A DNA stretch of 64,000 bases, taken from positions 3,247 to 67,246 of IMG/VR virus record IMGVR_UViG_3300009101_000006. The stretch is one strand, 5' to 3'. Origin of the DNA: a virus. Its lineage: Duplodnaviria > Caudoviricetes. The translations under genes and the position numbers were made by a program. Of this stretch, positions 1-64,000 are shown piece by piece (position 1 is the stretch's first letter; each line of letters opens with the position of its first letter). The notes beneath the pieces are model-generated. The model did no database searches and was not told where the DNA came from. It was given only the letters and a program-made list of their open reading frames with translations.

Positions 1-218
1 TCCTTGCCGTTGGCCGACGCCACGGTCGCCGGCCGGAACACCTCCTCCGGTCGACGCTCGATGTAGACGAGGCCGTCCGGGCCGCCCGGAATCGGTGTCT
101 CGTCCGGCCCGTACAGCATAGTGCCCGTGCGCGCGAGCGGCACGCCCTCGATCAGCAGGAAGCCCTCCGGCGTGCGGCTCCTGCGACCAGAGATCTTCTC
201 CGTGGTGTAGAAGTGCAT
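1..218 (-). CDS. DUF2213-family prohead protease/scaffold, N-terminal part (truncated by window edge)
   Basis: Manual translation from ATG at 218: MHFYTTEKISGRRSRTPEGFLLIEGVPLARTGTMLYGPDE...ERRPEEVFRPATVASANGK, typical DUF2213 N-terminus; lies downstream of MuF/portal. Confidence 0.85.
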   Translation of the reverse strand, partial: MHFYTTEKISGRRSRTPEGFLLIEGVPLARTGTMLYGPDETPIPGGPDGLVYIERRPEEVFRPATVASANGK

Positions 219-235
219 CTGAGAGCCACTGTTGA

Positions 236-604
236 TCATTGGTAATTCACCGTGATGTCATTGGTGCCGCTCTTCACGACGGTCAGTCCAGTGTTGAACG
301 TCGCGTCGTACACGTAGCACCCCGTTGGGGACGACGTGGTGAGCGCGAGCGTGGCGATCTTGGTGCCGGAAGCTGCCGTGTTGTCGTAGATTGTGACGGT
401 GTCCGAGCCCGACGGATTGTTGACGCACACGCTGTGAAGAACACCCTGAGAGCTCTTGAGCACGGATGTCGCAGCCGTGGTCAGGTTGCGATACGCGTTG
501 CCGCCAAGAACTCGCAGCGGAGTAACTGCCGCGAGCGAGAGCGACGCGAATCCGAACAGAAGACCAATCCCCAGGACTGTCGAGACGGGAAAGCGGCGGA
601 ACAC
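236..604 (-). CDS. Small signal-peptide protein in head module (decoration-like, beta-rich, 2 Cys)
   Basis: GTG at 604 with GGAG upstream; MFRRFPVSTVLGIGLLFGFASLSLAA then Thr/Ser-rich beta sequence; C-terminal part of track ORF 236..1039. Confidence 0.7.
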   Translation of the reverse strand: MFRRFPVSTVLGIGLLFGFASLSLAAVTPLRVLGGNAYRNLTTAATSVLKSSQGVLHSVCVNNPSGSDTVTIYDNTAASGTKIATLALTTSSPTGCYVYDATFNTGLTVVKSGTNDITVNYQ

Positions 605-606
605 GA

Positions 607-1215
607 CTACTGCTCCGTCCACTCGAACGTGGCGCTGAGCGAGGCGGCCGCAGTGCTCAGCGCGTTCGGGAAGTTCAGGCACGCCGACTGCGCCACGCCA
701 CGCAGAGTCAACTGCTGATTCAGCTGATTCTGAGGATTGAACGCGCGCTCGTAGACCGTGGTCGCGGTCGTGGTCGCCAGGAGATTGATCACGTCCGACC
801 CGATGGTGACGCCCGTTCCAGGAGTCGGAACCACCGTGTAGGCGTTCATGACGGCAGTCGCGCCGCCATTGTTCAGCGTGCTGTCGAACGAGCCGATCGA
901 CGGCTGAGTCGAGGTGCCCCCGGAATTCGCGGTCGTGCGCTTGACCAGATTCATCACTGCCGACTGCGCCGTGGCGTCGGTGCCCGACAGACGAATCTTG
1001 GTGATGCGGATGGTCTTGGTCGCCGATCCGACCAGACACGCAGCGTCACCAGCTCCGGTCTGCGGGAAGGTGAAGGTGGCACCCGCCGAGAACGTCGGAC
1101 GCTGAAGAACCGGCGAGCCGTACGACGGAGTCTGCGCGAGGGCGGGGGGCACGACGCTCGCCGAGACCAGGGCGGTCGTGACCAGCGCGATCAGAGCGGT
1201 CTTGTGAAGCTTCAT
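607..1215 (-). CDS. Signal-peptide protein in head module (202 aa, beta-rich, 2 Cys)
   Basis: MKLHKTALIALVTTALVSASVVPPALA|Q resembles a Sec signal; tight spacing with neighbours. Confidence 0.8.
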   Translation of the reverse strand: MKLHKTALIALVTTALVSASVVPPALAQTPSYGSPVLQRPTFSAGATFTFPQTGAGDAACLVGSATKTIRITKIRLSGTDATAQSAVMNLVKRTTANSGGTSTQPSIGSFDSTLNNGGATAVMNAYTVVPTPGTGVTIGSDVINLLATTTATTVYERAFNPQNQLNQQLTLRGVAQSACLNFPNALSTAAASLSATFEWTEQ

Positions 1216-1227
1216 AGTTCGTATCTC

Positions 1228-2064
1228 CTACTGGATGTGATCCGGCAGAACCGGTTCGGGGTAGCAACGACAGTTCGGCAGTTGTCCCGCGTGACCGGAC
1301 ATGCCGTCGGTGACCGGTGGCTTGTCCCACCGGATGAACTTGCCGGACAGTTTCTTGTGTGACTTGCGCACGTCGCCGTCCTCCGCCGTGCGCCATATGT
1401 ATCCCTCCGAGCCGATGTATGTAGCTCGCGCCTGGACGAGACCGCTCGCGGCGCGAGCAGTCTCGGTTCTCGCAATCAGCACGGCGCGCGACTTGGTGAC
1501 GTGCCCACTGCGCTGGATCTCCGCCGCGATCTCCGAGTAGCGTCGCCCACCGGACTTCGCCTCCAGAACGAGCTTGTGCACGCGCTCCGCCGCCCTCGTC
1601 GGTATCGAAGTGATGAGCGTGACCTGCTCGTCGAGCAGACGACGCAGAGCCTCTCCAGTCGGAGCAGAAGCGATCTCGAACTTCATGCCCGCGCCCATCT
1701 CGCCGGACATCGCCTTCCACACGGCCATGTCGCGCCTCGAGACGTCGGCCAGCATGCGCGCGCCCACGGCCTTCGCCCACGGACGCAGGAGATCCGAGTA
1801 GGCGCGCATGGCCCGCTCCACGACGGCCGGATCTGGGACTCCGCCCTTCGGCGTGAGCCCAGCGATGATGTCGCCGACCTGCTTCGCAACCTGCTTGAGC
1901 TGGCGCGCGTACTTCGCCTCGGACTTCTTGGCGCTGTTGAACGCGGCTCGCTGCTTCGGTGTCTCGCGGACTCGCTTCCGGTCGCCCGTGCGCTGCGCAC
2001 CGACGACGGGATCGTAGCCCTGGCCGAACGTCTGGAAGCCGACGAAACCGCGATGCGGGTTCAC
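1228..2064 (-). CDS. Head morphogenesis protein, MuF/SPP1 gp7 family
   Basis: RAVLIARTETARA, YIWRTAEDGDVRKSH and GHAGQLPNCRCYPEPV motifs. Confidence 0.92.
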   Translation of the reverse strand: MNPHRGFVGFQTFGQGYDPVVGAQRTGDRKRVRETPKQRAAFNSAKKSEAKYARQLKQVAKQVGDIIAGLTPKGGVPDPAVVERAMRAYSDLLRPWAKAVGARMLADVSRRDMAVWKAMSGEMGAGMKFEIASAPTGEALRRLLDEQVTLITSIPTRAAERVHKLVLEAKSGGRRYSEIAAEIQRSGHVTKSRAVLIARTETARAASGLVQARATYIGSEGYIWRTAEDGDVRKSHKKLSGKFIRWDKPPVTDGMSGHAGQLPNCRCYPEPVLPDHIQ

Positions 2065-3038
2065 GGGCGACGGTCCGCTTCTCGTTCCATCTGTTGTTCG
2101 GCTATCGCGCGCTTGCTGAACGTGGCGTCAAAGCCGCGTGGGCCAAGGACGCGCCAGTCTCCACCATTTGGTCCAGTACCTTCAAGAAGTCTGTATCGTC
2201 CGTCGCGTTTCACTTCGTTCCACGCGTCACCCGTCTGCTCGCGGATGCCGCCGCGCGTGCGTTCGATCAGATCGGAGAGATTGTCGCAAATCTCTTCCTT
2301 CATGATCGTGTCTCGGAAGATGGAGCCGAGACTATCACCCATCAGCTTGTGCATCGCGGCGTGCTCCTCGATGTCAGCCGGATCGACGGCCAGCACGGAG
2401 CCCTGGTTGATCAGGTGATCGCGAAAGATGCTCGAGAACTTGTCGCCAGTCATCTTCTTCATGATCGCCTCCGCGCGAGTCTGGTACGGGCCGTGGACGC
2501 TGCCACCGATGTCGCAGTAGAACTTCCCGTCCTTCTCATAGACGTGGAAGTAGCTGTCCTCGTTTCTCATGACCTTCATAGAGAGAACCATCTCGAGAAT
2601 CTCGCGCCATTTCTTGCGCGGATTCTTGGTGAGCCACGACCTGATCTCTGCCTGAGTCATGTCGCGCGCTGCCTTGGTGCCCCACGGCGGAAGCTCCTGA
2701 GTCTTCGGTGCAGGTGCAGGCTTCGCAGCGACAGGTTTCTCCGCTACTCTGCGCTCCACGTAGTTCTCGCACGCCTTGCACTTGCGTCCGAGAGTCCTGT
2801 CGAACTCTGCGCGTCCCAGCGTGATGTACGCGTCGCGACGACCACAGACCGGTTGGCTACCAGGACCAGATTTTCCCAGATGAAGAATGCCGGAGTTCGC
2901 GTTGCCGCGAGTCTCCGCGTCGCCTCTCGCCCTGCTCAGCGCGATGGCGATCGCCTGCTTCTGCGGCTTGCCCGCCTCGATCTCTTTCTTAATGTTGTGC
3001 GAGATGACGGCCCGCGACGACCCGGACTGAAGCGGCAT
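2061..3038 (-). CDS. Modular head-associated protein with MPLxSG...KPQKQAIAIALS N-terminal module
   Basis: N-terminal motif is common in small head-module phage proteins; here it is extended to 325 aa with a Zn-finger-like segment and small modules. Confidence 0.7.
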   Translation of the reverse strand: MPLQSGSSRAVISHNIKKEIEAGKPQKQAIAIALSRARGDAETRGNANSGILHLGKSGPGSQPVCGRRDAYITLGRAEFDRTLGRKCKACENYVERRVAEKPVAAKPAPAPKTQELPPWGTKAARDMTQAEIRSWLTKNPRKKWREILEMVLSMKVMRNEDSYFHVYEKDGKFYCDIGGSVHGPYQTRAEAIMKKMTGDKFSSIFRDHLINQGSVLAVDPADIEEHAAMHKLMGDSLGSIFRDTIMKEEICDNLSDLIERTRGGIREQTGDAWNEVKRDGRYRLLEGTGPNGGDWRVLGPRGFDATFSKRAIAEQQMEREADRRP

Positions 3039-3434
3039 CTAACCCTCCGGTCCCGGCATGAAGCAGCGGATCCAGACGAATCCCCTGTGGTCACGGACCG
3101 GCCACACGTACGCGCGTCCGGCTAGATTCGGCGGAGGAACCACCGTGTCCGGCGGAACGTCCATCCATTTCCCGTCGACACGAACTGCGTAGTGGTCGCC
3201 GATCGTTTTCCAGTCTGGATCTTCGAGAGCCTGTCCGTCCGCATCCGAACAGCACGGCGACTTGGACTTGGACTGGAGCGATTCGAACCAACCGTGCAGC
3301 GGGGAGCCCGCGTATCTGCCGTCCACGTCGCGGGCTCGCGCCATCGTTGCGATCGCGGCGAGCAGAGCGCAGATCAGGAGAACTGTCCCGAGCGACTGCA
3401 TCGCACGAAGCAGACATCTGTCAAATCGTCTCAC
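3039..3434 (-). CDS. Secreted-type hypothetical protein (CCSDAD...RCF)
   Basis: Hydrophobic N-terminus ending ARA; resembles hypothetical proteins I associate with Bradyrhizobium-group bacteria (from memory, unverified). Confidence 0.7.
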   Translation of the reverse strand: MRRFDRCLLRAMQSLGTVLLICALLAAIATMARARDVDGRYAGSPLHGWFESLQSKSKSPCCSDADGQALEDPDWKTIGDHYAVRVDGKWMDVPPDTVVPPPNLAGRAYVWPVRDHRGFVWIRCFMPGPEG

Positions 3435-3436
3435 AT

Positions 3437-5452
3437 CTATGCTCCATTGGCGTGAAGCCTGAGATTCTTCTCACCGAGCGGGAGATTCACGTCGCCGGTC
3501 TGGTACCACGCCTGAAGCTCCGGCGACGACATGGTCGTGACTGCGCCCGCCCGCCTGCCATCGTTGTAGGCCGAGTGATAACAGGTGAGCGCGTCCTGCG
3601 CAGACTCGAAGCCCAGCATCACCTTGTGTTCGTCGAACTCGCCAAGCGGAGTGTATCCATCGATCACGTGAACCGGGCAGTCGACCGATCGCACGGGACC
3701 AACGAAGCAGTCCAGCCACTCGGTCGGTCCCTCGGCGGACGGCGCCCTGCGAATGTATCCGTAGTCCGCGGGCATGACCGACTCCCACGGTCCATTCTCT
3801 CCGACGCCCCGACGGATGCTGCCGCGCACCGTCTCGATTGCAATCGGAAGTCCGCAGACCTCTGACACGGGCAGGGCGTCGCGCACCGGAATGTGCTGCG
3901 CCCCCCACTTGGCGCGATAGAAACGAATTCGTTTCCTGTACTCGCTGTCTCGCGATGTCATGTCCTTCGGATCGTTTCGGCTCTCGTCGTCGGCCTTGTT
4001 GCCGATCGTCTCTGCGCGATCCTTCATCGCGTCGGTCTCCTGAGCGATGGCCTCCTCGCCTCTCGGCGGAAGGTCCTCGCTCGCCTCCTCGATCTCCTCG
4101 TCCGTGATGTTGGTGAAGCGGCCGGTCACCTTGGACTGCTGCTTCAACTCCTTCATCGCGGTCTGCTGACTGATCAGACCACGCTCCTCGGCCTGGGAGA
4201 TCGTCGTGGTGTCGCGGTTGGCGACCTCGGACTTCTGCTCCTCGGACAACTGCCAGAGCGGACGGAACACAACCTGATAGTCGTCCGGGATCTTCCATCC
4301 GCCGGACAGCGCGGCGGCCCGGACCATGACGGTCATCGGCATGAGCAGGTATCTCGTCTGCTGCTGCGCGATGCCATCGTAGTACGTGCGCAGATCGCTC
4401 TCTCCCGTGGAGTTGAGCCCGGCCGGACTCTGCCCGAACAGACGAACGAGAGGAATCTGCGTGGCACCCGAGATCTGCTGACCGAGCTGAAGGATGATCT
4501 CGGACATCCCGGTCATGTTCCCGCCCGTGTTCGGGATGAACTCGTCTTTCCCATCGAGAAGCGTGACGCCCTCGATCCCCTGGAACTGGCGCATGAACTC
4601 GATCGACGCGACAAGCGCGTTCAGTGCGTCGCCGCCAGCCGCGATCAGCTCGCGAAGTCCCTCGATCTTGACTGTCCGGATGAAACTCTTGTAGGCGAGC
4701 TGACTCGCGCCCTGCGTCGCGCTGTCGAACGCCACCATCCGGTCGTAGAGTCTCTCGATCACCGAGATGCCCCACAGATTCTCGGACACTCGCTGCCAGT
4801 ACGGAAGACGAACGCCGTCGAATCTGATGATTCGTGTGTAGTGAATCTGCTTCATGCGGAGTCCGGGGACGTCGGACGTCACCCGATAGAACTTCGGCAT
4901 GCCGAAGTAGGGTCCGGCCTCTGCGACAAGATCGTTGAGACTCGGGTCAACCATCCAGCGATCGATGGCGTAGACCCCGCGGAACTGACCCTTGCCGATT
5001 CGATCCGGGTCGAGCGGCGTGGAGTAGTCCTGCCCGTCGATCATGATCACGCCGATCGAGCCGCCGTACAGTCGGCTCCAGGCGACCGTGTCGCGCACGC
5101 CGTCCCAGGCGCCCATTCGCTGAAGATCGTTCTGGACGCCCTCGATGTCCTTCGGATCTGCGTCGCACGTGATGTCGATGCCCGCGCGCACCATGTCGTC
5201 CGCGACCAGATCGACGACCATGCCCCCGAGCCACGATCCACGATGGATCCACTCGAGAAGCTGGCGGTTGCGCGTGATGGGGTTGAATCCGTACGTGCTC
5301 CCGGCGAGCGCGTTGTTCGTCCCCATGCCCAGATTGAGCCCGAAGTTCTGGTAGCTGTCGCGCGTCTTCCCGCCCGAAGAGGCGGGGGGTCGCAAGAACG
5401 CTTTCTGCTCGCGGGCGACACGAGCCTGGGTCTTCTTGGTGATGCGCGCCAC
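3437..5452 (-). CDS. Portal protein (DUF1073 type) with C-terminal inorganic-pyrophosphatase-like domain
   Basis: Follows terminase; AWSRLYGGS and IPLVRLFGQSPAGLNSTGESDLRTYYD DUF1073 motifs; C-terminal IAIE...DYGYI...LDCFVG...FDEHKVMLGF. Confidence 0.9.
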   Translation of the reverse strand: MARITKKTQARVAREQKAFLRPPASSGGKTRDSYQNFGLNLGMGTNNALAGSTYGFNPITRNRQLLEWIHRGSWLGGMVVDLVADDMVRAGIDITCDADPKDIEGVQNDLQRMGAWDGVRDTVAWSRLYGGSIGVIMIDGQDYSTPLDPDRIGKGQFRGVYAIDRWMVDPSLNDLVAEAGPYFGMPKFYRVTSDVPGLRMKQIHYTRIIRFDGVRLPYWQRVSENLWGISVIERLYDRMVAFDSATQGASQLAYKSFIRTVKIEGLRELIAAGGDALNALVASIEFMRQFQGIEGVTLLDGKDEFIPNTGGNMTGMSEIILQLGQQISGATQIPLVRLFGQSPAGLNSTGESDLRTYYDGIAQQQTRYLLMPMTVMVRAAALSGGWKIPDDYQVVFRPLWQLSEEQKSEVANRDTTTISQAEERGLISQQTAMKELKQQSKVTGRFTNITDEEIEEASEDLPPRGEEAIAQETDAMKDRAETIGNKADDESRNDPKDMTSRDSEYRKRIRFYRAKWGAQHIPVRDALPVSEVCGLPIAIETVRGSIRRGVGENGPWESVMPADYGYIRRAPSAEGPTEWLDCFVGPVRSVDCPVHVIDGYTPLGEFDEHKVMLGFESAQDALTCYHSAYNDGRRAGAVTTMSSPELQAWYQTGDVNLPLGEKNLRLHANGA

Positions 5453-5455
5453 GCG

Positions 5456-5788
5456 CTATTCCCCGCTCTGCATCGCGGCCGTGTTGCGAGCCGCCTCGGC
5501 GAGCTGAGCCTGGAGCTCGGCCTTGGACGGAGTTCGGTACGAGCTGCGACCGATAGTCACCGCGGTCGACAGAGTCCCGGCCATGATCCGCCCGGCCTTC
5601 ACGTAGGTCTTTCCGGGAGACGGCTTGCTCTCGTCGTCGAGCACGCTGAGGATCAACCGATCTCGGATCACGGTCTCGACGATTCTGCGAACGATCTTCG
5701 AGACACTCGTCCGCCGGATGCTCGCGCTGTTCTCGAGATAGTTGACATCCTCTTCGGTGATGTCCGCCTTGAACGTGAACTGTTTCAT
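5456..5788 (-). CDS. Hypothetical protein, possible ribbon-helix-helix DNA-binding N-terminus
   Basis: ATG at 5788 overlaps the TerL stop (TAATG); strand-helix-helix pattern MKQFTFKADITEEDVNYLENSASIRRTSVSKIVRRIV. Confidence 0.55.
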   Translation of the reverse strand: MKQFTFKADITEEDVNYLENSASIRRTSVSKIVRRIVETVIRDRLILSVLDDESKPSPGKTYVKAGRIMAGTLSTAVTIGRSSYRTPSKAELQAQLAEAARNTAAMQSGE

Positions 5789-7506
5789 TAACTTCCTCTC
5801 TGTCCTAGAGTGGCGATCCACCGCTCGACTACTCCCGCCGGAGCCTCGGTCAGCACCAGGGCGTCCGCGTGGTCTGGCGAGGCGATGCCATTCTTCTTCA
5901 TGTCCTTCTTGCTCTGCATGATCGCCTTGCCGACCTCGTTGGTCTCCACCTTGACGGTGGATAGCTGAGCACAGAGCGTCGTGACCGCCGGACATCCCTT
6001 CTCCGACGGAAGTATGATACATTCCTCGATCGGCCAGTCGTTGGCCTCCGGGTTGTCGCGATCACCGTCGATCCAGATCATCTTCTGCCAGGACTTGCGG
6101 AAGCGCTCTGCGATCTTCTTCCAGAGCTCGGCCTTCAGATTGGCAAACTTCTCTTCGCTGGTTTCGCCGTCCGGCCACTTCGTCTCCGTCGGTCTCTGAC
6201 CGACGTTCACGCCATTGATCGCGACACCGTTCAGGGTCTTGCGCTTGAACGCGTCCTGCGTTCCCTTGCCGACACCGACGTTGTCGTAGTTGATGACCTT
6301 TATCTCGCAGACAAAGCCATCTTCCCGCTCGAATCGCTGCGCCTTCGCGTAGTCGATGATGTCCGTCGCGGTCTGGATCGTGTCGCCGTGTCCCCAGTTC
6401 CGCGGCGGCATGACGAGCGCGCCGTATCTGGCGATGGCGACCGACTTGCCCTCGCCTCCGCCGCCGACGTCCGCGCCGACCACGCCGCGCACGGGCGGCG
6501 TGTAGTGCACGTGAAGCCTGAGCTTCTTGGCCGCCTCGACCCAGTGGCCAGGAATGCAGATGCCCTCGACGGACGCCGCGTAGTCGATGTCGTACTCGGA
6601 AGCGAACTTCCAGGGCTCCATCTTCCGGCGAGTGGCTTTCTCCCAGGACACCACTTCTCCGGTGTCCTCGTCCCGGACAGTGCCGTTCGCCTTGCGCGGA
6701 TCGTCGCTCCAGTGGAACCTGAACTTCTGGTTCTCCTTGAGCCGGTCGTCGGCCTGCATCCTGTAGAACAGGTTGTTCATGCCGTTGACCGTCGATCCGA
6801 AGATGCGACAGTCGGAGTTCGCCGTGGACGCGGCGTCCACGCTGTCCGCGCGCTCGACGAACGCGAACTCGTCGAAGAAATAGTCCCTCGAACGACCACC
6901 GCGACCCATGTCGTCTCCGGACTCGCCGCGGATGGTGCTGTCCATGTCCTCGTTGATGAGGAGCGAGGAGTTGTCCCTGTAAGAACTCGGCTGCATCCAG
7001 TGCGGGAGCCGCCGCTTCATCATTCGTATTTTCTCGAAGATCGAGTCCGGATCCCCCAGACGATCGACGTACTCGGACTTGCGACTGCCGAAGTTCGCCT
7101 TGTATCCCGGCACGTACAGCCAATGATGAAGCGCGTACCCGCCGCACACCCACGTGAACCCGATATCGCGGGACTTCGCGCAGTGTCCGTCCTCGTTGCG
7201 CTCGCTTCGCTCCCGGATCCACCGGACCAGTTCCTCCTGCTTGGGGAACAGATCCATCGGGAGCCAGCCGTCCATCTTGGTTCCGTCGGAATCGACCTTT
7301 CCGACGAGCTTCGGATTGTACGTCCAGACCCACTGATTGAACCAGTAGACTTCGTCCCTGCGACAGAGCTCTAGCTCGATCGCCCTCAGAAGTCGGAGAC
7401 GCTCGTGCGCCTCCGGTGAGGCGTCGTCAGGCAGATCCCTGAGTTCGAGAGCCTTCCGTAATCGTCGCAGAAGCGATTGTCGCGTGGTAGAGGGCTCTGA
7501 GGTCAT
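5788..7506 (-). CDS. terL: Terminase large subunit
   Basis: AKSRDIGFTW Walker-A-like, YFFDEFAF Walker B, GADVGGGG and SPDHADAL nuclease motifs; directly upstream of portal. Confidence 0.92.
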   Translation of the reverse strand: MTSEPSTTRQSLLRRLRKALELRDLPDDASPEAHERLRLLRAIELELCRRDEVYWFNQWVWTYNPKLVGKVDSDGTKMDGWLPMDLFPKQEELVRWIRERSERNEDGHCAKSRDIGFTWVCGGYALHHWLYVPGYKANFGSRKSEYVDRLGDPDSIFEKIRMMKRRLPHWMQPSSYRDNSSLLINEDMDSTIRGESGDDMGRGGRSRDYFFDEFAFVERADSVDAASTANSDCRIFGSTVNGMNNLFYRMQADDRLKENQKFRFHWSDDPRKANGTVRDEDTGEVVSWEKATRRKMEPWKFASEYDIDYAASVEGICIPGHWVEAAKKLRLHVHYTPPVRGVVGADVGGGGEGKSVAIARYGALVMPPRNWGHGDTIQTATDIIDYAKAQRFEREDGFVCEIKVINYDNVGVGKGTQDAFKRKTLNGVAINGVNVGQRPTETKWPDGETSEEKFANLKAELWKKIAERFRKSWQKMIWIDGDRDNPEANDWPIEECIILPSEKGCPAVTTLCAQLSTVKVETNEVGKAIMQSKKDMKKNGIASPDHADALVLTEAPAGVVERWIATLGQRGS

Positions 7507-7885
7507 CCTGCGGGAGGTCCTTGATCTTGGCATGGACCGCAGTGATGCGCGCCGCTTCCTCCGGTGTCTGCGCCGAGTCTTCGAGGTCCTGCGGACGGAA
7601 CTGAACCGTCTGGATCGCGAGGCCCTCGACCCGATCCATGATCATCTTGATTGCTGTCGTGTCGCCGTTCATGGCGAGCGTGCAGAGCGTGTCTACGACG
7701 AAGTCGACTCGCTTGCGCTGAAGACGCGCTTTCTTCGATTCTGTTCTGCCACGAACCGAGTCGTCTCGCGGATCGACGATCTCTTCGAGCAGATGCTTGA
7801 TCAGCGCGATCGTTATGAATCTGGGCTTGGCTCGAACGGCCACCGTGCGAGCGCTGACCTGACGATCTCGTACTCTCGCTGCCAT
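7427..7885 (-). CDS. Putative terminase small subunit
   Basis: Immediately upstream of TerL; helical protein with AMNGDTTAIKMIMDRVEG motif typical of small phage packaging proteins. Confidence 0.65.
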   Translation of the reverse strand: MAARVRDRQVSARTVAVRAKPRFITIALIKHLLEEIVDPRDDSVRGRTESKKARLQRKRVDFVVDTLCTLAMNGDTTAIKMIMDRVEGLAIQTVQFRPQDLEDSAQTPEEAARITAVHAKIKDLPQDDLRALYHATIASATITEGSRTQGSA

Positions 7886-7920
7886 ATGCGATTGGAATCC
7901 CTGTTGATTACTTGGAATTT

Positions 7921-7966
7921 TGGCAGGCTCCGCACTTCGGATGTCCCGAACGCGATCTTCCTGCCA
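7921..7966 (-). promoter_or_regulatory. Stem-loop in leader between NusG paralogue and terminase operon
   Basis: Outer stem TGGCAGG/CCTGCCA enclosing inner stem TTCGG/CCGAA. Confidence 0.45.
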
Positions 7967-7984
7967 GCTCTGGCGACCCGGAGC

Positions 7985-8506
7985 TCAGTGCTCTCCGGAC
8001 CAACGACCTTCGAACCGAAGTTGATATCGGTCCATGGCGACTACGATCTCACGCTTCATCAGTCGGTACAGAACGTTCCCCCGACGCGACGACCCGACCT
8101 CGTCCCCGACGTACTCGCCGAGCTGCGAGGAGAACGCGCTTCCGGTTGCCCGAACGGCGTCGCCGAGAGAGAAGGCGGGGGGATCCTCGCTGGCCAGATG
8201 AACGTAGCCGTCCGACTGAACCAGACACAGAAGGTGATCCACCTCGTGGTTCTGCGCCGAGCCCAGAATGGACGCGACGCCCTTGCACGATCGAATCTGT
8301 GGGAGAAGTTCTGCGGACGACCTGACGAGCAGATATCCCTCGAGAAGCGGAAGCGCGAGCCTTTCACCAGAACGATTCGGTGCAGCCCGATAGTACAGAT
8401 ACGGACACTCGACTCCGGAGATCTCCAGAACCGACCGACGCGCCGTCCCCTCGAGCTTGTGCCCGGTGACCAGAACCGTCCAGTTCCTGCGTATTCGCTT
8501 CGCCAT
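7985..8506 (-). CDS. NusG/RfaH-like transcription antiterminator (NGN + KOW)
   Basis: WTVLVT...PLLEGYLLV...IRSCKGVASILG NGN pattern; FSLGDAVRATGSAFSSQLGEYVG KOW pattern. Confidence 0.8.
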   Translation of the reverse strand: MAKRIRRNWTVLVTGHKLEGTARRSVLEISGVECPYLYYRAAPNRSGERLALPLLEGYLLVRSSAELLPQIRSCKGVASILGSAQNHEVDHLLCLVQSDGYVHLASEDPPAFSLGDAVRATGSAFSSQLGEYVGDEVGSSRRGNVLYRLMKREIVVAMDRYQLRFEGRWSGEH

Positions 8507-8558
8507 GGGGCAATGCCAGTAGCACGCCCGCCCACCCGTGGCAATCCCCGCCAGCCCG

Positions 8559-8601
8559 ATTATTGGTTTATCAGATTTTCCTACGCGCGCGTACGTGAGG
8601 A
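8559..8601. repeat. 43-bp element, copy 1 (direct repeat of 42261-42304)
   Basis: ATTATTGGTTTATCAGATTTTCCTACGCGCGCGTACGTGAGGA is identical to copy 2 except for one C indel. Confidence 0.95.
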
Positions 8602-8780
8602 CAGAAGGTGACCACGCGCGCGAGCAAATTTTCCAATAAACCGATATCACGCTTACGCTACAAGGGGTTAGCACCCCCCGATGCCCTCGAACTTATTGAT
8701 AATCGCTCCTGAACCAGCTCCAAAACTCCAATCCCGCTCACCTCTGGTTGTGTACAATCGCTCCCACGCCGACCCTTTCG

Positions 8781-8885
8781 GGATCCAAACCTGAGCAAAT
8801 TTGTTCCAAACCTGAGCTGTTCGGATCCAAAACAGAATAATCCCGTCCCAAAACTGATAATCCCATTTCCAAAAACCAATAATGC
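8781..8885. repeat. Five degenerate 21-bp tandem repeats (iteron-like)
   Basis: CCAAA core at 8785, 8806, 8827, 8848 and 8869, an exact 21-bp period; AT-rich relative to the genome. Confidence 0.85.
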
Positions 8886-9124
8886 CGCCACTCCAGCGGG
8901 GAGCTAACTGGACCCCAACTCGGAATCAAATTCCCTTCTCGTGCTACCAGTAGCAGCCAAATTCTGCTTGCGTTCGAGTGCAGGCGGCGCAACACTGCGG
9001 CGCGGTTGAGCCCCACGACTGCGCCGGACCCGCAGTTCCCTGTTCCAGGTTTGGCTCACTAAGTCGTCCCGGCGAACCGCAGGTTTGGGGAAGTCCAGAA
9101 GATACTCGCACGGAGAGAATCCAC

Positions 9125-9583
9125 ATGATCCTGCCCAGATACTTCACGGCCGTCGCGTCGGTCGACGCTGATCGAGTCGTGTCCTTCCTGGTGCGACGCG
9201 CCCTGCGCCTGTCGCGCCGTCCCATGATCTACGCTCTGTCGGAGCGTGGCCTCGGTCAGGCCGACCTCGTCCTCGCGCTCCTGCGCGTGGGCACGCGTCC
9301 GGCTCTCGATCTCGTCGCGCGCGTGGTCGGTCGGCCTGTGCTGCGCTGTCCCAGTCAGTATCTGCGCTGGCCCGTCAACGGCGTGCCCCGAGTGGTCGTT
9401 CCGCGAATCCGTCTGGTGGTGGACAATCCGCGCCGACCGAACACCGACGCCCACGACCGCTTCGCGGCCGCGTTCCGGGACGGAGCGACGATCGAGGCGT
9501 GCAGGGCGCGCGGCGCCACTCGCCGAGACGTACGACGCGCTCTGCGCGAGGGCTGGATAGTCGTCGAGGGGAGAGCGGCGTGA
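9125..9583 (+). CDS. Hypothetical protein with C-terminal NPRR-type small domain (paralogue 1 of 4)
   Basis: GGAGAG RBS before ATG 9125; C-terminus RIRLVVDNPRRPNTDAHDRF...GATIEACRARGA. Confidence 0.75.
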   Translation: MILPRYFTAVASVDADRVVSFLVRRALRLSRRPMIYALSERGLGQADLVLALLRVGTRPALDLVARVVGRPVLRCPSQYLRWPVNGVPRVVVPRIRLVVDNPRRPNTDAHDRFAAAFRDGATIEACRARGATRRDVRRALREGWIVVEGRAA

Positions 9584-9804
9584 GAAAGATGCTCGCCCTG
9601 CTCCCCGTCGTCGCGCTCGCCGGATGCGTGGAACACGGGGAGTGTCTGTCGTCACACACGGAGTTGCAGACGGTCACGATCCCTGTCTACACGCTCGCGT
9701 CGTGCGGCAGCGGGTGTTCGGTGATGGTCAACGCGGGAATGATCCCCGTCACCAGAGCCGTCAACGTCTGTGATCGCTGGGAATTTCCCGAGGGGAGGAA
9801 GTGA
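9580..9804 (+). CDS. Small Cys-rich lipoprotein
   Basis: MRKMLALLPVVALAG|C lipobox; GTGA overlap with previous stop. Confidence 0.7.
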   Translation: MRKMLALLPVVALAGCVEHGECLSSHTELQTVTIPVYTLASCGSGCSVMVNAGMIPVTRAVNVCDRWEFPEGRK

Positions 9805-10064
9805 TGCCGGAGCTGTCGCTCAGGAGAAACGGAGCCGTGTTCAGCGGCTCCGTGGTCGTCGGGTACGTCGAGACGTGTCCGAGGTCCAGTTCTCACGCCT
9901 TCATGTGGCGTCTCGCCATGAGAAGCGAGGCGCTTCGCGGACTTCCGTCCGGGCACTGCGACTCGCCGCACGACGGACTGGAGCGAGTCGTGGCCGCGTT
10001 CCGCGGCTGGTGTGCGGCGGCCGGACTCGCCGAGCAGAACATCGTCAGGGGAGAAGTAGAATGA
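9801..10064 (+). CDS. Hypothetical protein
   Basis: Coupled ORF, 87 aa. Confidence 0.6.
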   Translation: MMPELSLRRNGAVFSGSVVVGYVETCPRSSSHAFMWRLAMRSEALRGLPSGHCDSPHDGLERVVAAFRGWCAAAGLAEQNIVRGEVE

Positions 10065-10180
10065 GAGTGTTGATCGTAGCCGGAATGGCTCTGGTGTGCG
10101 TGGCCATGTTCGCCGACGGACTCGTCGTCGCTCCGACGGTGCTCGGGATTGTCGCCCTCGTCGCACTGGCGCTGCCGTGA
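10061..10180 (+). CDS. Small membrane peptide (39 aa)
   Basis: MRVLIVAGMALVCVAMFADGLVVAPTVLGIVALVALALP; GGAG RBS; overlaps previous stop. Confidence 0.55.
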   Translation: MRVLIVAGMALVCVAMFADGLVVAPTVLGIVALVALALP

Positions 10181-10360
10181 GCATTCTCCCGAACGCGCAC
10201 GGCAGAAACTACGCGATCTGCGACACTGACGGATGCGATGAGAACGTCATCGATCTGTCGCTTCGCGTGGACAACGCGACTCGCGTTGTCTGCACGTTCT
10301 TCGGGTGGCGCGTGCTGCCCGGCAATCGGCACGAGTGCCGCAACTGTAGGGAGAAGAGAA

Positions 10361-10588
10361 ATGGTGAAGGTGTTCGAGAGAAATTTGATTATCGCGGTGG
10401 TCGGCGTGATCCTGATTCTGACGGGAACGGCGATGGCCACGATGTCGGCGCGAGCCCCGCTGCTCCAGATCACCCGAAGCGTCCCGGCGGACGCGGAGCT
10501 CCAGTATCGCGTCGGTGGACGCGTCGTCCAGTCCCTCGATCTTAGGCCGGGCACCTACCGGATCACCGTCGAGGAGATCACGAGATGA
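10361..10588 (+). CDS. Small membrane-anchored or secreted protein
   Basis: RNLIIAVVGVILILTGTAMA hydrophobic segment; RBS present. Confidence 0.6.
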   Translation: MVKVFERNLIIAVVGVILILTGTAMATMSARAPLLQITRSVPADAELQYRVGGRVVQSLDLRPGTYRITVEEITR

Positions 10589-10776
10589 GCATCTTCTTCT
10601 GGGTCGTCGTCGCGATCGTCGCGGCGTGGGTCAACTTGATCGTCGTGCTGGTCGTCGTCGATCGGAGAAGGACTGCGATGAAGTCGCGCGAGACAATTGC
10701 TGGTAAGCTGGCGCGCGAGATCAACGACGAAATTCGCGCGCGATATGGGGAGGGGGATCTTGACGATCTCAGCTAG
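10585..10776 (+). CDS. Small single-TM protein
   Basis: MSIFFWVVVAIVAAWVNLIVVLVVV. Confidence 0.6.
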   Translation: MSIFFWVVVAIVAAWVNLIVVLVVVDRRRTAMKSRETIAGKLAREINDEIRARYGEGDLDDLS

Positions 10777-10963
10777 GAAGAAGACCAGACCGAAGAAGCG
10801 TGCACCGCGCGTGCGGGGCACGATGGCGATCCGATGCGGAAAGTGTGGCCGACCCACGCGTGTCACTCGCACGTCGAGCGCGGGCAAACAGATCACGCGC
10901 CGAGAGCGCGTGTGCCCGCGCGGACACGTTATCGTCACTCTTGAAACACCGATGGGGGACTGA
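10745..10963 (+). CDS. Zinc-ribbon protein (NrdR-N/Ogr-like); start uncertain
   Basis: RCGKCGRPTRVTRT...RRERVCPRGHVIVTLE. Confidence 0.6.
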   Translation: MGRGILTISARKKTRPKKRAPRVRGTMAIRCGKCGRPTRVTRTSSAGKQITRRERVCPRGHVIVTLETPMGD

Positions 10964-10965
10964 GA

Positions 10966-11385
10966 ATGGCCAGAAGGGGGACCAGTCGTCACGACGAGAA
11001 GTCGTACTTCGTGGCGATACGCGAGGCGCGCGCGCTGGTGCGCTCCGGCGAGACGTTCGTCCGAGCGGCGGAGCTGGTTAGGCTTTCGCCACTGACCGTG
11101 AAGCGCTACATGAACCGGGACCCGAGCACCGCGGCAGAAATCCAGGCGAGGAGAGTCCAGTCGCGGATCGGGCTGGTCAGAACGAGGAAGGGAGGCCGGG
11201 ACCCCAGCATCCCCGTCCACGCCGATGTTGCCTCGACGCGCGATCAGCTCGTGGCGGCGTTTCGGGCCGGCGACTTGGACGAGCACGCGCGTCTGTCTCG
11301 CAGACTCGCCGAGCTCCTGGATCTTCATCATCCGAGGCGGTCCAGGCCCGAGTGCCAGATCGACGTCGCGGAGGCCGCCGAATGA
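10966..11385 (+). CDS. Hypothetical protein, possible HTH
   Basis: GETFVRAAELVRLSPLTVKRYM helix-turn-helix-like segment. Confidence 0.55.
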   Translation: MARRGTSRHDEKSYFVAIREARALVRSGETFVRAAELVRLSPLTVKRYMNRDPSTAAEIQARRVQSRIGLVRTRKGGRDPSIPVHADVASTRDQLVAAFRAGDLDEHARLSRRLAELLDLHHPRRSRPECQIDVAEAAE

Positions 11386-11439
11386 GACACTGTGGAAGTG
11401 AGCGAAACGATCTTTCCCCAAAAGAAAAGAGCACGAGAC

Positions 11440-11616
11440 ATGTGGGTTCCAGTCATCATCTGCACTCATTGGTTTTTCTGCACCGGGCAACCGATCAAGG
11501 GTGATCCGCTCTCGTCTAGAGAAGAATGCGAGCAGGTTCAGCGCCTCGCAAAATCTCTGTACGCCGACCCGGTATTCGAATCCAAATACGTCGTCCGAAC
11601 ATGCGAGAAGCACTGA
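11440..11616 (+). CDS. Small Cys-containing hypothetical protein
   Basis: MWVPVIICTHWFFC...EECEQ...RTCEKH; TGATG coupling to next gene. Confidence 0.5.
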   Translation: MWVPVIICTHWFFCTGQPIKGDPLSSREECEQVQRLAKSLYADPVFESKYVVRTCEKH

Positions 11617-11945
11617 TGTCTGCCCGTACGACCAGAAGAGGATTTCTCGCTGGGCTGCTGGCCTCGTCCGCGCTGGTGTCCGCCCCGCGCGTCGTGCGAT
11701 CCGTCCCGGTGATCGCGGATCCGCCTCCGGTGCTCTGGGATCTGCCGCCCGCGCACATCAACTGTCGGTGCATCGTTCACGAGGACTTCAAGTGGATAAT
11801 GTACGAGATCAGCCGGATGCAGATCCCCGGAGATATCCTGACCAGAGAGCCCGTTCGCTCCGAGAGCGAGAAGTCGGCGACGCTGCACCGTGACATGAAG
11901 ATCACGATGAGAAGAATAGAAGGCGGGCTGAGATGGGTAGAATAG
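11616..11945 (+). CDS. Hypothetical protein with Tat-like signal (TRRGFL) and PPAHINCRC motif
   Basis: MSARTTRRGFLAGLLASSALVSA; PPAHINCRC resembles the MuF C-terminal motif. Confidence 0.6.
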   Translation: MSARTTRRGFLAGLLASSALVSAPRVVRSVPVIADPPPVLWDLPPAHINCRCIVHEDFKWIMYEISRMQIPGDILTREPVRSESEKSATLHRDMKITMRRIEGGLRWVE

Positions 11946-12391
11946 ACGGAGGACTCCGGTCCATGTTCCGCCAGCATCTGCGCGAACTGCGCTGGACCAC
12001 GATCGAGTGCGGAGCCGCCAGCCCCGGCGTCCCGGACTCGCACTACATCGCGCGCGGCGGCGTCGAGGGCTGGGTCGAGTTCAAGCAGACCGACGCGAAC
12101 AAGATCTCCAGCCTGACCGCGGAGCAGGTCACTTGGCTCGAGACCCACGAGCGTCACGGCGGACGCGCCTGGATCGCGTGTCGTCGCCGTCACGGCGGAG
12201 GCCCCCGCCTCGGCGATTCCGTGGACGAGCTGTGGATGGTGAGCGGGGGGCTGGCGCGGGTGGTGCTGCGCGGCGGGCTGGCGGCGCTGCCGTCGGAGTC
12301 GCGGGGCGAGAGCTGGCGGCGGTGGGCTGGTGGCCGGGAGCCCTGGGACTGGCCTGCGGTGCGCGGCGTGCTGACTGCCGGACGCCCCTGA
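11933..12391 (+). CDS. PD-(D/E)XK nuclease, VRR-NUC/Holliday-junction-resolvase-like
   Basis: IE...PGVPD...WVEFK...QVTWL catalytic pattern. Confidence 0.85.
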   Translation: MGRIDGGLRSMFRQHLRELRWTTIECGAASPGVPDSHYIARGGVEGWVEFKQTDANKISSLTAEQVTWLETHERHGGRAWIACRRRHGGGPRLGDSVDELWMVSGGLARVVLRGGLAALPSESRGESWRRWAGGREPWDWPAVRGVLTAGRP

Positions 12392-12484
12392 GCGCTCCGT
12401 CGGGGAGCCGGAGCGTCCGGCGGGCGGGCTGGTACCGGGCGAGGAGCTGGCGGGCTGGCGGGCGGTGAACGCGGCGGTGCGTGG

Positions 12485-12691
12485 TTACCAGCCCGCGGGA
12501 TCCTGTCCGACGAGCAGCAGGGCGGCCACGCCCGCCAGCGTGATGGCCAGCATGGTGGCGAACAGCGCCGCGTCGGTCAGCGCCCTGCGCACGCCGCGCC
12601 AGGACAGCGCGGGCGTCGTGGTGGTCTCGCGCCAGCAGTCGCACTCGATGCGGTGCTCGTGGCAGATGCACGACTTGGTCGTGTCGGTCAT
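12485..12691 (-). CDS. Small membrane protein
   Basis: C-terminal hydrophobic helix; GGAG RBS. Confidence 0.6.
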   Translation of the reverse strand: MTDTTKSCICHEHRIECDCWRETTTTPALSWRGVRRALTDAALFATMLAITLAGVAALLLVGQDPAGW

Positions 12692-12692
12692 G

Positions 12693-12989
12693 TCAGTCTC
12701 CTCTGTCCTCGATTTGCGAGACCAGGGCCGACAGCTCCGTGAGGAGCTGGTGGATCCTGGACACGTTCTTGCTGGACGTCGACGCGCGGCGCTCGGCCGC
12801 GCGCGTCTTGCTGTAGGACTTCACATCGATCTTGGACTTCGCGCGCGCGGGCAACATGATGATGGGTTCCCTGCGCGAGGCGTGAACGAGCGCGCACTCG
12901 ATGTCGTGACGCAGATCGTTCTCGCCGTACACCTTGTCGCTGACCCGGACCTGGATCACGACGCGGAGCGTTCGCCAGTCGTCGCTCAT
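12693..12989 (-). CDS. Hypothetical protein
   Basis: MSDDWRTLRVVIQV...; coupled to neighbours. Confidence 0.6.
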   Translation of the reverse strand: MSDDWRTLRVVIQVRVSDKVYGENDLRHDIECALVHASRREPIIMLPARAKSKIDVKSYSKTRAAERRASTSSKNVSRIHQLLTELSALVSQIEDRGD

Positions 12990-13591
12990 TCGATTCCCCT
13001 CAGCCTGAGATAGTGCGTCGGACGCACGACGACCTCGTGCCACTCGTCGTTCTGCATGGACCACTTGCCCGCGATCCAGCACGAGTGGTCCTTGTCGCGA
13101 TCGCGGGCGTCGCACTGCTCCTGCGTCATGAAGTTGCAGAGTCCGTCGTCCTGGAAGTAGCCCATGCCCACGCCGTGCACGTTGCAGTCGAGGTCGACCA
13201 GCTCGGGCGCCAGCAGCAGGAAGCCCGCCTCGTCGCCGTGGCGCGTGGTCTCGTCGAGCTCCGCGATGGGACGCCACGGCATCTCGTCGTAGCGCTGGAT
13301 CATCAGGCGGTGTGCCTGCTCGAACTCGTCGGCGACGTACTTCAGATACTCGCTGGATCGCTCGTCGAGAAGCATTCCCGGACGCCGCGACCACGCCCTG
13401 AGAACGCATATGGCGCGAGTCTGCGGCGTGCTGGCCTCGCGGTCAAACTTGACGCGCGGTGGTGCGAGCAGGATATCTGCCTGCTGGATCAACAACTCCA
13501 GTTCGGCGTGCGTGAACGTCGCGGCCACGATGTCGCTGTCGTACTTCAGGAGGAAGTCGGCCATCGCGGTCTTGCAGGGTTCCAGTTTCAC
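12986..13591 (-). CDS. Hypothetical protein (C-terminal WRPI...W...PTHY phage domain)
   Basis: GTG start with GGAGAG RBS; MPWRPI...VRPTHYLRL resembles small DUF551-like phage domains. Confidence 0.6.
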   Translation of the reverse strand: MKLEPCKTAMADFLLKYDSDIVAATFTHAELELLIQQADILLAPPRVKFDREASTPQTRAICVLRAWSRRPGMLLDERSSEYLKYVADEFEQAHRLMIQRYDEMPWRPIAELDETTRHGDEAGFLLLAPELVDLDCNVHGVGMGYFQDDGLCNFMTQEQCDARDRDKDHSCWIAGKWSMQNDEWHEVVVRPTHYLRLRGIE

Positions 13592-13754
13592 GATTTTCTC
13601 TCCTGTTGCTGACGTGGTGGGAGGTTCTTCTCGCACGCTGCCCACGAGCCGCACTCGGTCGGCTCGACGCACTCCGCGCATGGTGCCCAGTTGTCTCCGC
13701 TGTTTTCGGGCTTCCCGTAGCGCCACGGGCGCGGGTGTCCTAGATCGATGATCT

Positions 13755-14006
13755 TCATATCAGTCCCCTCGCCTTCGCAAGCTCGTAGAGACGGACGAAC
13801 TCGTCCAGCTTCTCTTCCGTGCGGTGATTCTCGTCGAGAATTGTCAGTTCGTGACGACGCGCGGCCTCGTCCCAGCCTAGCATCCAGTATCTTGACCAGT
13901 TCTCGAGCGCGAGTCCCCGATACGGGTTCCTCATTTTTGGATCGACTCCGGGCACGAACGCGCGGAGTCCCTCCTGTCTTGTTCGTTCCAGGCTCCGATC
14001 TGTCAC
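13755..14006 (-). CDS. Hypothetical protein
   Basis: EGLRAF...KMRNPY...YWMLGWDEA, an RMF-like NPY...W.LGW pattern common in phage ORFs. Confidence 0.55.
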   Translation of the reverse strand: MTDRSLERTRQEGLRAFVPGVDPKMRNPYRGLALENWSRYWMLGWDEAARRHELTILDENHRTEEKLDEFVRLYELAKARGLI

Positions 14007-15193
14007 AGCCTGTACTCCCTGTCGATCATGCGGTTCAGGTCGCCGGCCCAGTGCCACGGCCGCCACGTGCGCGAGAGCCAGAAGCCGCCGTCGTTCGCCC
14101 ACGGCTCGTCGCCGCTGTCCACGTCCTGGTAGTGGACCCAGGTGCCGCGCCGCAGGTGGCCGCGCTGAGGAGCCCGAGCCTCCGGGGAGCCGGTGCGGCG
14201 CCGCTGCTCGGGGTAGTGCGCCCGCGCGCGTGGTGCCAACCGCACGACGAGATGAGAGCGCGGAGCGGGATGTCCGCGCCTCGTCTGCGCCTGCACGATC
14301 TTGGCGGAAGGCGTCACCTCCTCGCGGTGCACCGCACCGACCTCCATGAGGATGCAGCACGCCCTGATCTGCGCGTACACCAGATCGCTCACGCGCCGGA
14401 ACTCGACCGCGTCGCGGTGGCGCTCCGGGTTCGGTCCGCGCATCAGCTTGCCCGTGCTGCTGATGATGTAGACGTAGTCGTCGGCGACCCAGACGTGGTC
14501 GCGGCCGTAGACGCAGAACAGGACGGGGTCCCGGACCTGAGTGCACGAGACGATCGCGAGCACGCGCACGCCGCTGACGCGGAACTCCCAGCACGCGCGG
14601 GGGAACGGCATTCTGATCTCTCCGCCGGGGTCCTTTCCGGCCATCACGCGAGCCCAGTCGTTCTGCACGACCACCGACTGCGGTCGACCAAACTCGTCGT
14701 CGATCGCCGGAGTGAATCCCGGGTCGTACTTCTCGAGAAGGTGGTAGCTGCTGCCGTTCGGCTTCTCGAGCGTCAGCGGCCCCGACGACCACGCGACGAG
14801 CGACCTGTGAAGCTCGGTGCGCGCCTTTCTCCTGTCGAAGTCCTCCATGCCGGACTGGAGCTGCGCTTGAAGCTCCGGGTGATTCTCCCGGAGAAGGCGC
14901 CTGCCCTCGCGCGCGACGTCGTTGGAGATTCTGTCCTGGAGCACGGGCGCCAGCTTCGAGAACTGCTCCGGCGTGACACCGAGCGTGACGAGCGCCTCGC
15001 GCACCGATCGCAGCGGCAGCACCACGTCGTCGTGTCCGGCCATCCTCACGACGTCCTCGTCGCTGCCGTGCAGCAGCGCGTCCGACAGCGTGCCGCTCAG
15101 TACGCGCGCCTGGAGTCTGTCCCACGACGGCTGATCGCCGAGCGGCGACTTCTTGCCGTCGTATCTTCGGCCGAGGAATTTGTTCTCCGTCAT
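14003..15193 (-). CDS. Hypothetical protein (396 aa)
   Basis: Long ORF with RBS; C-terminal RGHLRRG motif seen in phage proteins. Confidence 0.75.
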   Translation of the reverse strand: MTENKFLGRRYDGKKSPLGDQPSWDRLQARVLSGTLSDALLHGSDEDVVRMAGHDDVVLPLRSVREALVTLGVTPEQFSKLAPVLQDRISNDVAREGRRLLRENHPELQAQLQSGMEDFDRRKARTELHRSLVAWSSGPLTLEKPNGSSYHLLEKYDPGFTPAIDDEFGRPQSVVVQNDWARVMAGKDPGGEIRMPFPRACWEFRVSGVRVLAIVSCTQVRDPVLFCVYGRDHVWVADDYVYIISSTGKLMRGPNPERHRDAVEFRRVSDLVYAQIRACCILMEVGAVHREEVTPSAKIVQAQTRRGHPAPRSHLVVRLAPRARAHYPEQRRRTGSPEARAPQRGHLRRGTWVHYQDVDSGDEPWANDGGFWLSRTWRPWHWAGDLNRMIDREYRL

Positions 15194-15220
15194 TCGTCGC
15201 TCCCGGTCTCGGTTCTTCAG

Positions 15221-15259
15221 AAACGAAAAAGGCGGACCGACATCTCTGCCGGTCCGCCT
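15221..15259 (-). terminator. Rho-independent terminator
   Basis: Minus strand AGGCGGACCG-loop-CGGTCCGCCT followed by TTTTCGTTT, just after the H1-like gene. Confidence 0.8.
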
Positions 15260-15283
15260 CGTGGTTTGAGTGGATCTCGCTGG

Positions 15284-16018
15284 TCAGGCCGCCTTGCCGC
15301 CCTCGAGCTTCACGTCCTTGTCGGCGATCGCGCGCTTCAGGGTCGCTGGCTCGCCGCCCGCCGCCAGCCACGTCTTGACGGTCTTGCCGCTGTGCTTGCG
15401 CAGGAGCTCGCGGCGCTCGTGACGCGGCGTGCCCTCGCGGGCGCCGTTGCCCTCTGCGGTGCGGATCCAGTTGATCTTCGCGGTCTCGTCGATCTTGGTG
15501 CGCTTCGGCGCCTTCTCGGCCTTGGTCGCCTTCTTGGCGGGAGCCGCCTTAGCCGCCTTCTTGGCCGGAGCCTTCTTCGCGGCCTTCTTGGCCGGAGCCT
15601 TCTTCTCGGTGGTCGCCACGGTATCTTCCTTCTCGTTGCTGGCCGGGGCGGTCGCCTCCGGCTTGGATTTGGACTTGGACTTCTTGCTACCAGCCGCCCG
15701 CTTGGCGGTCTTCTCCGACGATTCCTCGCCGTCGTTGCCGTGCTGGGTTCCCTTGTACGCCTCCCCGGAGGCAGTGGCAAGGGCCATTCTCTCGCGGTGC
15801 TCGGTCAGGGCGTCGTGCAGCCGCTGACAGACGACGCGACCGAGATCGACGTCCTCGATCTCGACCAGAACGTCCTCCGGCGGCTCGTAGCCGAGATCGG
15901 ACGCGGTCGCCAGCATCTGGCTGTGAATGTCCTGCAACCCGAGCAGATTGAGACTGTTGAAGTCGGCGGCGACGATCGCCGGAGTGCCGTCGGTCGTGGT
16001 CTGGTTCTTCTTGGCCAT
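15284..16018 (-). CDS. Histone H1-like Lys/Ala-rich protein with C-terminal NPRR-type domain (paralogue 2); in-frame internal start
   Basis: KAPAKKAAKKAPAKKAAKAAPAKK repeats; own RBS (GGAG) before ATG 16018. Confidence 0.8.
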   Translation of the reverse strand: MAKKNQTTTDGTPAIVAADFNSLNLLGLQDIHSQMLATASDLGYEPPEDVLVEIEDVDLGRVVCQRLHDALTEHRERMALATASGEAYKGTQHGNDGEESSEKTAKRAAGSKKSKSKSKPEATAPASNEKEDTVATTEKKAPAKKAAKKAPAKKAAKAAPAKKATKAEKAPKRTKIDETAKINWIRTAEGNGAREGTPRHERRELLRKHSGKTVKTWLAAGGEPATLKRAIADKDVKLEGGKAA

Positions 16019-16477
16019 CTGATTCTTCTCCGTGTGGGTTGACGCTGTGGATACTGCGCGTCCGGTCGGGCTGACCGGCCAGACGTACTCGAGATCGGGC
16101 GGCTCGGTCCAGCCGAACTGCCCGTAGTGCGCGGGCGCCTTGCGCAGCAGATTGCTGCGATGCGACCGGTGGAACGCCTCGTCGCCGAACCACGGCGGCG
16201 GATGATCATTGTCGGCGTGGACGAGCATCCACGGAACCTTGATCGAGTTTGCGTAGCCTCGCCGCGTCCACTCCCGGACGATCTCGTCCATGTACCGAAC
16301 GAGACAGCCCTCGTGACCCTGCCACATGAGAACGGCCGGATGGTGCGCCCAGCCGGAGCCGGGCACGGTGAGCGCCTGAAGGATCTGCCTGCACTCCAGG
16401 CGCTGCTTCCCGAGCCGCTGGCGGTCGAGGCAGCGCGCGGACTGCTTGAAGTTCGCGCAGGGCAGGAACGTCTGCAT
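15284..16477 (-). CDS. Pyrimidine-dimer DNA glycosylase-like (DenV/MSMEG_6728 type) domain reading in frame into the H1-like protein
   Basis: MQTFLP...LDRQRLGKQRLECRQIL...HPAVLMW...HRSNLLRK...YVWPV with no stop codon before MAKKNQ. Confidence 0.8.
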   Translation of the reverse strand: MQTFLPCANFKQSARCLDRQRLGKQRLECRQILQALTVPGSGWAHHPAVLMWQGHEGCLVRYMDEIVREWTRRGYANSIKVPWMLVHADNDHPPPWFGDEAFHRSHRSNLLRKAPAHYGQFGWTEPPDLEYVWPVSPTGRAVSTASTHTEKNQMAKKNQTTTDGTPAIVAADFNSLNLLGLQDIHSQMLATASDLGYEPPEDVLVEIEDVDLGRVVCQRLHDALTEHRERMALATASGEAYKGTQHGNDGEESSEKTAKRAAGSKKSKSKSKPEATAPASNEKEDTVATTEKKAPAKKAAKKAPAKKAAKAAPAKKATKAEKAPKRTKIDETAKINWIRTAEGNGAREGTPRHERRELLRKHSGKTVKTWLAAGGEPATLKRAIADKDVKLEGGKAA

Positions 16478-16884
16478 CAGACAACGCGCCTCCTCTTGCG
16501 ATCCCAGCCCCTGGTCTCGCCGTTGATCAGAAACGCGCACGTCTCCGCGTCTCGCGCGACCTCGCACAGGTCCGAGATGTCGGTCGCCGGCGCGAACCGC
16601 TCCTGCGAGAACGCGGCCTCGGCGCGGAATTTTCGCACCCCGAAGACGTAGTCCACCGCGACGTTGGCGATCTCCACGAGCAGCAGGCACGGCGGTCCCG
16701 CCATCTCGTACGCGGGCGGCGGGTCCACGTAGCCGCGAACGCGATATCGCACGCCAGCCGTCGGACGCGTGATGCTCTGACCGTGCGTCCGCCACCACGC
16801 GCTGTCGAACTCGTCGTCGAAGCAGATGATCTGCTGTCCGACGTAGAACATCTTCTTCTGATTGTATTCCCTCTGTTCTCCCAT
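16477..16884 (-). CDS. Hypothetical protein
   Basis: MFYVGQQIIC...FSQERFAP, a common phage small-protein pattern; coupled genes. Confidence 0.65.
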   Translation of the reverse strand: MGEQREYNQKKMFYVGQQIICFDDEFDSAWWRTHGQSITRPTAGVRYRVRGYVDPPPAYEMAGPPCLLLVEIANVAVDYVFGVRKFRAEAAFSQERFAPATDISDLCEVARDAETCAFLINGETRGWDRKRRRVV

Positions 16885-17114
16885 CACTTTCTCCTCGAAT
16901 TCGCCGCGATCACGTCCGCGACGTCGTGCTCGACGACCTGGACGAGCACCAGCTTGCGCAGTTGGAGATCGTGGTTCCGGCGGAGATGATCCTCCGCCTG
17001 TTTCATGTCGCGGAGACACATGCGCTGCGCCTCCTGCAGATCATACGCCTCGATCTCGTAGTGCCACACGCCGCGCTTGCCGCAGCGGGTGACGTAGTCC
17101 ACCCGATATTTCAT
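16884..17114 (-). CDS. Hypothetical protein
   Basis: MKYRVDYVTRCG...; stop/start overlaps on both sides. Confidence 0.6.
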   Translation of the reverse strand: MKYRVDYVTRCGKRGVWHYEIEAYDLQEAQRMCLRDMKQAEDHLRRNHDLQLRKLVLVQVVEHDVADVIAANSRRK

Positions 17115-17935
17115 TGCTTCAGCTCCACCAGCCCGCGCGCCACGCACTTGCCCAGTCGCAGCGGATCTGCCCCGGCCGCCAGCGCCTCGGCGACCGTCTG
17201 CCCGGCCGCGGCGGCGTCCAGGATGATCTTGTAACCCGCGTGGCGCTTGCTGCCCGGCTTGCCGGGGTTCTCCGGACTGCCGACGAGGCTGAGCCGCGCT
17301 CCGGGGCTGCTCAGCGCGGCCTTCTTGCCGCCCCGCACCGTCGGTGCGCCCCTGGCCGGGCTGCTCTCTGCGGCTCCGCCCGCCGCGCTGGCGGCCTCGA
17401 CCCGCGCCCTGTACTCGAGAAACCGCACCGTGCTCGGGTCCGACAGATCGCGGGCGTCCGGCCCCGGCCTCGTCGCCGGGTCGCGCCCCCCGCCCCGCGC
17501 GGCGGCGTGGCCGCGCATTCGCGCCTCGGTCGGCGCGGCGTACGGGTAGCTGCTGCGCACGGCGCGGCGTTCGTCCTCGGACAGCAGCAGGAACGGGGGG
17601 ATTTCCAAGGCGTGGTTGGTGATGTAGTCCAGCATCGCCTTGTTGTCCGAGATCTCGCCGGAGGCCACGCGCTTCTTGGCGTCCTCCAGGTCGCGGGTGA
17701 TGCCCACGACGCGGGCGTTGCGATAGCAGTAGAAGCTGTAGGAGCCGTCGGAGTTGAGGCTGCTTCGCTTGATGCTGGCCGTGCACTTGTCGCCGTCCGG
17801 GACGGTGGTGGTCTTCCAGATGCCGTTGCGCACCACCTCCTCCCACTCCAGGGATGGTGGAGCGGGCTGTTTCTTCATGCGCGACAGCGGCGCTTCCGCC
17901 GGTTTCTTCTTCGTCTTCGGCTTCTCGGCCATCAT
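17111..17935 (-). CDS. Hypothetical protein with C-terminal NPRR-type domain (paralogue 3)
   Basis: Strong AAGGAGG RBS; C-terminus LVGSPENPGKPGSKRH...GQTVAEALAAGAD. Confidence 0.75.
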   Translation of the reverse strand: MMAEKPKTKKKPAEAPLSRMKKQPAPPSLEWEEVVRNGIWKTTTVPDGDKCTASIKRSSLNSDGSYSFYCYRNARVVGITRDLEDAKKRVASGEISDNKAMLDYITNHALEIPPFLLLSEDERRAVRSSYPYAAPTEARMRGHAAARGGGRDPATRPGPDARDLSDPSTVRFLEYRARVEAASAAGGAAESSPARGAPTVRGGKKAALSSPGARLSLVGSPENPGKPGSKRHAGYKIILDAAAAGQTVAEALAAGADPLRLGKCVARGLVELKQ

Positions 17936-17950
17936 TCGACCTCCTTTGGC

Positions 17951-18139
17951 TCAGTTGAGGTTCAGCGGGACTGTCGTAACGTCCCACTCTGGGCTGCTGC
18001 ACAGCACGTTGACCACCTTCAGCGTCAGGTGCTCGCCGGGCAGGTAGCTCGTGGAATTACGGACGCTGATCACCTGCCACTTCTCGTGGAGGTATCCGAG
18101 CTTGATCGATTTCATCAGACATCGGTTGGGGCTGCTCAT
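17951..18139 (-). CDS. Small hypothetical protein
   Basis: GGAGAA RBS; fills gap. Confidence 0.4.
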   Translation of the reverse strand: MSSPNRCLMKSIKLGYLHEKWQVISVRNSTSYLPGEHLTLKVVNVLCSSPEWDVTTVPLNLN

Positions 18140-18175
18140 GGCTGTTCTCCCGTGGAGCGTGGTGGACACGCGGCT

Positions 18176-18415
18176 TCACGCCGCGCGCTTCGCCGGGGCC
18201 GCCCGCACCAGCCGCACCAGCCCAGCCTCGACGAGGTGGCGGATGGTGCTCGGACGGGCTCCGCGCGTCAGCGCGGTGCGCACCAGCTTGCCGTTGGCGG
18301 CGAGCACCGCCTCGGCGCGATCGTGCGCCCTGCTGCCCTCGCGGCGCGGGTTCTCCTTCTTCACCACCTCGATCTTGTCGGTCTCAGTGATCTCGATCTT
18401 CTTGGTGCTCGTCAT
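18176..18415 (-). CDS. Stand-alone NPRR-type small domain protein (paralogue 4)
   Basis: KIEVVKKENPRREGSRAHDR...GKLVRTALTRGA; GGAGAA RBS. Confidence 0.75.
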   Translation of the reverse strand: MTSTKKIEITETDKIEVVKKENPRREGSRAHDRAEAVLAANGKLVRTALTRGARPSTIRHLVEAGLVRLVRAAPAKRAA

Positions 18416-18630
18416 GGTGGTTCTCCCGTGCTTGGGGTAGTCGTAACAGCCAAGTGGCAGCGTCACGGTGTGTGCTGCCTGCCGTGCTGGGCCGCGCAAG
18501 TCCGCGACTACGTCGCGGGTTGCCGCACGTCATGGGCCGGATGCTCGCCCGAGCATCGTGGAGCGCCGCGCTGCGGCGCTCGTCGATGATCAGTTGGTCG
18601 TGTAGTTGTCGGGGCGGCGATCGGCCGCGA

Positions 18631-19452
18631 TCAGTTCTCCTCTTCCTGAGTAGCGGCGTTCATGCCGTACTTTCTAAGCATGTCCCGGACCCACTTTTCC
18701 GGGTCCCTGAAGCTGTCGCCGAAGAACGCGGCCGGGATAAAGAGCATCTCGGCCGACGGACAGATTACGCGTCTCAGTGCCTCGCCGCTCCATCGTCGCT
18801 CCATTCTCTCGTCGCCGTAGCTCCACGAGCCGCCACCGACCAGAGTCATGCTTATGTTCAAGAGCCCCTGGAACGCCGCGTCTCCGCACAGGAGCGCGGC
18901 AGCGTGGGACAGATCGAGCGGCGCCGTCTGCACGCGCAGGGCGGTCATGTTCATCCTGCTGTGGGAACCCAGCGTGACAAGAATGTACATCTCCACCGGC
19001 CGCACGTTGGAGAGCAGACGCGCGAGAGCCAGCATGGCCGCGCCTCGCTGCGTCCGCATGCCTGCCACGCCGGAAGACCCGGTCAGCTCCAGGAGCATGG
19101 TCAGTGGACCCGTGTGCGTGGTGGCTCGCTCGCGCCGCCGCATGCTGAGCGGGTGCCCCGCCAGCATGGCCGGGACATTGGGGACGCCTCCCACCACGTC
19201 GTTGACTGTGTTCCAGCCCCGACCGGAGAATACGTCGTCCTCGAATTTGGACATGAACTTCTCGGACTTCTCAGCGAGATCGAGATTCCCGTTCAAGAGT
19301 TCGCGGGCTTGGACTGTAGATAAGCCCAGCCGCGATTTCTCTACGGCTTCTTTCAGTTCTTCCCAGTCGTTGAGAACAAGAAAGCGGTCGAAGGCGCTTG
19401 GCTGCGACACCAGCACCTCCGGGATCGAACTCTGTTTAAGAACCCCGATCAT
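18631..19452 (-). CDS. Putative VWA-like partner of MoxR ATPase
   Basis: Coupled to MoxR gene; DVVGGVPNVPAMLAGHPLSM segment and LELTGSSG degenerate MIDAS-like segment. Confidence 0.6.
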   Translation of the reverse strand: MIGVLKQSSIPEVLVSQPSAFDRFLVLNDWEELKEAVEKSRLGLSTVQARELLNGNLDLAEKSEKFMSKFEDDVFSGRGWNTVNDVVGGVPNVPAMLAGHPLSMRRRERATTHTGPLTMLLELTGSSGVAGMRTQRGAAMLALARLLSNVRPVEMYILVTLGSHSRMNMTALRVQTAPLDLSHAAALLCGDAAFQGLLNISMTLVGGGSWSYGDERMERRWSGEALRRVICPSAEMLFIPAAFFGDSFRDPEKWVRDMLRKYGMNAATQEEEN

Positions 19453-20594
19453 CAGATGCTCCCCTCTACCTGCCGACGCTGCTCGGGCTTGAGATTGGCC
19501 AAGTAGGTCATGCTCGCGGCCTCGTCCTGACTGAACCCGCCCGCGATCAGCGCCGCGCCAGCCTGCGCGGCCCGCACGTCGATCATGACCCTGAGTCCGG
19601 CCGCCCGCGCACGCTGGCGCGCGGCGCGCACGCGGTTCAGCCATGGTCCGGCTCCGACGATGGCCTCCTCGAGAACCGGGTCGATGTCCCAGGCGATGCG
19701 AACCGGGAACCGCGACAGGAACGCCGCGTCCAGCTTGGTGGCGCCGCTGTAATTGGCGTCCGCGCCGAGCCCCCACGTGTTCGCCGTGCACGTGATGATG
19801 CAGTCCCGGTGACGCTTCACCTGCTTGTCGGGGAACGTGGCCACGCCGTTCGCGAGGTGCGGGTTCACCGCCAGCAGCGCCACGGGGTCCGAGCGGTCCA
19901 CCTCGTCGAAGGTGTACCATCCACCCTTCTCGTACGCCTCGCGGAACGGCGTGCGGTGGTACTTGCCCGCGCCGTCGATGAAGCCAAGCATCTCGTGCGG
20001 CATGGAGATCGCACCGTTGAAGTGCCACGCCAGACCGAGCGCCTCCGCCGCCTGACGGCATCCCGTGGTCTTGCCGCTGGACGCCTCGCCCTGCATGAAG
20101 ATGCCGGGGGCAAACTCACCGACGCGCGTGGTGGCGGCGCGGATCAGCCGCTCGAACTGCGAGTGGCGCGGCTCGTCCTTCAGCCGACGCGGCTTGCTGC
20201 CCTCGGCGGCGATCGTGATCTCGACCCGACGCGGCACGCGTTTCTCGAGCGCGGTGTCCACGGCCAGCGCGACCGCGCCCGGATCCACGCTCAGTATCCC
20301 GATCTGCTGGATCACCTGATCCACGATCGCGTCGACGTTGATCTGCGGTGCTGGCGCGGCCGTCGCGTTGATATTGATCTGCGCCAGTCCGCGCGAGCGG
20401 CGCTTGGCGCGGTTGAGAAGCCGCCCCACGAACAGGTTCTGCGGCTCGGTCATGAGGCGGCCGGCCTCGGCCCACCGGACGAGGTCCACCGCCTTCGCGT
20501 GGCTTCCGCCCTTGATCAGTCCGGCCTTCTCCTTCTCGAGAAGCACGGGCAACAGCGTCTTGAGCTCCGCGACGGGAGCAGTAAGTTCGGCCAT
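19452..20594 (-). CDS. MoxR/CbbQ/CobS-like AAA+ ATPase
   Basis: GEASSGKT Walker A, TFDEVDR Walker B, TANTWG sensor, KLDAAFLSRF. Confidence 0.9.
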   Translation of the reverse strand: MAELTAPVAELKTLLPVLLEKEKAGLIKGGSHAKAVDLVRWAEAGRLMTEPQNLFVGRLLNRAKRRSRGLAQININATAAPAPQINVDAIVDQVIQQIGILSVDPGAVALAVDTALEKRVPRRVEITIAAEGSKPRRLKDEPRHSQFERLIRAATTRVGEFAPGIFMQGEASSGKTTGCRQAAEALGLAWHFNGAISMPHEMLGFIDGAGKYHRTPFREAYEKGGWYTFDEVDRSDPVALLAVNPHLANGVATFPDKQVKRHRDCIITCTANTWGLGADANYSGATKLDAAFLSRFPVRIAWDIDPVLEEAIVGAGPWLNRVRAARQRARAAGLRVMIDVRAAQAGAALIAGGFSQDEAASMTYLANLKPEQRRQVEGSI

Positions 20595-20685
20595 CGCTCG
20601 GCCTCCGTTGAGGTTGAATGTTAGAAGCACACGCTGGAGCGCCGGGCAGTGCCGGCGCTCGGACTTGTGCTTGTCAGTTCTCCTC

Positions 20686-20901
20686 TCACTTGGCTTGCCA
20701 GCAGCGGGCGCACAAAACGTGCTCCGTGCCGCCGCGCGGCTTGCCCGCGCCGGGCTTGCCGCAGTCCTCGCAGATCACGGCGGCACGAATGCCAGCCTCG
20801 ACGCGCGAGCGCGCCTCGTCCTGCCGCCGCACCGTGTCGAGGCGCAGGGCCTCGAAGCGCGGGTCGGCGCGCAGCCGCTCGAATGCGGTGCGGCTGCTCA
20901 C
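20686..20901 (-). CDS. Small zinc-finger protein
   Basis: CEDC...CARC. Confidence 0.55.
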   Translation of the reverse strand: MSSRTAFERLRADPRFEALRLDTVRRQDEARSRVEAGIRAAVICEDCGKPGAGKPRGGTEHVLCARCWQAK

Positions 20902-20972
20902 TTGCCGCTCCTGTACGACAGGAGTTCCTGCTTGCGCAGGAGGATCAGAATCTGCTTCCGGGTCATTGCCAT
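20898..20972 (-). CDS. Very small ORF (24 aa)
   Basis: RBS within the repeated leader; GTGA coupling to next gene. Confidence 0.35.
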   Translation of the reverse strand: MAMTRKQILILLRKQELLSYRSGK

Positions 20973-21030
20973 CGTTCGGCCCTCTTCTACCTTGCCACCA
21001 TTAGCAAGCCACGGGGCAGCGCTGCTGCCC
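20970..21030 (-). promoter_or_regulatory. Duplicated early-gene leader, copy A
   Basis: Aligns with 21209-21273; includes hairpin ACGGGGCAGC-GCT-GCTGCCCCGT. Confidence 0.6.
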
Positions 21031-21040
21031 CGTCCGTTTG

Positions 21041-21211
21041 CTAAATGTGCATGGTGTCGAAGTGCAGTGTCGTGCCGTCGCAAAGCTCGACCGCGAAGCA
21101 GTGGTTGTCGTTCTTCGTGACGCTTTTCACGACGCGCGCGCCGTGCACGTCGCGCATGTATTCCTCGATACCGCGAATTGCAGCCTCGATAATTTCTTTT
21201 CTTTCGTCCAT
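21041..21211 (-). CDS. Small hypothetical protein
   Basis: MDERKEIIEAAIRG...; AGAGG RBS. Confidence 0.55.
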   Translation of the reverse strand: MDERKEIIEAAIRGIEEYMRDVHGARVVKSVTKNDNHCFAVELCDGTTLHFDTMHI

Positions 21212-21273
21212 CGTTCGGATTCCTCTTCTCACCTTACCACCGTTGGCAAGCCAAGGCGCCGCAGCAGTTGCCC
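21209..21273 (-). promoter_or_regulatory. Duplicated early-gene leader, copy B
   Basis: GCTTGCyAAyGGTGGyAAGGT...GAAGAGG...CCGAACGATG shared with copy A. Confidence 0.6.
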
Positions 21274-21755
21274 GCTGGCGGCGCCGTACGTTTGCCAACT
21301 CCTCGCCCGATTCTCACGAGCCCGCCGGAAACCACCCCGCCCCCGCTGCTTAACCCCATACCCCGGCTTCTCGCACTTGGGGCGGTCGATGGTGCGCGCC
21401 TTAGACGCGCACGGCAGATGTAGGAACGTGTACCGTGTCGGTACGGCGGGGCGGTGCCCCATTTGTGCGGGCCAGTAGCGCCCCCGCCGTGACTTGAGTA
21501 TCCCGCACTGCTACGGGTAGCACAAGGAAAATCTTCCGTGGGCGGCGAAAAATCTTTGGCCCCGGCCCGGCCGGGCCGGGCCGCCGTACCCGTTTTGTAC
21601 CGCTTTTGGGGCACCCGGCCGGGCCGCCGCGGGTGCCACGGCTCCTCCGTGGAGCGCCCGGAGCCCGCCAGGAGCGGCATGATCCGCCGGTACGGCACTC
21701 CGGGGTGGAAGAACAAACTCCTCCGTGCTCCGCCCTGTCCTGAAATATTGTTGCG

Positions 21756-21998
21756 CTACGGTAGGTAGCGCAGGGGCTGCGCCAGTGACTGCTGGGAATC
21801 CGAAAATTCGACAACTTCCATGAGTTCGATGGAAGCATTTCCAAGATTGATTCCGTATCTCGTATACACGTGGGCACTAACTAACAAGTAGTTCTTGTTT
21901 CCTATCCGAGTTATCTGTTGATTCTTTGTCTGTTCGACGAGCGCGTCGAATAGATCCTTGTCGGTCGTCTGTATCGATATCGTGCAGGGTTCACGCAT
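21756..21998 (-). CDS. Hypothetical protein
   Basis: 80-aa ORF overlapping the PolA stop. Confidence 0.55.
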   Translation of the reverse strand: MREPCTISIQTTDKDLFDALVEQTKNQQITRIGNKNYLLVSAHVYTRYGINLGNASIELMEVVEFSDSQQSLAQPLRYLP

Positions 21999-24090
21999 TT
22001 TTTCGCCCTTCCTTCCTTTTCCCCTTCAGTTTCTTCATCGCCTCGGCGAACGTGTGCTTCGCGTCGCCCCAGTTGATGCCCCACTCCGCGTCCACCTGGA
22101 ACGGAACGTCGCACGTATGCACCGTCCTCATGATCTCGACGATCTGTTCACCCTTCTTCTCGTCTAGCAGCGAGAATGACAGTTCGTCGTGCATCTGCAG
22201 GACGGGAATCGCGACGTTCTCGCCGCACTCGACCATCGCCATCTTCATCTGTCGCGCGGCGCTGCCCTGGATGCGTCGGTTCATCGCCTTATGCGTGAAC
22301 GCGCGCCGCAGTCGCTTGCGATGCCACGGATGCCCCTCGGTGCCCGCGCGCTGCTCGGCCTCCTCGCGGCTGCACGGTCCCATGTTCCAGCCCTCCTCGC
22401 GACCGCGTTTCCACTCGCCCCGATCGAGCCACGAGGCCTCCCACTTGTCGAAGTGGCACCGCGCACCGTCGATCAGCTTGATGAATCCGCGCGTGTCGCC
22501 CAGCTTGGCGCACAGCTTGCCGAGCTCCTTCACGAATGGAAGCTCCTCATCGTACGTTCCCATGATGGCGCCCGCCTCCTCGACGGACTTGCTGATCATG
22601 GTCGCGAACTTTGGAATTCCCGCGCCGAACGCCTTCGCAAAGTTGCAGTCCTTCGCGTGTCGCCGACCGAGGCCAGTCCAGTGCACCACCAGATTATGGA
22701 AGTCCGTACTCGGATCGTCCCTGTACAGCTTCGCGGCCGCGCGCGCCTTCGCGAGATTCTCGCGCGCCGCGTCCGCGACGATGAGACGATACTCCTGCTG
22801 CGAGTAGTCAGGCGAGAACCAGAGCTCTCCCTTCTCCGGAACGAACGACGTTCGATATTCCTTCGCGATGTCGGCCGTCAGATCCCAGCCGTCGAACTGC
22901 TCGCCGCGCGACGGCGCCTGCTGAAGGGGCGGGTCCACGATGGAGAACCTGTGACTGCGCGTGCCGCCCTGCTCGGTCTTCCACTGGTTGAACGAGGCGT
23001 GCACGCGGCCCCGATGCGCGAAGTCCAGGAGATAGCTCTGCACGAACTTGTCCGCGACCTCGTGGCACTGCTTCGCCTCGGCGATCAGCCTGGGAAGCCA
23101 GTGCTCCGCGCGCCGCATCCAGCTCTTGTTGAAGCTGGCCACGTCCTCGTCTCGATCCTCGTCGTACTCGGTCTGGTAGCTCTGGCCCTCCTGCTCGAAC
23201 ATCCTCAGGAGCCAGTGGCGCTGTCTTATTTCTTCGAGCGTGGCCGCCCGCCGCAGCCCCAGATGACTCCCCAGCAGATCCAGCGCCCGGTCCCCGCGCG
23301 CACGCAGATCGTCGCGCAGCCGCATGGCGTGGTCCACGTCGATGCGTATGCCGCGCTGTCTCATCGCGCGGATGATGGGGATCAGCCGCATCTCGTAGGC
23401 GTACGCACGCAGAAGTCCCTGCTCGTTGAGCTCCGGCCGCAGGCTGTCCATCAGATCCTGCGTGGACTCGGGATCCTGCTCACCGTACTCGGCGACGTAC
23501 CGAGCCGGGAACCGCCAGATGTTGGCCACCGCGTCCTTCGCCGGGACGCCGTAGATCACCGCGGTCTCTCGCAATTTCTGCGTGTCCTTCCCGGGCACCC
23601 CCCGCCACTCGCAGCATCCGTCGAGACTAAGGTCGTCGCGATTCTCGTCTATTAGAAACGCGGCGGCCGATGCGTCGTGGATCACGCGGGGCGGGGGGAC
23701 GTTCCACTCGGCGCCGATCCAACCTATGTCGTATCCGGCGTTGAAGAAGACGCAGCGCTTCGTCTGGAAGAGATGCTCGATCCAGCGGCCGACCTGCCCG
23801 TGGTCGTGGTTCTGAGTGTCCGGGTGGCGCACGGGCACGTACATCTTGTGACGCTCGCGCCCCTGTCGCCAGGACACGCCCACGCCGCAGACGTAGCCGT
23901 TCTTCGTCGCCCATCCGGGTCCGATCCTGGCCGCGAGTCCGCCGTCCTTGCACTCCGCGTCGATGCCGATCTCGTCGACGCCGGTCAGCGGCGGAAGCTC
24001 TGTTGGCGGCTTCCAGTCGCTGTCCGGCGTGATGAGAGGGATCTGGTTGGGATCCAGGTGCTGCTTGCGTGGTCGAATGATCTTTGTCAT
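21991..24090 (-). CDS. polA: DNA polymerase family A with 3'-5' exonuclease domain
   Basis: IGIDAE (ExoI), PDYSQQEYR (motif A), RRHAKDCNF (motif B), LQMHDELSF (motif C). Confidence 0.95.
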   Translation of the reverse strand: MTKIIRPRKQHLDPNQIPLITPDSDWKPPTELPPLTGVDEIGIDAECKDGGLAARIGPGWATKNGYVCGVGVSWRQGRERHKMYVPVRHPDTQNHDHGQVGRWIEHLFQTKRCVFFNAGYDIGWIGAEWNVPPPRVIHDASAAAFLIDENRDDLSLDGCCEWRGVPGKDTQKLRETAVIYGVPAKDAVANIWRFPARYVAEYGEQDPESTQDLMDSLRPELNEQGLLRAYAYEMRLIPIIRAMRQRGIRIDVDHAMRLRDDLRARGDRALDLLGSHLGLRRAATLEEIRQRHWLLRMFEQEGQSYQTEYDEDRDEDVASFNKSWMRRAEHWLPRLIAEAKQCHEVADKFVQSYLLDFAHRGRVHASFNQWKTEQGGTRSHRFSIVDPPLQQAPSRGEQFDGWDLTADIAKEYRTSFVPEKGELWFSPDYSQQEYRLIVADAARENLAKARAAAKLYRDDPSTDFHNLVVHWTGLGRRHAKDCNFAKAFGAGIPKFATMISKSVEEAGAIMGTYDEELPFVKELGKLCAKLGDTRGFIKLIDGARCHFDKWEASWLDRGEWKRGREEGWNMGPCSREEAEQRAGTEGHPWHRKRLRRAFTHKAMNRRIQGSAARQMKMAMVECGENVAIPVLQMHDELSFSLLDEKKGEQIVEIMRTVHTCDVPFQVDAEWGINWGDAKHTFAEAMKKLKGKRKEGRKNA

Positions 24091-24105
24091 GCACCAAGTC
24101 TAGTT

Positions 24106-24300
24106 CTAGCGAGGGACGTTGGCAAGCGCGGTGTCGATGCTCAGCAGAGTCTGGAGAAGGCTCGACCGGTCGGACGGGCACTCGGTCAGTGCGTCGGCGA
24201 TGCGACGAAGACTGATCGCTGTCGAGATCATCGCCACGATCTCGGTATCATGGATCGAGAGCTTTCTTTCGTTGAAAAGTTTGATCGCATCGGGTTCCAT
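24106..24300 (-). CDS. Small hypothetical protein
   Basis: AISLRRIADAL motif common in phage ORFs. Confidence 0.55.
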   Translation of the reverse strand: MEPDAIKLFNERKLSIHDTEIVAMISTAISLRRIADALTECPSDRSSLLQTLLSIDTALANVPR

Positions 24301-24602
24301 CAGCTCACTCCGTCATCGAAGTTGTCGCACCCGCAGAATATGCACTTGTTCTCGGTCGAGCCGTTGGGAGCGCCGCGCACCCGAATGTGATACACGTGGT
24401 GCGCGATGCCCTCCGCGCGGCAGTGTTCGCTGGAGAAATGGAGATCCGACTCCTGGATTCCAGAGTTCTTGGCGCACTCGCTGCGAAATGTCAGCTCCGC
24501 GGTCTTCACGTCGGCGTCGGCCTGGGTCACGGCGCGACGTTTCTGCCAGATCCTCTCCTGGTGCTGGCGCATCTTGTAGATCATCTCGTAGTTGAGCGGC
24601 AT
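24300..24602 (-). CDS. Hypothetical protein
   Basis: MPLNYEMIY...KCIFCG; coupled. Confidence 0.55.
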   Translation of the reverse strand: MPLNYEMIYKMRQHQERIWQKRRAVTQADADVKTAELTFRSECAKNSGIQESDLHFSSEHCRAEGIAHHVYHIRVRGAPNGSTENKCIFCGCDNFDDGVS

Positions 24603-25720
24603 CACGTTTCGCTCCACTTGGAGTAGTTGGCAGAGAGAACGAACTTGGTCTCGCCCTCGACCCATTCGTACATCGACTTCTGCCACTCCGGCAGTGTGTC
24701 GTGGTGGACAGCGTTGACCTCGCGCTGGAGACACGGGAAAAAGTCTCGGAACTTCTCGGGAACGTCCGCGATCTTTATGACCCACGACTTCAAGTCCTTC
24801 CCGATCAGATACGAGGTGCGCAGCGCGCGCGGCAGAACGTAGGAGTCCACGAAGGGATCGAGGACATAGACATTTGGCGCGCGTAGAGTCCAGAACACCG
24901 CGACGTAGTCGTCCTCGATGTGGTTCTTACGGAACCACTCCGCGGAGACGACGTGTGGTGGACTGTGGACGATCTCCTCTTCGACTGAAGTTCCGTTTGA
25001 CGCGACACCTTCTTCTGGGGTCTGATTCTGGGGGATCATCGAGGCGTGTGTCGTCATCGCCTCCCTCATCGCGCCGCGCTGCCCAGCGTCCACGAAGCGC
25101 TCGCCCTCGGACGAGAAGCGCGGCACCCGGCGCTCTTGCGCCGAGGACTCGTTCCAGTGCTGCTCGCTGAACGGCACGGCGGGCGCGCGCTCGACGACGG
25201 GCTGCGGTTCTATCTGACCTCGCACTGCGAGTCGCGGCACCGCCACCACGCCCCGCGCCATCATCTCGGCCTCGACGAGCATCAGGTAGCGTCGCAGGTC
25301 GCGCACCTCGGCGAGCACGGTGCCGTCGCTGCCGTCCGGGTTCTCCCTGATCCGGGCGAAGATGTTCTCGGACAGGTAGCAGTCGCGCAGGTATTTGAAC
25401 AGATCGTACATCGCCTCGCGCACGCCTGGGAATGCCACGCGCAGATCAGAGCGCGCGGCACCACCTGTCTTCTCATACCTTCCCTCGGCGATTGCCTTCA
25501 GGGAGTCGTCTACGTTCTTCAGATTGAAAACTTCCGGCGTATCGGGCTTCCGCATGAACTCCAGCAGCCTGTCGATCTTCCGCCGCAGCATGAACCACGC
25601 GCTGCGGCCGCCGCTGCGCTTCCAGCTACCGCCGTAGCTGCGGTCCTTCTCGTCGACGTAGCGAACGTCCTCGTCGGCCACGATGCGGATGAAGTCCAGG
25701 TGTCTCATGTCGTGTGTCAC
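24602..25720 (-). CDS. Nmad1/DUF1599-like nucleotide-modification-associated protein with C-terminal extension
   Basis: EKDRSYGGSWKR...RRKIDRL...DLRRYLMLVEA pattern; inside the modification cluster. Confidence 0.7.
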   Translation of the reverse strand: MTHDMRHLDFIRIVADEDVRYVDEKDRSYGGSWKRSGGRSAWFMLRRKIDRLLEFMRKPDTPEVFNLKNVDDSLKAIAEGRYEKTGGAARSDLRVAFPGVREAMYDLFKYLRDCYLSENIFARIRENPDGSDGTVLAEVRDLRRYLMLVEAEMMARGVVAVPRLAVRGQIEPQPVVERAPAVPFSEQHWNESSAQERRVPRFSSEGERFVDAGQRGAMREAMTTHASMIPQNQTPEEGVASNGTSVEEEIVHSPPHVVSAEWFRKNHIEDDYVAVFWTLRAPNVYVLDPFVDSYVLPRALRTSYLIGKDLKSWVIKIADVPEKFRDFFPCLQREVNAVHHDTLPEWQKSMYEWVEGETKFVLSANYSKWSET

Positions 25721-25723
25721 GTG

Positions 25724-25927
25724 CTACTTCTCCAATTGCTTGAGCAGTTCGTCCGTCTCGTCGACGCGCTCCATGTACGCGTCGTACATCTCCACGTTCT
25801 GGCCGCACGTGCGGGCAATCATGTAGAACGCCGTTCGCTGATTGCGAAGTATCTGCTCGATCATCATGAGCTGAAGTGCTCCGTCGTTCAGTTTGAACTT
25901 GATCGGTGGTTTCGATGTCTTCGCCAT
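25724..25927 (-). CDS. Small hypothetical protein
   Basis: GGGAGG RBS, coupled. Confidence 0.55.
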   Translation of the reverse strand: MAKTSKPPIKFKLNDGALQLMMIEQILRNQRTAFYMIARTCGQNVEMYDAYMERVDETDELLKQLEK

Positions 25928-26481
25928 CAGACTCCCTCCCACTTGGTTCTCGTGTTCACGTAGCTCATGATCGCCGGCCGCAGCTCGGGGCTCCTGGACG
26001 CTGCGACCGGGTCGAGCTCCTCGAGTCGCTTGCTGGCGGCCAGGATGCATCGCGCTGCGATCACCCGGCCGTAGCGATTGCCCATGTTCATCTCCCGGAG
26101 TCCGTACTCCCACATCTCGATGAACTCGACGATCTTGAAGACGCTCTCCTCGAACTCGGTGAGCACCTGATCCTTCGGAAGACCGAAGACACGACGCATG
26201 TCGTCACGAACCACGCGCTCAGCCATGTCGTGCGCCGCCTTCATGCCGAAGATACGCTGCTTGAACGGGTACTGCACGTCGCCCGCCATCTCGCCGATGT
26301 CGTGCGTGACGGCGTGCACCAGCATTCTGCGGGGGCAGTCCGGCCACACGGTGAGCAGAATGCGCATGATCTGCGCACTGTGCTCGCCGACGGACTGCCG
26401 TCGATGCACTGGCCACGAGTGATAACGCGTCAGCTCGAGGCCGGCTCTCGGATCCTCCGAGACGTTGAGATCACTGCTCAC
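25927..26481 (-). CDS. HD-domain nucleotidase (YfbR-like)
   Basis: QSVGEHS...HAVTHDIGE...GDV motifs. Confidence 0.85.
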   Translation of the reverse strand: MSSDLNVSEDPRAGLELTRYHSWPVHRRQSVGEHSAQIMRILLTVWPDCPRRMLVHAVTHDIGEMAGDVQYPFKQRIFGMKAAHDMAERVVRDDMRRVFGLPKDQVLTEFEESVFKIVEFIEMWEYGLREMNMGNRYGRVIAARCILAASKRLEELDPVAASRSPELRPAIMSYVNTRTKWEGV

Positions 26482-27548
26482 TTCGCGTATCTCCTGCCGA
26501 GCCACGCGACGCACGCCTCGCGCCAGTCCGGTGCCTGGATCTGGAGAGCCTGTGTAATCGCCTCCTCGCGCTCGCCGCGTCTGTGATGCGCGTGAGCCAG
26601 CGCCGCAGTGCACGCCACGTCGGAGAACCACGCGTTCGAGAAGTCCGGGATCAGAGACGCGAAGGCATTGTCGTGCCACGTCATGAACACCCGGAGATCG
26701 TCGTCCCACGCGTCCCAGGCATCGCCGATCGGAGTGGAATCCGGAATCGGTAGCAGACGCTGGTACTCCGCCACGAGATCCTCGGGACTCCCGAGACGAT
26801 CGAGAGCGCCGACGTAGGCGTGGAAGTTGTTCGAGAACTGATACATCTTGCCGACGCCGACTCCGATGCGGCCGGCGAGATATTCCTGGAGCACGCTGAA
26901 GTGAACGGCGTTGGCGCCGTACGCGCCCCAGATCATGTCGTTGCTGCGACAGCAGACGGTCAGATCGAGAACAAGACCACGACATTCAGTCCCATCGTGC
27001 TCCATCTGGAATTCTCCGTCGCCGCGCACGCGAAGATAGACGTGCGTGTTGCACGGCCGATCCTTCCAGTTGCCGGTCAGATCAGCCCGGTAGATCTCGG
27101 GCTCCTGCGTCGGCAGCGAGAAGGGCCCCACGTCCCACATCTGTATCACGCACTGACGATCCTGAGGATTGCGCCGGAGCTTCTCGACCACGACGCGAAG
27201 TTGATCGATGCCCAGCCCGCCGCGCCATCGCTTGCCGTAAGCGCCGTGGATCACGCCGCCACGCTCCGCGAAGCGCGATCCGAAGTCTCGGACGTAGACG
27301 TCAAGAAACGCGGAGTCGTCGCGACCTGCGAGCATCCACAGACTCTCCATCAGGTGGAAGAACGGATTGGCGTCGCGCGTCGGCGACATGAGGACGCGTC
27401 GCGTCGGATTCTCGTAGACCGACACGACCGGGAACGGCGCGACGATCACGTCGCCCGCCCGGCTGGATTCGCGGTGACCGATCTCGGCCAGCATGATCGC
27501 TCCGAGCGACAGCATCTCGTTGACGTCGTATCCTTCGATGACAAACAT
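26478..27548 (-). CDS. Thymidylate-synthase-family dUMP hydroxymethylase (putative)
   Basis: NPFFHLMESLWMLAGRDD, GAYGKRW, DRPCN catalytic Cys, CRSND..WGAYGAN (Asn at the dUMP-specificity position), NNFHAY. Confidence 0.85.
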   Translation of the reverse strand: MFVIEGYDVNEMLSLGAIMLAEIGHRESSRAGDVIVAPFPVVSVYENPTRRVLMSPTRDANPFFHLMESLWMLAGRDDSAFLDVYVRDFGSRFAERGGVIHGAYGKRWRGGLGIDQLRVVVEKLRRNPQDRQCVIQMWDVGPFSLPTQEPEIYRADLTGNWKDRPCNTHVYLRVRGDGEFQMEHDGTECRGLVLDLTVCCRSNDMIWGAYGANAVHFSVLQEYLAGRIGVGVGKMYQFSNNFHAYVGALDRLGSPEDLVAEYQRLLPIPDSTPIGDAWDAWDDDLRVFMTWHDNAFASLIPDFSNAWFSDVACTAALAHAHHRRGEREEAITQALQIQAPDWREACVAWLGRRYAK

Positions 27549-27551
27549 GAG

Positions 27552-27929
27552 CTAGACTCCCTTCTTCTGAAGCTTTTTGACGACTTCCTTGAGCATGAAC
27601 ATATGCTCCCGTGTCTCCGGCGTGATCTCACCGAGCACGGCGACCAACTGATCGTACTCCCCGATCAACTCGCTCTCCATGCCGGTGACAACTCTGACGA
27701 ACTCGTTCCTGGCCTCCGGAGATCCCGGATCGATGACCGTGCCACCGATAGATCCCTGAACGATCAGCGCCAGGATGACCGTCTTCAGATACTCGTCACC
27801 GGCGTCGGCGCACAGACCGCAGGAGGATGCCGAATCGACGAACGCGCTTCTGACCATCTGCGCAGCGACGCACAGACGAGCACTCAATTCTCCATTCTGG
27901 CCGCACGAACAATCAGCCCTCTTGAACAT
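27552..27929 (-). CDS. Hypothetical protein
   Basis: GGAGG RBS; coupled within cluster. Confidence 0.6.
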   Translation of the reverse strand: MFKRADCSCGQNGELSARLCVAAQMVRSAFVDSASSCGLCADAGDEYLKTVILALIVQGSIGGTVIDPGSPEARNEFVRVVTGMESELIGEYDQLVAVLGEITPETREHMFMLKEVVKKLQKKGV

Positions 27930-28386
27930 TCTTGCCTCCGTTGAATTGGACAAAGAGTTCCTCGAGAAGAAGCCCCGCGAGCTCGCGGTGCCTCGAACTA
28001 TTGTACCACATATTTCTACCACTCGGATGCGGGAGTTGTCGCCACGTGGTCCCACCGATTATCTGCGGCTCGATCAGCAGTCGGGGGTGGCCGAAGCACC
28101 GACGCACGTCCTCGCCGAGCAGCACGACGACACGGTCAACGCCGAACAGCTCGGCGCTTATGCGCGCGGCCTCGTCGCGTCCCAGGGCACTGCTCCAGCT
28201 CCGTCCCGTGACGAGATTGCGCCGCTCGAACGTCTCGAGGTACGCGCGGCGCGAGACATGCGGCAGCCGACCCTGTAGCATCTTCCAGAGTCGGTGACCC
28301 GTGCAGCCCTCCGGATAAGGATAGAGCTGATGTCCGTCCTCGCTCGAGATCGGATTGTTCATGCCGATCAGGATGGGCTTCTTCAC
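27913..28386 (-). CDS. Uracil-DNA-glycosylase-superfamily protein
   Basis: ILIGMNNP...TGHRL...VVVLLG...LPHPSGRN motifs. Confidence 0.75.
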   Translation of the reverse strand: MKKPILIGMNNPISSEDGHQLYPYPEGCTGHRLWKMLQGRLPHVSRRAYLETFERRNLVTGRSWSSALGRDEAARISAELFGVDRVVVLLGEDVRRCFGHPRLLIEPQIIGGTTWRQLPHPSGRNMWYNSSRHRELAGLLLEELFVQFNGGKNVQEG

Positions 28387-29090
28387 GCTGCGTCTCCATC
28401 CACGATTCTGGCCCCGGACGCCGCGATGCTCTCTGGCGTTCCCCAGTCCAGGAACGAACTCGCGTGCGCGCACTTGAACACAGCGCTCATCTTGGCGAGC
28501 GCCGCCGACAGATACGGCTCGTTGTGATTGCGACACACGAACTGAAGCGCGTCGCGGAGCTGACGAGACGAGCGGAATGCCCACGCGCCGACCATGGCGT
28601 GGGCGCTGATCGCGCGCTTCTCCGCGAAGCGCGTGGGGAACGGGAAGCTGTTCACGTAGGAGTATGCCTCGGACTTGGACTCCGTCGTGAGAATTCCGAC
28701 GTCGGCACTATTGTAGGAGACCTGTTCGCACGTGCGCACAATGTCTTCGAGGCAGATCACCATGTCGCAGTTCATGACGAGCACCGGAACGTCAGCGAAT
28801 CGTTCCGGTGTCGTGGCGTCCAGGGCGCACAGTACGGCGTGCGCCTGCCCCCGCGAGTTGTGAACGACGATCGAGCAGTGCGGGGCGTCGGGTCCGACGG
28901 AGTGTGGATGAGCTGCGATCACGACCGGACCGACCGCGCTGAAAGGGATCTCGTCGAGAACCCAGTCCAGCATCTTCTTTTTCTCACCGTTGAACTCGAT
29001 CACGAGATCTGGTTTCGGGGTCGCGTAGCCCGCGTCGCGGAATCGCCGGCTGGTTCCGGCGGCTGGGACGATCAGTCTGAACTTGTTCAC
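28383..29090 (-). CDS. Sugar/alcohol-phosphate nucleotidyltransferase (NTP_transferase fold)
   Basis: LIVPAAGTSRRFRDAGYATPKP, VMNCD, FLDWGTPE. Confidence 0.85.
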   Translation of the reverse strand: MNKFRLIVPAAGTSRRFRDAGYATPKPDLVIEFNGEKKKMLDWVLDEIPFSAVGPVVIAAHPHSVGPDAPHCSIVVHNSRGQAHAVLCALDATTPERFADVPVLVMNCDMVICLEDIVRTCEQVSYNSADVGILTTESKSEAYSYVNSFPFPTRFAEKRAISAHAMVGAWAFRSSRQLRDALQFVCRNHNEPYLSAALAKMSAVFKCAHASSFLDWGTPESIAASGARIVDGDAA

Positions 29091-29749
29091 GACAAGTGCT
29101 CCCTCAGTTGGTCTCGGATGTGCGACGCCCAGACTCGCTCTTCCAGAGCGTTCGGCGACGCCGCGATCCTGGACATCATCACGAAGACCCAGAAAGCAAT
29201 TCTCGGGATCGTGTTGTTGCCGACGTACAGGAAGCTCGGCTCGTGCCAGACCACGTGCTCCGTCTGGTAGCCCGTCATGATCTCCCAGCCCATCATGGAC
29301 TGGACGATGCGCGCCTGATCGACGACAGCGATCTGCGGAACGCGCTCCGGGTAGACCGGGTCGCCGAACACCATCGTCCGACCGTGTTCGGTCTGCCGGA
29401 GCATGGTGTTGCAGAGCGTGAGGTCGCCGTGCACGGCGCACGGGCGCTCTCCGATCCACGTCCAGTCCGGCGCTTCGATCTCGAGAGTATCCCGAAGACA
29501 GGAGCGCCATTCTGCCGTTGACACAGACACTGCCGGACGATGATTCCAGAACGAGGCCGCGGCGATGTACGCGGCCTCGGACGCCCACTCCGGATCCGTA
29601 GGACACGGCAGCAGCAGCTCCATCGCGAAGCCGTCATCCCATCGCGCCAGAATCTCCGGAACGCGATCACTCGCGACGGCGGCGAGACGATCGAGATACT
29701 CGAGCTGACCCGCGCACTTCGGCCCCTGCTTGATCACCGCCAGATCCAT
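29087..29749 (-). CDS. APH/choline-kinase-like phosphotransferase (start may be further upstream)
   Basis: VIKQ, HGDLTLCNTML (Brenner motif), VFGDP. Confidence 0.8.
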   Translation of the reverse strand: MDLAVIKQGPKCAGQLEYLDRLAAVASDRVPEILARWDDGFAMELLLPCPTDPEWASEAAYIAAASFWNHRPAVSVSTAEWRSCLRDTLEIEAPDWTWIGERPCAVHGDLTLCNTMLRQTEHGRTMVFGDPVYPERVPQIAVVDQARIVQSMMGWEIMTGYQTEHVVWHEPSFLYVGNNTIPRIAFWVFVMMSRIAASPNALEERVWASHIRDQLREHLS

Positions 29750-30533
29750 CCTGCTCCCGCTTCTGCCCTTCTCGAAGGGCGGCCTCCCATCGAATGACCA
29801 CTTCGTTGCGGGGATGGCCCTTGTAATCTTTGCGGACCACGCGGACGAGTCCCGGATGAAGGCACGAAAGGAGTTCGGCGTCAGCGTCTGAAGACGCGGT
29901 GCTCCGCTGTCCTGTGCAGCCGCCGCGAGCGGCGTATTCGTTTGACTGCTCGGCGACGAAGGTGTGACAAACGGCATTGGGATAGCCCTTCCTGAGAAGC
30001 TGAAGAACGTAGTCCATGTCCTCGCGGGTCTCGATCCTGCCGCTGAGGTCGCACTCGCGACGCACGGTCGGCAGGTGATAGCCCAGAACGTACTGCATCC
30101 GCTTGGCGTGCTGCCAGCCGGGCTCCTTCGCGTTGTTGAACAGACGCGAGCCGAATCCCGCGTGTGCGTACTGTTGTGGCGCTGGTCCGATCATGTCGGC
30201 GAGCTGCCGAAACCAGTAGACCACCTCGTCTGCCGTCGGCGTGCGCAGGCGCTTCGGGTCCTCCTCGCGCTTGACGAAGAACCGGAGGTCGTCGTCCAGC
30301 ATCACGATGCGATCAGCGCCCCGCCAATCGCGCATGATCCGCGCGCGCTTGGCCGCGATCGTCATCGCATCGTCCTGCTGGACGACGACGCGCGCCCACG
30401 GGCGCATGTCCTCGTGACGATGCGCCTCGTTGGACGGACAGACGATGTAGATATCCTTGCGAAGCTCTCTCGGAAGCCTGTCGCACGTGAGAGCGAGGTC
30501 CCACCGACCCCGCGTCGGAATGATGATGTCCAC
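29667..30533 (-). CDS. GT-A-fold glycosyltransferase (TAGT/GREB1-like), paralogue 1
   Basis: IIIPTRGR, IVMLDDDLRF, EDMDY, GGC motifs. Confidence 0.8.
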   Translation of the reverse strand: MDIIIPTRGRWDLALTCDRLPRELRKDIYIVCPSNEAHRHEDMRPWARVVVQQDDAMTIAAKRARIMRDWRGADRIVMLDDDLRFFVKREEDPKRLRTPTADEVVYWFRQLADMIGPAPQQYAHAGFGSRLFNNAKEPGWQHAKRMQYVLGYHLPTVRRECDLSGRIETREDMDYVLQLLRKGYPNAVCHTFVAEQSNEYAARGGCTGQRSTASSDADAELLSCLHPGLVRVVRKDYKGHPRNEVVIRWEAALREGQKREQDGSGGDQAGAEVRGSARVSRSSRRRRE

Positions 30534-30544
30534 TGAAGTTCTCC

Positions 30545-31099
30545 CTAGAAGTCCTGGATCTGCTGCGCGTCGCCCTCGAACAGACGCCGAACGGTGGCGG
30601 CCGACTGCTCCCGGTCACCGACGTGCACATTGTAGCCCAGACGTCGGTACTCCGCAATCTCGCGAATTGCCTTACGGTGCGTGACACCGACGTAGTCCAC
30701 GGACCTGGACTGCCCCTTGGCCCGGAACCCCGCTTCGCACTCGGACAACGGCAGATCGACGAACACCAGATGCAGCTCCACGTCCCTCCTGTCGTGGAGA
30801 GCCCTCAGGTGGATCTTATCGTCGCGGTTGTTCATGCCCTCGAACAGAATGTCGTTCCCCATGTCCAGATATTTCCTAATCCAGGCGTGCGCCGCCCGCA
30901 GATCAAGCATCGTGTCGAGCCCGCCGTTCTGGATCTCGTAGTGTCCGGGGACGAACAGACCCTTGCCGGCAATATAACCCAGCGGCTTCCGCCGATGTAG
31001 AACATGAATCGCCTCGCACGAACCGCGATCGTTCATGTAGCTGCGAACGAGAGTGGATTTCCCGGCGCCGCACGCGCCACGCACGTTGACGACGATCAT
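30545..31099 (-). CDS. P-loop nucleotide kinase
   Basis: RGACGAGKST Walker A, GHY..QNGGLDT, ILFEG. Confidence 0.85.
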   Translation of the reverse strand: MIVVNVRGACGAGKSTLVRSYMNDRGSCEAIHVLHRRKPLGYIAGKGLFVPGHYEIQNGGLDTMLDLRAAHAWIRKYLDMGNDILFEGMNNRDDKIHLRALHDRRDVELHLVFVDLPLSECEAGFRAKGQSRSVDYVGVTHRKAIREIAEYRRLGYNVHVGDREQSAATVRRLFEGDAQQIQDF

Positions 31100-31851
31100 C
31101 GATAAGCCCTCGCCCAGTTAACACGAGTCGACCATCCAGAGATCGAGCTCTTGTTGTCCGTGTTGATGCTGACCGTGTCCGGCCACAAGCGTGCAAACTT
31201 CTCGAACTCCGCGCGCTCGAACTCCGGCGTTCTCCAAGTCGAGCACCCCCCGCTCGCGTTGTACTTGCTTCCCTTTGTCCAGTCGGTGAGGACGATCGGC
31301 TTGTACCCCGAGCGCGCGAGCTGGAGATGGAGGTCGTGTTCCTCGTTGATCGCGAGCCGAAAGGCGGGGGAATACTTCTCGCGCGCGAACAGGTAGTGTC
31401 CGAGGTCGTAGGCGAGCACCTGATTGTAGCGTCCACCGACCTTGTGCCCGCGCGGCTGGTGTTGACACATGAACTCGTCGGCGATGCCCGCGTGCGGCGT
31501 CGTGGCGAGCGCGATGCCGAGCGTGCGGATCATGAGAGAAATGTCATCGGGCTTCGCGGACACGAATCTGTCGTCCGTGGCATAGCGACGTCGGAACCTG
31601 AGGTCGTCGTCCAGCATCACGATCTTGTGGCCTCGCCACTTGTTGATGATCCACTGGCGCTTCTGGCCGATGTGACTGCACTCGACGCCGTGGATCTTCA
31701 CGTCGAATCTTGAGCGATGTTCCAGCACGGCCTTCGCGTAGTCCTGCGCCTCGGTCGTCGGCACGACGATGTTCACGGAGGTGCCGTGCTCGATGCTGTC
31801 GAGCGTTCGGACTGCGTTCGCGCGTCCGCGACTCGGTATCACGATGATCAT
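31096..31851 (-). CDS. GT-A-fold glycosyltransferase (TAGT/GREB1-like), paralogue 2
   Basis: IVIPSRGR, IVMLDDDLRF, EEHD, GGCS motifs. Confidence 0.8.
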   Translation of the reverse strand: MIIVIPSRGRANAVRTLDSIEHGTSVNIVVPTTEAQDYAKAVLEHRSRFDVKIHGVECSHIGQKRQWIINKWRGHKIVMLDDDLRFRRRYATDDRFVSAKPDDISLMIRTLGIALATTPHAGIADEFMCQHQPRGHKVGGRYNQVLAYDLGHYLFAREKYSPAFRLAINEEHDLHLQLARSGYKPIVLTDWTKGSKYNASGGCSTWRTPEFERAEFEKFARLWPDTVSINTDNKSSISGWSTRVNWARAYR

Positions 31852-32135
31852 GCGTTGTCCTTTCTTAGCGTGAGAACGACCACGTCTCCAATCTGGAGTC
31901 CGACCGGCTTGCGCGAGATGATTTTCTGCGAATCGGCCTTCTTCCCGTGTTCGGGGTTGAAGAACGGCGCCGTCACGCGCATGCTCGCCGGCCACCCCTC
32001 GAACGTCGCCCACCATCCCTCGGATTCGGTCTCGAAGATCGCGTCCTGGCCGTAGCCCGACACGTACCGGCGCCGGACCTTCTCCTCCAGGGACACGATC
32101 TTGGCTCGAAAAGATGCTTCGAATATGGTTGTCAC
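31848..32135 (-). CDS. Hypothetical protein
   Basis: GTGA overlap with upstream stop; 95 aa. Confidence 0.6.
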   Translation of the reverse strand: MTTIFEASFRAKIVSLEEKVRRRYVSGYGQDAIFETESEGWWATFEGWPASMRVTAPFFNPEHGKKADSQKIISRKPVGLQIGDVVVLTLRKDNA

Positions 32136-33070
32136 TGGAATCTCCCCTTCATCCTGCCCTGCCCGAGCCTGACGCGCTCGTACTTGTCGAACTCGCAGAG
32201 AGTATGCTCCACGTCGCGCAGCTCCCAGAGCGGCCACTCTCGGGGCCACATTCTAGCACCGCGCGAGAGCACCAGCAACTCCCGCATGCCCCCGATCAGC
32301 TCCTCGCGGGACATGGTCTTGTCCTTGTAGTCCTTTCCGAGAACGCGGTTGAGTCCGCGCCGGGCGCCAGGACCGGGATTTGCCCAAGTCATGATGTCTG
32401 GAGCACGTTCGAGCAGCCGCGTGTGACGAAGATCCGTTACGATCTCGTAGCTGTGAAACCTTCCAAGATAGTCGTGACACGACAACCACTCCCAGACATA
32501 TTCCAGTGGCTGGGAAGTCTGTGCGAGTGTCACGGCGAATTGTCGCCACTTGACTTCGTTGTCGTTGTTGACAAATTTGTTCAGAATCTCGAGCACACCG
32601 TTCAGCTTCGTGTACCCCGGTGGACTGCTGATAATATATGCGCCGGTCACATATGGACCGGAGCCGCAGTGCGCGAGGATCGCTCTTCGCAGATGCGCCA
32701 CCTTGCCCGTGTGCAAGAACAGATCGAACGCCGTGACATAGTCGTAGTCACTCCGTGTACGGAAGACAGAGCGCATACCGCCCATGCCTACCATGTCCGT
32801 CTGACAGAAGATCGCCTCGCCGGTGCTGATGCGGTTGAACATGCGGAACACGACCGTGGCGAGAAGCACCTCCGGCCGGTTCCGCAGTGGATCGCGGACG
32901 TGCTCGCGGAACCACTTCGTGGTCCGGTCGTCCTCGCGGAACACGTTGCAGAATCTTCCGGTCTGGAGGATCTTGTCCCGTGTCCACGGACGAGGGAGTC
33001 CAGCCGACCGGTTCAGGTGGATCTGGTATCGCTCTCTCGCGTACTCGAAGAACCGATCGGCTCGTTTCAT
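32132..33070 (-). CDS. 5-hydroxymethyluracil DNA kinase-like protein (aGPT-Pplase1 / HMUDK helical family)
   Basis: ERYQI...PWTRDKIL...RFCNVFREDDRTT...FRMFN, F.SYEIVTDL, PGPGARRGL, EHTLCEFDKY. Confidence 0.85.
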   Translation of the reverse strand: MKRADRFFEYARERYQIHLNRSAGLPRPWTRDKILQTGRFCNVFREDDRTTKWFREHVRDPLRNRPEVLLATVVFRMFNRISTGEAIFCQTDMVGMGGMRSVFRTRSDYDYVTAFDLFLHTGKVAHLRRAILAHCGSGPYVTGAYIISSPPGYTKLNGVLEILNKFVNNDNEVKWRQFAVTLAQTSQPLEYVWEWLSCHDYLGRFHSYEIVTDLRHTRLLERAPDIMTWANPGPGARRGLNRVLGKDYKDKTMSREELIGGMRELLVLSRGARMWPREWPLWELRDVEHTLCEFDKYERVRLGQGRMKGRFQ

Positions 33071-33083
33071 GACTTCCTCCGTC

Positions 33084-33440
33084 CTACTTGTCGAGAGCGT
33101 CGAAGGTCTGCGTGACGACCAGCGGCGACGCGTAGTACCTGTTCACCAGCTTCTTGATCAGCACGATGTCGTCGCCGGCGATTCCGCCGGTCTCGCCGTT
33201 CGAGATCTTCATGGCCAGACGCCCTCGACGAACCTTCTCGTCGGCCGGGAGCTCGCTCTCGTCCTTGTAGGGCGCCAGCAACGCGTTCATCGTGACCGTA
33301 CGGACGGTCAGAGTCACCTCCTTGCCCGCGTCGTCCTTGAGAGGTGTTCCGTCGACGTTGACGATCCGGGCGTTGAAATCGGCCGCCATCGCTGCGGAGG
33401 GAAGCAATGCAACAACCGCGATCAGTGCAAATCTTTTCAT
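33084..33440 (-). CDS. Signal-peptide hypothetical protein
   Basis: MKRFALIAVVALLPSAAMA|A. Confidence 0.7.
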   Translation of the reverse strand: MKRFALIAVVALLPSAAMAADFNARIVNVDGTPLKDDAGKEVTLTVRTVTMNALLAPYKDESELPADEKVRRGRLAMKISNGETGGIAGDDIVLIKKLVNRYYASPLVVTQTFDALDK

Positions 33441-33448
33441 GATAGTAC

Positions 33449-34024
33449 CTACTCCTCGGAGTTGATCTTGAGACGACGATAGGCCACCTGGACGCACCGA
33501 GCCTGATGCTTGGCGTCGTCCAGGGCATTGTGATGCGTGCCGCCGCGCGGCGGCATGCTGCTCGGACCCATGCCGGCGAGTCCGTACGCAGTGCGCGTGC
33601 ACCGCGAGTCCCAGAACTTCCACGGCATGTCTGGGTCTCCCCTGCGATCGACCACGCCGAGCTTGATCGCGACCGCGTCCAGGATCGGCTGGTCGAAGTT
33701 GGCGCCCTGGGACCACGGACGAGACGCGTAGTTTCCGCGAGCAAACTTCAGGAACATCTGGAACGCCTCGCGAACGTGGCGCTGATCGTTCTCAAGGCTG
33801 ATCTGCGCGTCCCTCGACTGTTTCGACCACCAGTCCGCGGTCGACTGGTCGATCAACAGTCCCACCTCCTCGCAGCTCTCGCGATTGACGTTGACGTAGA
33901 ACTCCGCGCCGATCTCGGTGCTCATCGGGTCGAACATCACGGCGCCGATGCTCCGGATCGCGCAGCCAGGGCGCTTTCCCCAGGTCTCCAGATCCAGCAT
34001 CAGGTCTCTCATGACACGTGTCAT
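33449..34024 (-). CDS. DEDD 3'-5' exonuclease (Rv2179c/DUF5051-like)
   Basis: MLDLET, IRSIGAV, WSQGANFD, WKFWDSRCTRT, HNALDDA. Confidence 0.85.
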   Translation of the reverse strand: MTRVMRDLMLDLETWGKRPGCAIRSIGAVMFDPMSTEIGAEFYVNVNRESCEEVGLLIDQSTADWWSKQSRDAQISLENDQRHVREAFQMFLKFARGNYASRPWSQGANFDQPILDAVAIKLGVVDRRGDPDMPWKFWDSRCTRTAYGLAGMGPSSMPPRGGTHHNALDDAKHQARCVQVAYRRLKINSEE

Positions 34025-34335
34025 TCGTCTTCTTCCTTCCTCTTTGCTCCGGCCTTGAAAAGCAAGTCCCGGATCTCGTTGAACTTCTTCTGCATCGCGA
34101 CGATCTTCTCCGCCTTCTCGCGCTTGAGTTCCAGCGGAATCTTCTCGTCCTCGATTCCCATGATCATCGCTAGACACATGCGCGTGTTGGCGTCGCAGTT
34201 CTCGACGACGAAGGACGCCTGCTCGTGCGTGAGATTGAGCACGATGTCCGGCGGGTTGTTAGACAGCGTGGTCGGAGGCCCCGGACGCTCGACCAGCTTC
34301 GAGCCTGGAGGAGCTATGTACGTTCTTCTCGTCAT
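34021..34335 (-). CDS. Hypothetical protein
   Basis: GGAGGAG RBS; coupled. Confidence 0.65.
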   Translation of the reverse strand: MTRRTYIAPPGSKLVERPGPPTTLSNNPPDIVLNLTHEQASFVVENCDANTRMCLAMIMGIEDEKIPLELKREKAEKIVAMQKKFNEIRDLLFKAGAKRKEEDE

Positions 34336-34529
34336 GTCTCCTCCCGTTTCTTATGTGAAAGTCTCCACTCAGGGAACCACGCCTCCTGAAGTACTCCGTT
34401 AGAGAACCACGAACACTGGATCTGAAGCCCAGTCATATACAAGGAAAAACCCACTACAGTCATGATGATCGAACTTTCATCATCTACACAGACCTTGTCC
34501 TTGAAGTCGAAATTAGAGAAACACTGCAT
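34332..34529 (-). CDS. Small SH3-like protein (YodC/DUF2158-like)
   Basis: FKDKV...MTV...CSWF...F.E..L. Confidence 0.55.
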   Translation of the reverse strand: MQCFSNFDFKDKVCVDDESSIIMTVVGFSLYMTGLQIQCSWFSNGVLQEAWFPEWRLSHKKREET

Positions 34530-34732
34530 CAGTCGTCTCCCACGATGTCAGCCATGCCACGCCACAGACGATAGCTGTCCGGCTTCACCTCGAACCAGTC
34601 GAAGCTGCTGCGCTTCGGGTCGTTCCTGAGCTTGTCCCGCATGGCGATCGCGTCCACCTCGCTGATGTTCTCGGCGATGAGACGCTCGGCCTCGGATTCG
34701 ATGTTGTAGTTCGATGTTCGCACGACCTTCAT
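34529..34732 (-). CDS. Small hypothetical protein
   Basis: Coupled ORF. Confidence 0.55.
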   Translation of the reverse strand: MKVVRTSNYNIESEAERLIAENISEVDAIAMRDKLRNDPKRSSFDWFEVKPDSYRLWRGMADIVGDD

Positions 34733-35118
34733 GTATCGTTCTCCCGTCCAATCGCGACGATCCCTTCTACCAACGCTTCCGCCTCGTGCATGAACGAGGG
34801 CTCCAGGTACTCGGCATTCCTGACGCATCCGACTGGTCCAAGAGTCTCGACAGTCTCGCGAATCATGGAAAGAGCTTCCCACGCTTCTCGGTATTTCCTG
34901 CGGTATATCTGTTGAGAGTCCTCTGACTGCTTGAGAACCTTCTTGTTGTTTCGATACTCACCTGTCACGCCGATTCTTACAAAACCAAACGGTACGTGGA
35001 TCTCGAGATTTGGAACCGAGAAATCTACGTGAATGCCGAACTGCACGAAATTCCACCAGCCGTTGTGCCAGAAGTAAGCGCAGTACTTGTGACCGCGATA
35101 GCCATAGGCTCTGTACAT
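34729..35118 (-). CDS. Hypothetical protein
   Basis: TGATG coupling after helicase. Confidence 0.6.
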   Translation of the reverse strand: MYRAYGYRGHKYCAYFWHNGWWNFVQFGIHVDFSVPNLEIHVPFGFVRIGVTGEYRNNKKVLKQSEDSQQIYRRKYREAWEALSMIRETVETLGPVGCVRNAEYLEPSFMHEAEALVEGIVAIGRENDT

Positions 35119-36671
35119 CAGATCCACGGGCAATAGCGCCCCTCCCTGCTGTCCACGGCGGTCAGGCGCCGCCTCGCCCTCGTCACTCCAACGTACCACA
35201 CGCGGCGCTCGTCGTCCGGGTTGGTCTCCATCTCCCGATACGTGCGCGTCGCCATCTCGGTCAGTAGCACCACGTGATCCGCCTCGCCGCCCTTGGCGCT
35301 GTGGATGGTGCTGATGCGCACGCGCGGGCGCGCACCGACGCTCTCGCCCCGCCTCAGAGCCGCCAGCACGTAGGCGACGTCCTCCTGCGGCAACCGCTCC
35401 AGGGCCTGGAACCACGGGATCTCCAGGGACGCCCTGAGGCCGCCGAACTGAGCCAGCTCCGCGCCGCTCACCTTCTCGTGGTCGTCGCCGAGGTCGGGCA
35501 GCTTCTTGTGTCCGCGCTTCACCTGCGAGTTGGCGGTCAGGTATTCGTACATGCCGCGCGCCGCGCCGACCGTGATCTGCTGTCCACGCGCCAGCGCCGT
35601 CCAGTTGCGAGCGGCGGCCAGCGCGTCCAGGTCGAGGCTGGACTTGCCGCCGCTGGTCTCGTACACGACGCCCTGAGCACGCAGCAGCGGCTCGACGTCG
35701 CGCCGCAGGAGATACACGTTGCGCGCCAGCACCAGAACCGGCGGACGCGCGTGCCCCGTGTCGTCCTCCGCCCACGAGTCGTCCACGTCCGCGTCCGAGA
35801 ACGATGCCACGCGCCCGAACTTCCCGTTCTCACCGTCGCGCGCCCGCCACACCTTGTCGCGTCGTCTCGAGATCCCCCCGACTATCTCGTTCGAGAGAAG
35901 CTGGATGGCCGGGGGGCACCGCCAGGACTGACCTAGCACGCGGACGTCGCCGCGCAGATCGATCAGGTGGTCCACGTCGGCGCCCGCCCAGCGGTAGATG
36001 GCCTGATCGTCGTCACCGGCCACGCACACGCGACGGGCGCCGCGCGCGAGCTGCCAGAACACGCGCCACTGAAGACGAGAGAAGTCCTGCGTCTCGTCTC
36101 CGATCAGCACGTCGATCGGAACGCTGGTTCCGATGCGCACGAACTCGGACAGCATGTCCGTGTAGTCGAGCAATCCGTGGCGCTTCTTGTACTCCGAGAG
36201 GCAGCGCGCCACGCGGTCCAGCTCGTCCCAGTTCAGTCCGTCGTCGTTCTCGTCGTAGAGTTCCCGGAGCGGTGTCTCGGTGATCCTGGACAAGTTCTCC
36301 ATGAACAGCATGCGATCGCCGGTCTCGAAGCCCTCCAGCATCCCGTCGTCGGACCACGCGCGTCCTGTCACGCGGATACCGGCCCAGTCCGCGAACTCGT
36401 TGAATTTCTTGCCCACCAGAAGATCGTTGCTGGTGAGACCGAGCACGCGAAAGCAGAGCGAGTGCAGCGTGCGGAAGTACTGGAGCTGACTGCGCTCGAA
36501 GCCGAACCGCGCGACAGCGCGGTCCCTCGCCTCGTTCGCCGCCTTCGTTGTGAACGACAGAAACCCGACTCGGGCCGGGTCGGTGCCCGCCGCCAACTCC
36601 TGGTCGAGCACGTTCAGCAGCGTCGTTGTCTTGCCCGTGCCCGGTGGTCCGAGATAGATCTCCGGCGTCAT
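35118..36671 (-). CDS. UvrD/Rep-family SF1 helicase
   Basis: GPPGTGKTT, DETQD, AGDDDQAIY, QSWR, STIHSAKGGEAD, YVGVTRAR. Confidence 0.95.
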   Translation of the reverse strand: MTPEIYLGPPGTGKTTTLLNVLDQELAAGTDPARVGFLSFTTKAANEARDRAVARFGFERSQLQYFRTLHSLCFRVLGLTSNDLLVGKKFNEFADWAGIRVTGRAWSDDGMLEGFETGDRMLFMENLSRITETPLRELYDENDDGLNWDELDRVARCLSEYKKRHGLLDYTDMLSEFVRIGTSVPIDVLIGDETQDFSRLQWRVFWQLARGARRVCVAGDDDQAIYRWAGADVDHLIDLRGDVRVLGQSWRCPPAIQLLSNEIVGGISRRRDKVWRARDGENGKFGRVASFSDADVDDSWAEDDTGHARPPVLVLARNVYLLRRDVEPLLRAQGVVYETSGGKSSLDLDALAAARNWTALARGQQITVGAARGMYEYLTANSQVKRGHKKLPDLGDDHEKVSGAELAQFGGLRASLEIPWFQALERLPQEDVAYVLAALRRGESVGARPRVRISTIHSAKGGEADHVVLLTEMATRTYREMETNPDDERRVWYVGVTRARRRLTAVDSREGRYCPWI

Positions 36672-36913
36672 CTGTCAATCCCCGGCTTCATGAAGTCAGG
36701 CCACGGGCGCTCGCCGCGGAGACACTCGAAGTATTCACGATCCGCTGCTTCGACGAGACGATGCCCACCCCACACCTCGCGGATGCGAAGAATGATGAAT
36801 ATCATGTGCTCCACGCCCTCCTTCATGTCACCCATGTTCTCGAGAAGATCAACACCTCGATACGTCTTCTTCTCGTCGTCCGTCAGACAGTGCTGATAAC
36901 TCCCCGCCATCAC
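36668..36913 (-). CDS. Hypothetical protein
   Basis: Coupled ORF. Confidence 0.55.
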   Translation of the reverse strand: MMAGSYQHCLTDDEKKTYRGVDLLENMGDMKEGVEHMIFIILRIREVWGGHRLVEAADREYFECLRGERPWPDFMKPGIDR

Positions 36914-37446
36914 TCAATCTCCAATATCTTCTTGCGACTGAGCTCGGGGCAGTCGCACTCCCCGCACGGAATTATCGCACGGGCGCAGGACTCCCGCAAG
37001 GTCATGCCAGTGTTGATGATCACCTGCACCGCGCGGTCGTCCCACTGCTCGATCATGTCGGCGTCCTTGAAGCACTGCACGGGCAGGCGCGGAAGTCCGT
37101 GTCGCTCGCAGTGGTCGCGAACGGCCTCCGCCATCATGTGATCAGAGAAGTTCATGCGCGTCACGCGGCACTTGCCAGTGAACTCGCGGCTGTAGATATT
37201 CTCGAAGTTGGCAGTTTCGTCGGCAGATGCCATCACGGGCAGTCCGACGCGCGCCGTCACGATCTTGACGAGAATCCCGGCCTCGTGCCACGCGAGCACG
37301 CGATCGATCATCGGCCTGATGGGCTCGCCGAACACGTTCCAGCCGACCCAGTGGGTATATGTGAACATCGTGCCGTCCAGGTCCACGCCGATCCAGCCGC
37401 CGCTCCGCGCGAGTCTCAGGTATCTCTCGGGTATCTCGATCTTCAT
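36910..37446 (-). CDS. HAD-superfamily phosphatase
   Basis: IGVDLDGT motif I, IVTAR motif II, K...WDDRAVQV. Confidence 0.8.
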   Translation of the reverse strand: MKIEIPERYLRLARSGGWIGVDLDGTMFTYTHWVGWNVFGEPIRPMIDRVLAWHEAGILVKIVTARVGLPVMASADETANFENIYSREFTGKCRVTRMNFSDHMMAEAVRDHCERHGLPRLPVQCFKDADMIEQWDDRAVQVIINTGMTLRESCARAIIPCGECDCPELSRKKILEIE

Positions 37447-37679
37447 GACTTTTCCTTTCTTATGAGAACAGCGCCATCTGGGAGCTTGTTCTCGTAGTAG
37501 ATCCAGTTGTGCACGCCGCTCGCAGACGGACACTCGTCGTCGCCGTAGCAGTACAGACAATCCCCGCACTCGTCGCAGAAATCTTCGCCGCAGACTGGCG
37601 CCGCCCTTTCCACGTGTCCGATGATCTCAGTTCCATGAGAATCGTACACCGGGACAAGATGCGGCGCCAAGCTCACCAC
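37443..37679 (-). CDS. Small Cys-rich protein
   Basis: CGEDFCDECGDCLYC. Confidence 0.55.
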   Translation of the reverse strand: MVSLAPHLVPVYDSHGTEIIGHVERAAPVCGEDFCDECGDCLYCYGDDECPSASGVHNWIYYENKLPDGAVLIRKEKS

Positions 37680-38137
37680 GACGCTCGCTCCCGGATGTCG
37701 TCCTGCGTCTGGAACAGAACGGGATGGGCCGGACGCCGCCAGTCCAGCGCCAGCGGGATCAGCCAGTGAAGATTACCGACGACGGGAATGCCGCTCAATC
37801 GAGTTCCGACGTCGTGGAACATGAGGTGCTCGCCGGCGTCGTTGTAGATCGGGATCGAGTGCACACGTCCGCGCCAGTCGATGCGCGACCAGTAGAAGTG
37901 AACCACGTAGTCCCGGCCCATCTCGGTCGCGAAGTGTCGCCACTCCTCCTGTTTCGTCTCGACGCCGACCTCCTCGCGAAATTCGCGGACCATGGCGTGC
38001 ACGGGTGTCTCGTGGTCGTCCGCCTTGCCGCCGACACCGTTCCACAATCCGTGTTGCCACTCGGGCGTCTCCTTGCAGACGAGCAGCACATTCTCGTCGT
38101 GGAAGGCGAATCCAGCCACCATTGTCTTCATAGCCAT
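37673..38137 (-). CDS. Nudix hydrolase
   Basis: GGKADDHETPVHAMVREFREEVG Nudix box. Confidence 0.9.
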   Translation of the reverse strand: MAMKTMVAGFAFHDENVLLVCKETPEWQHGLWNGVGGKADDHETPVHAMVREFREEVGVETKQEEWRHFATEMGRDYVVHFYWSRIDWRGRVHSIPIYNDAGEHLMFHDVGTRLSGIPVVGNLHWLIPLALDWRRPAHPVLFQTQDDIRERASW

Positions 38138-38150
38138 CTCGCTTCTCCTT

Positions 38151-38360
38151 CTAGCCGAACTGTTTCGCGTGCTCGGGGCAGTAGTGTCTCGGCCTCGACA
38201 CGCCTCCCTCGTACTCGGGCACGTAGACCCAGCCGTGCGCCCGCGCCTCGCGCCATCCGTCCTTGAACTGACCGCTCTCGGACTGGAAGTTGACGCGACA
38301 TCCGGCCTTGTCGCAGTCGAACATCATCGAGTTACTGTTCTTGTCGTACTTGCTCGTCAT
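38151..38360 (-). CDS. Small Zn-binding hypothetical protein
   Basis: CDKAGC...GW...HYCPEH. Confidence 0.6.
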   Translation of the reverse strand: MTSKYDKNSNSMMFDCDKAGCRVNFQSESGQFKDGWREARAHGWVYVPEYEGGVSRPRHYCPEHAKQFG

Positions 38361-38815
38361 GCTCCCTCCATCGCGGGCTTCAAGAATCTCCATTCCGGCG
38401 GCTCTCGCTCCCTGGTCTTCGCGCACCACAGATACCAGACGAGAATCCACAATAGACTCTTGATTGCGCTCATCCAGTCCAGGAAGACCAGTTCTCCGAG
38501 CATCTCGCCAAAATCGTATCCTATCAGTAGTGTTCTGAGAAAGCGCAGGTCTTCTCGGTTGCGCTCCGCAGATTTGTTGTGCGCGAAGGGGAACCGGATC
38601 TGTTGGTCGTGATACACGACACACACGATCGTGACCACGGCGAACAGGAACAATCTTATCGGATAAATCGTCGCTCGGTTAAAGACCAGTTCTGCGATTA
38701 TTATGATCACGAACTCCAGGAGACCGACGGTCACTCCGGTCCAGTCCCAGATTCGCAGATAGATCTCCTGAACCGCGTCGATCACGCGGCGATCCGCAGA
38801 CACTATCCAGCTCAT
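38357..38815 (-). CDS. Multi-pass membrane protein
   Basis: Several hydrophobic segments; coupled to primase. Confidence 0.65.
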   Translation of the reverse strand: MSWIVSADRRVIDAVQEIYLRIWDWTGVTVGLLEFVIIIIAELVFNRATIYPIRLFLFAVVTIVCVVYHDQQIRFPFAHNKSAERNREDLRFLRTLLIGYDFGEMLGELVFLDWMSAIKSLLWILVWYLWCAKTREREPPEWRFLKPAMEGA

Positions 38816-40404
38816 AGATCTTCTCCCTTCATGCGCGGCGTGGCCGCCTCCTGGGTCCGTGATACCGCGGAGCTCGGAATCCACCAAAGACTCCGGTAGC
38901 CGATCCCCTTGATGTTGATGCCGTGGTGCGCACCACCCATCTTCCGTATCAGGCTCGTGATGCGCCCGCGATGTTTCGCGAGATCCTTCATGCCGTCCCG
39001 ATCGAGAATCTTCTGGAGCGACGACAGCTTGAAGTAGTGTCGCCCGTTCTCCTCGTCCTCCCACGGACGCCCCTGAGCCAGATCCTCGATCACGCGCCCG
39101 CGCTGCCGGTTCGTCAGGAACGTCTCGAGAAGCTCCGTGAACTGACTTCCCGGCGCCAGATCGTCCGGCGTCTCGAGGATCTCGAGATTCTGCATCACGT
39201 CGTTGAGCACGCCGAACCACACGTTCTGCGATATGATAGCGAACGACTTGTGAACATACTCCATGCACAGACGATGGAATCTGTGATAGTTCTGAAGATC
39301 CTCCGTGGACATCGGTATCTTGGCGCCCTCGACGTCGACAAACCACAGCGGCGGCTCGCTGTTCAACTTCGATATGTGCTGGATCTGCGGATACGTGCCG
39401 CCCGCCCCCACGCCGAACTTGCGCGATCGGCACTGCATCGCGTCGCAGTGGCTCTGCATCGGCTGGTCCTTGCACTTGTACTGGTAGTCCTTCCGTTCCA
39501 GGGACTTGATCGTGACCGCCAGCTTGTCGATCGGATACGGCGGATCGCAGTGATCGTGCGCCGACTTCTCCAATCGCTGCGCCCAGTCGTCCGGAAACTT
39601 GCGCTTGTAGTACACGCCGAGATGAAACAGAAAGTTGTTCTGCCCGCCCTGCTTCACGCCCCCCGACATCACTAGATGTTGGATGCAAGGAGGTCCATCG
39701 GTAAACGGGGGCTTCTCCTTCCGGGGCTTCCGGGATCCGTTGCTGTTCTCGCTGCGAAAGGTTGCGAAGTCTTCGGGACGAACGCGCATGCGCTCGGCCT
39801 CGTGCAGGAATTCGGACAGGGTCATCTCGGCGCCCGTGCGCTTGAGCCCGGCCTGCATCCGCAGCTTGTCGCCGTAGGTCGTGCCGCAGTACGGCATGAC
39901 TATCCAGCTCGGCTTCTCTCCGCGATCTGCGAGCAGCTTGGTCTGCTTCGGAAAGATTTCGGAGTTCGCGTATCCTATGCTCGCCATCATCTCCCGAAGC
40001 GTGGACTGCATGAGCGCGGCCTCGACGGGCTCCGTCGAGAACAAGAACAGATGCAACCCGCCGGACTTGCTGCGGCACGGAAGCAGCGGATATTTCCGCT
40101 CGGTCACGCGTCGTATGATCTCGTCGTGATCCGCGTCGTAGTCGTCGATGTCTCCACTTCCCCAGACGCATCTGTTGTCGTTGCGAATAGGTGCCACGCC
40201 GAGCGGCAGCGTGTTCATCTCGGACAGGTGTCTCGTCCAGAGCGCGGGTGTAGCCGCTCCGCTCAGAGTCTTGGCCGTCGAGCGTATCTCCCATTTCACG
40301 CCACCCTGGGGATCGAGCGTCGGCTCTCCGTGCGTTCCGTGATACTGCTCGTTTCCCGCGAACAGTTCTGACATCCTCTCCGCGTCTGATTTCTTGGCAG
40401 GCAT
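38812..40404 (-). CDS. Archaeo-eukaryotic-type primase (TOTE-like AEP) with PriCT-like domain
   Basis: GSGDIDDY, RSKSGGLHLFLF, EIFPKQ, GPPC...NNFLFHLGVY. Confidence 0.8.
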   Translation of the reverse strand: MPAKKSDAERMSELFAGNEQYHGTHGEPTLDPQGGVKWEIRSTAKTLSGAATPALWTRHLSEMNTLPLGVAPIRNDNRCVWGSGDIDDYDADHDEIIRRVTERKYPLLPCRSKSGGLHLFLFSTEPVEAALMQSTLREMMASIGYANSEIFPKQTKLLADRGEKPSWIVMPYCGTTYGDKLRMQAGLKRTGAEMTLSEFLHEAERMRVRPEDFATFRSENSNGSRKPRKEKPPFTDGPPCIQHLVMSGGVKQGGQNNFLFHLGVYYKRKFPDDWAQRLEKSAHDHCDPPYPIDKLAVTIKSLERKDYQYKCKDQPMQSHCDAMQCRSRKFGVGAGGTYPQIQHISKLNSEPPLWFVDVEGAKIPMSTEDLQNYHRFHRLCMEYVHKSFAIISQNVWFGVLNDVMQNLEILETPDDLAPGSQFTELLETFLTNRQRGRVIEDLAQGRPWEDEENGRHYFKLSSLQKILDRDGMKDLAKHRGRITSLIRKMGGAHHGINIKGIGYRSLWWIPSSAVSRTQEAATPRMKGEDL

Positions 40405-40434
40405 TCCAGGCTTCCCCGTGCATCAGAGAAATTT

Positions 40435-40460
40435 GGGGAGAGCCTGTTAGAGCTCTCCCC
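40435..40460 (-). terminator. Hairpin after SSB, possible terminator or attenuator
   Basis: GGGGAGAGC/GCTCTCCCC 9-bp stem; weak U tract. Confidence 0.45.
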
Positions 40461-40466
40461 GCAGTT

Positions 40467-41396
40467 TCACATGTCGTCGGAGCCCGAGCCCGCTTCGCCG
40501 TCGTCGGTCTGGTTGGAATCGGGGGCGTCGGCCTTCAGGGCGCCGGACGCGAAGTCCGCGTGGATCTTCTTCGCGGCGCGGTAGATAGCGAGATCGTCGA
40601 CGAACATCGGAACGGCGCTGCCGTCCTCCTCGCCGGCGTGGGATGCGCGGTAGCCGTACCAGCTTCCCTGATCGTTCTTCTTCGGGACGGTCTGGAGCCG
40701 GTACACGCAGGCGTAGCTCGGCGCGGTCGTGTCGTTGGGCAACAGCACGTTGTTCATGAGACCCATCCACTCCCGCGACGCCGTGTGGTTGGTCGACACC
40801 ATGGGGACGACGAGCGCAGTCGGGCGACCGCCGTTGACCTTGGGATCCACGACCAGGAAGACATGCTCTCGCGTCTCCACGACCGTGTTGCCGTTCGGCA
40901 TCTTCCACGCCGTCCGTTCCTTGCCGGATTCCTTGCTGACCTCGGTCTTGAGCTCGGCGGCATCCGGACGCGACGGATGACGCGCGACGAAGCCGCCGCG
41001 ATCCGGCTTCCACTCGATCCAGCACTTGTTGAAGTAGCACGGAACGCCGAGCAGACCGCTGTCCTCGTTCTCCGTGTCGGCGTCGACGAACGTCATCGTG
41101 CCGCGCAACCAGAGGTCACCGGCCTTCGCGTCCTTGCCGAGATACTTGATCTTGTCGGCACGATCGAGTTGTGGTGAGTTGGACTGGATAATGTAGAGAA
41201 GCGGGACGATGTTGTCTTCCATCGCCGTGGAGACGCCCTTGCCCGCGTCGCCCTGCATCATCTTCAGGAGCTCGGGATCGGCTGGAAGACCGCCGCCCTT
41301 CTTCGTCGCCACGGCCTTGGACAGATTCGGCTTCTGCTCGGTCTGCTTGTCGGTCGACTTGTTCTTGGTCGCGGTGTTGCTGACACCCTTCGCCAT
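40467..41396 (-). CDS. Putative single-stranded DNA-binding protein
   Basis: Aromatic-rich beta core and acidic C-tail; position next to primase. Confidence 0.65.
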   Translation of the reverse strand: MAKGVSNTATKNKSTDKQTEQKPNLSKAVATKKGGGLPADPELLKMMQGDAGKGVSTAMEDNIVPLLYIIQSNSPQLDRADKIKYLGKDAKAGDLWLRGTMTFVDADTENEDSGLLGVPCYFNKCWIEWKPDRGGFVARHPSRPDAAELKTEVSKESGKERTAWKMPNGNTVVETREHVFLVVDPKVNGGRPTALVVPMVSTNHTASREWMGLMNNVLLPNDTTAPSYACVYRLQTVPKKNDQGSWYGYRASHAGEEDGSAVPMFVDDLAIYRAAKKIHADFASGALKADAPDSNQTDDGEAGSGSDDM

Positions 41397-41398
41397 AG

Positions 41399-42025
41399 TC
41401 ACTTCTCCTTCGCCTTCTTGATCTTTGCGACGCGCCCCACTGTTGCACCGAGCAGATCGAGCGGGGGCGTCTTGCCTTCTTCCTCGATCTGTTCCTTGAC
41501 GAACGCCGTGAGAGTATTCCACGGCACCCCGAATTCGTTCTTGACGCTGAGCTTCAGCTTGGTCGCCAGCTCGGTGATCTTCTTCTGCTGCGCGGCCGTA
41601 CCCTTGCCGCAACTGATCGTGATCGTGTTGCGCAGCATGCCGGGATGGTGCTTCCCGATCCACGCGAACGCCTTGCTGCGCTTCTCGTCCGGCCACTCCG
41701 CCGCGATGTTCGCGTGATAGTACGGTCCAACCTCGACCACGAAGGGCTTGTAGTTGCCCTCGGCCTCGAGAGTCATGTCGCGAACACCCGCGCCATCCAT
41801 GAGATCAACGAGTTCCCTCTCGGTGATCTCGAGACGACGCTGCTTGAGATGGGAGATCTTTTCCTCGAACTCCCCGATGTGAAGTTCGATGTCGCGCAGG
41901 ACACGCATCTTTCTACGTATGGTGTCCAGCTTGTCGGGCGACGCCCGACCTGCCGCGTCGTCGATCATCTCGGCGATCACGTCCTGGGGTGGACGCGGCG
42001 CGGCGCGTCCCAGTGGCTTCTTCAT
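41399..42025 (-). CDS. Conserved phage replication-module protein (coiled coil + beta domain)
   Basis: N-terminal coiled coil, VPWNTLTAFVKEQIE motif; adjacent to SSB. Confidence 0.7.
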   Translation of the reverse strand: MKKPLGRAAPRPPQDVIAEMIDDAAGRASPDKLDTIRRKMRVLRDIELHIGEFEEKISHLKQRRLEITERELVDLMDGAGVRDMTLEAEGNYKPFVVEVGPYYHANIAAEWPDEKRSKAFAWIGKHHPGMLRNTITISCGKGTAAQQKKITELATKLKLSVKNEFGVPWNTLTAFVKEQIEEEGKTPPLDLLGATVGRVAKIKKAKEK

Positions 42026-42260
42026 GTGAGAGGTCCCGTGCTAGTGGGGGCAGAACCGCAAGTGTGGCACGCGTCGTGGACACTTGCAAGTGCGCCCGCC
42101 GCGTCCCTGGGGAGGGGACGAGCGGGCGCCAGAGTTTGCGGCACGTCTTGCACGGGAGGGCCGCGCTGCTCGCCGGGGTACGACTGGGGAAGTTGTTTGC
42201 GGCGAGCAGGCAGACATAGAATGGCATGTTCCGGGGGCCGCCGCAAGTGGGCAGGTTCTA

Positions 42261-42350
42261 ATTATTGGTTTATCAGATTTTCCCTACGCGCGCGTACGTG
42301 AGGATCGTCCTTCTCTACGCGCGCGAATCAATAATCTGATAAACCAATAA
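42261..42350. repeat. 44-bp element copy 2, embedded in an 18-bp perfect inverted repeat
   Basis: TTATTGGTTTATCAGATT (42262-42279) / AATCTGATAAACCAATAA (42333-42350), enclosing two CTACGCGCGCG boxes. Confidence 0.95.
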
Positions 42351-42474
42351 GTGCCCGCGCGAGCAGGCACTTACTTTCACTTGATGTCCTCGCGATTATT
42401 GATAATCTCGCCGTGCTTGCGGGTGCCCCCCGCCCGAGCGAGAATGGGTACGCACGCGAGCGCAGGAGACACAC

Positions 42475-43980
42475 GTGACGAGATATACACCAGCCCGGCC
42501 GCCCATGGGCCACCAGACCAATGCGATACAGGCGGCCGCCTCCGCCCCGGAGAACCCCTGTCCGGAGGACGTGTTTGCATACCTCATGGACTACGGGACA
42601 GGGAAGTCCCAGGTCATCCTGGACGAGTGGGGAGAGATGGCGACGGGCGGGGGGCCGCAGGATCTGCTGCAGATCGCGCCGAAGGGATCATACCGGAACT
42701 GGTTCCAGGACAAGAGCGATCTGCAGAAGGCCGAGATCGCGCACATGGACCCCGAGTTCAGGTCGCGCATGCGCGTCGCTCACTGGAGCGCGGGGATGGG
42801 ACGGGAGCATCGCAGGCGCCTGGAGACGTTCATGCGAGGCGGAGGCGAGAAGGATCCACCGCGCGCGCTGTTCGTCAACATCGAGTCACTCTCCAAGGAG
42901 GGAGCGGCGCGGGAGCTTGTTGAGGAGTTCGTTCAGCAGCGCTGGTGCTACGGCTCGATCGACGAGAGCACCATTATCAAGGGACGAAAGAGCGAGCGCG
43001 CCAAGTTCCTGGTGCGCAGAATCGCGGACGATCTCGTGGTTCGTCGGATAGCGACGGGACTTCTTACGCCGCAGGGGCCGATGGACACGTGGATGCAATT
43101 TGCGTTCCTGTCGCGGAAGATCCTTGGGTGCAGATCGTACCAGGACTTCCAGGGACGGTACGCGATCACGCGCAGGATGTCGGCCGGCAACCGCACGTTC
43201 GACGTCATCGTGGACTACAGGGAGCTCGACGATCTCCGGGACCGGATCGCGCCGTACAGCTTTCGCGTGCTGAAGTCCGAGTGCCTGGACCTGGAGCCGA
43301 AGAAGTACGTTCTATGGGAGTCCGAGCACACGAGCGAGCAGCGGCAGCACTACACGCAGCTCCGGGACGAGGCCGTCACGCAGCTCTGCACAGGAGAATT
43401 CGTGCAGACGGAGCACGTCATGACGCGTGTCATGCGCCTGCACCAGATCAACTGTGGCTTCGTGACCGACGAGCATGGAGTGGTGCACGACATCCCGAGC
43501 AATCGCGAGAAGGAGCTCGTCGAGATCCTGGGACTGCATCGCGGGAAGGCGGTCATCTGGACACCGTTTCTTCGCACCATTCCCAAGATACGGGCGGCTC
43601 TCGAGGAGGCTTTCGGCGACGCGGGCGGTCGGCGAGTGGCCGTGTTCTCCGGCATGAACCAGAAGACGCGTCTCGAGGACGAGCGACGTTTTCTAGGAGA
43701 CCCCGAGTGTCTGTTCATGATCGCGACGCAGGGCGCGGGTGCGCGCGGCAACACCTGGGTCGTCGCGGATCTGGAGATCTTCTTCGCGAACAGCAGCGAC
43801 CTGGAGCAGAGGAACAACGCGGAGGATCGCCTGCATCGCAAGGGGCAGACCAACCGCGTGACCGTGGTGGACATGGTGACGCCGGACACGGTAGACATGA
43901 AGATCGTGCGTCGCCTGCGCAAGAAGTTGAACACGGCGACGCACCTGACCGGGGAGGAGACGAGGGAGTGGCTGATCTGA
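42475..43980 (+). CDS. SNF2-like superfamily 2 helicase
   Basis: MDYGTGKS, IDEST, ATGLL, QGAGARGNT, EDRLHRKGQ. Confidence 0.9.
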   Translation: MTRYTPARPPMGHQTNAIQAAASAPENPCPEDVFAYLMDYGTGKSQVILDEWGEMATGGGPQDLLQIAPKGSYRNWFQDKSDLQKAEIAHMDPEFRSRMRVAHWSAGMGREHRRRLETFMRGGGEKDPPRALFVNIESLSKEGAARELVEEFVQQRWCYGSIDESTIIKGRKSERAKFLVRRIADDLVVRRIATGLLTPQGPMDTWMQFAFLSRKILGCRSYQDFQGRYAITRRMSAGNRTFDVIVDYRELDDLRDRIAPYSFRVLKSECLDLEPKKYVLWESEHTSEQRQHYTQLRDEAVTQLCTGEFVQTEHVMTRVMRLHQINCGFVTDEHGVVHDIPSNREKELVEILGLHRGKAVIWTPFLRTIPKIRAALEEAFGDAGGRRVAVFSGMNQKTRLEDERRFLGDPECLFMIATQGAGARGNTWVVADLEIFFANSSDLEQRNNAEDRLHRKGQTNRVTVVDMVTPDTVDMKIVRRLRKKLNTATHLTGEETREWLI

Positions 43981-44168
43981 TTGACCAGATGTCGGAGGCG
44001 ACCAGGATTCCCGTGCGCATGCTCGCGTGCGAGGTGCGCGGCGGCAGCGAGAAGGACGTGCGGAAGTATATCACGACTGCGAACGCGGGCAGGAAGCAGA
44101 TGCGACGCAGGATGCGCAGGTTGAAGGCGTTCCTGTATAAGATGTCGAGGAGACGAGGGAATGGTTGA
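43968..44168 (+). CDS. Small basic hypothetical protein
   Basis: GGGAG RBS, overlaps helicase stop. Confidence 0.5.
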   Translation: MADLIDQMSEATRIPVRMLACEVRGGSEKDVRKYITTANAGRKQMRRRMRRLKAFLYKMSRRRGNG

Positions 44169-44313
44169 TCTGAAGAAACCGTACTGGTGCAAGAACTGCG
44201 GCTGGAGCCGCGAGGAGGCCGAGAAGCGCTGCTCGTCGGCGAACTGCAAGGAGCGACGAGATCTCGAGGACTATCAACGACAGCGAAGCATGGAGGACGA
44301 CGATGTTTCTTGA
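44161..44313 (+). CDS. Small zinc-finger protein (50 aa)
   Basis: Manual translation MVDLKKPYWCKNCG...RCSSANCK. Confidence 0.5.
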   Translation: MVDLKKPYWCKNCGWSREEAEKRCSSANCKERRDLEDYQRQRSMEDDDVS

Positions 44314-44587
44314 CCACAATGGACGCCCGGCCGGAGACTGGGAGGACGACAGATTCCGCAACGATGCGCAGGGTCTGAGCAAGTACGTGCTGGCCGGCGT
44401 CAAGCGAGTGCAGCAAGCGAGACCACCGCAGATCTTCGACGGCATCGTGACGACGCACTGCATGATCGCGGGCATCGCATTCGCGGTCGGCGTTCTCATT
44501 CACAAGCTGCCGCAGAAGGACAGGAAGCAACTCCGCGATTACTTGGTTCACAAGCTGGACGACATGCTGAGGGAGCACGGAGCATGA
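44303..44587 (+). CDS. Hypothetical protein
   Basis: Coupled ORF. Confidence 0.6.
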   Translation: MFLDHNGRPAGDWEDDRFRNDAQGLSKYVLAGVKRVQQARPPQIFDGIVTTHCMIAGIAFAVGVLIHKLPQKDRKQLRDYLVHKLDDMLREHGA

Positions 44588-44826
44588 CGAAGGAGGAGAC
44601 ACTGCGAGAGGCGCTCGAGGGGCGCGGCTGCCTGGGCAAGGCGAAGCCTGACGAGCCCGTGTTCGTGTTCAGGGCCCAGGACGAGCTCGCACCGGAAATT
44701 GTCCGTGACTGGGCGGACATCGTTGCTACGCACGATCCCAACAGCTCGAAGGCGCACGCCGCGTCCAAGCTCGCCGACGAGATGGAGGCGTGGCAGGAGA
44801 AGAACGGCTGCAAGATGCCGGACTAG
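44584..44826 (+). CDS. Conserved small phage protein (DEPVFVFRAQD motif)
   Basis: DEPVFVFRAQDELAPEIVRDW pattern recurrent in phage hypotheticals. Confidence 0.7.
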   Translation: MTKEETLREALEGRGCLGKAKPDEPVFVFRAQDELAPEIVRDWADIVATHDPNSSKAHAASKLADEMEAWQEKNGCKMPD

Positions 44827-44837
44827 ATCTGTTCCGC

Positions 44838-44870
44838 AAAAAGACCCGGCGCGGGCAAAGCCCGGCCGGG
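44838..44870. terminator. Terminator between convergent operons
   Basis: AAAAA then CCCGGC-G-CGGGC-AAA-GCCCG-GCCGGG hairpin. Confidence 0.55.
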
Positions 44871-44940
44871 CAAGTTTCAGGGAGGTCCGGGGTGCGTCAA
44901 GCCCCGGAGACGAAGCGTTCCCGTGGCGGAACGCTCGACC

Positions 44941-45417
44941 TCATTTGTCGTCGCGACTGAGCCGCGTGGCAATCTTGTCGATCTTCGCGTCGATCTTGTC
45001 GATCTTCACGTCGATCTTGTCCGAATTCTTGTCGAATGCCCTCTCGATTCTATCGACCACGGCCTGGAAACTGGCTTTCGAGACGAACGAATCCCGAGAA
45101 AAGACCTCGAACTCGTGGATCTTTGATCGCAGGGCATGCCCCTGTTCTCCGACTTCTCGCCGGATCGTGTTAGACTGATCCAAGACTAGGACCTCCAGCT
45201 TGGTGACATCACGCTGAATATTCTCGAACTCCGCATCTATTTGTTCAAACTTTTCGTCCGAGTGAAGGAATTTATCGTCGATCTTTTTCTCGAGAGTGGC
45301 TTTGATATCGCGTTCTCGATTAGCAATCCAAAGAATAACGCCAGTTACCGCGGCTACTACCGTGGCGATCGTTCCAACATTCGCGAGAACGTTGAATTGG
45401 TCGGGTGTGAGTGCCAC
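44941..45417 (-). CDS. N-terminal TM + coiled-coil lysis-module protein (holin- or i-spanin-like)
   Basis: GTIATVVAAVTGVILWI TM followed by heptad-rich tail; last gene of the late operon. Confidence 0.55.
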   Translation of the reverse strand: MALTPDQFNVLANVGTIATVVAAVTGVILWIANRERDIKATLEKKIDDKFLHSDEKFEQIDAEFENIQRDVTKLEVLVLDQSNTIRREVGEQGHALRSKIHEFEVFSRDSFVSKASFQAVVDRIERAFDKNSDKIDVKIDKIDAKIDKIATRLSRDDK

Positions 45418-45445
45418 TTCTGCGCGCTCCCGTGGTATGCGATCA

Positions 45446-45470
45446 CCGACGGCGGACAACCCGCCGTCGG
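45446..45470. other. Perfect 10-bp intergenic hairpin
   Basis: CCGACGGCGG-ACAAC-CCGCCGTCGG, no U tract. Confidence 0.5.
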
Positions 45471-45491
45471 GTAGAGCGCTGGTTGGTCTTC

Positions 45492-45869
45492 CTATCGAGT
45501 GAAGTGCCCAGTGATGGTCACGGGGCCGTTCGGAGTCATGGCGACCCCGACGCTCACGTCGACACCGAGCTGAACCGAACGAAGACGCGAGGCCGGCTTC
45601 ACCACGGGCGCGGCCGCGATCGCAGCACAGATGCCCTGAGCGATGGTGGCCGCGTCCGCGACAGCGCCGCCTGCTCCCGGGATGAACGCCGCAATGGTCG
45701 CGATAGTCGGAATGAAGCCGCACGCCAGATTGGCGTCGGCCTGGACCTGAGCCTGGATGCTCGAGATCTGGTTCTGGACGTCGACGGTCGAGCACGCCGC
45801 GAGCGAGGCGCCAGCCGTCGCCACTGCGGCGATAGTCGCGATGAGACGGGACTTGTGACTGATTCTCAC
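45492..45869 (-). CDS. Lipoprotein (spanin-like candidate)
   Basis: IATIAAVATAGASLAA|C lipobox; in lysis module. Confidence 0.7.
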   Translation of the reverse strand: MRISHKSRLIATIAAVATAGASLAACSTVDVQNQISSIQAQVQADANLACGFIPTIATIAAFIPGAGGAVADAATIAQGICAAIAAAPVVKPASRLRSVQLGVDVSVGVAMTPNGPVTITGHFTR

Positions 45870-46087
45870 TTCTGTTCTCCCTTGGTGGGTGCCGGGACCG
45901 GAGGTGGTACCGGGGATGGAGCCGGAGCCGGTGTCGGCTTCGGCGACGCTGCCACGACGGCGTTTGCGACCGCCGCAGCAATTGGTGTGATCTTGTCGTT
46001 CGAGACCCAGCCGCCGTATCCGGTCTCGTCAATTCCCTGACGGATAACACGAAAGGCGGCTTGGATCTGTTGCTGAGTTGCGCTCAT
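45866..46087 (-). CDS. Small protein with Pro-rich tail
   Basis: Coupled ORF in lysis module. Confidence 0.6.
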   Translation of the reverse strand: MSATQQQIQAAFRVIRQGIDETGYGGWVSNDKITPIAAAVANAVVAASPKPTPAPAPSPVPPPVPAPTKGEQK

Positions 46088-46836
46088 GCCAGCTCCTTGA
46101 GGAAGTTTCCGAGAGCCTCCGCGTCGAAGCCCTCCGGCGACAGATTATTCGCGTTCACATATTCCGGCGAGAAATACGCGACCGTCTCGTCGTTGTACAA
46201 CTGGTAGAACTCCCTCGACATCGCGTGGACGCGACCCCACGTGACGAGGATCGCCATGCCGCGCGAATTGCGACCGACGATCGGGATGTAGTGCCCGCCG
46301 CTGACGTGCGACGAGGGAACGGGCGTCCACGGCTGGTGCGAGTCGAACTGCGACTCGGCGCTGTCCGGGAAATTGATGCCGACGCCGACGGCTCCGAAGA
46401 GCCACGTCGCGAGCATGAGCTGGTCGAAGTCGCCGGGTGTCAGGGACATGTACGCAAGAATCTGGTGCCGAACGCCGTGCGCGTCCACTACTCCAGTCTT
46501 CCGGCGATACGAGGCCGCCTCCTGCATGTCTGTTCCCTGATCAGTGTCAGGCGTGCCGCGATACCCGGTAACGGCCGAATAATCCGAGATCACGCTGGCA
46601 TCAGTGAATGGAACAGAGCCTCGCCGCGAGGCGAGGTTCCACAGCTTGTGCTCGTGCGCCGCGCCCGCCCAGACGCAGTCCCCGACCTTGTCGTTCGAGA
46701 ACATGCCCCAAGACGATACTGTCTGGTAGTGACCAAACACGGGCGGAGGCTTCGGCAACTTTGACGCACGAAAGATGGACGAGAACTTGAGCCGAATAGA
46801 GTCCTCTCGTGCGGGAAGTTTGCCGAGCGCCTTCAC
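46084..46836 (-). CDS. Papain-like (clan CA) cysteine peptidase; candidate endolysin
   Basis: NDKVGDCVWAG (Cys), GGHYIPIVG (His), VTWG. Confidence 0.7.
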   Translation of the reverse strand: MKALGKLPAREDSIRLKFSSIFRASKLPKPPPVFGHYQTVSSWGMFSNDKVGDCVWAGAAHEHKLWNLASRRGSVPFTDASVISDYSAVTGYRGTPDTDQGTDMQEAASYRRKTGVVDAHGVRHQILAYMSLTPGDFDQLMLATWLFGAVGVGINFPDSAESQFDSHQPWTPVPSSHVSGGHYIPIVGRNSRGMAILVTWGRVHAMSREFYQLYNDETVAYFSPEYVNANNLSPEGFDAEALGNFLKELA

Positions 46837-47351
46837 TTCGCGACTCCGCCCGAGGCGACCGGGGTCACGACCGGATCGGTCGGCGTATTCGGGTCCGCGA
46901 TCGCCGTGGCAATGCGCGCCCGGATGGCCTCGACAGCCTCGCCGCTCTGAGGATCAAGGCCGAGCGCCGTGATCACGCCAGCACCGTGCTTCTGGGCATA
47001 GGAGATCGCATCGCGAACGACCTGACTCCGAACGTCGATCGAGAGGTTCGGATTGTTCCGAAGCTGAGTCTGCGCGCGCATCGCAGCGTCGTTGATGCCG
47101 TTCACGATGATGCCCTGAAGCTGGTTCTTCTGCGCGTCGGTGATCGATACGCCGAGCCACTTGAGCCCGCGCACGATGCCCCAGAGCACTGCGCTACCGA
47201 TGCTCGCGCCGAACGCCGCAGTGACGTAGCCAACGACGGTTGACGCAGCGCCGCCACCGTTGAACTGATCCGCAGCGAGAACCGAACACGTGGTCACTGC
47301 CGTCGAAGCCGCGAAGGCAGTCGCAAAAGTGAACAGAATTCTGTAGTTCAT
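46833..47351 (-). CDS. Holin-like membrane protein (LL-H-like)
   Basis: Hydrophobic N-terminal segments followed by helical soluble region; upstream of the peptidase. Confidence 0.55.
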   Translation of the reverse strand: MNYRILFTFATAFAASTAVTTCSVLAADQFNGGGAASTVVGYVTAAFGASIGSAVLWGIVRGLKWLGVSITDAQKNQLQGIIVNGINDAAMRAQTQLRNNPNLSIDVRSQVVRDAISYAQKHGAGVITALGLDPQSGEAVEAIRARIATAIADPNTPTDPVVTPVASGGVAK

Positions 47352-47425
47352 GGTAGTTCCTTTCTTCGTTCGCGCAGGAGACGCCCGCCCGCGCTCGGGA
47401 TCACTGGATCTTTTTCGTCCACGAC

Positions 47426-47635
47426 CTAGTCGCGGTAAGAACACTTGGCGCGAACCAGAGGCGACATCTTGAGCCCCTGCCAGTTCGTGGTCATATGTTT
47501 CTCGATGAAATCGTTCATCGCGGCAGTGCACGCCTCCGGGGTGTCGAATCGCTGGGAAGGCTGCGACGGAGCCGAGGGATGAAGCGGCGTGATCATGAGA
47601 ACCCAGGCGAGTAGAGGAGCAGTGAGAAGAAGCAT
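47426..47635 (-). CDS. Small hydrophobic-N-terminus protein (2 Cys)
   Basis: MLLLTAPLLAWVLMI...FDTPEAC...CSY. Confidence 0.5.
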   Translation of the reverse strand: MLLLTAPLLAWVLMITPLHPSAPSQPSQRFDTPEACTAAMNDFIEKHMTTNWQGLKMSPLVRAKCSYRD

Positions 47636-47659
47636 TGGATTGTCTCCATTCTAGATTTA

Positions 47660-50431
47660 TCAGCAGCTCGTCGTCGACACGAACCCGAACTGCGCCGTGC
47701 CCGTGAGCGCCGTGGCCGCGGCTGGAATGCCGCCAGGAGGCGTCAGGCCATTGAGACGAAGCACCGACCCACAGAACGACAACGAGACATTGACCGTTCC
47801 GGTACCGGGGCCGTTCGTTGGATTGGCGGAATAGTCGATCACGCTGCCGCCTCTCGCAACCAGGAACGCGCTGATGCTCACGTTGCCGCTGTACGACCAC
47901 GTTCCACCGGTCGTCACACCGGAGCAGTGATAGTCGCACCAGACGAATGACAGAAACGTGCTGGTGCCGCCGTTGCCTAGGATGATGCCAGCACCAGTTC
48001 CAGAGATCGTTGCTCGCCCCTCGCCGTCGGCGAAGAATACGTTATCGTTCGTGCCGCCGGATCGAAAGTTGTGCGCACCAACGACGTCTACCACCGCGAT
48101 CTGGTGCTCGTAGAACGCACCAGTATTCAGAACATTGTTGGTGTTGCACGTCCACGTCTGCGTGAAGCCGAAGGTCGCGACGAATCGCGCCTCTGCGTTG
48201 TCGCTGACGACAGCGCACGCCGCCCCCGCCCCCGTCGAAACGGCAGTGTTGGTCCAAGTGTTGGCCGCGCGCGTGTTGTAGTTGATGAAGTTGTATCCAG
48301 TGATCTGACCCTGCATCTGGACGTTCTCGTTGAACGGTCCGGTGTAGAGCCCGATGTTCGGCGCGATGTTGTTCGCGTCCCATTCCTGGTAGACAACATT
48401 CGTCGCGTACTGAATGTTCTTGAAGCAGCGCGTTCCGACGCCGAGACCATCGTTGCTGTTGCTCCCGGACGCGTCAACGCAGACCTCGGTCTGTCCCGGC
48501 TGTTTCCAGCGCTGACCCTGATATGCGAAGGCCCACGAATTGTTGTTTCTGAAGACCATCTGCGACTGACCGGGCCAGAGACGGACCTCCGGAGCGATCT
48601 GCCAGTCCGTGAACGTTCCGGAACCACCGATAGTGTCTACGGTGATCGTCAGAGTCGTGGTCACGTACGACGCGACTACCCCGGACATGAAGTTCGAGGG
48701 GTTGGCAAGAGAGAAGACCCGGTAGCGCTGCGTGGAGCCAAATTCTGGAACCAGAATCGGAAGACCCGACGACGTGGTGAACGCCTTGGATCCAGTTCCA
48801 ATCGTGATCGATGTCGAGGACGTGGCAATCTGCGGGACCAGCAGCTTGCCGAACGAGGTGTCCTCGTTGATGACCATGAAACAGGTCGTGGCACCGTATC
48901 CGCTCGCCGCGTTGAACGTCAGCGGAAAGAACGCAGATCCGCCGAGCGCGAACGTAGAACCGGAATCCCCCGAAAGGACTGCGTACGCCGAGGTCTTTGC
49001 CAGACGCGTGTTTGTCCAGCAGCCGCCCGAAGATGACGCTATGGTCGCGAATACACCGCCAGCACAACTAATCGTGATGTTGTCGCACTTCGCGAGACCA
49101 AAGACCGAAGACGACGCGTTGGGGATGCTGGCCGTCGAGACAGCGGTGACAAGACCCTTGGCATTGACCGTGATCTGTGGAACGGTCGTGGCCGCGCCGA
49201 ACGTTCCAACGTTGCTGTTGACCGTGGCGAGAGTAGTCGTGATGGCGGTGGCGCCGCTCCCGGACACGTCACCACTAAGAGTGATCGTCTGATTCCCGGT
49301 GATGACGGCCGTCCCACCGACGTACAGTCCAGTGGCGTTGAGTGTGCCGACTCCCTTGTCGCCACCCGAGACGGTCGGAGGAATTGTCACGCCACCGTCG
49401 TTCTCGAAGCTGACCACGTCCGTCAGAGTCGTAGAACCGTTCGGCGTGGTCGCGATTCTTACGTACGAGCCGTTGGCCGTGGGAGTCCAGTTCTGGGCAG
49501 CGAATATGCGAACCGAGGCGGAGGGGCTCGTCGCGTACGCGCTGCTGTTGTATCCATGCGCATTGAACCCGCAGATCTGGTCATTCGTCAGGAGAGCAGA
49601 TGGAACTGCGAGAGTTCCGTCGGCTCGAACGCACGAGAAGAACCCGGTATTCCCGAACGAATCCAACTGAGCGCGCGCGACTGCGCCATCCAGTGCTACG
49701 CCGCGAAACAGCGCGCCGGACTGTGCCGCGGCCGGCGTGCTGGCCCCCGCGTACGACATGAGGACACCAGAAAAGGTCAGTGCGGTCGCGTCGAGCAGCG
49801 GCACGGTGTGGCCGCTGGTGCCCGTACTGACCGAGCCCCACGAGCCCCCGGTTCGGTACGGGAGCATCCCGTTGGAGGATCCGATGGCCTGATCCGCGAA
49901 GGATGTCCACGCGCAACCGGTCGGTTCCGCAGAGCCCCCCGTGCAGTTGGCGAGAAGCCTCGCGGACGCGATCGGGTTGAGCGCCAGAGCTCCGGCGCTA
50001 ACCGTGAAGTTGCTGTCGTAACTGAGCCCGTAGGTGGCGACGCCACCGCTGAATCCCAGAGTAACGGGAGCAGTCGCCGCGAAACTGCCAGAGGTCGCGA
50101 CGACCGAGAATACTCCCGTGTTGATGTTCAGCGTACCCCACTGAATCCACGACGAGGTGGACGGATTCCAGAACTTGAACTTGTAGTTCGGCGAGGACGA
50201 CGTATCCACCCAGTCCTGCATCGAGGTCTGGTTCGCCGGCGCCACACTCCCGGCAAACTTGCCAAGAATGTTGTTGATATCGTTGTAAGTCGCCAGGAAA
50301 TTGTTCCTGACAACTGCCGACGTGAGAGTAGAGTTCTGCGCGGGGACCGCAGGATTCACCGTGCTGACCGCGAAGGCCGGCACAGTGAGTGCGCAGAAAA
50401 GAGCTGCGACTATCGCGAGAATTCGCCTCAT
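47660..50431 (-). CDS. Tail fibre / receptor-binding protein (923 aa) with Sec-type signal peptide
   Basis: Gly/Ser/Thr-rich beta sequence after the baseplate genes; MRRILAIVAALFCALTVPAFA|V; 16 Cys in predicted mature chain. Confidence 0.8.
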   Translation of the reverse strand: MRRILAIVAALFCALTVPAFAVSTVNPAVPAQNSTLTSAVVRNNFLATYNDINNILGKFAGSVAPANQTSMQDWVDTSSSPNYKFKFWNPSTSSWIQWGTLNINTGVFSVVATSGSFAATAPVTLGFSGGVATYGLSYDSNFTVSAGALALNPIASARLLANCTGGSAEPTGCAWTSFADQAIGSSNGMLPYRTGGSWGSVSTGTSGHTVPLLDATALTFSGVLMSYAGASTPAAAQSGALFRGVALDGAVARAQLDSFGNTGFFSCVRADGTLAVPSALLTNDQICGFNAHGYNSSAYATSPSASVRIFAAQNWTPTANGSYVRIATTPNGSTTLTDVVSFENDGGVTIPPTVSGGDKGVGTLNATGLYVGGTAVITGNQTITLSGDVSGSGATAITTTLATVNSNVGTFGAATTVPQITVNAKGLVTAVSTASIPNASSSVFGLAKCDNITISCAGGVFATIASSSGGCWTNTRLAKTSAYAVLSGDSGSTFALGGSAFFPLTFNAASGYGATTCFMVINEDTSFGKLLVPQIATSSTSITIGTGSKAFTTSSGLPILVPEFGSTQRYRVFSLANPSNFMSGVVASYVTTTLTITVDTIGGSGTFTDWQIAPEVRLWPGQSQMVFRNNNSWAFAYQGQRWKQPGQTEVCVDASGSNSNDGLGVGTRCFKNIQYATNVVYQEWDANNIAPNIGLYTGPFNENVQMQGQITGYNFINYNTRAANTWTNTAVSTGAGAACAVVSDNAEARFVATFGFTQTWTCNTNNVLNTGAFYEHQIAVVDVVGAHNFRSGGTNDNVFFADGEGRATISGTGAGIILGNGGTSTFLSFVWCDYHCSGVTTGGTWSYSGNVSISAFLVARGGSVIDYSANPTNGPGTGTVNVSLSFCGSVLRLNGLTPPGGIPAAATALTGTAQFGFVSTTSC

Positions 50432-50455
50432 GCAGATGTCCTCAACTGTTGTGTA

Positions 50456-51466
50456 TCAGGTCTTGACGAACCGAACGACGACCGACAGCGGCGGAAGGAT
50501 AGGGTGAGAACTTCCCGACGTGTTCGTGGACGTCACGTTGATCGTGTTGTTGCCCGCAAACGTGCCCGTGCCGCCCCAACTGGAAGATGTTGATGCGGGA
50601 CAGATCGCGCTGCCGGTTCCGCAGTTCGATACCTGGATATTTCCAGGCCCAGTCGTGACAGGGACACCGAGACTGCCACCAGTTGGAACGACCGAGATCG
50701 AGTTCACCGCTGCGGAAGTGATCCCGGTCGGAAGCTGAGCAACGGTCAGCGTCTGGTTCTGAGCACCGCACAGAATACCTGTCGCCGTGGCCGCGCATCC
50801 GCTGCCACCACTGGTGATCCTTCCGGCAGATCCGTTGGCGCCCTGGTTGTCGGCAGCCGCGATCAGCGCCCCCCGGCTGTCCGGTAGTGCAAACAATCCG
50901 CCGGAGCACGCGCCGTACGACGTCCCGATGAGACTGAACAGGGCTGCGTAGGTCGTCTGGCTGACGCACGAACCGTCCTCGACGAGATAGCCGGGGGGCG
51001 CCGTGACGCCCGCGCCGGACGTTCCGGCTGAGATGCGGAGCTCGAGAATGGAGCCGATCGGGGCGGGATTGATCGGATAGACCAGATTGAGGCTGGTTCC
51101 GTCGTAGACGACCGTCGTGAGAACTCCGGACTGAATCTCTGCGCCGGAGAGGCCGACGAGGCCGAGACTCGACGGACGTCGCGTGGTCACGTTGCCGAGG
51201 CCGTTGACGTTGATCGTGGTCGGGCCAGTGTTCGTGGACGCCGGGATGAACGAGAACGGCACACCCTTGACCAGGGATGACATGTTGTAGACAGTCATCG
51301 TGATCGTGTTGGTTCCGGCGACGCTTGTCGCCAGAAGACCCTGCGATGCGAACTGCGCACGGGCTTCGCGGCCCGGAACGATCAGGTCCGGGAATATCGC
51401 AGTGGCGAGAAGCGCGAATGCGAACGACAGTACTACGACGGTTCTTTTCAGCATTTTCTTTTCCAC
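50456..51466 (-). CDS. Tail-collar-domain fibre protein with Sec-type signal peptide
   Basis: PIGSIL...PPGYLVEDGSCVSQTTYAALFSLIGTSYG...FALPDSRG collar motif; signal ...VVVLSFAFALLATAIF...EARA|Q; 6 Cys. Confidence 0.85.
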   Translation of the reverse strand: MEKKMLKRTVVVLSFAFALLATAIFPDLIVPGREARAQFASQGLLATSVAGTNTITMTVYNMSSLVKGVPFSFIPASTNTGPTTINVNGLGNVTTRRPSSLGLVGLSGAEIQSGVLTTVVYDGTSLNLVYPINPAPIGSILELRISAGTSGAGVTAPPGYLVEDGSCVSQTTYAALFSLIGTSYGACSGGLFALPDSRGALIAAADNQGANGSAGRITSGGSGCAATATGILCGAQNQTLTVAQLPTGITSAAVNSISVVPTGGSLGVPVTTGPGNIQVSNCGTGSAICPASTSSSWGGTGTFAGNNTINVTSTNTSGSSHPILPPLSVVVRFVKT

Positions 51467-51468
51467 GG

Positions 51469-52050
51469 TTAGATCTCCACGCTCCATGTGTTGTGAGCAA
51501 CGTAACAGAACTCTGCCCACTGATTATCAAAAGCGATCACGTAGTTCGCCTTGCTGCCGATCGATTGACCAGACTGCGGAACAACCGTGATCGGAAACGT
51601 TCCGGCATTCGACTGGATGTCACCGAGCTTGAACGATTGACCGAATGAACTGTCCGGAAGGGCCGGAAGAGTGGCCGTGAGAACCGCTGGGGAAGCAATG
51701 CGCTGGAACGCGACTCGATAATCCGATGCCAGTATGTTGAGATTGGCGCTCGCGTTCACGACGCGAACGTTCTTGATGCCGGCGCCGATGACCACGGCGT
51801 TCTGCAATTTCGTGACCATGGCCGCGAGATTGCCGTCATCCAGGACGTCGACGGACAGTTCCAGAGAAATCCAGTTGGCTATGACCGCGGCCATGAAAGA
51901 GCTCTGCCGCCACGTCTTGTTCAGCTGCGCCGAATTTGCGATACCGGATGCGTACCCGTTGATCACATACGACGAGACCGAGTAGCTCGCCTGATCTACG
52001 ACGTTGGCTGCGACTCCAGTCGCGAATGGAAGGAAATCTACTGTTGACAT
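51469..52050 (-). CDS. Baseplate-proximal tail fibre adaptor
   Basis: DFLPFATG.AANV.DQ...SGIANSAQLNKTWRQSSFMAA, Bcep781-type fibre N-terminus; no signal peptide. Confidence 0.8.
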   Translation of the reverse strand: MSTVDFLPFATGVAANVVDQASYSVSSYVINGYASGIANSAQLNKTWRQSSFMAAVIANWISLELSVDVLDDGNLAAMVTKLQNAVVIGAGIKNVRVVNASANLNILASDYRVAFQRIASPAVLTATLPALPDSSFGQSFKLGDIQSNAGTFPITVVPQSGQSIGSKANYVIAFDNQWAEFCYVAHNTWSVEI

Positions 52051-52062
52051 GTTGTCTCCCTG

Positions 52063-52824
52063 CTACGTTGCTGTTCCCCATCCACCGATATCAAAACCGG
52101 AGATGGCAGAGTTCTCCACGTCGAACCCGAAGTACGGGGCGTCGGGCACAGTTGGTGTGAGATACGCGTCAATGTGCACGCCATCCGGCTTCATGTTCAG
52201 ATATCCCCCACGAAATAGCGCAGAAGTCACGGCGTTGGGGATTGGTCCCGTCAGCGCCTGGATCATGTGCATGTTCTCGAGGTCCTGGATCAGGATCCCG
52301 ATGCCGGTTCCAGAGAAGGCCGTGTTCCAGACTGAGTACGCACCGGGGATCGAGCCGTCCCACTGATTACGCGCGATTCGTGCACGTATAAGTGTTCGAT
52401 AGTCCGCGTCCGGCAGGACAACGAGACCAGAACTGGGATTGAACGGACTGTACCATGTCCCCTCGTCGAATCCGACACCCACCGTGTCCAGAGAGAAATA
52501 GACACCAACGAGTGGAACAGCAATATTTCTGGAGACACCAACCCACTGACCGATGATGTCCAGTTGATCTCCGACTGCGACGTCCACGTCGAATGCCGCA
52601 GCAAACGACGCCATGACGGACATGCTATCGGCTATCGGCTGGAGAACCGCTCCGACCATCGCCATGAAATTTGGTTGCTGGTTATATTCACTCGTGAAGA
52701 GAGACTCGTACGGAGCAATGTCGCCGTTCGCGATGCCCGAATTGATATCCCACTGCAAACCAGAATCCCAGTCTGCTCCGAATGATGGGTCGTCCCACGT
52801 AGTTACGACATACGGTGTTACCAT
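52063..52824 (-). CDS. Baseplate wedge protein (DUF2612-like)
   Basis: FDVDVAVGDQLDIIGQWVGVSR...YRTLIRARIARNQWDG. Confidence 0.85.
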   Translation of the reverse strand: MVTPYVVTTWDDPSFGADWDSGLQWDINSGIANGDIAPYESLFTSEYNQQPNFMAMVGAVLQPIADSMSVMASFAAAFDVDVAVGDQLDIIGQWVGVSRNIAVPLVGVYFSLDTVGVGFDEGTWYSPFNPSSGLVVLPDADYRTLIRARIARNQWDGSIPGAYSVWNTAFSGTGIGILIQDLENMHMIQALTGPIPNAVTSALFRGGYLNMKPDGVHIDAYLTPTVPDAPYFGFDVENSAISGFDIGGWGTAT

Positions 52825-52825
52825 G

Positions 52826-54004
52826 TCAGGAAACCACGATCGTGACGTCGGAAAGCTGCGTGAACGCGGCTGCGTTGAACGCGATGGCGATATCGGCAGT
52901 TCCGAGTGCGTTTCCCTTGATCGCCTGTTTCACCGCCGTGACAACAAATGTTGCGCCGAGGCCGACACCCCCGAGATTGGCTGGAACATACAGACGCGTG
53001 AGATACGAATCCTCTCCAATGGCCAGTGCATTGATGAACGCGACAACGGCGTCCTGAATGGCGCTCTCGGTCGTAGAGATGAATCCAGTCAAAGCGTGGA
53101 TATCAACTTCAAACACGAGCTCGATGTTCGTCAGTTCGTAGAACCCGATACTGTTGGGAACACCAGCGGGGTCTATGATCGTGATGATAGTGCTGCCGTA
53201 GGCTCGTGTTCCAGGTGTCTTCTTGATTGCAATGGCGTTCGCAATGTCTGTGGCGTCGCCACCGCTGACAACCATGGAGATGGAATGCGGAGGCAGACCA
53301 TTGCTGTCGGCGATATCGTTATCGTTCTCGTAGGGGGCAACGCGCTGAACTCCGGTGACTGCTGCGACCGAGGCGGTCACACTGTCCAGCACCGAGAGTG
53401 CCGGGATAGAAGTAGAATTGGACTGGCGCACGCGAAGCTGCGAATCGCTCTCGTTTGGTGCGCCGAGCGTCGCGCTCTGCGGGTTGGTGACACTCTGCCA
53501 GTTCTGCGTCGGCGTGAGTATGTTGACGAGAGTATTCGCCGCCGCCGAGACAGCCCCGACTGCTGTGCACGTGGCGGTGACCGTCACCGCTCCCGTGTTG
53601 TCGATGACCACGGAGGCGGGAAGAGACCACTTGGTCCCAAGATTCTGGTTGTCGCCTATCACACCGTTGAGAATCTGGGTTCCCTCAGCACCGGTCACGA
53701 CGACATTGACCGTGCTGTTGGTGCTGACATCGCGCTTGAGACCGTTGATCTTGACGACAGACGAGAGCTGAACGCCCTGAGCAGTGGCCGGGCTGAAGCC
53801 CTGATACGCGGCCTGCGCGAGCAGGCCAGCATCGTAGATGATCTGTGCGAGAACCGCCACCCACTGCCCATCGGGGCTGTTGGCGTCGAGGTCAGCATCC
53901 GAGCCGTAGATCTGCCAGAACTGAATCTTCAATTCCTGCAAGATATCGGCGTAGTCCGGAACGAGAATCCCGTTCTCGGTGAGTTGTGCTCCGATGGTTG
54001 CCAT
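52826..54004 (-). CDS. Baseplate J-like protein
   Basis: SPDGQ, ATAQGVQL, ESDSQLRVRQ, PPHSISMVVSGG. Confidence 0.9.
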   Translation of the reverse strand: MATIGAQLTENGILVPDYADILQELKIQFWQIYGSDADLDANSPDGQWVAVLAQIIYDAGLLAQAAYQGFSPATAQGVQLSSVVKINGLKRDVSTNSTVNVVVTGAEGTQILNGVIGDNQNLGTKWSLPASVVIDNTGAVTVTATCTAVGAVSAAANTLVNILTPTQNWQSVTNPQSATLGAPNESDSQLRVRQSNSTSIPALSVLDSVTASVAAVTGVQRVAPYENDNDIADSNGLPPHSISMVVSGGDATDIANAIAIKKTPGTRAYGSTIITIIDPAGVPNSIGFYELTNIELVFEVDIHALTGFISTTESAIQDAVVAFINALAIGEDSYLTRLYVPANLGGVGLGATFVVTAVKQAIKGNALGTADIAIAFNAAAFTQLSDVTIVVS

Positions 54005-54384
54005 CAGATCGTGATCTCCAATGTGACCGGCTGCGTGCTGTAGATCGTGAGAATCTGAGCCCTGACGAAGAGCTTGCGTGCCGGCACCCCGTTCTCGATG
54101 ATATTGGCGGTCAACTGACTGTTGTACGACACGATCTTCGTGACACCCTGAGTCGTAAGAATCCTGGACTGTATGGCGAGATCGTACGTCGGATTCTGTC
54201 GGATGCCAAAGATCTCCTGATACCACGGAGTCCCGTCAGTAGAATCAAGGAACCATTCTCCGAGAAACAATTTGAGCCGCTCGGAGATCTTGTTCCCGAC
54301 GGCCAGAGGCTCGTCGTGGTAGAACCCGGACAAACCGTTGCCAAACGTGTAGTCGCCGGCTGGTGTGAGTTTCCTGACGCGCAT
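54004..54384 (-). CDS. Baseplate wedge/sheath initiator (gp25/gp46-like)
   Basis: RKLTPAGDYTFG...GEWFLDSTDGTPW. Confidence 0.8.
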   Translation of the reverse strand: MRVRKLTPAGDYTFGNGLSGFYHDEPLAVGNKISERLKLFLGEWFLDSTDGTPWYQEIFGIRQNPTYDLAIQSRILTTQGVTKIVSYNSQLTANIIENGVPARKLFVRAQILTIYSTQPVTLEITI

Positions 54385-55112
54385 CAGTTGTGAGGTCCAG
54401 ATGTTGGATCGCCCGGAATTCCAGACGTGTGAACGTGAGTATTGATGTCGATTCCAACGACAGTGAGAACGCCAGAAGTCTCAAGATTGGTAGAACCGAA
54501 GTTTAGCGTGCCGCCGCCGCCGACGGCATTGGACACGACACCGTCGACCGCGAGCGCCCCCTGAATATGAACAGATGGCGCGATCAGATTGATCGTATTG
54601 GTCGCCTTCACGTTGACGACGCCGCCGTTCTTGTCGAGCTCGACGTACTCGTTGCCATCCTCGGACCAGAAACGTGCCGTGGTCGTGCTGTAGTCGTGGG
54701 GTGCGTTGCCGCTCGACACGATACCTGGGATGAACATCCCGTCGCTGAGATCGTGCATTCTGAATTCAGCCTGCGGCTGCACGCCGCCGCTCTGCCACCA
54801 CGCGTCGATGCACCGCGACGCGAAGACAATGATGCCCTCGTCTCCCTTCGCGAGCGGAAACGTCATGCCGTACCCGCCACCACGCGGGAACGACACGGGA
54901 ACGTCGAGACACTGCGGTAGAGTCGCATTCGACCAGACGCCCTTGGGGTCACGCGTCTGCGCCTGTATTGCGGGTTGCACCACTGCGGTCATCTTGGCCG
55001 CGTCGAACGACTGCAAGATACCCGGCAGCGCTGTCCACAGTGTCGCCTGAAACCCCTCGAGCAGGTTACGCAGCGACGCCAGAGGATCAGCTATTCGTTC
55101 TCGTCTATCCAA
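54384..55112 (-). CDS. Baseplate spike/puncturing protein (gp138/gpV-like)
   Basis: TALPGILQSFD...DVPVSFPRGGG...GDEG...RMHDLSDG; terminal HVH metal-binding motif. Confidence 0.85.
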   Translation of the reverse strand: MDRRERIADPLASLRNLLEGFQATLWTALPGILQSFDAAKMTAVVQPAIQAQTRDPKGVWSNATLPQCLDVPVSFPRGGGYGMTFPLAKGDEGIIVFASRCIDAWWQSGGVQPQAEFRMHDLSDGMFIPGIVSSGNAPHDYSTTTARFWSEDGNEYVELDKNGGVVNVKATNTINLIAPSVHIQGALAVDGVVSNAVGGGGTLNFGSTNLETSGVLTVVGIDINTHVHTSGIPGDPTSGPHN

Positions 55113-55115
55113 GTT

Positions 55116-56066
55116 CTACTCCTGCGCCACGCCGTATGGAAGCACCGACTTGTCCTGCGGCGAGCTCTGGTTGACCGCAAGGCAGATCAGGCTGGACGTC
55201 CACGCCGAGCCGCGAATATCACCATGGTGCTCCACGACGAGAACGCGATAGACGCCGTCGTTGCTCGTGTTCGCCACGAAACTGATATCCGTGTACCGTG
55301 GGAATCCCTGCTTGTTGATCTGGGTCTGGTTGATATCCGAATTGTTGATCTGGACCCGCGTCCCGACCTTGATGCGCGGGTTCAGGAGGCACTCAATCTC
55401 GATCCCGTTCTCTGTCGCCTCTGGCACGCCGATCATGCCGGTCGCGCTGTTGAGAATGACTATCTCGCCATTCGCGTATCCAGTCAGAGGAATGAGAACA
55501 AGCTGCCCGTCCTGGAAAGACCACGTCGAGTCCGAAGTGCTGGCGATGGGGTTCATCTGGTCCTTGCCGAGACCAAACAGAACCTTGCCGCGCGGCAGCA
55601 CGCCACCAGTTCCCGGAACCGGAGACCCGTTGCTGTCGTACTTCACGCCGTACTGCGCGAACGATTCGGCGACCGCGTTCGCACGATCCTGCTGCGTCGA
55701 GCCCGCCGCCAGAGACTTGTTCACCACGGCGAACTGAAACGCCTTGTCACCGTCGCCGGCCATGATGTCGAGAAACGAATCTTTGTTGTCGACGCGACCG
55801 CTTCGAAACTGCGAGATATCTCCGGAAAAGATCGTGCCGTAGCTCCCGCCCTCGTACCCAGCCTGGAGTCTCACGGTCTGGAATTCCTGCTTCACCTGCT
55901 TGATCGTGGACTGCGAGAGATTTATCACTCGGATCTTGCCAACGTTGGGTGTGGTCGTATCGGCCTGACTGACTTGGAAAATAATTTCGAAGTCGGACAG
56001 ATCGAGCACCTTCCCCGAGCTGCTGCTGAGGAACAGACCAACCTTCCTGATGTACTGGTCGCTCAT
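55116..56066 (-). CDS. Baseplate hub protein
   Basis: Position; LQAGY...IFSGDI...WSFQDGQL pattern. Confidence 0.8.
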   Translation of the reverse strand: MSDQYIRKVGLFLSSSSGKVLDLSDFEIIFQVSQADTTTPNVGKIRVINLSQSTIKQVKQEFQTVRLQAGYEGGSYGTIFSGDISQFRSGRVDNKDSFLDIMAGDGDKAFQFAVVNKSLAAGSTQQDRANAVAESFAQYGVKYDSNGSPVPGTGGVLPRGKVLFGLGKDQMNPIASTSDSTWSFQDGQLVLIPLTGYANGEIVILNSATGMIGVPEATENGIEIECLLNPRIKVGTRVQINNSDINQTQINKQGFPRYTDISFVANTSNDGVYRVLVVEHHGDIRGSAWTSSLICLAVNQSSPQDKSVLPYGVAQE

Positions 56067-56407
56067 GCGTTCGTCACCTGTCCGGCCGCCTGCGCATCGG
56101 AAACCACGTAGTACAGATGGCTGATACTGCCGAGATTCGTGTATGTCGGCACCGCGCCAGCATCACCGTCTGACTGCACGATCATCTGCCCCCCGATCCC
56201 CAAGTACGCGAACTGGGCGAGAAGATCAGATCCAGTCACGAGAGGAACCCCGAGAAGAATGGGTAGATTGTTGACATTGTAGACATCCATGCTCCAAGAG
56301 TTGCTGAACTTGTTCCAGCGGACCTCGAGAGTATAGGACGCGCCACTCAGAAAGATGCCGAAGCGCTGGTTCTGAGGAAGAAGTGGAATCTCAAATGCGA
56401 CACTCAT
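56063..56407 (-). CDS. Small baseplate protein
   Basis: EIPL.P.NQRF.I.L...Y.L..RWN...W.MD pattern. Confidence 0.75.
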   Translation of the reverse strand: MSVAFEIPLLPQNQRFGIFLSGASYTLEVRWNKFSNSWSMDVYNVNNLPILLGVPLVTGSDLLAQFAYLGIGGQMIVQSDGDAGAVPTYTNLGSISHLYYVVSDAQAAGQVTNA

Positions 56408-56997
56408 AGAGGTGCGATTCCATCTGCAAGAGACTGAGCGGGGCTGTACCCGCTGCCCGAAGTGAGAGACTTCGTTCCGGCATTGCTGACCGGAGCATTG
56501 TTCTGCGGACTTTTCATGCTGGAAGCGGGGGGCACCGTGGAAGTCTGCGTTGTCGCGATGATGATCTCGCGGCACTCGACGTCGAGCATGAGAATGTTCT
56601 CGTTGTCCTTGTCGCTCTTGGTGTGGAGACGACGGATGAGCATGTTCTGGTAGATGCGCTTCCCGGTGAAGATATCGAACGGCTGGCGGGAAGCCTGGAG
56701 CTCGAGAAACTGGTCGTAGACCGAACGAATGTAGTTCGGATCTCCGAGCGAGAGAAGACTGCTGTTCGAGTATCCACACAGGATGCGGACTTGAGCGGGC
56801 AGCTTGTATGCGTGGTCGGTGATCGACGCGCCCTGCTCCACCGGAAAGTTGGTGATTTCGAGTTCGTCGATGTGGTCTTCCTCGACGGTCACGTCTGCGA
56901 CAAAACCCGCGATGCTGCGCGGGATGAATAGCACTGGCGACAACAGGCCCTGAGTGACCGCCTGTAGAATGGTAAACCCGATCGGGACGAGTGCCAT
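56404..56997 (-). CDS. Tail tube initiator / Dit-like protein
   Basis: TVEEDH...EITNFPVEQGASITDHAY. Confidence 0.8.
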   Translation of the reverse strand: MALVPIGFTILQAVTQGLLSPVLFIPRSIAGFVADVTVEEDHIDELEITNFPVEQGASITDHAYKLPAQVRILCGYSNSSLLSLGDPNYIRSVYDQFLELQASRQPFDIFTGKRIYQNMLIRRLHTKSDKDNENILMLDVECREIIIATTQTSTVPPASSMKSPQNNAPVSNAGTKSLTSGSGYSPAQSLADGIAPL

Positions 56998-58649
56998 CAG
57001 CGCACCTGCTCTCCAGCGTAGCGAACGATATTGGCATTGACCGAATCCTGGTTCCCGGCGACCTCGCGCGCCGCCTGCTTGGGATCCGTCGACTTCACGT
57101 GGACATCGGTCTTCGAGTGGATTACGACGCCGCCGCTCTCGCCGGACCCGGCTCCAACGGACTTGTCGTACCAGCGTCTGGCGAGATCGCCGCGCTTGGC
57201 AGACTCGCCGCCGACATCGGCCGGTCGCTCGTAGAACTTGGTGACAGCCGCAGCGGCTTCCTCGGGAGATCCACTCTGACGGATCATGTTTCCAGCAGTC
57301 TTTTCGGCGCCGCGCGTCAGTTCGTACTGCACGAACTGAAGCTGTTCCTCGAGAGTGCTCTCGCGAATGTCCTTTCCGAAGAGCCTCCGGAAGTTCGCCT
57401 GACGATCTGGGTGCCACTGCGCGATGCCGTAAGCTTGTCCGCTGTCACCGACTCCCTTTGGATCGAAGCCGCTCTCCGCGTGCAGATTGGCGGCGATGCC
57501 GAGCGCCTGCTCGCGCGTCCAGCCGTTGTCCATGAAGTACTTCACGACAGAGTCGCGCTTGGAGGGAGAATCCGTGTCCCGGATCCCCAGCTTGCCGCGC
57601 ATCCAGCTTCGCATGCTGTTGCCGTGCGCGTCGTCGTATTTCATGAAGCCGAGCGTACCCATCACGCCTCCCAGCCATCCGCCCCTAGCAAGGCTTGCCA
57701 ATAGCCCCGTCCCGGCCGTCCCGGCTCCACCCGCTCCGGCCGCTGCCGCGCCGCCGCCCGCTGCTGCTGCGCTTGCTCCACCAGCTCCGGCGGCCGTGGC
57801 CGCTGCCTCGGCGGCCACCTGACGGAACAGGAGTCGCGCGGCCAGCGTCTTGGCGATCCACAGGGAGAGCGCGGACGTTCCCACAGTGGCGAGCGTGGTC
57901 GCCCACCCGTTGGTCGCCTTGTCGAACTCGATGAATTTCTGCGCCCAGTCGTCGAGAATCTGGACCGCCTTGGTGGCGGGACCGATGAAGTCTTGCAGGA
58001 TGCGGTCCGCGATCAGCGAGAGCGTGACCTCGAGACTACGCAGTGCATTGGAAAAGCCCCTCGACTCCTCCGAAAGCTTCTTGGCGTCAACGCCGGCGGC
58101 CTTCTGGCGTTTCTCGTAGTCCTCCTGCGCCTTCTTCAGCTCGTCGTAGCGCTGGATCAGCATCAGGAGCGTGTCGCCGTCGATGCCGATCATCTGGCCG
58201 TACTGCTGAGCCAGATAGAACGGCATCTTCTTCAGCTGACCGATCACGTCCCCGAGAATCTCGACGGAGCCGCGTCCCTGCGTCTTCACGCCGAGCTGAT
58301 TGAGAAGTGCCCCGATGCCGGGGTTGCTGCGCATCGCTCGCGCGAGGCCCTCGACTGCGCCGCGCGCCGAGTCCGAGGTTACGCCGACGGTGCGCGCCGC
58401 GTACTCAAATCCCTGAATGGCGCGCACCGCGGAGCCCGTGCGCTGGGACTGGTAGAACAAATCCTCGAACTGACGCGCCATCTTGGCGACGGCAGCCTCG
58501 ACTGCGATGGCTGTCGCGGTGACAACTTCGCCGAGCTGAACGGCGCCGTGAGTAGCGCGTCCCAGCTTAGACTCGAACTTCGAATAACTGTTCTCGTCGA
58601 CGTCGAATCCGATCGCGACGAGAAATTCCCTGAGAGTGTTATCGGCCAC
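56997..58649 (-). CDS. Tape measure protein with C-terminal phage tail lysozyme domain
   Basis: LREFLVAIGF N-terminus; AANLHAESGFDP...AYGIAQWHPDRQ...QLQFVQYEL lysozyme-like motif. Confidence 0.9.
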   Translation of the reverse strand: MADNTLREFLVAIGFDVDENSYSKFESKLGRATHGAVQLGEVVTATAIAVEAAVAKMARQFEDLFYQSQRTGSAVRAIQGFEYAARTVGVTSDSARGAVEGLARAMRSNPGIGALLNQLGVKTQGRGSVEILGDVIGQLKKMPFYLAQQYGQMIGIDGDTLLMLIQRYDELKKAQEDYEKRQKAAGVDAKKLSEESRGFSNALRSLEVTLSLIADRILQDFIGPATKAVQILDDWAQKFIEFDKATNGWATTLATVGTSALSLWIAKTLAARLLFRQVAAEAAATAAGAGGASAAAAGGGAAAAGAGGAGTAGTGLLASLARGGWLGGVMGTLGFMKYDDAHGNSMRSWMRGKLGIRDTDSPSKRDSVVKYFMDNGWTREQALGIAANLHAESGFDPKGVGDSGQAYGIAQWHPDRQANFRRLFGKDIRESTLEEQLQFVQYELTRGAEKTAGNMIRQSGSPEEAAAAVTKFYERPADVGGESAKRGDLARRWYDKSVGAGSGESGGVVIHSKTDVHVKSTDPKQAAREVAGNQDSVNANIVRYAGEQVR

Positions 58650-58797
58650 GCCGCGAGTCCCTTACTCTTCGCTCGTTCTCTTCACGAATGTCGATTGTCT
58701 CGTTGAGAATCGCGACGTCGCACAAATCGAGAGTCCCGTCCTTGAGACTCTCGTATCGACAGTAGCCGCGATCTACTGGTCTCATGAGCCAATCCAT
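58639..58797 (-). CDS. Tail assembly chaperone, downstream (T-like) segment
   Basis: DWLMRPV...YESLKDGTLDLCDVAILNE; its frame is the -1 frame of the upstream chaperone. Confidence 0.75.
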   Translation of the reverse strand: MDWLMRPVDRGYCRYESLKDGTLDLCDVAILNETIDIREENERRVRDSRRGR

Positions 58798-58805
58798 GTC
58801 TCCGC

Positions 58806-59300
58806 TCAGGAGGCTGACCCCGACCCCGTCGTCCCCTGAGCGAGCAATTCGGAGAGGAGGTCTGAGAAAAAATTTGACAGATTGGCCTGAAGCACCTTCC
58901 ACGTGAGAACAAGCATGTGCGACATCTCGATGTCATCGAACATGATCACACCGGGGTTCGGCATGATCTTGGCCCACCCGCGATCCCCAGGGATGCGGCG
59001 CTCGACGACCCCGAGACACGTGTCGAAGATGTAGTTCACATCCTCGTCCTTCATGTCTCCAATGGCCCGAAGAATCGGAGAGATGACTTCGAGAATATTG
59101 TGATCCGGGGCGCTTTTCTCCCGGATCGCCTTCTCGATCTGAGCAGATCCTCCCATGCGCTGCACCGACATGAACGTCTCGCCGGCCGATCCGGCCAGAC
59201 CGTGAAGACGTCGCATGACGTGAAACTGCGTGATCGCGTTCAGGCGACCGATCCGATACTTCTGGTCGAAGACGGTGACAGTAACAGTATTAGGTTGCAC
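58806..59300 (-). CDS. Tail assembly chaperone (G-like)
   Basis: Between tube and TMP; RLNAITQFHVMRRL. Confidence 0.8.
   Translation of the reverse strand: MQPNTVTVTVFDQKYRIGRLNAITQFHVMRRLHGLAGSAGETFMSVQRMGGSAQIEKAIREKSAPDHNILEVISPILRAIGDMKDEDVNYIFDTCLGVVERRIPGDRGWAKIMPNPGVIMFDDIEMSHMLVLTWKVLQANLSNFFSDLLSELLAQGTTGSGSAS
58866..58875 (-). other. Candidate -1 ribosomal frameshift site A AAT TTT TTC
   Basis: In-frame X XXY YYZ heptamers near chaperone 3' end; -1 frame open into 58639 ORF. Confidence 0.65.
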
Positions 59301-59742
59301 TTGGCGCCCCCGTTCCCAGGAGTTCCTCGACCACGCCCTGGAAGCTCCACTCCATCACGTTGCCGTCCTTGGCATATTTCACGGGAGCCTGCTTCTTGAA
59401 GGCCATCTGTGTTCCGGTAACGACGTCGCCGCGAAACGTGTCTGAGACGATGATCACGTTTTGTCCCCACAACGCAGCGCTCTGCTTCTGCGCATTGTAG
59501 AGCTGACTGAGCTGAGCATTCGCGGGCGACGTCTTGAGCAGACGGATCGTGATCGTACCAGCATCGCTCGCGCGAAGACTGTGCATGATCTGACCGTCGG
59601 CGCCGATCATCATCGCGTCCTTCTCCTCGATCATGTCGACATCGATGCCCTCCTCCGCGGAACCGGCTCCAGCACCAATGGGAAAAGAGCCCCCCGGTCC
59701 GTTGATCGTGGCATTGACATTTTCAAAGCTGTAGGTGGCCAT
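59290..59742 (-). CDS. Tail tube protein (DUF3277-like)
   Basis: TYSFENV...GADGQ.MHS...GTITIRLLKTSP.N. Confidence 0.85.
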   Translation of the reverse strand: MATYSFENVNATINGPGGSFPIGAGAGSAEEGIDVDMIEEKDAMMIGADGQIMHSLRASDAGTITIRLLKTSPANAQLSQLYNAQKQSAALWGQNVIIVSDTFRGDVVTGTQMAFKKQAPVKYAKDGNVMEWSFQGVVEELLGTGAPSAT

Positions 59743-59752
59743 CTATTTCTCC

Positions 59753-61246
59753 TTACGGATTGACGTCGATGATGACGTTCACGTCCTGGACGGCGCCCGC
59801 CAGCTTCACCGCAACCTGGATCGGAACAGATACGCGCGCCTGCCGCTGCGACTGGGACTGGGTGGAAATCGGGGGCACGTAGATATAGTACCCCTTCGAC
59901 AGGGTCTGCCCGGTAACGAGCTGGCCGAACGAGGGACCAGTCCACACGCCGGGAGCCGCGAGTCCGTTGGTCACCGCCTGATCGCACACGGCGGAGATCC
60001 ACGTGCCAATCTGGTGCATGCCCGCGTCGGTCTGCGGAACCTTCGGAAGACTGCGCAGCCCGTTGTAGACCGCATTCTGGATGGCGAGCTTGAGCCAGTC
60101 CACGCCGATGACCGTGTCGATGTACTGACCGGATGGAGTGATACCGGACACGATGTTGTTCGTCCCGTCGTTGTACGCGGCGTAGACATTGCCGTTCTTT
60201 GCGAAGATCGCGCCCGCCTGAGTCTGCGAGAGGTTCTCCGGCGTGATCCCTGGCTCCTGCTTGAACATCAGAGTGATTGTGGTGTTCTGGCCGTCCCAGT
60301 TCGTGGTGAGAATCTTAGACGCCAGACTACAGACAGCCGAGCCGCTGGTGGAGCTGTACTGGATCGCGGAGTGCGTGAAGAGCGCCTGCATCGCGGTGTA
60401 CATGATATCGGTCGTGGAGCCCGGGACGATGCAGTTCGCATCCTGGGAAGTGTCGAAGTAGAAGTGCGCGATCGCATCCGCCTCGATGTACGCGGCCACG
60501 GACATGACGTCCGACGCCGTGTTGGACGGGATGTTGAGTCCGTACCACTGACCACCGAAGAGATTGTCGAAAAGCTGCACGCACTGAAGCGCGGACTCGG
60601 CCGCGACACCAGGAGCCAGATATGCACCAGAACTGGTGACAAGGCCGCCCATCATGCCGGAGATGTCCACGCCGGCCGTTGGAGCGGTCAGGAACGACAC
60701 GGACGAGGCGGTGCCCGTGGTGGTGCTGGTGATGACGAAATCGTTCTTGTTGGCGTTGTACGCGCACGACGCGCCGCTGGCGGTCAGCGCGGCGGAGATG
60801 ATGGCGGCGACGGCGTTGAGGTTCGCAGCGGCGGAGAAATTCATGCCGGTCAGATGAACGACTGCGCCACCGTCGATCGAGACCGAGAAGCCGCCGTTGG
60901 TGACAGCGTTCCATGCCGCGATCAGAGTGTTCGCCGTGGAGAGCGGCGCGCACCAGAGTTGACCATGAGTTGCAGTCTTGGCCCACGCACCGATCAGAAT
61001 ATTCCGCGGCGTCGGCGACTGCGCGAACCAAGCCTGTGCCGCGAGATATTCCTCGCTCGTCGTGCCGAAGTACTGACCGACTGCGGTGAGACTGGCGAAA
61101 GTCATGATCCTGGACACGGTATCAATCACGGCACTGGTTCCAAGAACCAGAAGCGTCGAGAGATTTGGCGTCGGAGAAGGCGTCGGTGTCAGGTTGACCG
61201 TGACGTTGACGACACTCGAAATCGGGAGCGTCTGCGACTGAGTCAT
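59753..61246 (-). CDS. Tail sheath protein (DUF3383-like)
   Basis: LPISSVVNVTV, FKQEPGI, GVDWL, KVPQTDAG, GYYIY. Confidence 0.9.
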   Translation of the reverse strand: MTQSQTLPISSVVNVTVNLTPTPSPTPNLSTLLVLGTSAVIDTVSRIMTFASLTAVGQYFGTTSEEYLAAQAWFAQSPTPRNILIGAWAKTATHGQLWCAPLSTANTLIAAWNAVTNGGFSVSIDGGAVVHLTGMNFSAAANLNAVAAIISAALTASGASCAYNANKNDFVITSTTTGTASSVSFLTAPTAGVDISGMMGGLVTSSGAYLAPGVAAESALQCVQLFDNLFGGQWYGLNIPSNTASDVMSVAAYIEADAIAHFYFDTSQDANCIVPGSTTDIMYTAMQALFTHSAIQYSSTSGSAVCSLASKILTTNWDGQNTTITLMFKQEPGITPENLSQTQAGAIFAKNGNVYAAYNDGTNNIVSGITPSGQYIDTVIGVDWLKLAIQNAVYNGLRSLPKVPQTDAGMHQIGTWISAVCDQAVTNGLAAPGVWTGPSFGQLVTGQTLSKGYYIYVPPISTQSQSQRQARVSVPIQVAVKLAGAVQDVNVIIDVNP

Positions 61247-61252
61247 TGTGTG

Positions 61253-61855
61253 CTATCCTCCTTGAGCTGAGAACGGAAAGTCGATACCGACATCCGTGTA
61301 GATCTCGCCGGTCGCGCTGGTGACGGTGAGAACCTGATAAGTTCGCGTGTACTGACAGCGAATGACCAGTGGAAGATCCACACGGTACAACCACCGATTT
61401 GACAGAGTTCGCGGAGCCGGAGTTCTTTTCCCTACGTATCCAAGGTCAAAACCCTGAGCGTACAACGGTTCACGATTCTGCTGGATCATGACGTTATCAC
61501 GCAGCAGTCGAGACATGTAGTCGGCCTGCCCAGTAACACCAGTGTCGTAGAAGCTGCACAGAAGCGTCATCTGCTCGTTCTGCTGAAGCTTGAAGGTCAA
61601 CCCGTCCGTGCTCTGCCAGAGCCACGGAAACGTGTCGGAGTCCTCGTCCCCGACAAAACCCAGCGCAACCCACGCGGTAGCCGCGTCCGGAATGTTCGAC
61701 GGCTCGTCCTGCCAGCGCGGTCGAACGAGCGTCGGGTCGATATTGCAGAGCGGCGCGATCCAGCCCTGCAAGAAGGAGAGCAGCGTCTGCCCGCTCAGCG
61801 GGAGCTGAGCAGGAATCGGCTGGAGAGGACCGCCCGTGGCGCTGGTGTTCACCAT
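61253..61855 (-). CDS. Neck / tail terminator protein
   Basis: LVRPRWQ; position before sheath. Confidence 0.7.
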   Translation of the reverse strand: MVNTSATGGPLQPIPAQLPLSGQTLLSFLQGWIAPLCNIDPTLVRPRWQDEPSNIPDAATAWVALGFVGDEDSDTFPWLWQSTDGLTFKLQQNEQMTLLCSFYDTGVTGQADYMSRLLRDNVMIQQNREPLYAQGFDLGYVGKRTPAPRTLSNRWLYRVDLPLVIRCQYTRTYQVLTVTSATGEIYTDVGIDFPFSAQGG

Positions 61856-62196
61856 TCTCGCGCCATGTAATTGTCGCCGGCCTGACCGGCGATCGTAATC
61901 ACGCCCTGCGTGACCGGGTATCCAGTGGGCGGCCACGTTTCCCCGGGAGCGAGCTGAACGGAAGACGGACTGGTATCGGCTGGATCCCCGATGTCGTTGA
62001 TGACCATCGTGTTACCAGACTGACTCTTGTTCTGCACGATCCATCCGGACCGGATAAGGCCAGTCGCGACGACATCCATGAGAGTCTGTGACGCGCCTGT
62101 ATTGTTGATCGTCCCCGATCTATCGGTCGGCGTACCGGGAGTCTGGAAGCAGACCTCGAAAGGTTGCCCGTTGATGTCTGGAACCTGAATTACCAC
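61849..62196 (-). CDS. Small beta-rich virion protein
   Basis: WIVQN...QLAPGE jelly-roll-like pattern; in neck module. Confidence 0.6.
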   Translation of the reverse strand: MVIQVPDINGQPFEVCFQTPGTPTDRSGTINNTGASQTLMDVVATGLIRSGWIVQNKSQSGNTMVINDIGDPADTSPSSVQLAPGETWPPTGYPVTQGVITIAGQAGDNYMAREW

Positions 62197-62669
62197 GGAA
62201 GAGCTCCCAAGATTGTAGTGTAGACACCGGACTTGTAGTCGTCCGCGCCGTAGCGCGGTGGATTTGGCATCGTGCCGTGAATTTCATAGTCGAAGGACTC
62301 GCACGTTGCCGCGACGAATCCAGTGCCAAAGTTTCCGAAGCCGTCGACAGACTTCACGAGGTAGAAACCATCGTCGAACTGCACCAGATCTGGCTGCCAC
62401 TGCACGCGGTCCTGGTCTTCCTCGGAGGCGCGAAGCAGGAACCGCGTGATGACCAGAAGTGTTCTCATCTGCGACTGGTAGTCGCTGTCGCGGTTCACGC
62501 TGTTGTCGCCAGTAGGCGTGACACTGCCCACCACGTTGCGAATAACGATCGGCTGATTCTGCTCGAAGCCGTGCACATCGGTCCATGTCCTGCGGCGCAC
62601 GACGTTGAAGCGCGTGAGTGCGACCACGGGGTCGAGAACGACCTCGGTCGCCACATCAATAAACGGCAC
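62190..62669 (-). CDS. Head-tail adaptor/stopper
   Basis: IDVATEVVLDP; position. Confidence 0.7.
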   Translation of the reverse strand: MPFIDVATEVVLDPVVALTRFNVVRRRTWTDVHGFEQNQPIVIRNVVGSVTPTGDNSVNRDSDYQSQMRTLLVITRFLLRASEEDQDRVQWQPDLVQFDDGFYLVKSVDGFGNFGTGFVAATCESFDYEIHGTMPNPPRYGADDYKSGVYTTILGALPW

Positions 62670-62670
62670 G

Positions 62671-63234
62671 CTACACCTTCTTCTTTCTGGCCGGTTTGGA
62701 CACGCGGCGAAGCACGTGGGTAATGGAGTTGAGATACTGCCCCGTATTTATCAGGGGCTTGACGAGATCGACGCCTGGAGCCTTCCCGGCCGCGCGTCGA
62801 GCAAGTTCCTTCTGCGCACCCTTGCGACCCCTGCTCCTGCCGCGGATCGTGCTGTCGGCGAGAGGCGGGGGGATGCCCTCCCGGATGACCTGCTTGATGG
62901 AGCTGACGGCCGTGGTACCCGCCGCGTGTAGAGCCTTGACCACGGAATCGGTCTTGCCCTCCATCGCGAGTCGGCCGGCCTGCTTCATGTAGTCCGAGAT
63001 CTTGGACTTGGCGCGCTTGACGCCGGGCACCATGTGAGGTCTGGCTGGAACGTTCTGCTCCGGGATGCCGTTCTCCATGAGCCAGCCGATCTCGGCGTTG
63101 GTGATTTCTCCGTCGTCTCGCTCGTCGTTGTCCGCCGGAACACCGACCATGACGCGCGTACCCGCGAGGACGTCGATGGCGCTGAGGAACCCGCCCATCT
63201 TGTCGATCTGCTTCACGAGCCCGCGCTTCGCCAT
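62671..63234 (-). CDS. Neck protein
   Basis: VMVGVP...NAEIG...E.G....PARP...PPLADSTI...KPLINTGQ. Confidence 0.8.
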   Translation of the reverse strand: MAKRGLVKQIDKMGGFLSAIDVLAGTRVMVGVPADNDERDDGEITNAEIGWLMENGIPEQNVPARPHMVPGVKRAKSKISDYMKQAGRLAMEGKTDSVVKALHAAGTTAVSSIKQVIREGIPPPLADSTIRGRSRGRKGAQKELARRAAGKAPGVDLVKPLINTGQYLNSITHVLRRVSKPARKKKV

Positions 63235-63752
63235 CAGTTGATCGATCCCAGCGGAAGATACCACGGGCCTGGATATGCTGGCCCGTTCAGTGGGATATTG
63301 TTGAATATCGGGCCGCACGCTCCGCCGCCGACTCCCACCTGGATGACACCCGCGCCGAATATCATGACGAGCTTCCAGAAGCGCTTGCCGTACTCCGTGT
63401 CGTTCCAGTGACCCGCCTTCGGATCGAGCGACGCGCCGGAGTCGTAGCTGATGCTGATGGGGCCGGTGGACTTGCTGCTCACCGCACCGCGAGCCTCGCC
63501 GGGAAGGCCGCCCCCGGCCGCCGCGACCTGCGCCGCACGCTCGAGAACCAGATGGTGGGCAACGAAGAGCTCCTGCGCCATGTCGAACATGCATGTCGGC
63601 GGATTGGTGACCGTAGCTGCCGGAGGACCGAACCGATTCTGATTGAGCAGCAGGTTCGACAGCGCGATGTAATAAGTCACGGCCGACGGCGGATAGTCCG
63701 CCGTCGACGAGAATTCGGGAAAGTCTAGACGAAACGACGAGACCGTAATCAT
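63234..63752 (-). CDS. Head-to-tail connector (DUF4054-like)
   Basis: FRLDFPEF...FVAHHL...SSKSTGPISISYD...WNDTEYG.RF. Confidence 0.85.
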   Translation of the reverse strand: MITVSSFRLDFPEFSSTADYPPSAVTYYIALSNLLLNQNRFGPPAATVTNPPTCMFDMAQELFVAHHLVLERAAQVAAAGGGLPGEARGAVSSKSTGPISISYDSGASLDPKAGHWNDTEYGKRFWKLVMIFGAGVIQVGVGGGACGPIFNNIPLNGPAYPGPWYLPLGSIN

Positions 63753-63754
63753 GG

Positions 63755-64000
63755 TCAGTCCTCGTTCTTCCCGGCGCGCAGCGGCTTCACACCGGCATTC
63801 TTGAGATACCAGTTATCAACCAGCGATTCCGGGACTTCCTGGACACCGGCTCCAAACGCGATCTTGCACCGACGATGGTAGACCGGGTTCGCGTGGTCCG
63901 GGACGGGATCCGCCCAGATGAACATCGGGTGCGGGAACATCATGAGAACGACGTCATCGTCGGGACGCGCCTGACGTCCGGGCGTGGACTGAGTAATCGG
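63755..64000 (-). CDS. Small post-capsid protein (5' end outside or near window edge)
   Basis: FGAGVQEVPESLVDNWY pattern in the usual position after the capsid gene; frame appears open toward the edge. Confidence 0.55.
   Translation of the reverse strand, partial: PITQSTPGRQARPDDDVVLMMFPHPMFIWADPVPDHANPVYHRRCKIAFGAGVQEVPESLVDNWYLKNAGVKPLRAGKNED

Follow-up and report, generated by a model that had tools for sequence, protein, structure and literature searches.

The operon described here, carried by an uncultured phage, most likely replaces thymine with hydroxymethyluracil and then adds sugars. Taken as a whole, it is best explained by a four-stage thymidine hypermodification pathway in which a kinase of the 5-HMUDK (5-hmU DNA kinase) lineage works with a glycosyltransferase (GT) instead of an amino acid:DNA transferase (AADT), a reading that we hold with about as much confidence as doubt. 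The product is likely to be glycosylated 5-hmdU and would probably be phosphorylated too. A pathway in which sugar transferases partner a DNA-base kinase, and which lacks the usual amino-acid transferase, would imply a base that is chemically undescribed, and no sugar-bearing 5-hmU in any phage was reported in the reviews and papers searched.

Genome and operon architecture

The window, the 64-kb stretch of DNA analysed here, covers most of a 67-kb genome that is complete by CheckV and is related to PhiJL001, PaMx11 and M6, the last two of which are assigned to the Mesyanzhinovviridae in sequence records. Judged by sequence, this is most likely a PhiJL001/PaMx11-like siphophage carrying a thymidine hypermodification operon. 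The ORFs that an earlier note had listed from the letters alone are present on the minus strand at, or close to, the coordinates it gave, and the translational coupling it described is borne out by 4-nt GTGA/ATGA overlaps at four junctions (GT1/kinase, where GT1 overlaps the kinase start; APH/NTP; NTP/UDG-like; and TS/HD) and by tight spacing at the remaining operon junctions (1-nt overlaps or gaps of 3–13 nt). No convincing terminator was found within the gene array. The operon is wider than first drawn, beginning near 42025 and reaching the PolA gene, with which the array ends downstream; PF00476 is on record for the PolA homologue of survey locus L006. From high to low coordinates, its features are:

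36910–37446, minus strand: small HAD-like phosphatase with a DLDGT motif (PF12710, E 6e-4, under the cut-off)
32132–33070, minus strand: clade-1 aGPT-Pplase, here Pplase1 (PF18723 HMUDK_hel, the former aGPT-Pplase1; 151.6 bits)
31848–32132, minus strand: conserved ORF of about 94 aa between Pplase1 and GT1, from the ORF list
31096–31851, minus strand: GT1, divergent TAGT-family GT-A (PF20691, 6.9e-10; phrog_842, 2.5e-28)
30545–31099, minus strand: P-loop kinase of the 5-HMUDK lineage (AAA_33, phrog_800; gp49 homology)
29667–30533, minus strand: GT2, TAGT-family GT-A with an Arg-rich C-terminal tail (PF20691, 2.7e-19; phrog_842, 1.1e-38)
29087–29749, minus strand: APH/choline-kinase-like small kinase (HGDxxxxN...D motifs)
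28383–29090, minus strand: nucleotidyltransferase of the MobA/GlmU-like NDP-sugar pyrophosphorylase type (PF12804, NTP_transf_3, 5e-9)
27913–28386, minus strand: UDG-superfamily protein (PF03167, E 0.0021; phrog_12275, 7.9e-20; GMNNP and HPSGRN motifs)
27552–27929, minus strand: 125-aa conserved protein, with a similar-sized gene at the same position in survey locus L005
26478–27548, minus strand: TS-family enzyme, predicted dUMP hydroxymethylase (PF00303, Thymidylat_synt, 5.3e-16; phrog_5131, 5.4e-85)
25927–26481, minus strand: HD hydrolase of the YfbR-like 5'-deoxynucleotidase/dNTPase type (phrog_6047, 4.5e-18; phrog_7076)
24602–25720, minus strand: 372-aa protein (Atlas score 0.79 as the lone lead)
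21991–24090, minus strand: PolA, a PhiJL001-type family A DNA polymerase (28–30% identity to PhiJL001 and PaMx11 PolA)

The HAD-like phosphatase lies upstream in the same array, has homologues in phiRSL1 and Rhizobium phages, and is a possible partner in donor synthesis. The ORF between Pplase1 and GT1 had no match in Pfam; it has a 38% match to an ORF of survey locus L012, and small genes are found at this position in both L006 and L007. Neither the 125-aa nor the 372-aa protein matched Pfam, PHROG or NCBIfam, and we do not retain the label 'Nmad1-like' given earlier to the latter, since PF07659 was searched for and not detected; the Atlas lead points to clusters in which 10% of members carry DUF1599. 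The UDG-like label is a weaker item, resting on a Pfam E value of 0.002 plus the two motifs, although the survey table lists a homologue in 30 of its 92 rows (window and reference loci included) and many related loci place this gene beside TS.

A kinase lineage beside glycosyltransferases

With the validated PaMx11 gp49 the kinase shares 30% identity (E 1.3e-18) and a PHROG. It matches M6 gp54 at 1e-5 and has all of the family invariants; the PF18748 profile did not match it. On the tree it is nested within Pplase-associated kinases. Kinases of the window type (n = 5) form a clade (SH-aLRT 99), and the sister clade (SH-aLRT 99) holds four kinases at loci where a T4 beta-GT-like GT-B (Atlas features 0.97, TM 0.74) is the neighbour, either directly or one radical-SAM gene away. 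An AADT is absent from 9/9 loci of the two sister clades and GTs of two folds lie nearby, which argues that this kinase lineage is paired with GTs of unrelated, non-homologous folds (TAGT GT-A and T4 beta-GT-like GT-B).

The order Pplase1, TAGT, kinase, TAGT, APH-like kinase, nucleotidyltransferase is common to four further metagenomic contigs, whose APH-like proteins are 46–59% identical to that of the window. A search of the whole CheckV-complete genome for clade-2 and clade-3 Pplases and for PLP, radical SAM and FAD genes found none, so the earlier observation that clade-2 AADT, PLP and radical SAM genes are missing extends beyond the window. The GTs and the kinase/nucleotidyltransferase pair occupy the slot that the AADT and tailoring enzymes fill in PaMx11 and M6.

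Both GTs retain the RGR, DDD and ExD motifs and match PF20691, the TET-associated glycosyltransferase family of Pfam. GT1 is private to this phage group, its five sequences forming a long-branch clade (SH-aLRT 100), and GT2, with identities of up to 78% among the five loci, is likely to be the primary 5-hmU glycosyltransferase. According to a preprint (10.1101/2023.12.21.572611), the nearest structural relative of phage GT-A DNA glycosyltransferases is the base J glucosyltransferase. The nearest GT2 relative outside the group is the single TAGT of locus L017 (SH-aLRT 93, below the star threshold), and phiRSL1 ORF234 is a looser relative on a long branch. Beside the L017 TAGT lie genes for an APH-like kinase and an NTP-transferase, and a 5-HMUDK-type kinase was not found at that locus, which argues that GT2 makes up a movable module with the APH-like kinase and the nucleotidyltransferase, one that is separable from the kinase. 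Phage NDP-sugar routes already known for cytosine (AfhE, heptose) are similar to this module.

The APH-like ORF had no match in Pfam, but its HGDxxxxN and D motifs are invariant across a nine-protein family, its L017 homologue matches PF01636 (E 0.0066) and, although its AF2 model is poor (pLDDT 57), the Foldseek matches listed are nearly all kinase-like (E 0.016–0.3); it is presumed to be a sugar or sugar-phosphate kinase. The nucleotidyltransferase, whose gene has the GTGA overlap with the APH-like gene, scores 37 bits against PF12804 (cut-off 27), carries a GxGTSRR motif, has weak GlmU N-terminal NCBIfam matches and has cyanophage homologues annotated as NDP-sugar pyrophosphorylases. TAGT-only relatives with no kinase are common (PhiJL001, MW202897 and ~15 IMG/VR loci); hmU glycosylation can therefore do without the kinase, which may serve another branch.

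Predicted pathway and alternative interpretations

The earlier note took ORF 32132–33070 for the 5-hmU DNA kinase, an assignment ruled out by its identity as a PF18723, helix-hairpin-helix clade-1 Pplase; the kinase homologue is ORF 30545–31099. Pplase1 is a helix-hairpin-helix glycosylase-fold paralogue of the AADT, is 37–47% identical to M6 gp55 and PaMx11 gp50, and keeps the motif VEHTLCEFDKYER (Cys292). The claim that no AADT-type enzyme is encoded therefore stands for the clade-2 AADT but not for the fold: the AF2 model of Pplase1 (pLDDT 93.8) has PaMx11 gp46/PUGT (8z2n) as its best PDB match (Z 11.0, 224 residues). Gp46 is a 5-PmdU glycinyltransferase, and alignment offsets place Cys292, which is at least 90% conserved among 65 diverse homologues, opposite its catalytic Cys247. 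In SP10, an alpha-glutamylthymidine phage, PF18723 is fused to the kinase and no PF18724 match was found in the genome. Because the AADT fold and the cysteine are kept, and because SP10 has the clade-1 enzyme and no PF18724 match, Pplase1 could use the kinase product, and the two could be a self-sufficient transferase pair.

These observations lend weight to the main rival interpretation, tentative and less probable than the preferred one, that two branches run in parallel, with an SP10-like pair of kinase and Pplase1 in one and, in the other, TAGTs that glycosylate the remaining 5-hmdU independently. The kinase would yield 5-phosphomethyl-dU, and the Pplase, through Cys292, would swap the phosphate at a subset of sites for a nucleophile (an amino acid, an amine or, giving thymine, hydride), so that phosphate and sugar would never meet on one adduct. 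The kinase adjoins Pplase1 in M6 and PaMx11, kinase-less TAGT clusters point to GTs able to act alone, and virions of M6, ViI, SP10 and PhiW-14 are free of 5-hmdU, the rest of which becomes thymine through a yet-unidentified enzyme (PMC8989533). However, M6 gp55, a clade-1 Pplase, is dispensable for amino-acid transfer in vitro (PMC8989533), and many loci have Pplase1 and TS with no detectable kinase, so Pplase1 appears generally independent of phosphorylation. Parallel branches would also leave unexplained both the constant proximity of the kinase clade to GTs of two folds and the second, private GT.

The acceptor depends on the TS homologue, which is 38–41% identical over its full length to PaMx11 gp51 and PhiJL001 gp24. 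An alternative that we consider improbable is that it yields dTMP or another C5-substituted dUMP (for example 5-hydroxy, as with RB69 cytosine), which would change the acceptor; phage TS homologues are known to make 5-hydroxy-dCMP with flavin (PMC13326640), and a PDB sequence search with the window enzyme gives nothing better than the CMP hydroxymethylase MilA (3e-11). Yet the PaMx11 modifications derive from 5-hmdU (PMC8989533), the enzyme is found together with Pplase1 and a kinase of the 5-HMUDK lineage, proteins that either act on hydroxymethyl-uracil or accompany it, and the Asn reported earlier at the base-specificity site is confirmed, the N of RSNDMIWGAYGAN lying opposite the Asp of cytosine-specific MilA. 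The HD protein, which has weak Pfam matches (PF12917/PF13023) and is homologous to PaMx11 gp52, presumably clears thymidine or uridine nucleotides.

Least probable of all is that the GTs, APH-like kinase and nucleotidyltransferase act off DNA (either on a surface polymer of the host, the way seroconversion works, or on a virion protein), leaving TS, HD, kinase and Pplase1 alone to concern DNA: GT-A enzymes and kinase/nucleotidyltransferase pairs are frequent in surface-glycan pathways, and TarP, a teichoic-acid GlcNAc transferase, is reported as the solved structure nearest to phage GT-A DNA GTs (preprint 10.1101/2023.12.21.572611), but within a replication/nucleotide-metabolism array these genes are interspersed with, and translationally coupled to, those for the DNA-base kinase and Pplase1, an order kept in the four other contigs, both GTs match a TET/TS-associated family rather than surface-glycan families, and obvious signal or membrane segments occur in 0/6 translated core proteins (Pplase1, GT1, kinase, GT2, APH-like kinase and nucleotidyltransferase).

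For the preferred four-stage pathway, we infer every step past gene identification, the first stage from homology and the third from comparative genomics. The TS-family enzyme would convert dUMP to 5-hmdUMP, the HD hydrolase would trim competing nucleotides and PolA would then build 5-hmdU-containing DNA; the APH-like kinase and nucleotidyltransferase would supply an NDP-sugar, which GT2, a base-J-type TAGT, would use to place a sugar on the hydroxymethyl of 5-hmdU in DNA; the kinase would act in one pathway with a GT, here the private paralogue GT1, not with an AADT; and Pplase1, with the AADT fold and cysteine retained, would be a general enzyme of hmU-DNA phages. The finished base would bear two sugars and one phosphate, with the kinase phosphorylating the first sugar or GT1 glycosylating 5-phosphomethyl-dU, and this bulky, charged thymine replacement should block host nucleases. 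The earlier proposal that phospho-hmU or hmU is decorated from an NDP-activated donor agrees with GTs and donor genes in place of an AADT, but from sequence the phosphate may lie within a phosphodiester, be carried by the sugar or belong to a branch of its own.

Comparison with known systems

The window shares with the PaMx11 (gp46–gp52) and M6 (gp51–gp59) clusters (Lee et al., PMC5889632, PMC8989533) a core of 5-HMUDK-lineage kinase, clade-1 Pplase, TS-like dUMP hydroxymethylase and HD protein upstream of PolA. Its genome differs in having no clade-2 Pplase AADT and no PLP, radical SAM, FAD or acetyltransferase tailoring enzymes; two TAGTs, the APH-like kinase and the nucleotidyltransferase stand in their place. 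Bacillus phage SP10 gp186 joins 5-HMUDK and clade-1 Pplase in one 653-aa frame, whereas the window has separate genes with GT1 between them, together with TAGT and donor-synthesis genes of which none is known to accompany the SP10 pair. PhiJL001 (gp19–gp25) and Ralstonia phage phiRSL1 (ORF230–238), both uncharacterised, have TS-like, clade-1 Pplase and TAGT genes as the window does, but no detectable 5-HMUDK-lineage kinase; PhiJL001 encodes a single GT plus an Nmad5 protein, and phiRSL1 also has nucleotidyltransferases plus an APS-kinase-like gene and a sulfotransferase.

The RGR...DDD...ExD motifs of GT1 and GT2 are similar to the R...DDD...EDY/F motif of the base J glucosyltransferase and of phage TAGT GT-A enzymes on 5hmC (PMC8256090; bioRxiv 10.1101/2023.12.21.572611), systems in which sequential GTs building di-glycosides are known. 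In contrast to these, the predicted acceptor here is pre-replicative 5-hmU made by a TS homologue rather than 5hmC made by methyltransferase and TET, and the gene of a DNA-base kinase lies between the two GT genes.

Donor synthesis coupled to a DNA GT has published precedents for cytosine: the AfhE/AfhF UDP-arabinose route (RB69, DLP3, HY126; PMC13326640), where an APH-like kinase and an NDP-sugar pyrophosphorylase likewise feed a DNA GT, and the 'contig 53' heptose route (HAD/APH plus cytidylyltransferase, giving heptosyl-5hmC; 10.1101/2023.12.21.572611), whose donor logic is alike. The window activities are instead encoded by separate genes in reverse order, with no similarity to the AfhE or contig 53 enzymes detectable in the phage database; its GT is a GT-A and not a GT-B, and the base targeted is an analogue of thymine, not of cytosine. 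Although its side chain is dihydroxypentyl and not the hydroxymethyl predicted here, and its genes have not been linked to the enzyme set of the window, the glucosyl-phosphoglucuronolactone-dihydroxypentyluracil of Bacillus phage SP-15 (cited in PMC5889632) is alone among described thymine replacements in bearing a sugar as well as a phosphate.

Gene array and predicted synthesis of 5-hydroxymethyl-dU

The source record (67,246 bp, complete by CheckV, ~62% G+C; the window is its bases 3247-67246) groups in protein comparisons with phages PhiJL001, PaMx11 and M6, assigned in their records to the Mesyanzhinovviridae, and megablast of the region found no close relative among GenBank phages. The candidate modification genes lie in a co-directional minus-strand array that extends from ~42025 to the gene of a family A DNA polymerase (21991-24090), inside which no credible terminator was found. 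Translational coupling, first proposed from the sequence alone, was confirmed as 4-base GTGA/ATGA stop-start overlaps at the GT1/kinase, APH-like/nucleotidyltransferase, nucleotidyltransferase/UDG-like and TS/HD junctions; the remaining junctions between 24602 and 33070 are 1-base overlaps or gaps of 3-13 bases.

Genes of the array discussed here (window coordinates)
37673-38137, minus strand: NUDIX hydrolase, upstream in the same array
36910-37446, minus strand: HAD-like small phosphatase (DLDGT motif), with homologues in phiRSL1 and Rhizobium phages
32132-33070, minus strand: clade-1 aGPT-Pplase (Pplase1)
31096-31851, minus strand: predicted glycosyltransferase GT1
30545-31099, minus strand: P-loop kinase homologue
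29667-30533, minus strand: predicted glycosyltransferase GT2
29087-29749, minus strand: APH-like kinase
28383-29090, minus strand: nucleotidyltransferase
27913-28386, minus strand: UDG-superfamily protein
26478-27548, minus strand: TS-like protein
25927-26481, minus strand: HD hydrolase

The HAD-like phosphatase and NUDIX hydrolase genes are conserved in related contigs, and their products could have a role in donor or nucleotide-pool metabolism. PhiJL001 and PaMx11 carry a dCMP deaminase gene after the polymerase gene, whereas this enzyme (PF00383) is absent from the complete genome studied here and is thereby ruled out as a pathway component.

The TS-like protein (PF00303, 59 bits) is 38-41% identical to the PaMx11 and PhiJL001 enzymes, its translation contains the P-C-N motif of the catalytic Cys, and the Asn of RSNDMIWGAYGAN aligns to the Asp of cytosine-specific MilA, in agreement with the uracil-specific Asn described in the earlier note. 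It is thus a predicted dUMP hydroxymethylase, and we give only small weight to a product that differs from the one expected. Searches did not support the name 'Nmad1-like' formerly attached to the ORF at 24602-25720. The UDG-superfamily protein, whose gene stands beside the TS gene in about one-third of related loci, has GMNNP and HPSGRN motifs, which we take to resemble those of SMUG-type glycosylases, enzymes that excise 5-hmU; its conservation is odd for phages that place hmU in their own DNA.

A 5-hmdU DNA kinase homologue and a clade-1 Pplase

The earlier note placed the 5-hmdU DNA kinase (5-HMUDK) at 32132-33070, but that label was wrong: the PF18723 protein encoded there is a helix-hairpin-helix (HhH) Pplase, and the kinase homologue is, by sequence, the P-loop ORF at 30545-31099. 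Pfam's present name for PF18723 is 'HMUDK_hel', though the protein is not a kinase, and Lee et al. (PMC8989533) assign 5-hmdU DNA kinase activity to P-loop proteins, namely M6 gp54, PaMx11 gp49 and, in SP10 gp186, the N-terminal part. The window kinase aligns over its full length with the validated gp49 (30% identity, E 1.3e-18) and also matches M6 gp54 (E 1.3e-5); it keeps Walker A, GHYE, GG.D, EG and Cys121, has all residues that are invariant across 31 relatives and is nested among Pplase-associated kinases in the kinase tree. The Pfam model PF18748 (HMUDK_HMUD1) has no match to this genome at E <= 10; since the validated gp49 itself scores 17 bits, below the model's own cut-off of 27 bits (M6 gp54 scores 65.8 bits), the model under-calls the family, and Pfam-based surveys will under-count kinases of this lineage. 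For gp49 the region concerned is 39220-39627 of NC_028770 (locus L093), and RefSeq labels both gp49 and M6 gp54 'terminase small subunit'. Given the 30% identity and the new glycosyltransferase partners described below, the substrate of the window kinase could have shifted to a sugar hydroxyl.

Pplase1 matches PF18723 over its whole length (151.6 bits, cut-off 25), is 37-47% identical to M6 gp55 and PaMx11 gp50, and belongs to a family of 3843 cluster representatives at E <= 0.001. The aGPT-Pplases are glycosylase-like HhH proteins, among which clade 2 is the amino acid:DNA transferase (AADT), and the clade-1 protein M6 gp55 was dispensable in vitro (Lee et al., PMC8989533). An AF2 model of Pplase1 (pLDDT 93.8) has as its best match 8z2n, the PaMx11 5-phosphomethyl-dU (5-PmdU) glycinyltransferase gp46, or PUGT (Z 11.0, rmsd 4.2, 224 residues); the queuine salvage enzyme QNG1 (7ugk) ties with gp46, and ordinary HhH glycosylases score lower (Z ~9). 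Judged by this model, Pplase1 and the AADT are closely related in structure. Its VEHTLCEFDK motif parallels VETILCKWK of gp46, in which the cysteine is conserved in M6 gp51 and aligns by sequence context with the catalytic Cys reported for a related Pplase2; the corresponding Cys292 of Pplase1 is kept in 90% or more of 65 diverse homologues. Alignment of clade-1 with clade-2 Pplases by hhalign also brings the cysteine motifs together, but without a significant score; the relation between the clades was settled by the fold search.

The absence of an AADT, noticed from the sequence alone, withstood database searches. Neither PF18724 (clade 2) nor PF18746 (clade 3) matched the complete genome at E <= 10, tblastn with PaMx11 gp46 and M6 gp51 reached at best E 0.11, and the hypothetical proteins of the operon, among which a divergent AADT might have been concealed, gave no PF18724 match at E <= 1. 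Tblastn with PLP, radical SAM and FAD enzymes found nothing, as anticipated for the first two. The absence claim depends on the Pfam model and tblastn, as a two-sequence AADT profile misses divergent AADTs that Pfam finds in two comparison loci, L066 and L082. These loci appeared at first to be AADT-free and lie elsewhere on the kinase tree; each combines a kinase with a divergent AADT, whose PF18724 score of 23-25 bits falls slightly short of the cut-off, and with a myo-inositol-1-phosphate synthase (L066:10920-14006, L082:8754-11837), with a dual-specificity phosphatase in addition in L082, which suggests an inositol-derived thymidine adduct.

Pplase1 itself provides the principal rival explanation. 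The glutamyl-thymidine maker SP10 has PF18723 (NC_019487, 113318-114175; locus L095) in the 653-aa frame of gp186, and its record has no PF18724 match at E <= 1, which leaves the clade-1 domain as the sole Pplase-type candidate for the SP10 glutamate transferase. Pplase1 may likewise be a working enzyme on C5-substituted uracil, and this keeps alive the explanation that the window holds parallel branches, in which kinase and Pplase1 act as in SP10 and the glycosyltransferases work independently. We regard this arrangement as rather unlikely. The comparison offers testable leads on the clade-1 Pplases, which form a large family (thousands of clusters) and are the only Pplase type detected in SP10.

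Predicted glycosyltransferases, candidate donor genes and related loci

Two GT-A proteins had been recognized in the operon, and both proved to be members of the TET-associated glycosyltransferases (TAGT; PF20691, cut-off 27.5), with 70.4 bits for GT2 and 39.6 bits for GT1 and with RGR, DDD and ExD motifs invariant in both paralogue groups. In the TAGT tree, GT2 is highly conserved and has as its nearest neighbour outside its own group the single TAGT of L017 (SH-aLRT 93, moderate support); it is also near, with moderate support, a phiRSL1 TAGT that adjoins a nucleotidyltransferase and sits on a long branch. GT1 belongs to a clade, on a long branch, that contains window-type sequences only. 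In five loci TAGT genes adjoin the genes for Pplase1, the DNA-base kinase and the TS-like protein, and from this gene context we predict that GT1 and GT2 transfer sugar to a 5-hydroxymethylpyrimidine in DNA; a non-DNA role for them receives small weight. GT2 also has an Arg-rich C-terminal tail, present too in the related loci L006 and L007, and the final 83 bases of the GT2 gene (29667-29749) are shared with the beginning of the APH-like gene. Either the tail may help GT2 to bind DNA, or translation of the APH-like protein may begin further downstream.

The nucleotidyltransferase is of MobA/GlmU type: it scores 37 bits with PF12804 (cut-off 27) and has a GxGTSRR motif in its N-terminal part. 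The adjoining APH-like protein has no Pfam match, and PF01636 has none anywhere in the genome; in its family of 9 proteins the HGDxxxxN and D motifs are invariant, and a more distant homologue in L017 matches PF01636 at E 0.0066. Its listed Foldseek matches are almost all kinase-like and all weak, and since the AF2 model is poor (pLDDT 57) they are a hint at most. An exact-word search of IMG/VR and tblastn against phages with this protein found nothing. L017, an IMG/VR contig of 77 kb, encodes two paralogous clade-1 Pplases (9866-18596), the second followed immediately by genes for a TAGT, an APH-like kinase and a nucleotidyltransferase, and no 5-HMUDK-type P-loop kinase was found within 10 kb. 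We read the window genes as two modules, a portable one of GT2 and donor synthesis and a lineage-specific one of GT1 and the kinase.

Cytosine counterparts of such a donor module have been described: AfhE of RB69-like phages combines a sugar-phosphate kinase with a UDP-arabinose pyrophosphorylase, and a HAD/APH enzyme with a cytidylyltransferase feeds a heptosyltransferase (PMC13326640; 10.1101/2023.12.21.572611). Unlike the fused, bifunctional AfhE, the window has two separate genes in kinase-then-transferase order, and its only HAD-like gene lies 7 kb upstream, with a score below cut-off, rather than alongside.

Four metagenomic contigs reached through the APH-like protein, with APH-like proteins 46-59% identical to that of the window, share its gene order (Pplase1, TAGT, kinase, TAGT, APH-like, nucleotidyltransferase, UDG-like, small ORF, TS, HD). 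A wider survey covered 80 IMG/VR loci around Pplase1 homologues, scanned with profiles built in this analysis. A TS-like gene accompanies Pplase1 almost always and a kinase accompanies the AADT always; TAGT, Pplase1 and TS without a kinase, the PhiJL001 type, are common, and a kinase with neither AADT nor TAGT was also seen.

In the kinase tree the five window-type kinases group together (SH-aLRT 99), and their sister clade (SH-aLRT 99) comprises the kinases of four loci that have no AADT and encode a conserved 330-aa protein just upstream of the kinase. Language-model features (0.97) and predicted structure (TM 0.74) both place this protein among the GT-B enzymes that resemble T4 beta-glucosyltransferase, and a radical SAM/SPASM gene is present in L012, L014 and L016.

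Sister loci with Pplase1, the GT-B protein and the kinase (locus coordinates)
L012:11280-13835
L014:11138-13727
L016:9042-12045
L021:11303-12834

These sister loci make up a further kinase-plus-sugar thymidine pathway, likewise uncharacterised. A glycosyltransferase thus neighbours the kinase in all nine loci of the lineage, and two unrelated glycosyltransferase folds are involved. This pairing is the strongest support for the earlier proposal that the kinase serves glycosylation and not amino-acid transfer, which we consider partly upheld. Sequence and profile searches of the PDB gave no match for the APH-like protein and no useful match for the L012-type glycosyltransferase, Pplase1, the P-loop kinase, the nucleotidyltransferase, the UDG-like protein or the HAD-like protein.

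Candidate pathway and comparison with known systems

By homology, dUMP would be hydroxymethylated, competing nucleotides would be hydrolysed and the polymerase would build hmU-DNA. Module structure and precedents suggest that the APH-like kinase and nucleotidyltransferase would then supply an NDP-sugar, from which GT2 would place a sugar on the hydroxymethyl group, and the pairing of kinase with glycosyltransferase suggests that this adduct would also receive a phosphate and a second sugar, through the P-loop kinase and GT1. That the sugars from a phage-made donor and the phosphate from the kinase belong to one pathway has, in our judgement, about an even chance. Two routes could join them. 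The kinase might now phosphorylate the sugar, which is the more economical route for the glycosyltransferases because their relatives all glycosylate hydroxyls; alternatively, GT1 might glycosylate 5-PmdU, which is more economical for the kinase.

A specific form of this latter route seems improbable to us, though of consequence if true: the kinase would make 5-PmdU, a glycosyltransferase (GT1 here, the T4 beta-glucosyltransferase-like protein in the sister phages) would use the phosphate as acceptor to form a sugar-1-phosphodiester on the base, and GT2 would extend it with the phage-made sugar. Polyprenyl-phosphate GT-A enzymes use phosphate as acceptor. The major groove would then hold a linkage like that of teichoic acids, and the phosphorylated intermediate would be a handle and not a leaving group, a new use for it.

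In all characterised thymidine hypermodification pathways, to our knowledge, a 5-hmU DNA kinase prepares the base for an amino acid or amine transferase by creating the leaving group. A lineage of such kinases that has no AADT partner and stands beside sugar transferases of two unrelated folds therefore points to a second, undescribed use of DNA base phosphorylation. The parts themselves are of known kinds, and sets of TS, Pplase1 and TAGT genes from PhiJL001 and phiRSL1 have been in GenBank for years without an assigned chemistry; what is new is a retained kinase of the 5-HMUDK lineage, interleaved with glycosyltransferases in the absence of an AADT, and the occurrence of this pairing with two glycosyltransferase folds. 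The literature searched gave no account of a 5-hmU that carries sugar in the DNA of any phage, and a base with a sugar as well as a phosphate would be new among natural DNA modifications, with a bearing on restriction and CRISPR evasion, on nanopore and sequencing artefacts in metagenomic data and on enzymatic DNA labelling.

Follow-up and report, generated by a model that had tools for sequence, protein, structure and literature searches.

Phage pathways for activated sugar donors

In phages whose DNA carries arabinosyl-5-hydroxycytosine, the sugar donor derives from the UDP-arabinose pathway of the AfhE and AfhF proteins, represented by AfhE/AfhF of HY126, gp52:53 and gp51 of RB69, and gp82 and gp81 of DLP3 (PMC13326640). 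A second case is contig 53 of a metavirome, in which a bifunctional HAD-APH enzyme, a cytidylyltransferase and a GT-B glycosyltransferase are all required for the formation of heptosyl-5hmC (Pyle et al., bioRxiv 10.1101/2023.12.21.572611; Cell Rep 2024). That phages are able to make their own donors is evident from the published arabinose and heptose adducts. Cellular pairs of this kind are the bacterial salvage pairs AmgK/MurU and NahK/GlmU and the choline pair LicA/LicC, which operate in cell-wall recycling or teichoic-acid decoration and whose enzymes, of 280-360 aa, possess a full N-lobe. MurU and LicC have been reported as structural matches of the RB69 and DLP3 enzymes (PMC13326640).

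The window considered here, a stretch of 64,000 nucleotides from a Caudoviricetes genome (IMG/VR record IMGVR_UViG_3300009101_000006), carries a kinase-nucleotidyltransferase module that is probably a split variant of the AfhE/AfhF and heptose pathways, a circumstance that supports the idea of a phage-made donor and, at the same time, means that the concept is not new. As in the AfhE/AfhF phages, an APH-fold kinase and a nucleotidyltransferase would feed DNA glycosyltransferases adjoining a thymidylate-synthase (TS) homologue. In particular, the kinase is homologous to the gp52 kinase of RB69 (43.7 bits, hhalign probability 96.6%), and RB69ORF052c is its third-best viral structural match; in addition, some relatives of the window possess a HAD phosphatase partner, like the phages bearing AfhF. 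Several differences are nevertheless evident. AfhE is a single protein with the transferase at the N-terminus and the kinase at the C-terminus, whereas the window has two ORFs in different frames with the kinase first; the predicted acceptor base is 5-hmdU instead of 5-hydroxycytosine; the glycosyltransferases are GT-A enzymes of the TAGT type instead of GT-B; and the kinase, as called, falls short of RB69p052 by about 120 aa and is devoid of the Gly-rich loop. On profile comparison, the nucleotidyltransferase does not appear to be specifically related to that of RB69 (10.3 bits; hhalign probability of 10%, confined to the N-terminal 104 columns). Moreover, the window operon has neither a phosphatase of its own (AfhF-type) nor an arabinose-5-phosphate isomerase: HAD genes are absent from the operon and no SIS domain was found across the whole 67-kb genome, control genomes being positive, so that the AfhE/AfhF scheme is incomplete in this phage.

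With contig 53, compared by description, the window shares the logic by which a kinase, a phosphatase, a nucleotidyltransferase and a DNA glycosyltransferase follow one another. In contig 53, however, the modification is post-replicative, on 5hmC that a TET-like dioxygenase produces; kinase and HAD domain form one protein, and the glycosyltransferase is of the GT-B type. Sequence similarity to the bacterial salvage pairs or to LicA/LicC was not detectable by phmmer against the PDB.

A different comparison is offered by the Pseudanabaena phage Pam3 and the alphaproteobacterial phage PhiJL001, which share with the window a backbone composed of aGPT-Pplase1, a variable cassette, a TS homologue, an HD nucleotidase and DNA polymerase I. 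Unlike in the window, Nmad5 replaces the TAGT, kinase and transferase genes in Pam3 (amino-acid route), where aGPT-Pplase2, threonine-dehydratase-like and photolyase-annotated genes lie further upstream, while PhiJL001 has one TAGT-like glucosyltransferase and, by tblastn, neither kinase nor nucleotidyltransferase. Both phages have the backbone and lack the pair, which marks the latter as an add-on linked with the glycosyltransferases.

The kinase and the nucleotidyltransferase

The first-pass annotation of this DNA had reported two ORFs overlapping by 4 nt, together with the motifs HGDLTLCN, FGDP, PAAGTSRRF and AGYATPKP, and all of these were confirmed on the minus strand (Table 1). The shared sequence GTGA contains the stop of the kinase gene and the start of the nucleotidyltransferase gene.

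Table 1. Features of the modification locus and its surroundings
Feature	Coordinates	Strand	Basis
HD-domain protein (YfbR-like 5'-deoxynucleotidase in relatives)	25927..26481	-	homologous to L002 protein matching Pfam YfbR-like
Thymidylate-synthase homologue, probable dUMP hydroxymethylase	26478..27548	-	Pfam, PHROG
UDG-superfamily-like protein	27913..28386	-	phrog_12275 8e-20; Pfam UDG weak, 0.0049
Sugar-1-phosphate nucleotidyltransferase-like enzyme	28383..29090	-	235 aa; Pfam NTP_transf_3 5e-9; phrog_3980
Small-molecule kinase, choline-kinase/APH (protein-kinase-like) fold	29087..29749	-	220 aa; motifs, model, fold matches, RB69p052 link
TAGT_a, TAGT-type GT-A glycosyltransferase	29667..30533	-	Pfam TAGT 2.7e-19; phrog_842 1e-38
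Remnant of kinase Gly-rich loop, K-GRSGSR	29750..29770	-	in frame, directly upstream of ATG
P-loop kinase, homologous to putative 5-hmdU DNA kinase region of PaMx11	30545..31099	-	AAA_33 weak
TAGT_b, second TAGT-type GT-A glycosyltransferase	31096..31851	-	Pfam TAGT 1.4e-9; phrog_842
aGPT-Pplase clade 1 protein (Pfam HMUDK_hel); its gene opens the conserved module	32132..33070	-	Pfam 3.7e-44
Candidate HAD-type phosphatase	36910..37446	-	Pfam HAD weak, 9e-4; motifs DLDGT, VTAR

The kinase gene begins with an ATG preceded by GGGAG. Its motif HGDLTLCN (residues 107-114) constitutes the HxDxxxxN catalytic loop (H107-G-D109-x4-N114) and FGDP (residues 128-131) contains the downstream metal-binding Asp, D130; H107, G108, N114 and D130 are 100% conserved among 129 homologues, and D109 is present in more than 90% of the same set. 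The ATP-anchoring Lys of strand beta3 is K7 of LAVIK; the model places this residue in its first strand, and it is found without exception in a 26-sequence alignment of a subset of these homologues. The AlphaFold2 prediction (pLDDT 97.2) displays the two lobes of a protein-kinase-like fold, the C-lobe being helical and of the APH/ChoK type; APH, ChoK and FN3K fall within less than 1.5 Z of one another, so that the fold ranking cannot discriminate between them. The viral structures nearest to the model include nucleotidyltransferase-kinase and HAD-nucleotidyltransferase-kinase fusions, which are carried by other viruses. In searches of Pfam, PHROGs, NCBIfam, the PDB (phmmer) and 50,697 phage records (tblastn) the kinase has no match: specifically, it matches no family at E <= 0.01 and does not reach the curated cut-off of Pfam APH (PF01636), for which weak matches occur in 34 of the 129 homologues (best E 1e-4). 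Two alignment patterns run against 185,579 species genomes returned no relatives of the window pair, an absence that is weak evidence because the scans are pattern-based.

The nucleotidyltransferase gene starts with GTG, preceded by GAGGGAG, and the Pfam model matched by its product is the MobA-like NTP_transf_3.

The N-terminal nucleotide-binding loop (GxGxR-like) of the protein is PAAGTSRRF (residues 9-17), followed by AGYATPKP (residues 20-27), whose PKP (25-27) supplies the conserved Lys; the mid-domain acidic residue is D109, the EK(P) element E157-K158 and the C-terminal D-x-G-T/P element D215-W-G-T-P. Among 22 homologues A10, A11, G12, S14, R16, K26, D109, E157, K158 and D215-P219 are invariant, the conserved motifs being AAGxSxRF, PKP, GQA, D109, EK and DWGTP. 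The full set of motifs typical of sugar-1-phosphate nucleotidyltransferases is therefore present. The functions of the individual residues are presumably those of their RmlA counterparts. Profile comparison with the PDB places the protein closer to sugar-1-phosphate transferases than to the IspD, MobA and KdsB branches: the NDP-sugar pyrophosphorylase 4evw (36.8 bits) and ST0452 (32.9) match over the full length, and GlmU (20.6), IspD (18.9) and KdsB (12.6) score lower. In the profile alignment, moreover, the EK and D.G.P segments of ST0452 line up with their counterparts. The predicted activity is the formation of an NDP-sugar from an NTP and a sugar-1-phosphate.

Genomic context

The final 83 nt of the TAGT_a gene overlap the start of the kinase gene, and a gene of this type lies immediately 5' of the kinase in every locus of sufficient length; its product is the likely user of the donor. 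TAGT_b starts at ATG 31851 behind an AAGGA ribosome-binding site, and both glycosyltransferases of the operon are GT-A enzymes with a DDD motif. Between them, the P-loop kinase is 30% identical (tblastn) to the PaMx11 region 39232-39783; gp49 of PaMx11 has been named a 5-hmdU DNA kinase (PMC8989533). On the other side of the pair, a further GTGA junction, at 28386, couples the nucleotidyltransferase to the UDG-superfamily-like gene, whose homologues stand upstream of aGPT-Pplase1 in two related loci (L016 and L017).

The TS homologue and the HD gene are likewise joined by GTGA, at 26481. The former is 37% identical to a gene of phage M6 and 41% to that of Pam3, and its homologues include the annotated dUMP hydroxymethylase of SP-10. 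It has Asp at the position of E. coli D169 and Asn at that of N177; following the diagnostic rule for these positions (PMC13326640), Asp instead of Asn at the former together with Asn at the latter led to rejection of a 5-hydroxy-dCMP synthase. The enzyme probably supplies 5-hmdU as the acceptor of the sugar, and the phage very probably replaces thymine by hydroxymethyluracil. Finally, the candidate HAD-type phosphatase gene, 7 kb upstream of the pair and unlinked to the module in relatives, could encode the missing sugar-bisphosphate phosphatase; comparison of its product with the HAD proteins of loci L016-L021, with RB69p051 and with the chains of the PDB gave no significant similarity.

The order aGPT-Pplase1, TAGT gene(s), kinase, nucleotidyltransferase and dUMP-hydroxymethylase-like gene is the same in 23/23 informative loci (21/21 viral contigs and 2/2 metagenome contigs, the JGI metagenome scan having yielded two loci), always with separate ORFs and the kinase first. 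This arrangement is kept despite protein identities of 27-37% and GC contents of 43-62%, and aGPT-Pplase1 is found in every locus that extends that far. Part of the shared order could stem from common descent within one phage lineage (UvrD ... PolA backbone) as opposed to independent selection. In relatives, the pair can also be interrupted: a HAD phosphatase gene lies between kinase and nucleotidyltransferase in four loci (L016, L017, L020 and L021), and a transaldolase gene (TAL_FSA, 7e-35) in two others (L024 and L025), inserts that point to sugar phosphates as the compounds handled.

A probable donor-supply unit for 5-hmdU DNA

Taken together, the invariant gene order, the transferase motifs and the fusions in other viruses make a phage-made NDP-sugar the best reading. 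Accordingly, the suggestion of the first-pass annotation that the phage makes its own activated donor for a DNA adduct gains support from the fixed position of the pair between DNA glycosyltransferases and hydroxymethylase, and further from the HAD and transaldolase inserts, the viral fusions and the kinship of the kinase to the RB69 AfhE homologue. We consider it probable, judging from the predicted protein functions and their arrangement, that the pair is a donor-supply unit providing an NDP-sugar for the glycosylation of 5-hydroxymethyluracil DNA.

In such a pathway, the TS homologue would generate 5-hydroxymethyl-dUMP, from which the phage polymerase would then build 5-hmdU DNA. The kinase, likely an anomeric kinase acting on a sugar or sugar phosphate, would use ATP to place a phosphate onto the anomeric hydroxyl of a host-derived substrate, candidates being arabinose-5-phosphate, heptose-7-phosphate and a free hexose or pentose. 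Were the substrate already phosphorylated, the distal phosphate would be taken off by a HAD phosphatase, either the candidate mentioned above or a host enzyme. The nucleotidyltransferase would convert the sugar-1-phosphate and an NTP into the NDP-sugar, and the two upstream TAGT enzymes would attach the sugar to 5-hmdU at its hydroxymethyl group, and perhaps also to the first sugar. Translational coupling through GTGA may ensure a fixed ratio of kinase to nucleotidyltransferase.

The first-pass annotation had left the donor undecided among sugars, polyols and amino alcohols. LicA/LicC-like activation of an alcohol that is not a sugar, be it choline, ethanolamine, glycerol or a different polyol, with a phospho-alcohol adduct as the outcome instead of a glycoside, appears improbable. 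The GT-A glycosyltransferases are the sole group transferases of the operon, and no LicD-type or CDP-alcohol phosphotransferase was found by Pfam among 30 of the larger ORFs spread across 10.5-42 kb, outside the structural half of the genome. Furthermore, the genes inserted within the pairs of relatives indicate sugar phosphates, and no choline kinase comes as near to the kinase profile as the arabinose-pathway kinase of RB69. The evidence thus favours a sugar or sugar phosphate over choline, ethanolamine or a polyol.

Somewhat less probable still is that the kinase acts on DNA, phosphorylating 5-hmdU or the attached sugar as a substitute for the P-loop enzyme (5-hmdU DNA kinase), with the nucleotidyltransferase capping or activating the phosphate. 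In favour of this reading, among the loci with the module a homologue of the P-loop enzyme is present in this phage only, while aGPT-Pplase1 is always there, and APH phosphotransferases have been listed among the 'sugar modifying enzymes' beside DNA glycosyltransferases (Pyle et al., bioRxiv 10.1101/2023.12.21.572611). On the other hand, P-loop kinase and APH-fold kinase coexist in this phage, and the fusions with sugar-phosphate nucleotidyltransferase and HAD domains have the typical character of soluble sugar-nucleotide pathways, as do the HAD and transaldolase inserts. To our knowledge, no nucleotidyltransferase of this fold acts on a DNA-bound phosphate.

A kinase ORF without the Gly-rich loop

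Loss of catalytic residues, which the first-pass annotation had regarded as decisive against the pair, is not what was found in the kinase, where K7, H107, G108, N114 and D130 are kept; the Gly-rich loop, by contrast, is absent from the called ORF. This loop connects beta1 and beta2 over the ATP phosphates, and the ORF called from ATG 29749 has beta3 as its first strand. In relatives of the kinase, GxSG stands 9-12 residues ahead of the Lys, and a corresponding remnant is encoded in the window in frame directly upstream of the ATG, where an AAG codon occupies the position of the ATG of MGRSG in homologues. On the side of the solved kinases, every structural match sets in at residue 35-45 or beyond. 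About ten homologues, with 35-59% identity, begin at or just after the same position, four of them with the N-terminus M[DSQE]LAV[IV]K, and all retain every catalytic residue, which speaks for purifying selection on the short form.

Two ways of restoring the loop were considered. A longer ORF from ATG 29977 was judged unlikely: the overlap with the glycosyltransferase gene would be 311 nt, the 76 additional N-terminal aa are rich in Ser, Pro and Ala, and no ribosome-binding site of the quality of that at 29749 precedes it. From about 29900 downward, GC3 speaks for the kinase frame, but it neither clearly supports nor excludes this start; between 29977 and 29749 the frame contains no ATG, GTG or TTG. 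The other way would be a programmed frameshift by which ribosomes pass from the glycosyltransferase frame to that of the kinase; no slippery heptamer was seen by eye in 29750-29800.

The least probable of the alternatives is that loss of the loop has left the kinase crippled or vestigial in this clade, the nucleotidyltransferase using host-made sugar-1-phosphate, a reading in line with the loop codons stranded behind AAG, the start of the ORF at beta3 and the late onset of the structural matches but opposed by the intact catalytic residues of the short homologues, the ATG with its good ribosome-binding site and the GC3 of 0.8-0.9 of the kinase gene.

Implications

Whether a given restriction, CRISPR or type IV system is able to cleave a phage genome is decided by DNA glycosylation, and the nature of the sugar matters to the outcome. 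The novelty assumed in the first-pass annotation is lower than it seemed, since the principle has already been published for phage DNA glycosylation (PMC13326640; bioRxiv 10.1101/2023.12.21.572611); with similar pathways shown in other phages in 2024-2026, the advance is incremental and not conceptual. A bolder version of the donor-supply reading, tentative and on the whole doubtful, is that the lineage adds a host-unavailable sugar, for example arabinofuranose or heptose, to 5-hmdU, the donor being obtained via an unnamed family of minimal, stand-alone kinases whose member in this clade functions without a Gly-rich loop. If this were true, a kinase working without that loop would be the first for the APH/choline-kinase fold. 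We know of no phage in which a base-J-like 5-hydroxymethyluracil scaffold has been shown chemically.

For the two protein families, a kinase of about 220-260 aa and a nucleotidyltransferase of about 230 aa that had no useful annotation, the analysis provides a name and a testable function. In addition, the loci form a natural series for the study of substrate and product, from glycosyltransferase only to the successive presence of kinase and nucleotidyltransferase, HAD phosphatase, transaldolase and sulfotransferase. The module would carry the own-donor principle beyond cytosine derivatives to 5-hmdU, which replaces thymine, in a widespread lineage of uncultured phages.

Organization of the Operon

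The 67,246-bp IMG/VR virus record, of which the window is a 64-kb part, is rated complete by CheckV, and genes lie on the minus strand between about 42 and 9 kb of the window. Among them, a kinase ORF (220 aa; ATG start with GGGAG ahead of it) precedes a nucleotidyltransferase ORF (235 aa; GTG start with GAGGGAG ahead of it; hereafter, transferase). This pair probably operates a two- or three-step NDP-sugar synthesis, with the two GT-A glycosyltransferases of the window, TAGT_a and TAGT_b, placing the sugar on 5-hydroxymethyl-deoxyuridine (5-hmdU), the predicted acceptor base. The first-pass annotation had claimed a 4-nt overlap of the two ORFs, which is borne out, as the kinase stop and the transferase start have the tetranucleotide GTGA in common; its four quoted motifs are all found in the two ORFs. 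GTGA junctions also occur between the transferase and a UDG-like gene (28386) and between the thymidylate-synthase (TS) homologue and an HD gene (26481). Since these junctions join successive genes, the pair is part of a tightly coupled operon, with a DNA polymerase I gene farther downstream of the HD gene.

Genes of the operon in order of transcription (window coordinates)
Gene	Coordinates	Strand	Position
aGPT-Pplase clade 1 (Pfam HMUDK_hel)	32132-33070	minus	first
TAGT glycosyltransferase TAGT_b	31096-31851	minus	second
P-loop kinase	30545-31099	minus	between TAGT_b and TAGT_a
TAGT glycosyltransferase TAGT_a	29667-30533	minus	ahead of kinase
Kinase	29087-29749	minus	after TAGT_a
Nucleotidyltransferase	28383-29090	minus	after kinase
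UDG-like protein	27913-28386	minus	after transferase
Small ORF	27552-27929	minus	after UDG-like gene
Thymidylate-synthase homologue	26478-27548	minus	after small ORF
HD protein	25927-26481	minus	last of those listed

TAGT_a reaches 83 nt into the kinase gene (29667-29749). Its last 33 residues are probably a non-functional tail, because the PHROG profile does not extend over them, their composition is rich in Arg, Ser and Gly, and their GC3 is low (0.52). The UDG-superfamily-like protein corresponds to phrog_12275, and its homologues in two related contigs (L016, L017) are located upstream of aGPT-Pplase1; it may assist base flipping or act as a glycosylase on bases lacking the modification.

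Elsewhere in the window, the early region encodes a 504-aa ORF (15284-16798) in which a pyrimidine-dimer DNA glycosylase domain (Pyr_excise, 6e-24) sits inside a much longer protein. Two ORFs at 40467-42025 match gp34-like and gp33-like families of Pam3, matches that link the phage to the Pseudanabaena phage Pam3 group; the GC content of the window suggests a host very different from that of Pam3.

The Nucleotidyltransferase

The transferase scores 37 bits against Pfam NTP_transf_3, above the cut-off of 27, and also matches phrog_3980. Among cultured phages, tblastn retrieves only genes of cyanomyoviruses, whose annotations read NDP-sugar pyrophosphorylase, HAD hydrolase or phosphatase. The motifs AAGxSxRF, PKP, GQA, D109, EK and DWGTP are kept in 22 homologues. 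When run against the PDB, the profile of these 22 sequences matches the NDP-sugar pyrophosphorylase 4evw (36.8 bits) and the Sulfolobus sugar-1-phosphate nucleotidylyltransferase ST0452 (32.9 bits), the latter along its whole length, EK and D.G.P segments included, with GlmU, IspD and KdsB scoring below both. Profile comparison revealed no specific relationship to the transferase of phage RB69.

The Predicted Acceptor Base and Related Loci

The TS homologue shares 41% identity with that of Pam3 and 37% with those of M6-like Pseudomonas phages; SP-10, whose enzyme is annotated as dUMP hydroxymethylase, and ViI-like phages match more weakly. In an alignment with E. coli ThyA, Asp occupies position 169 and Asn position 177, while the RB69 5-hydroxy-dCMP synthase has Asn at 169. 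By the residue rule for these positions (PMC13326640), it would be a dUMP-specific enzyme, most likely a hydroxymethylase. The P-loop kinase is homologous (30% identity) to the P-loop kinase region of PaMx11, whose gp49, possibly the matched gene, has been named a 5-hmdU DNA kinase (PMC8989533). In the operon it stands beside two glycosyltransferases and without aGPT-Pplase2 (amino-acid transferase); none of 23 related loci has such a homologue, which is absent also where the locus reaches as far as aGPT-Pplase1, found in every such case.

The transferase alignment retrieved 22 viral contigs, and the kinase alignment five, all within those 22, plus two JGI metagenome contigs; all were annotated with local HMMs. 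The kinase lies directly upstream of the transferase in 21/21 viral and 2/2 metagenomic contigs reaching that far. In addition, homologues of both proteins in the big protein index derive from contigs of 34,621, 16,364 and 4,412 bp, and the matching sizes therefore place them on the same contigs. A TAGT_a-type glycosyltransferase comes ahead of the kinase, as do aGPT-Pplase1 and, usually, another TAGT; after the pair come the TS homologue and usually an HD protein and DNA polymerase I. Protein identity to the window is only 27-37%, and GC is 43% in one group of contigs vs 62% in the window.

Some loci carry a further gene between kinase and transferase: a gene that encodes 156-207 aa and bears the HAD signature DLDGTL (L016, L017, L020, L021) or a transaldolase/fructose-6-phosphate aldolase gene (L024, L025; TAL_FSA, 7e-35; L024 9279-10025), a possible supplier of sedoheptulose-7-P or arabinose-5-P to the pathway. 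In L021, a sulfotransferase-like gene between glycosyltransferase and kinase (8099-8767; RSGTT motif; Pfam Sulfotransfer_3, 1e-5) is a hint that the DNA-bound sugar may be sulfated.

The pair behaves as an accessory travelling with glycosyltransferases, since the cultured relatives PhiJL001 and Pam3 keep the backbone without it. Specifically, the slot between aGPT-Pplase1 and the TS homologue holds one TAGT-like glucosyltransferase in PhiJL001 and Nmad5 in Pam3, where aGPT-Pplase2, threonine-dehydratase-like and photolyase-annotated genes lie farther upstream.

The Kinase Family

Sequence methods fail on the kinase: Pfam, PHROG and NCBIfam assign no family, the PDB yields no relative even at E ≤ 10, and tblastn against 50,697 phage records gives no match. 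The family is rare, with nine proteins at E ≤ 1e-3 in a 5.8-billion-sequence index and 122 cluster representatives from exhaustive HMMER over 1.84 billion representatives. Neither the kinase nor the transferase had a relative in pattern scans covering 185,579 prokaryote species genomes. H107, G108, N114, D130, D144 and Q150 are invariant in 129 sequences, D109 is kept in >90%, and the beta3 lysine K7 is invariant in a 26-sequence subset.

By sequence, the closest relative is RB69p052, the kinase half of RB69 gp52:53, a homologue of AfhE from the phage UDP-arabinose pathway AfhE/AfhF (PMC13326640). The family profile scores 43.7 bits against it, vs 25.7 bits for the best chain of the whole PDB at the same database size, a Bud32-like kinase, and hhalign gives a probability of 96.6%. 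RB69ORF052c ranks third among predicted viral structures matching the kinase; several others, of 440-635 aa and annotated as nucleotidyl/guanylyl transferases, are kinase-transferase fusions. The closest ESM Atlas structures include one cluster of 616 aa, labelled 'sugar phosphate nucleotidyltransferase', and another of 511 aa that combines HAD and NTP-transferase domains; the most kinase-like clusters are 94-100% viral in most rows, two structural rows being bacterial.

In the solved enzymes, every structural match sets in at residue 35-45 or beyond, and the predicted model opens with the beta3 strand, so that the kinase as called is without the Gly-rich loop. Its relatives do carry the loop, many beginning MGxSG with a lysine 12 residues past the first glycine (for example, MGRSGARLSLVVRK). 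In the window, K-G-R-S-G-S-R-M-D-L-A-V-I-K reads in frame across the kinase ATG (loop codons 29750-29770, minus strand); GRSGSR is the relatives' motif at equal spacing to the lysine, with AAG replacing the ATG of MGRSG, and no in-frame ATG, GTG or TTG occurs upstream until 29977. In four close homologues, the annotated protein starts at the corresponding Met (MSL, MQL or MEL followed by AV[IV]K), and in others it starts still later; these starts, together with the ribosome-binding site before the ATG, argue for the short form as the genuine product, under selection. Translation might nevertheless begin farther upstream at an unusual codon, because GC3 supports the kinase frame from about 29900 onward.

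A Candidate Route to a Sugar on DNA

The concept of a phage-made donor is already published (PMC13326640; bioRxiv 10.1101/2023.12.21.572611). AfhE/AfhF convert arabinose-5-P through arabinose-1,5-P2 and arabinose-1-P into UDP-arabinose (PMC13326640); a set of HAD-APH, cytidylyltransferase and GT is needed for heptosyl-5hmC, and an 'APH phosphotransferase' is listed among genes adjoining viral DNA glycosyltransferases with ThyS (Pyle et al., bioRxiv 10.1101/2023.12.21.572611). The order kinase, phosphatase, nucleotidyltransferase of the four HAD-containing loci equals the reaction order of both routes. A direct anomeric kinase acting on free sugar would account for an operon without phosphatase. 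In a Gram-negative host, arabinose-5-phosphate and heptose-7-phosphate would be available as metabolites. Both are precedented with APH-fold phage kinases (AfhE/AfhF; Pyle et al.). Three rival readings are much less likely: that the pair yields a non-sugar donor, that the kinase acts on groups already bound to DNA and, least likely of the three, that the kinase is vestigial.

Upstream of a UvrD-like helicase, the window encodes a HAD-like protein (36910-37446; DLDGT and VTAR motifs) and a NUDIX hydrolase (37673-38137), two proteins that may remove dTTP or dUTP; alternatively, the HAD may act in the sugar pathway.

Particular to the window are the split and reversed kinase/transferase arrangement, a minimal kinase family without a name that profiles connect to the kinase domain of AfhE, a Gly-rich loop left behind ahead of the kinase start codon, and the predicted 5-hmdU/TAGT setting. 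In this setting, the kinase (with or without a phosphatase) and the transferase would make an NDP-sugar in two or three steps, and the TAGT enzymes would transfer its sugar to 5-hmdU.

Follow-up and report, generated by a model that had tools for sequence, protein, structure and literature searches.

Assembly of tailed phages is described as a wholly cytoplasmic process. Phage proteins that take the Sec route are secreted or signal-anchor-release endolysins, spanins and the coat proteins pIII and pVIII of filamentous phages, of which pIII is a disulfide-bonded receptor-binding protein. To our knowledge, tail fibres of tailed phages are not among them. Likewise, no published description of exported tailed-phage fibres was found in the full-text literature on tail fibres with signal peptides, periplasm, disulfides and Bradyrhizobium; candidate papers turned out to deal with spanins, endolysins or cargo tags. 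In the gp10-gp12 system of T4 and the branched tailspikes of CBA120, a short adaptor is combined with separately encoded distal fibres, and gp12 as well as TSP1-4 are leaderless and assembled in the cytoplasm. The locus described here follows the same design, but its distal parts carry predicted Sec leaders and paired cysteines.

The window, that is the whole stretch of 64,000 nucleotides analysed here, belongs to a complete 67-kb genome of a contractile-tailed myophage, in which genes A and B lie between the baseplate and the lysis genes (Table 1). The genome originates from plant-root soil; among sequencing runs, DNA of this phage is present in rhizosphere metagenomes, and no RNA data set containing it was listed. 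Apart from A, B and C, no fibre-like gene was detected in the tail module, nor among the other scanned genes of the genome. The stub C is the sole leaderless fibre, and A and B are the only two long tail-fibre proteins. The presumed lysis cassette encodes a 165-aa membrane protein, a 250-aa phrog_19005 protein, a 73-aa protein and a 125-aa lipoprotein with the lipobox LAAC. Whether the 69-aa ORF next to gene A belongs to the A/B system is uncertain; a search of related loci for a copy of this ORF found none.

Table 1. Features of the fibre locus and of neighbouring genes (positions in the window).
Feature	Position	Strand	Description	Basis
Gene A	47660..50431	-	923-aa tail-fibre or tailspike-like protein, predicted to be exported	ORF and ribosome-binding site; 547 relatives
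A signal peptide (predicted), residues 1-21	50369..50431	-	MRR, hydrophobic core, cleavage between AFA and V	
A mature N-terminal module, residues 22-130	50042..50368	-	STVNP...VRNNF.A.YNDINNIL	
A conserved N-terminal remainder, residues about 131-390	49262..50041	-	Cys pairs 163/173 and 267/287; fibre-shaft segment	alignment A1
A variable Cys-rich C-terminal half, residues about 436-918	47678..49126	-		Atlas structure rows
Gene B	50456..51466	-	336-aa short fibre with tail-collar domain, predicted to be exported	PF07484; tail PHROGs; AF2 model
B signal peptide (predicted), residues 1-37	51356..51466	-	long hydrophobic core, Pro-rich c-region, cleavage between EARA and QF	
B bead domain, residues 38-135	51062..51355	-		pLDDT about 90
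B collar and receptor-binding part, residues about 136-336	50456..51061	-	Cys pairs 167/187, 224/233 and 282/289	
Gene C	51469..52050	-	leaderless fibre stub, 193 aa	phrog_11303, residues 1-88; C_C profile
Baseplate protein DUF2612 (gpI-like)	52063..52824	-		PF11041, E 2.3e-48
Baseplate wedge J-like protein	52826..53950	-		PF04865; phrog_6
69-aa ORF immediately 3' of A	47426..47635	-	N-terminal hydrophobic segment, 2 Cys	phrog_3766, E 9e-4
Presumed lysis cassette, downstream	45492..47330	-		position and sequence features only
Membrane-anchored coiled-coil protein	44941-45414		GTG start; next after the presumed lysis cassette	

By homology, A and B are almost certainly true tail-fibre proteins, as B combines a gp12-type collar with a bead known from phage Pa193 and A contains a shaft of the T5/Bdellovibrio type. 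Residues 152-201 of B form a PF07484 tail-collar domain (47.2 bits as compared to a Pfam gathering cut-off of 24). The AF2 model of B has a pLDDT of 73, with values below 50 in the regions of the cysteine pairs 224/233 and 282/289, and resembles the receptor-binding domain of T4 gp12 (1ocy; Z 8.9, rmsd 2.2, 73 aligned) as well as the fibre of cyanophage A-1(L) (8kec; Z 9.4, Foldseek E 1.7e-5). The preceding bead has a counterpart in bead III of gp47, the tail fibre of Pseudomonas phage Pa193 (9b45_2; Z 9.5, rmsd 3.8, 98 aligned). An assignment of this bead as XD1-like was dropped, since the rows in its favour (6o38, Z 2.7) were weak. For A, neither Pfam nor the PHROGs gave a family. Positions 258-351 of its profile match the Bdellovibrio fibre Bd1334 (8oml, E 2.7e-11) and the L-shaped tail fibre pb1 of T5 (4uw8, E 8e-6). 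Structure rows of the Atlas relate the C-terminal half, as a lead only, to DUF2793 and pectin-lyase-like clusters (TM 0.50-0.55), and this half is possibly a right-handed beta-helix. For full-length A, AF2 gave only a poor model (mean pLDDT 44.8), the C-terminal half included, and this model was kept out of the fold search.

Signal peptides were called by rule, using the n-, h- and c-regions and the -3/-1 rule, in 25 A-family sequences, 58 B-family sequences and 150 cluster representatives. By these rules, the leaders combine a basic n-region with a hydrophobic core free of charges, and the residues at -3 and -1 are small. They are neither of the lipoprotein type (no lipobox Cys at +1) nor of the Tat type, since the RR found in A is not kept in its relatives and the A-family leaders are short. 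Gene A starts with ATG, preceded by GAGG 8 nt upstream, and its product begins with MRRILAIVAALFCALTVPAFA, followed after the predicted cleavage point by VSTVNP. In the A family (25 aligned relatives), leaders comprise only 20-25 aa, with one to three K/R close to the N-terminus and hardly any acidic residue; Ala is present at -1 in 25/25 and A or G at -3 in 24/25. The cleavage point lies one residue ahead of the conserved mature N-terminus, while the leader sequences have diverged. Gene B starts with GTG, with GGAG upstream, yielding 336 aa; initiation at the ATG at 51454 would give 332 aa. A public protein collection carries the 332-aa form. In the B alignment (B and 57 relatives), Gln occupies +1 in 49/58 rows, and in an L008 relative, cleavage ahead of the same QF follows a plain leader of 21 aa. 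That the long hydrophobic core of B serves as an uncleaved membrane anchor is conceivable.

The initial annotation had placed Sec-type signal peptides on both fibre genes and even cysteine numbers in both mature chains. Its coordinates and leaders hold as given, the latter being conserved in relatives, and the cysteine counts are confirmed: of the 17 cysteines of A, 16 belong to the mature chain and one to the leader, and all six cysteines of B are in the mature chain. The N-terminal module of A matches 1085 cluster representatives (50% identity) at E<=0.001 and 401 at E<=1e-10; a leader precedes the module in about 141 of the best 150 clusters, and Ala is found at -1 in 54/58 rows of the B alignment. 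Among the 124 of these clusters that were scored by a motif pattern, 113 have even, 5 odd and 6 no cysteines. Matches of the B search have even numbers in 64/65 leader-bearing proteins, as compared to 7 even and 14 odd counts in leaderless ones, and the median cysteine number in matches of the A search is 10 with a leader versus 0 without. Moreover, the pairs co-vary. Both cysteines of A pair 267/287 are present in 10 sequences and neither in 15, and both cysteines of B pair 282/289 are present in 4 and neither in 54; for neither pair was a single cysteine observed. Other viral collar ORFs are leaderless in 73/80 cases, in contrast to B and its 57 relatives.

Judged from these alignments, the predicted leader is kept as a feature and not as a sequence. 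This pattern is far beyond chance, since leader and A-x-A site persist in dozens of diverged relatives despite leader drift, and since cysteine parity and pair co-variation are extreme. We consider it very probable that A and B are exported via a cleavable Sec leader and that their cysteines are paired in disulfides, as the initial annotation had suggested; the comparative evidence strongly supports this prediction.

Gene C lacks a signal peptide and has a single cysteine, in line with the initial description of the upstream adaptor. Its residues 1-88 correspond to a fibre N-terminal anchor (phrog_11303 tail fibre, E 9.5e-28), and the protein ends after a second domain (residues about 90-193), named C_C, which is gp10/TSP4 XD1-like. 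The C_C profile gives modest matches to residues 71-144 of T4-like gp10 (9f4a, E 3.8e-5) and to residues 108-167 of CBA120 TSP4-N, located in XD1 (E 0.005). Docking is established for XD2 and XD3 but not for XD1 (PMC8825819). In adaptors of the gp10/TSP4 type, partner trimers dock on the jellyroll domains XD2/XD3, whereas a profile search against solved structures detected neither in C. NCBIfam yielded only a sub-threshold GTA_spike_fiber match for C (E 0.003), and comparison of the C and B alignments by hhalign revealed no relation (probability 0.2). In each of the nine distinct loci that were examined, C_C lies immediately 5' of B, even where its carrier has a different N-terminal part. Taken together, a role of C as a leaderless, baseplate-proximal adaptor is strongly supported by these sequence comparisons. 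In the chromosome of Bradyrhizobium erythrophlei, the C_C protein adjoining a B homologue has a leader of its own and resides in a small element with few tail genes, suggesting that the C_C/B pair can work wholly outside the cytoplasm.

Related fibres also exist in leaderless form. Contig L104 encodes three tandem leader-bearing fibre paralogues of another family with 6, 6 and 8 cysteines, which align over their full length with the tail fibre WAX24428 of the cultured Bradyrhizobium phage ppBeUSDA76-2 (35-43% identity, E 1e-45 to 1e-56). The alignment begins immediately past the L104 cleavage sites. WAX24428 itself has no leader and one cysteine, and shows a weak match to B in the collar region. 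Similarly, leaderless fibres in L014 and L016/L019 begin at their very N-terminus with the N-terminal module of A and share with A only the first about 40-60 residues. These counterparts contain one or two cysteines in WAX24428 and the L014 fibre and nine in those of L016/L019. Given the missing leader and these cysteine counts, they are predicted to be ordinary cytoplasmic fibres.

These observations can be accommodated in a model in which true tail-fibre proteins have acquired a cleavable Sec signal peptide. A and B would be made late in infection and pass SecYEG in an unfolded state, whereupon signal peptidase I would cut A one residue ahead of STVNP and B ahead of QF. Both proteins would fold in the periplasm, probably as trimers, and the host Dsb system would close eight disulfides in A and three in B. 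The particle built in the cytoplasm would meanwhile bear only C, with its baseplate anchor and XD1-like domain. Once the envelope is breached by the holin together with the other products of the lysis cassette, particles could meet the fibres; B would dock onto the C-terminal domain of C, and A would join through its conserved N-terminal module. The end product would be a virion with oxidised, stable host-recognition fibres. Export in vivo, the trimeric state, the docking partners, and time and place of attachment are the elements of this model that we infer. That the exported proteins join the virion is the best explanation overall, and we rate it evenly poised between true and false. Attachment during or after lysis, which the initial annotation had also put forward, is plausible and has indirect support from leaderless fibres with the same N-terminal modules, the lack of any other leaderless receptor-binding protein among the scanned genes of the phage and the strict link of C_C to B. 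Extending the model, we tentatively propose that tailed phages from soil and rhizosphere, as a large group, may build their virions in two compartments, with head, tail and stub made in the cytoplasm and Sec-exported, Dsb-oxidised fibres attached at lysis or after release.

Other readings of the locus have to be weighed. The hydrophobic N-termini could result from wrong starts or represent an assembly or membrane-tethering helix, in which case A and B would fold in the cytoplasm like ordinary fibres. The unusual length of the hydrophobic core of B fits this idea, and the localisation of both proteins is a prediction from sequence. However, n-, h- and c-regions and the -3/-1 rule are kept over hundreds of diverged clusters despite sequence drift, and even, co-varying cysteines are confined to leader-bearing forms. 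A true start downstream of the hydrophobic segments, which the initial annotation had named as a possible objection, is ruled against, as no start codon with a ribosome-binding site that could yield a leaderless isoform lies near either cleavage site. We thus regard cytoplasmic folding as very improbable. Little more credit is given to a role as lysogenic-conversion adhesins, that is fibre-like trimers displayed on the cell's own surface to the benefit of the host. The architecture would fit, as in MAT fibres, too, a signal peptide is directly followed by a conserved N-domain, then by a beta-helical shaft and a tip that varies, with disulfides in some of them (PMC10769870), and the shaft segment is common to A and Bd1334. 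Against it, the genes are located inside a late tail operon between baseplate and lysis genes, a route across the outer membrane is not visible, and in 185,579 species genomes a single pattern scan, which may miss others, picked up A relatives at just one chromosomal locus (Paraburkholderia sp. EB58), as compared to many viral contigs.

A and B might also be exported and disulfide-bonded and yet never enter the particle, with the envelope of infected cells or lysogens as their site of action. One conceivable target is the polysaccharide receptor of the phage itself, which A and B could bind or cut during its periplasmic transit, thereby blocking superinfection, keeping progeny off debris or loosening the capsule for release, and their fibre ancestry would be explained by the need for the same receptor specificity. 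Several observations agree with this scenario. The positions of A-type genes vary and look like those of an accessory gene: in L010/L011 they lie between the tape-measure region and the hub, and in L009, L012 and L010 they adjoin complete leaderless fibres. A shared docking or partner domain upstream of A-type genes was not found in 19 loci, the possible pectin-lyase-like beta-helix in A (a lead only) would suit such an activity, and in B. erythrophlei even the C_C protein appears to be exported. The A-type genes beside complete leaderless fibres and the exported C_C protein also leave room for the alternative offered by the initial annotation, a secreted decoy or adhesin. On the other hand, leader-bearing fibres retain full N-terminal virion-attachment modules, and predicted cleavage re-creates the N-terminus of leaderless fibres. 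A strict linkage ties B to the C-terminal domain of a protein anchored at the baseplate, all three fibre paralogues of L104 bear leaders, and host recognition would be left to the 193-aa stub alone. An action on the envelope is therefore judged rather unlikely, albeit worth serious consideration, and we prefer attachment of the exported fibres to the virion.

If the fibres mature in the periplasm, late extracytoplasmic fibre attachment would be a new step in a well-studied assembly pathway. Lysis and fibre attachment would be coupled, and infectivity would unexpectedly require the Sec, signal peptidase and Dsb functions of the host. Such a pathway would also explain the origin of disulfide-stabilised fibres in some environmental phages, and recombinant production of these receptor-binding proteins would need periplasmic or oxidising expression. 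Should A and B not be virion parts, they would stand for a large class of phage proteins, exported and derived from fibres, that has so far gone undescribed. In annotation, the presence of a signal peptide is no ground to exclude a gene from the virion module.

Parallels to several known systems are apparent. B has the collar and receptor-binding fold of gp12, which T4 carries on gp10, and C likewise consists of an anchor and a domain matching the XD1 region of T4 gp10 and CBA120 TSP4 (PMC8825819). A is similar in layout and shaft to the exported, phage-fibre-like MAT fibres of Bdellovibrio bacteriovorus (PMC10769870). However, MAT fibres are encoded in the chromosome of the predator and belong to its own surface, whereas A and B are encoded in a phage tail operon beside a baseplate-anchored stub. 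The phage proteins named above as users of the Sec route likewise act or assemble outside the cytoplasm, but the assembly of filamentous phages takes place at the membrane and does not involve lysis of the host.

A and B, encoded next to each other near the end of the late operon, are tail-fibre proteins. B carries a Pfam tail-collar domain, and in its structural model residues 34-160 of B resemble bead III of gp47, the Pa193 tail fibre (Z 9.5), while residues 133-336 match the receptor-binding domain of T4 gp12 (Z 8.9) and the fibre of cyanophage A-1(L) (Z 9.4; Foldseek E 1.7e-5). Within the conserved region of A, one segment of the shaft has homologues in the Bdellovibrio MAT fibre Bd1334 (E 2.7e-11) and the L-shaped fibre of T5 (E 8e-6); this region also contains a short repeat common to many leaderless fibres. 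The variable C-terminal half of A may form a right-handed beta-helix, which is a lead only. The source record (67,246 bp, IMG/VR) is rated complete, the window covering bases 3247-67246, and several rhizosphere metagenomes contain near-identical DNA. The genes of the late operon, all on the minus strand, come in the order sheath, tube, chaperone, tape measure, hub, spike, wedge subunits, DUF2612, C, B, A, a 69-aa ORF and a presumed lysis cassette. The latter region looks like such a cassette: besides a membrane protein and a phrog_19005 protein, it encodes a lipobox-bearing lipoprotein and a coiled-coil protein anchored in the membrane. No fibre-like gene besides A, B and C was detected in the tail module or among the scanned genes of the genome. 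The 69-aa ORF occupies the usual place of fibre-assembly chaperone genes; no counterpart was found in related loci.

Genes of the tail region and leader-bearing proteins of the head operon (window coordinates)
Feature	Position	Strand	Remarks
Hub	55116-56066	-	late operon
Spike	54384-55112	-	late operon
Wedge subunit	54004-54384	-	late operon
J-like wedge gene	52826-53950	-	late operon
DUF2612 gene	52063-52824	-	late operon, just before C
C	51469-52050	-	between DUF2612 and B
B	50456-51466	-	between C and A
A	47660-50431	-	after B
69-aa ORF	47426-47635	-	right after A; hydrophobic N-terminus, 2 Cys; weak phrog_3766 match
Small leader-bearing protein, 202 aa	607-1215	-	head operon; no Pfam, PHROG or NCBIfam match
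Small leader-bearing protein, ~120 aa	236-~600	-	head operon; no Pfam, PHROG or NCBIfam match

The initial annotation had assigned signal peptides to both proteins, and this assignment is borne out by the layout of n-, h- and c-regions and by the residues at -1 and -3, which are kept in relatives. A starts with MRR and a 14-residue uncharged core followed by AFA|V, and B with K/R residues, a 17-residue core and a Pro-containing c-region ending in ARA|QF. Both starts are preceded at proper distance by GAGG or GGAG, and a check for true starts further downstream found none with a ribosome-binding site near either cleavage site. The leader sequences of 25 aligned relatives of A (24-51% identity) cannot be aligned with one another; each leader has 20-25 aa, 1-3 K/R near the start and almost no acidic residues, with Ala at -1 in all 25 and A or G at -3 in 24. 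The predicted cut falls exactly one residue ahead of the conserved module STxNP...VRNNF.A.YNDINNIL (the N-module). In the alignment of B with 57 relatives, Ala occupies -1 in 54 of 58 rows and Gln +1 in 49, and in the relative from locus L008 the same QF follows the cut of an ordinary leader of 21 aa. A profile of the mature N-module of A was run against 1.84 billion cluster representatives. It matched 1085 of them at E<=0.001, of which 401 also passed E<=1e-10, and among the 150 best ~141 have a hydrophobic leader ahead of the module, which then begins at residue 17-37. Since the leaders contain neither a conserved twin-arginine motif nor a lipobox, the predicted route is export by Sec and cleavage by signal peptidase I. 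Judged by these sequence patterns, the leaders of A and B are functional features and not accidents.

Paired cysteines in even number had likewise been claimed for the mature chains, and the counts agree (A 17, one of them within the leader; B 6; C 1), as do the parity and co-variation seen in relatives. Matches of the B search that have a leader contain an even number of mature-chain Cys in 64 of 65 cases, as compared to 7 even and 14 odd among leaderless matches. In the A search the median is 10 Cys for matches with a leader (30 even, 4 odd, 2 zero) and 0 for leaderless ones, and in the wider N-module set 113 of the 124 leader-bearing clusters scored by motif pattern are even (5 odd, 6 zero). 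The partners of individual pairs tend to occur jointly: both or neither are present for A 267/287 (10 and 15 sequences, single 0), A 163/173 (20 and 3, single 2) and B 282/289 (4 and 54, single 0), and B 224/233 is found in 58/58 rows, given a two-column alignment shift. Thus, the cysteines of leader-bearing fibres behave as putative disulfide pairs, gained and lost together.

Locus L104 (3396-6717) contains three tandem paralogous fibre genes, each with a leader (6, 6 and 8 Cys), whose products all align full-length with the tail fibre of a cultured Bradyrhizobium phage, ppBeUSDA76-2, a protein that has no leader and a single Cys. The aligned stretch starts at residue 4-5 of that fibre and residue 24-25 of the L104 fibres, that is directly past the predicted cut. 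Similarly, leaderless fibres in L014 (950 aa, 2 Cys) and L016/L019 have the N-module of A at their very N-terminus. As leaderless fibres begin where their leader-bearing relatives are cut, cleavage would re-create the N-terminus used by ordinary fibres at the attachment end. In the leaderless B relative of L027, an additional anchor takes the place of the leader at the N-terminus, and 73 of the 80 viral collar ORFs most like the B collar are leaderless, most with 1-2 Cys. The L104 fibres would be a good system for experiments.

Further leader-bearing or unusual proteins were noted. Two small proteins with Sec-like leaders and 2 Cys each follow a Mu-F-like gene in the head operon (window 236-1215, minus strand) and may correspond, on the head side, to the exported fibres. 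Three consecutive leader-bearing proteins in L018 (11433-17052; 97, 1223 and 556 aa; 4, 20 and 16 Cys) sit after structural genes unlike those of the window's phage. The portal protein (PF06381; 3437-5452, minus strand) has an InPase domain (PF18823; E 3.9e-27) fused to it C-terminally, at residues 531-650, and directly after its gene a 131-aa protein is encoded (3039-3434, minus strand) with an N-terminal membrane segment, 5 Cys and no family match. A 530-aa protein (38812-40404, minus strand) matched the AEP-TOTE primase domain (PF22548) just below threshold, at 26.3 bits vs cut-off 27.

C had been described as a leaderless adaptor with one Cys, which is well supported: its residues 1-88 match tail-fibre N-termini (phrog_11303, E 9.5e-28), and for the last 100 (C_C) the match is to the XD1 region of two adaptors that carry other fibres, T4-type gp10 and CBA120 TSP4. 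C ends at C_C and has no distal domain. With an HMM of C, C_C was found directly upstream of a B homologue in the window, L003, L004, L005, L008, L022/L023 (one Bradyrhizobium sequence), L024, L025 and L026, counted as nine distinct loci, including some in which the carrier proteins have unrelated N-terminal parts. The B-less relatives L007 and L015 are also without C_C; in L006, likewise B-less, C_C could still be recognised for the most part. Of the in-silico evidence, this conserved two-gene module gives the best hint that B may dock on C.

A serious rival holds that A and B are exported but act apart from the virion, in receptor masking or cutting, superinfection exclusion or as an aid to release. 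XD1 is not a proven docking surface (PMC8825819). The rival is favoured by the varied positions of A-type genes, which are mobile: they are preceded by B in the window, by long C-type fibres in L006/L007, by baseplate J in L012 and in L002, a prophage of Paraburkholderia sp. EB58, and by a leaderless fibre, itself complete, in L009; further ones are found in L017-L021, loci whose gene content is quite different. In L010 (10001-12595) and L011 a leader-bearing A-type gene is located away from the fibre position, with the baseplate hub on one side and the tape-measure region on the other, and follows a gene that adjoins the tape measure; these phages additionally encode leaderless fibres downstream. 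Across the compared loci, no partner domain common to the upstream genes was found. Moreover, in the chromosome of a cultured Bradyrhizobium erythrophlei (LT670849; L022 9624-10945), a small element that also encodes a GpP-like hub and a D5-type primase contains a B homologue (43% identity) and, just ahead of it, the gene of a 126-aa protein made up of a signal-peptide-like leader and C_C. As this C_C protein has its own leader, the pair could therefore operate wholly outside the cytoplasm.

Fibreless T4 particles accept fibres in vitro, which makes late attachment physically reasonable. The most likely mechanism remains close to that put forward in the initial annotation: A and B would be exported by Sec, cleaved and oxidized by Dsb in the periplasm, and would attach to particles bearing the stub C after lysis has joined the two compartments. 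Our confidence in the predicted export and disulfide bonding is high, while attachment to the virion stands at roughly even chances. Full-text literature searches returned no published account of tailed-phage fibres exported by Sec; the closest analogue in print is the MAT fibre family of Bdellovibrio (PMC10769870).
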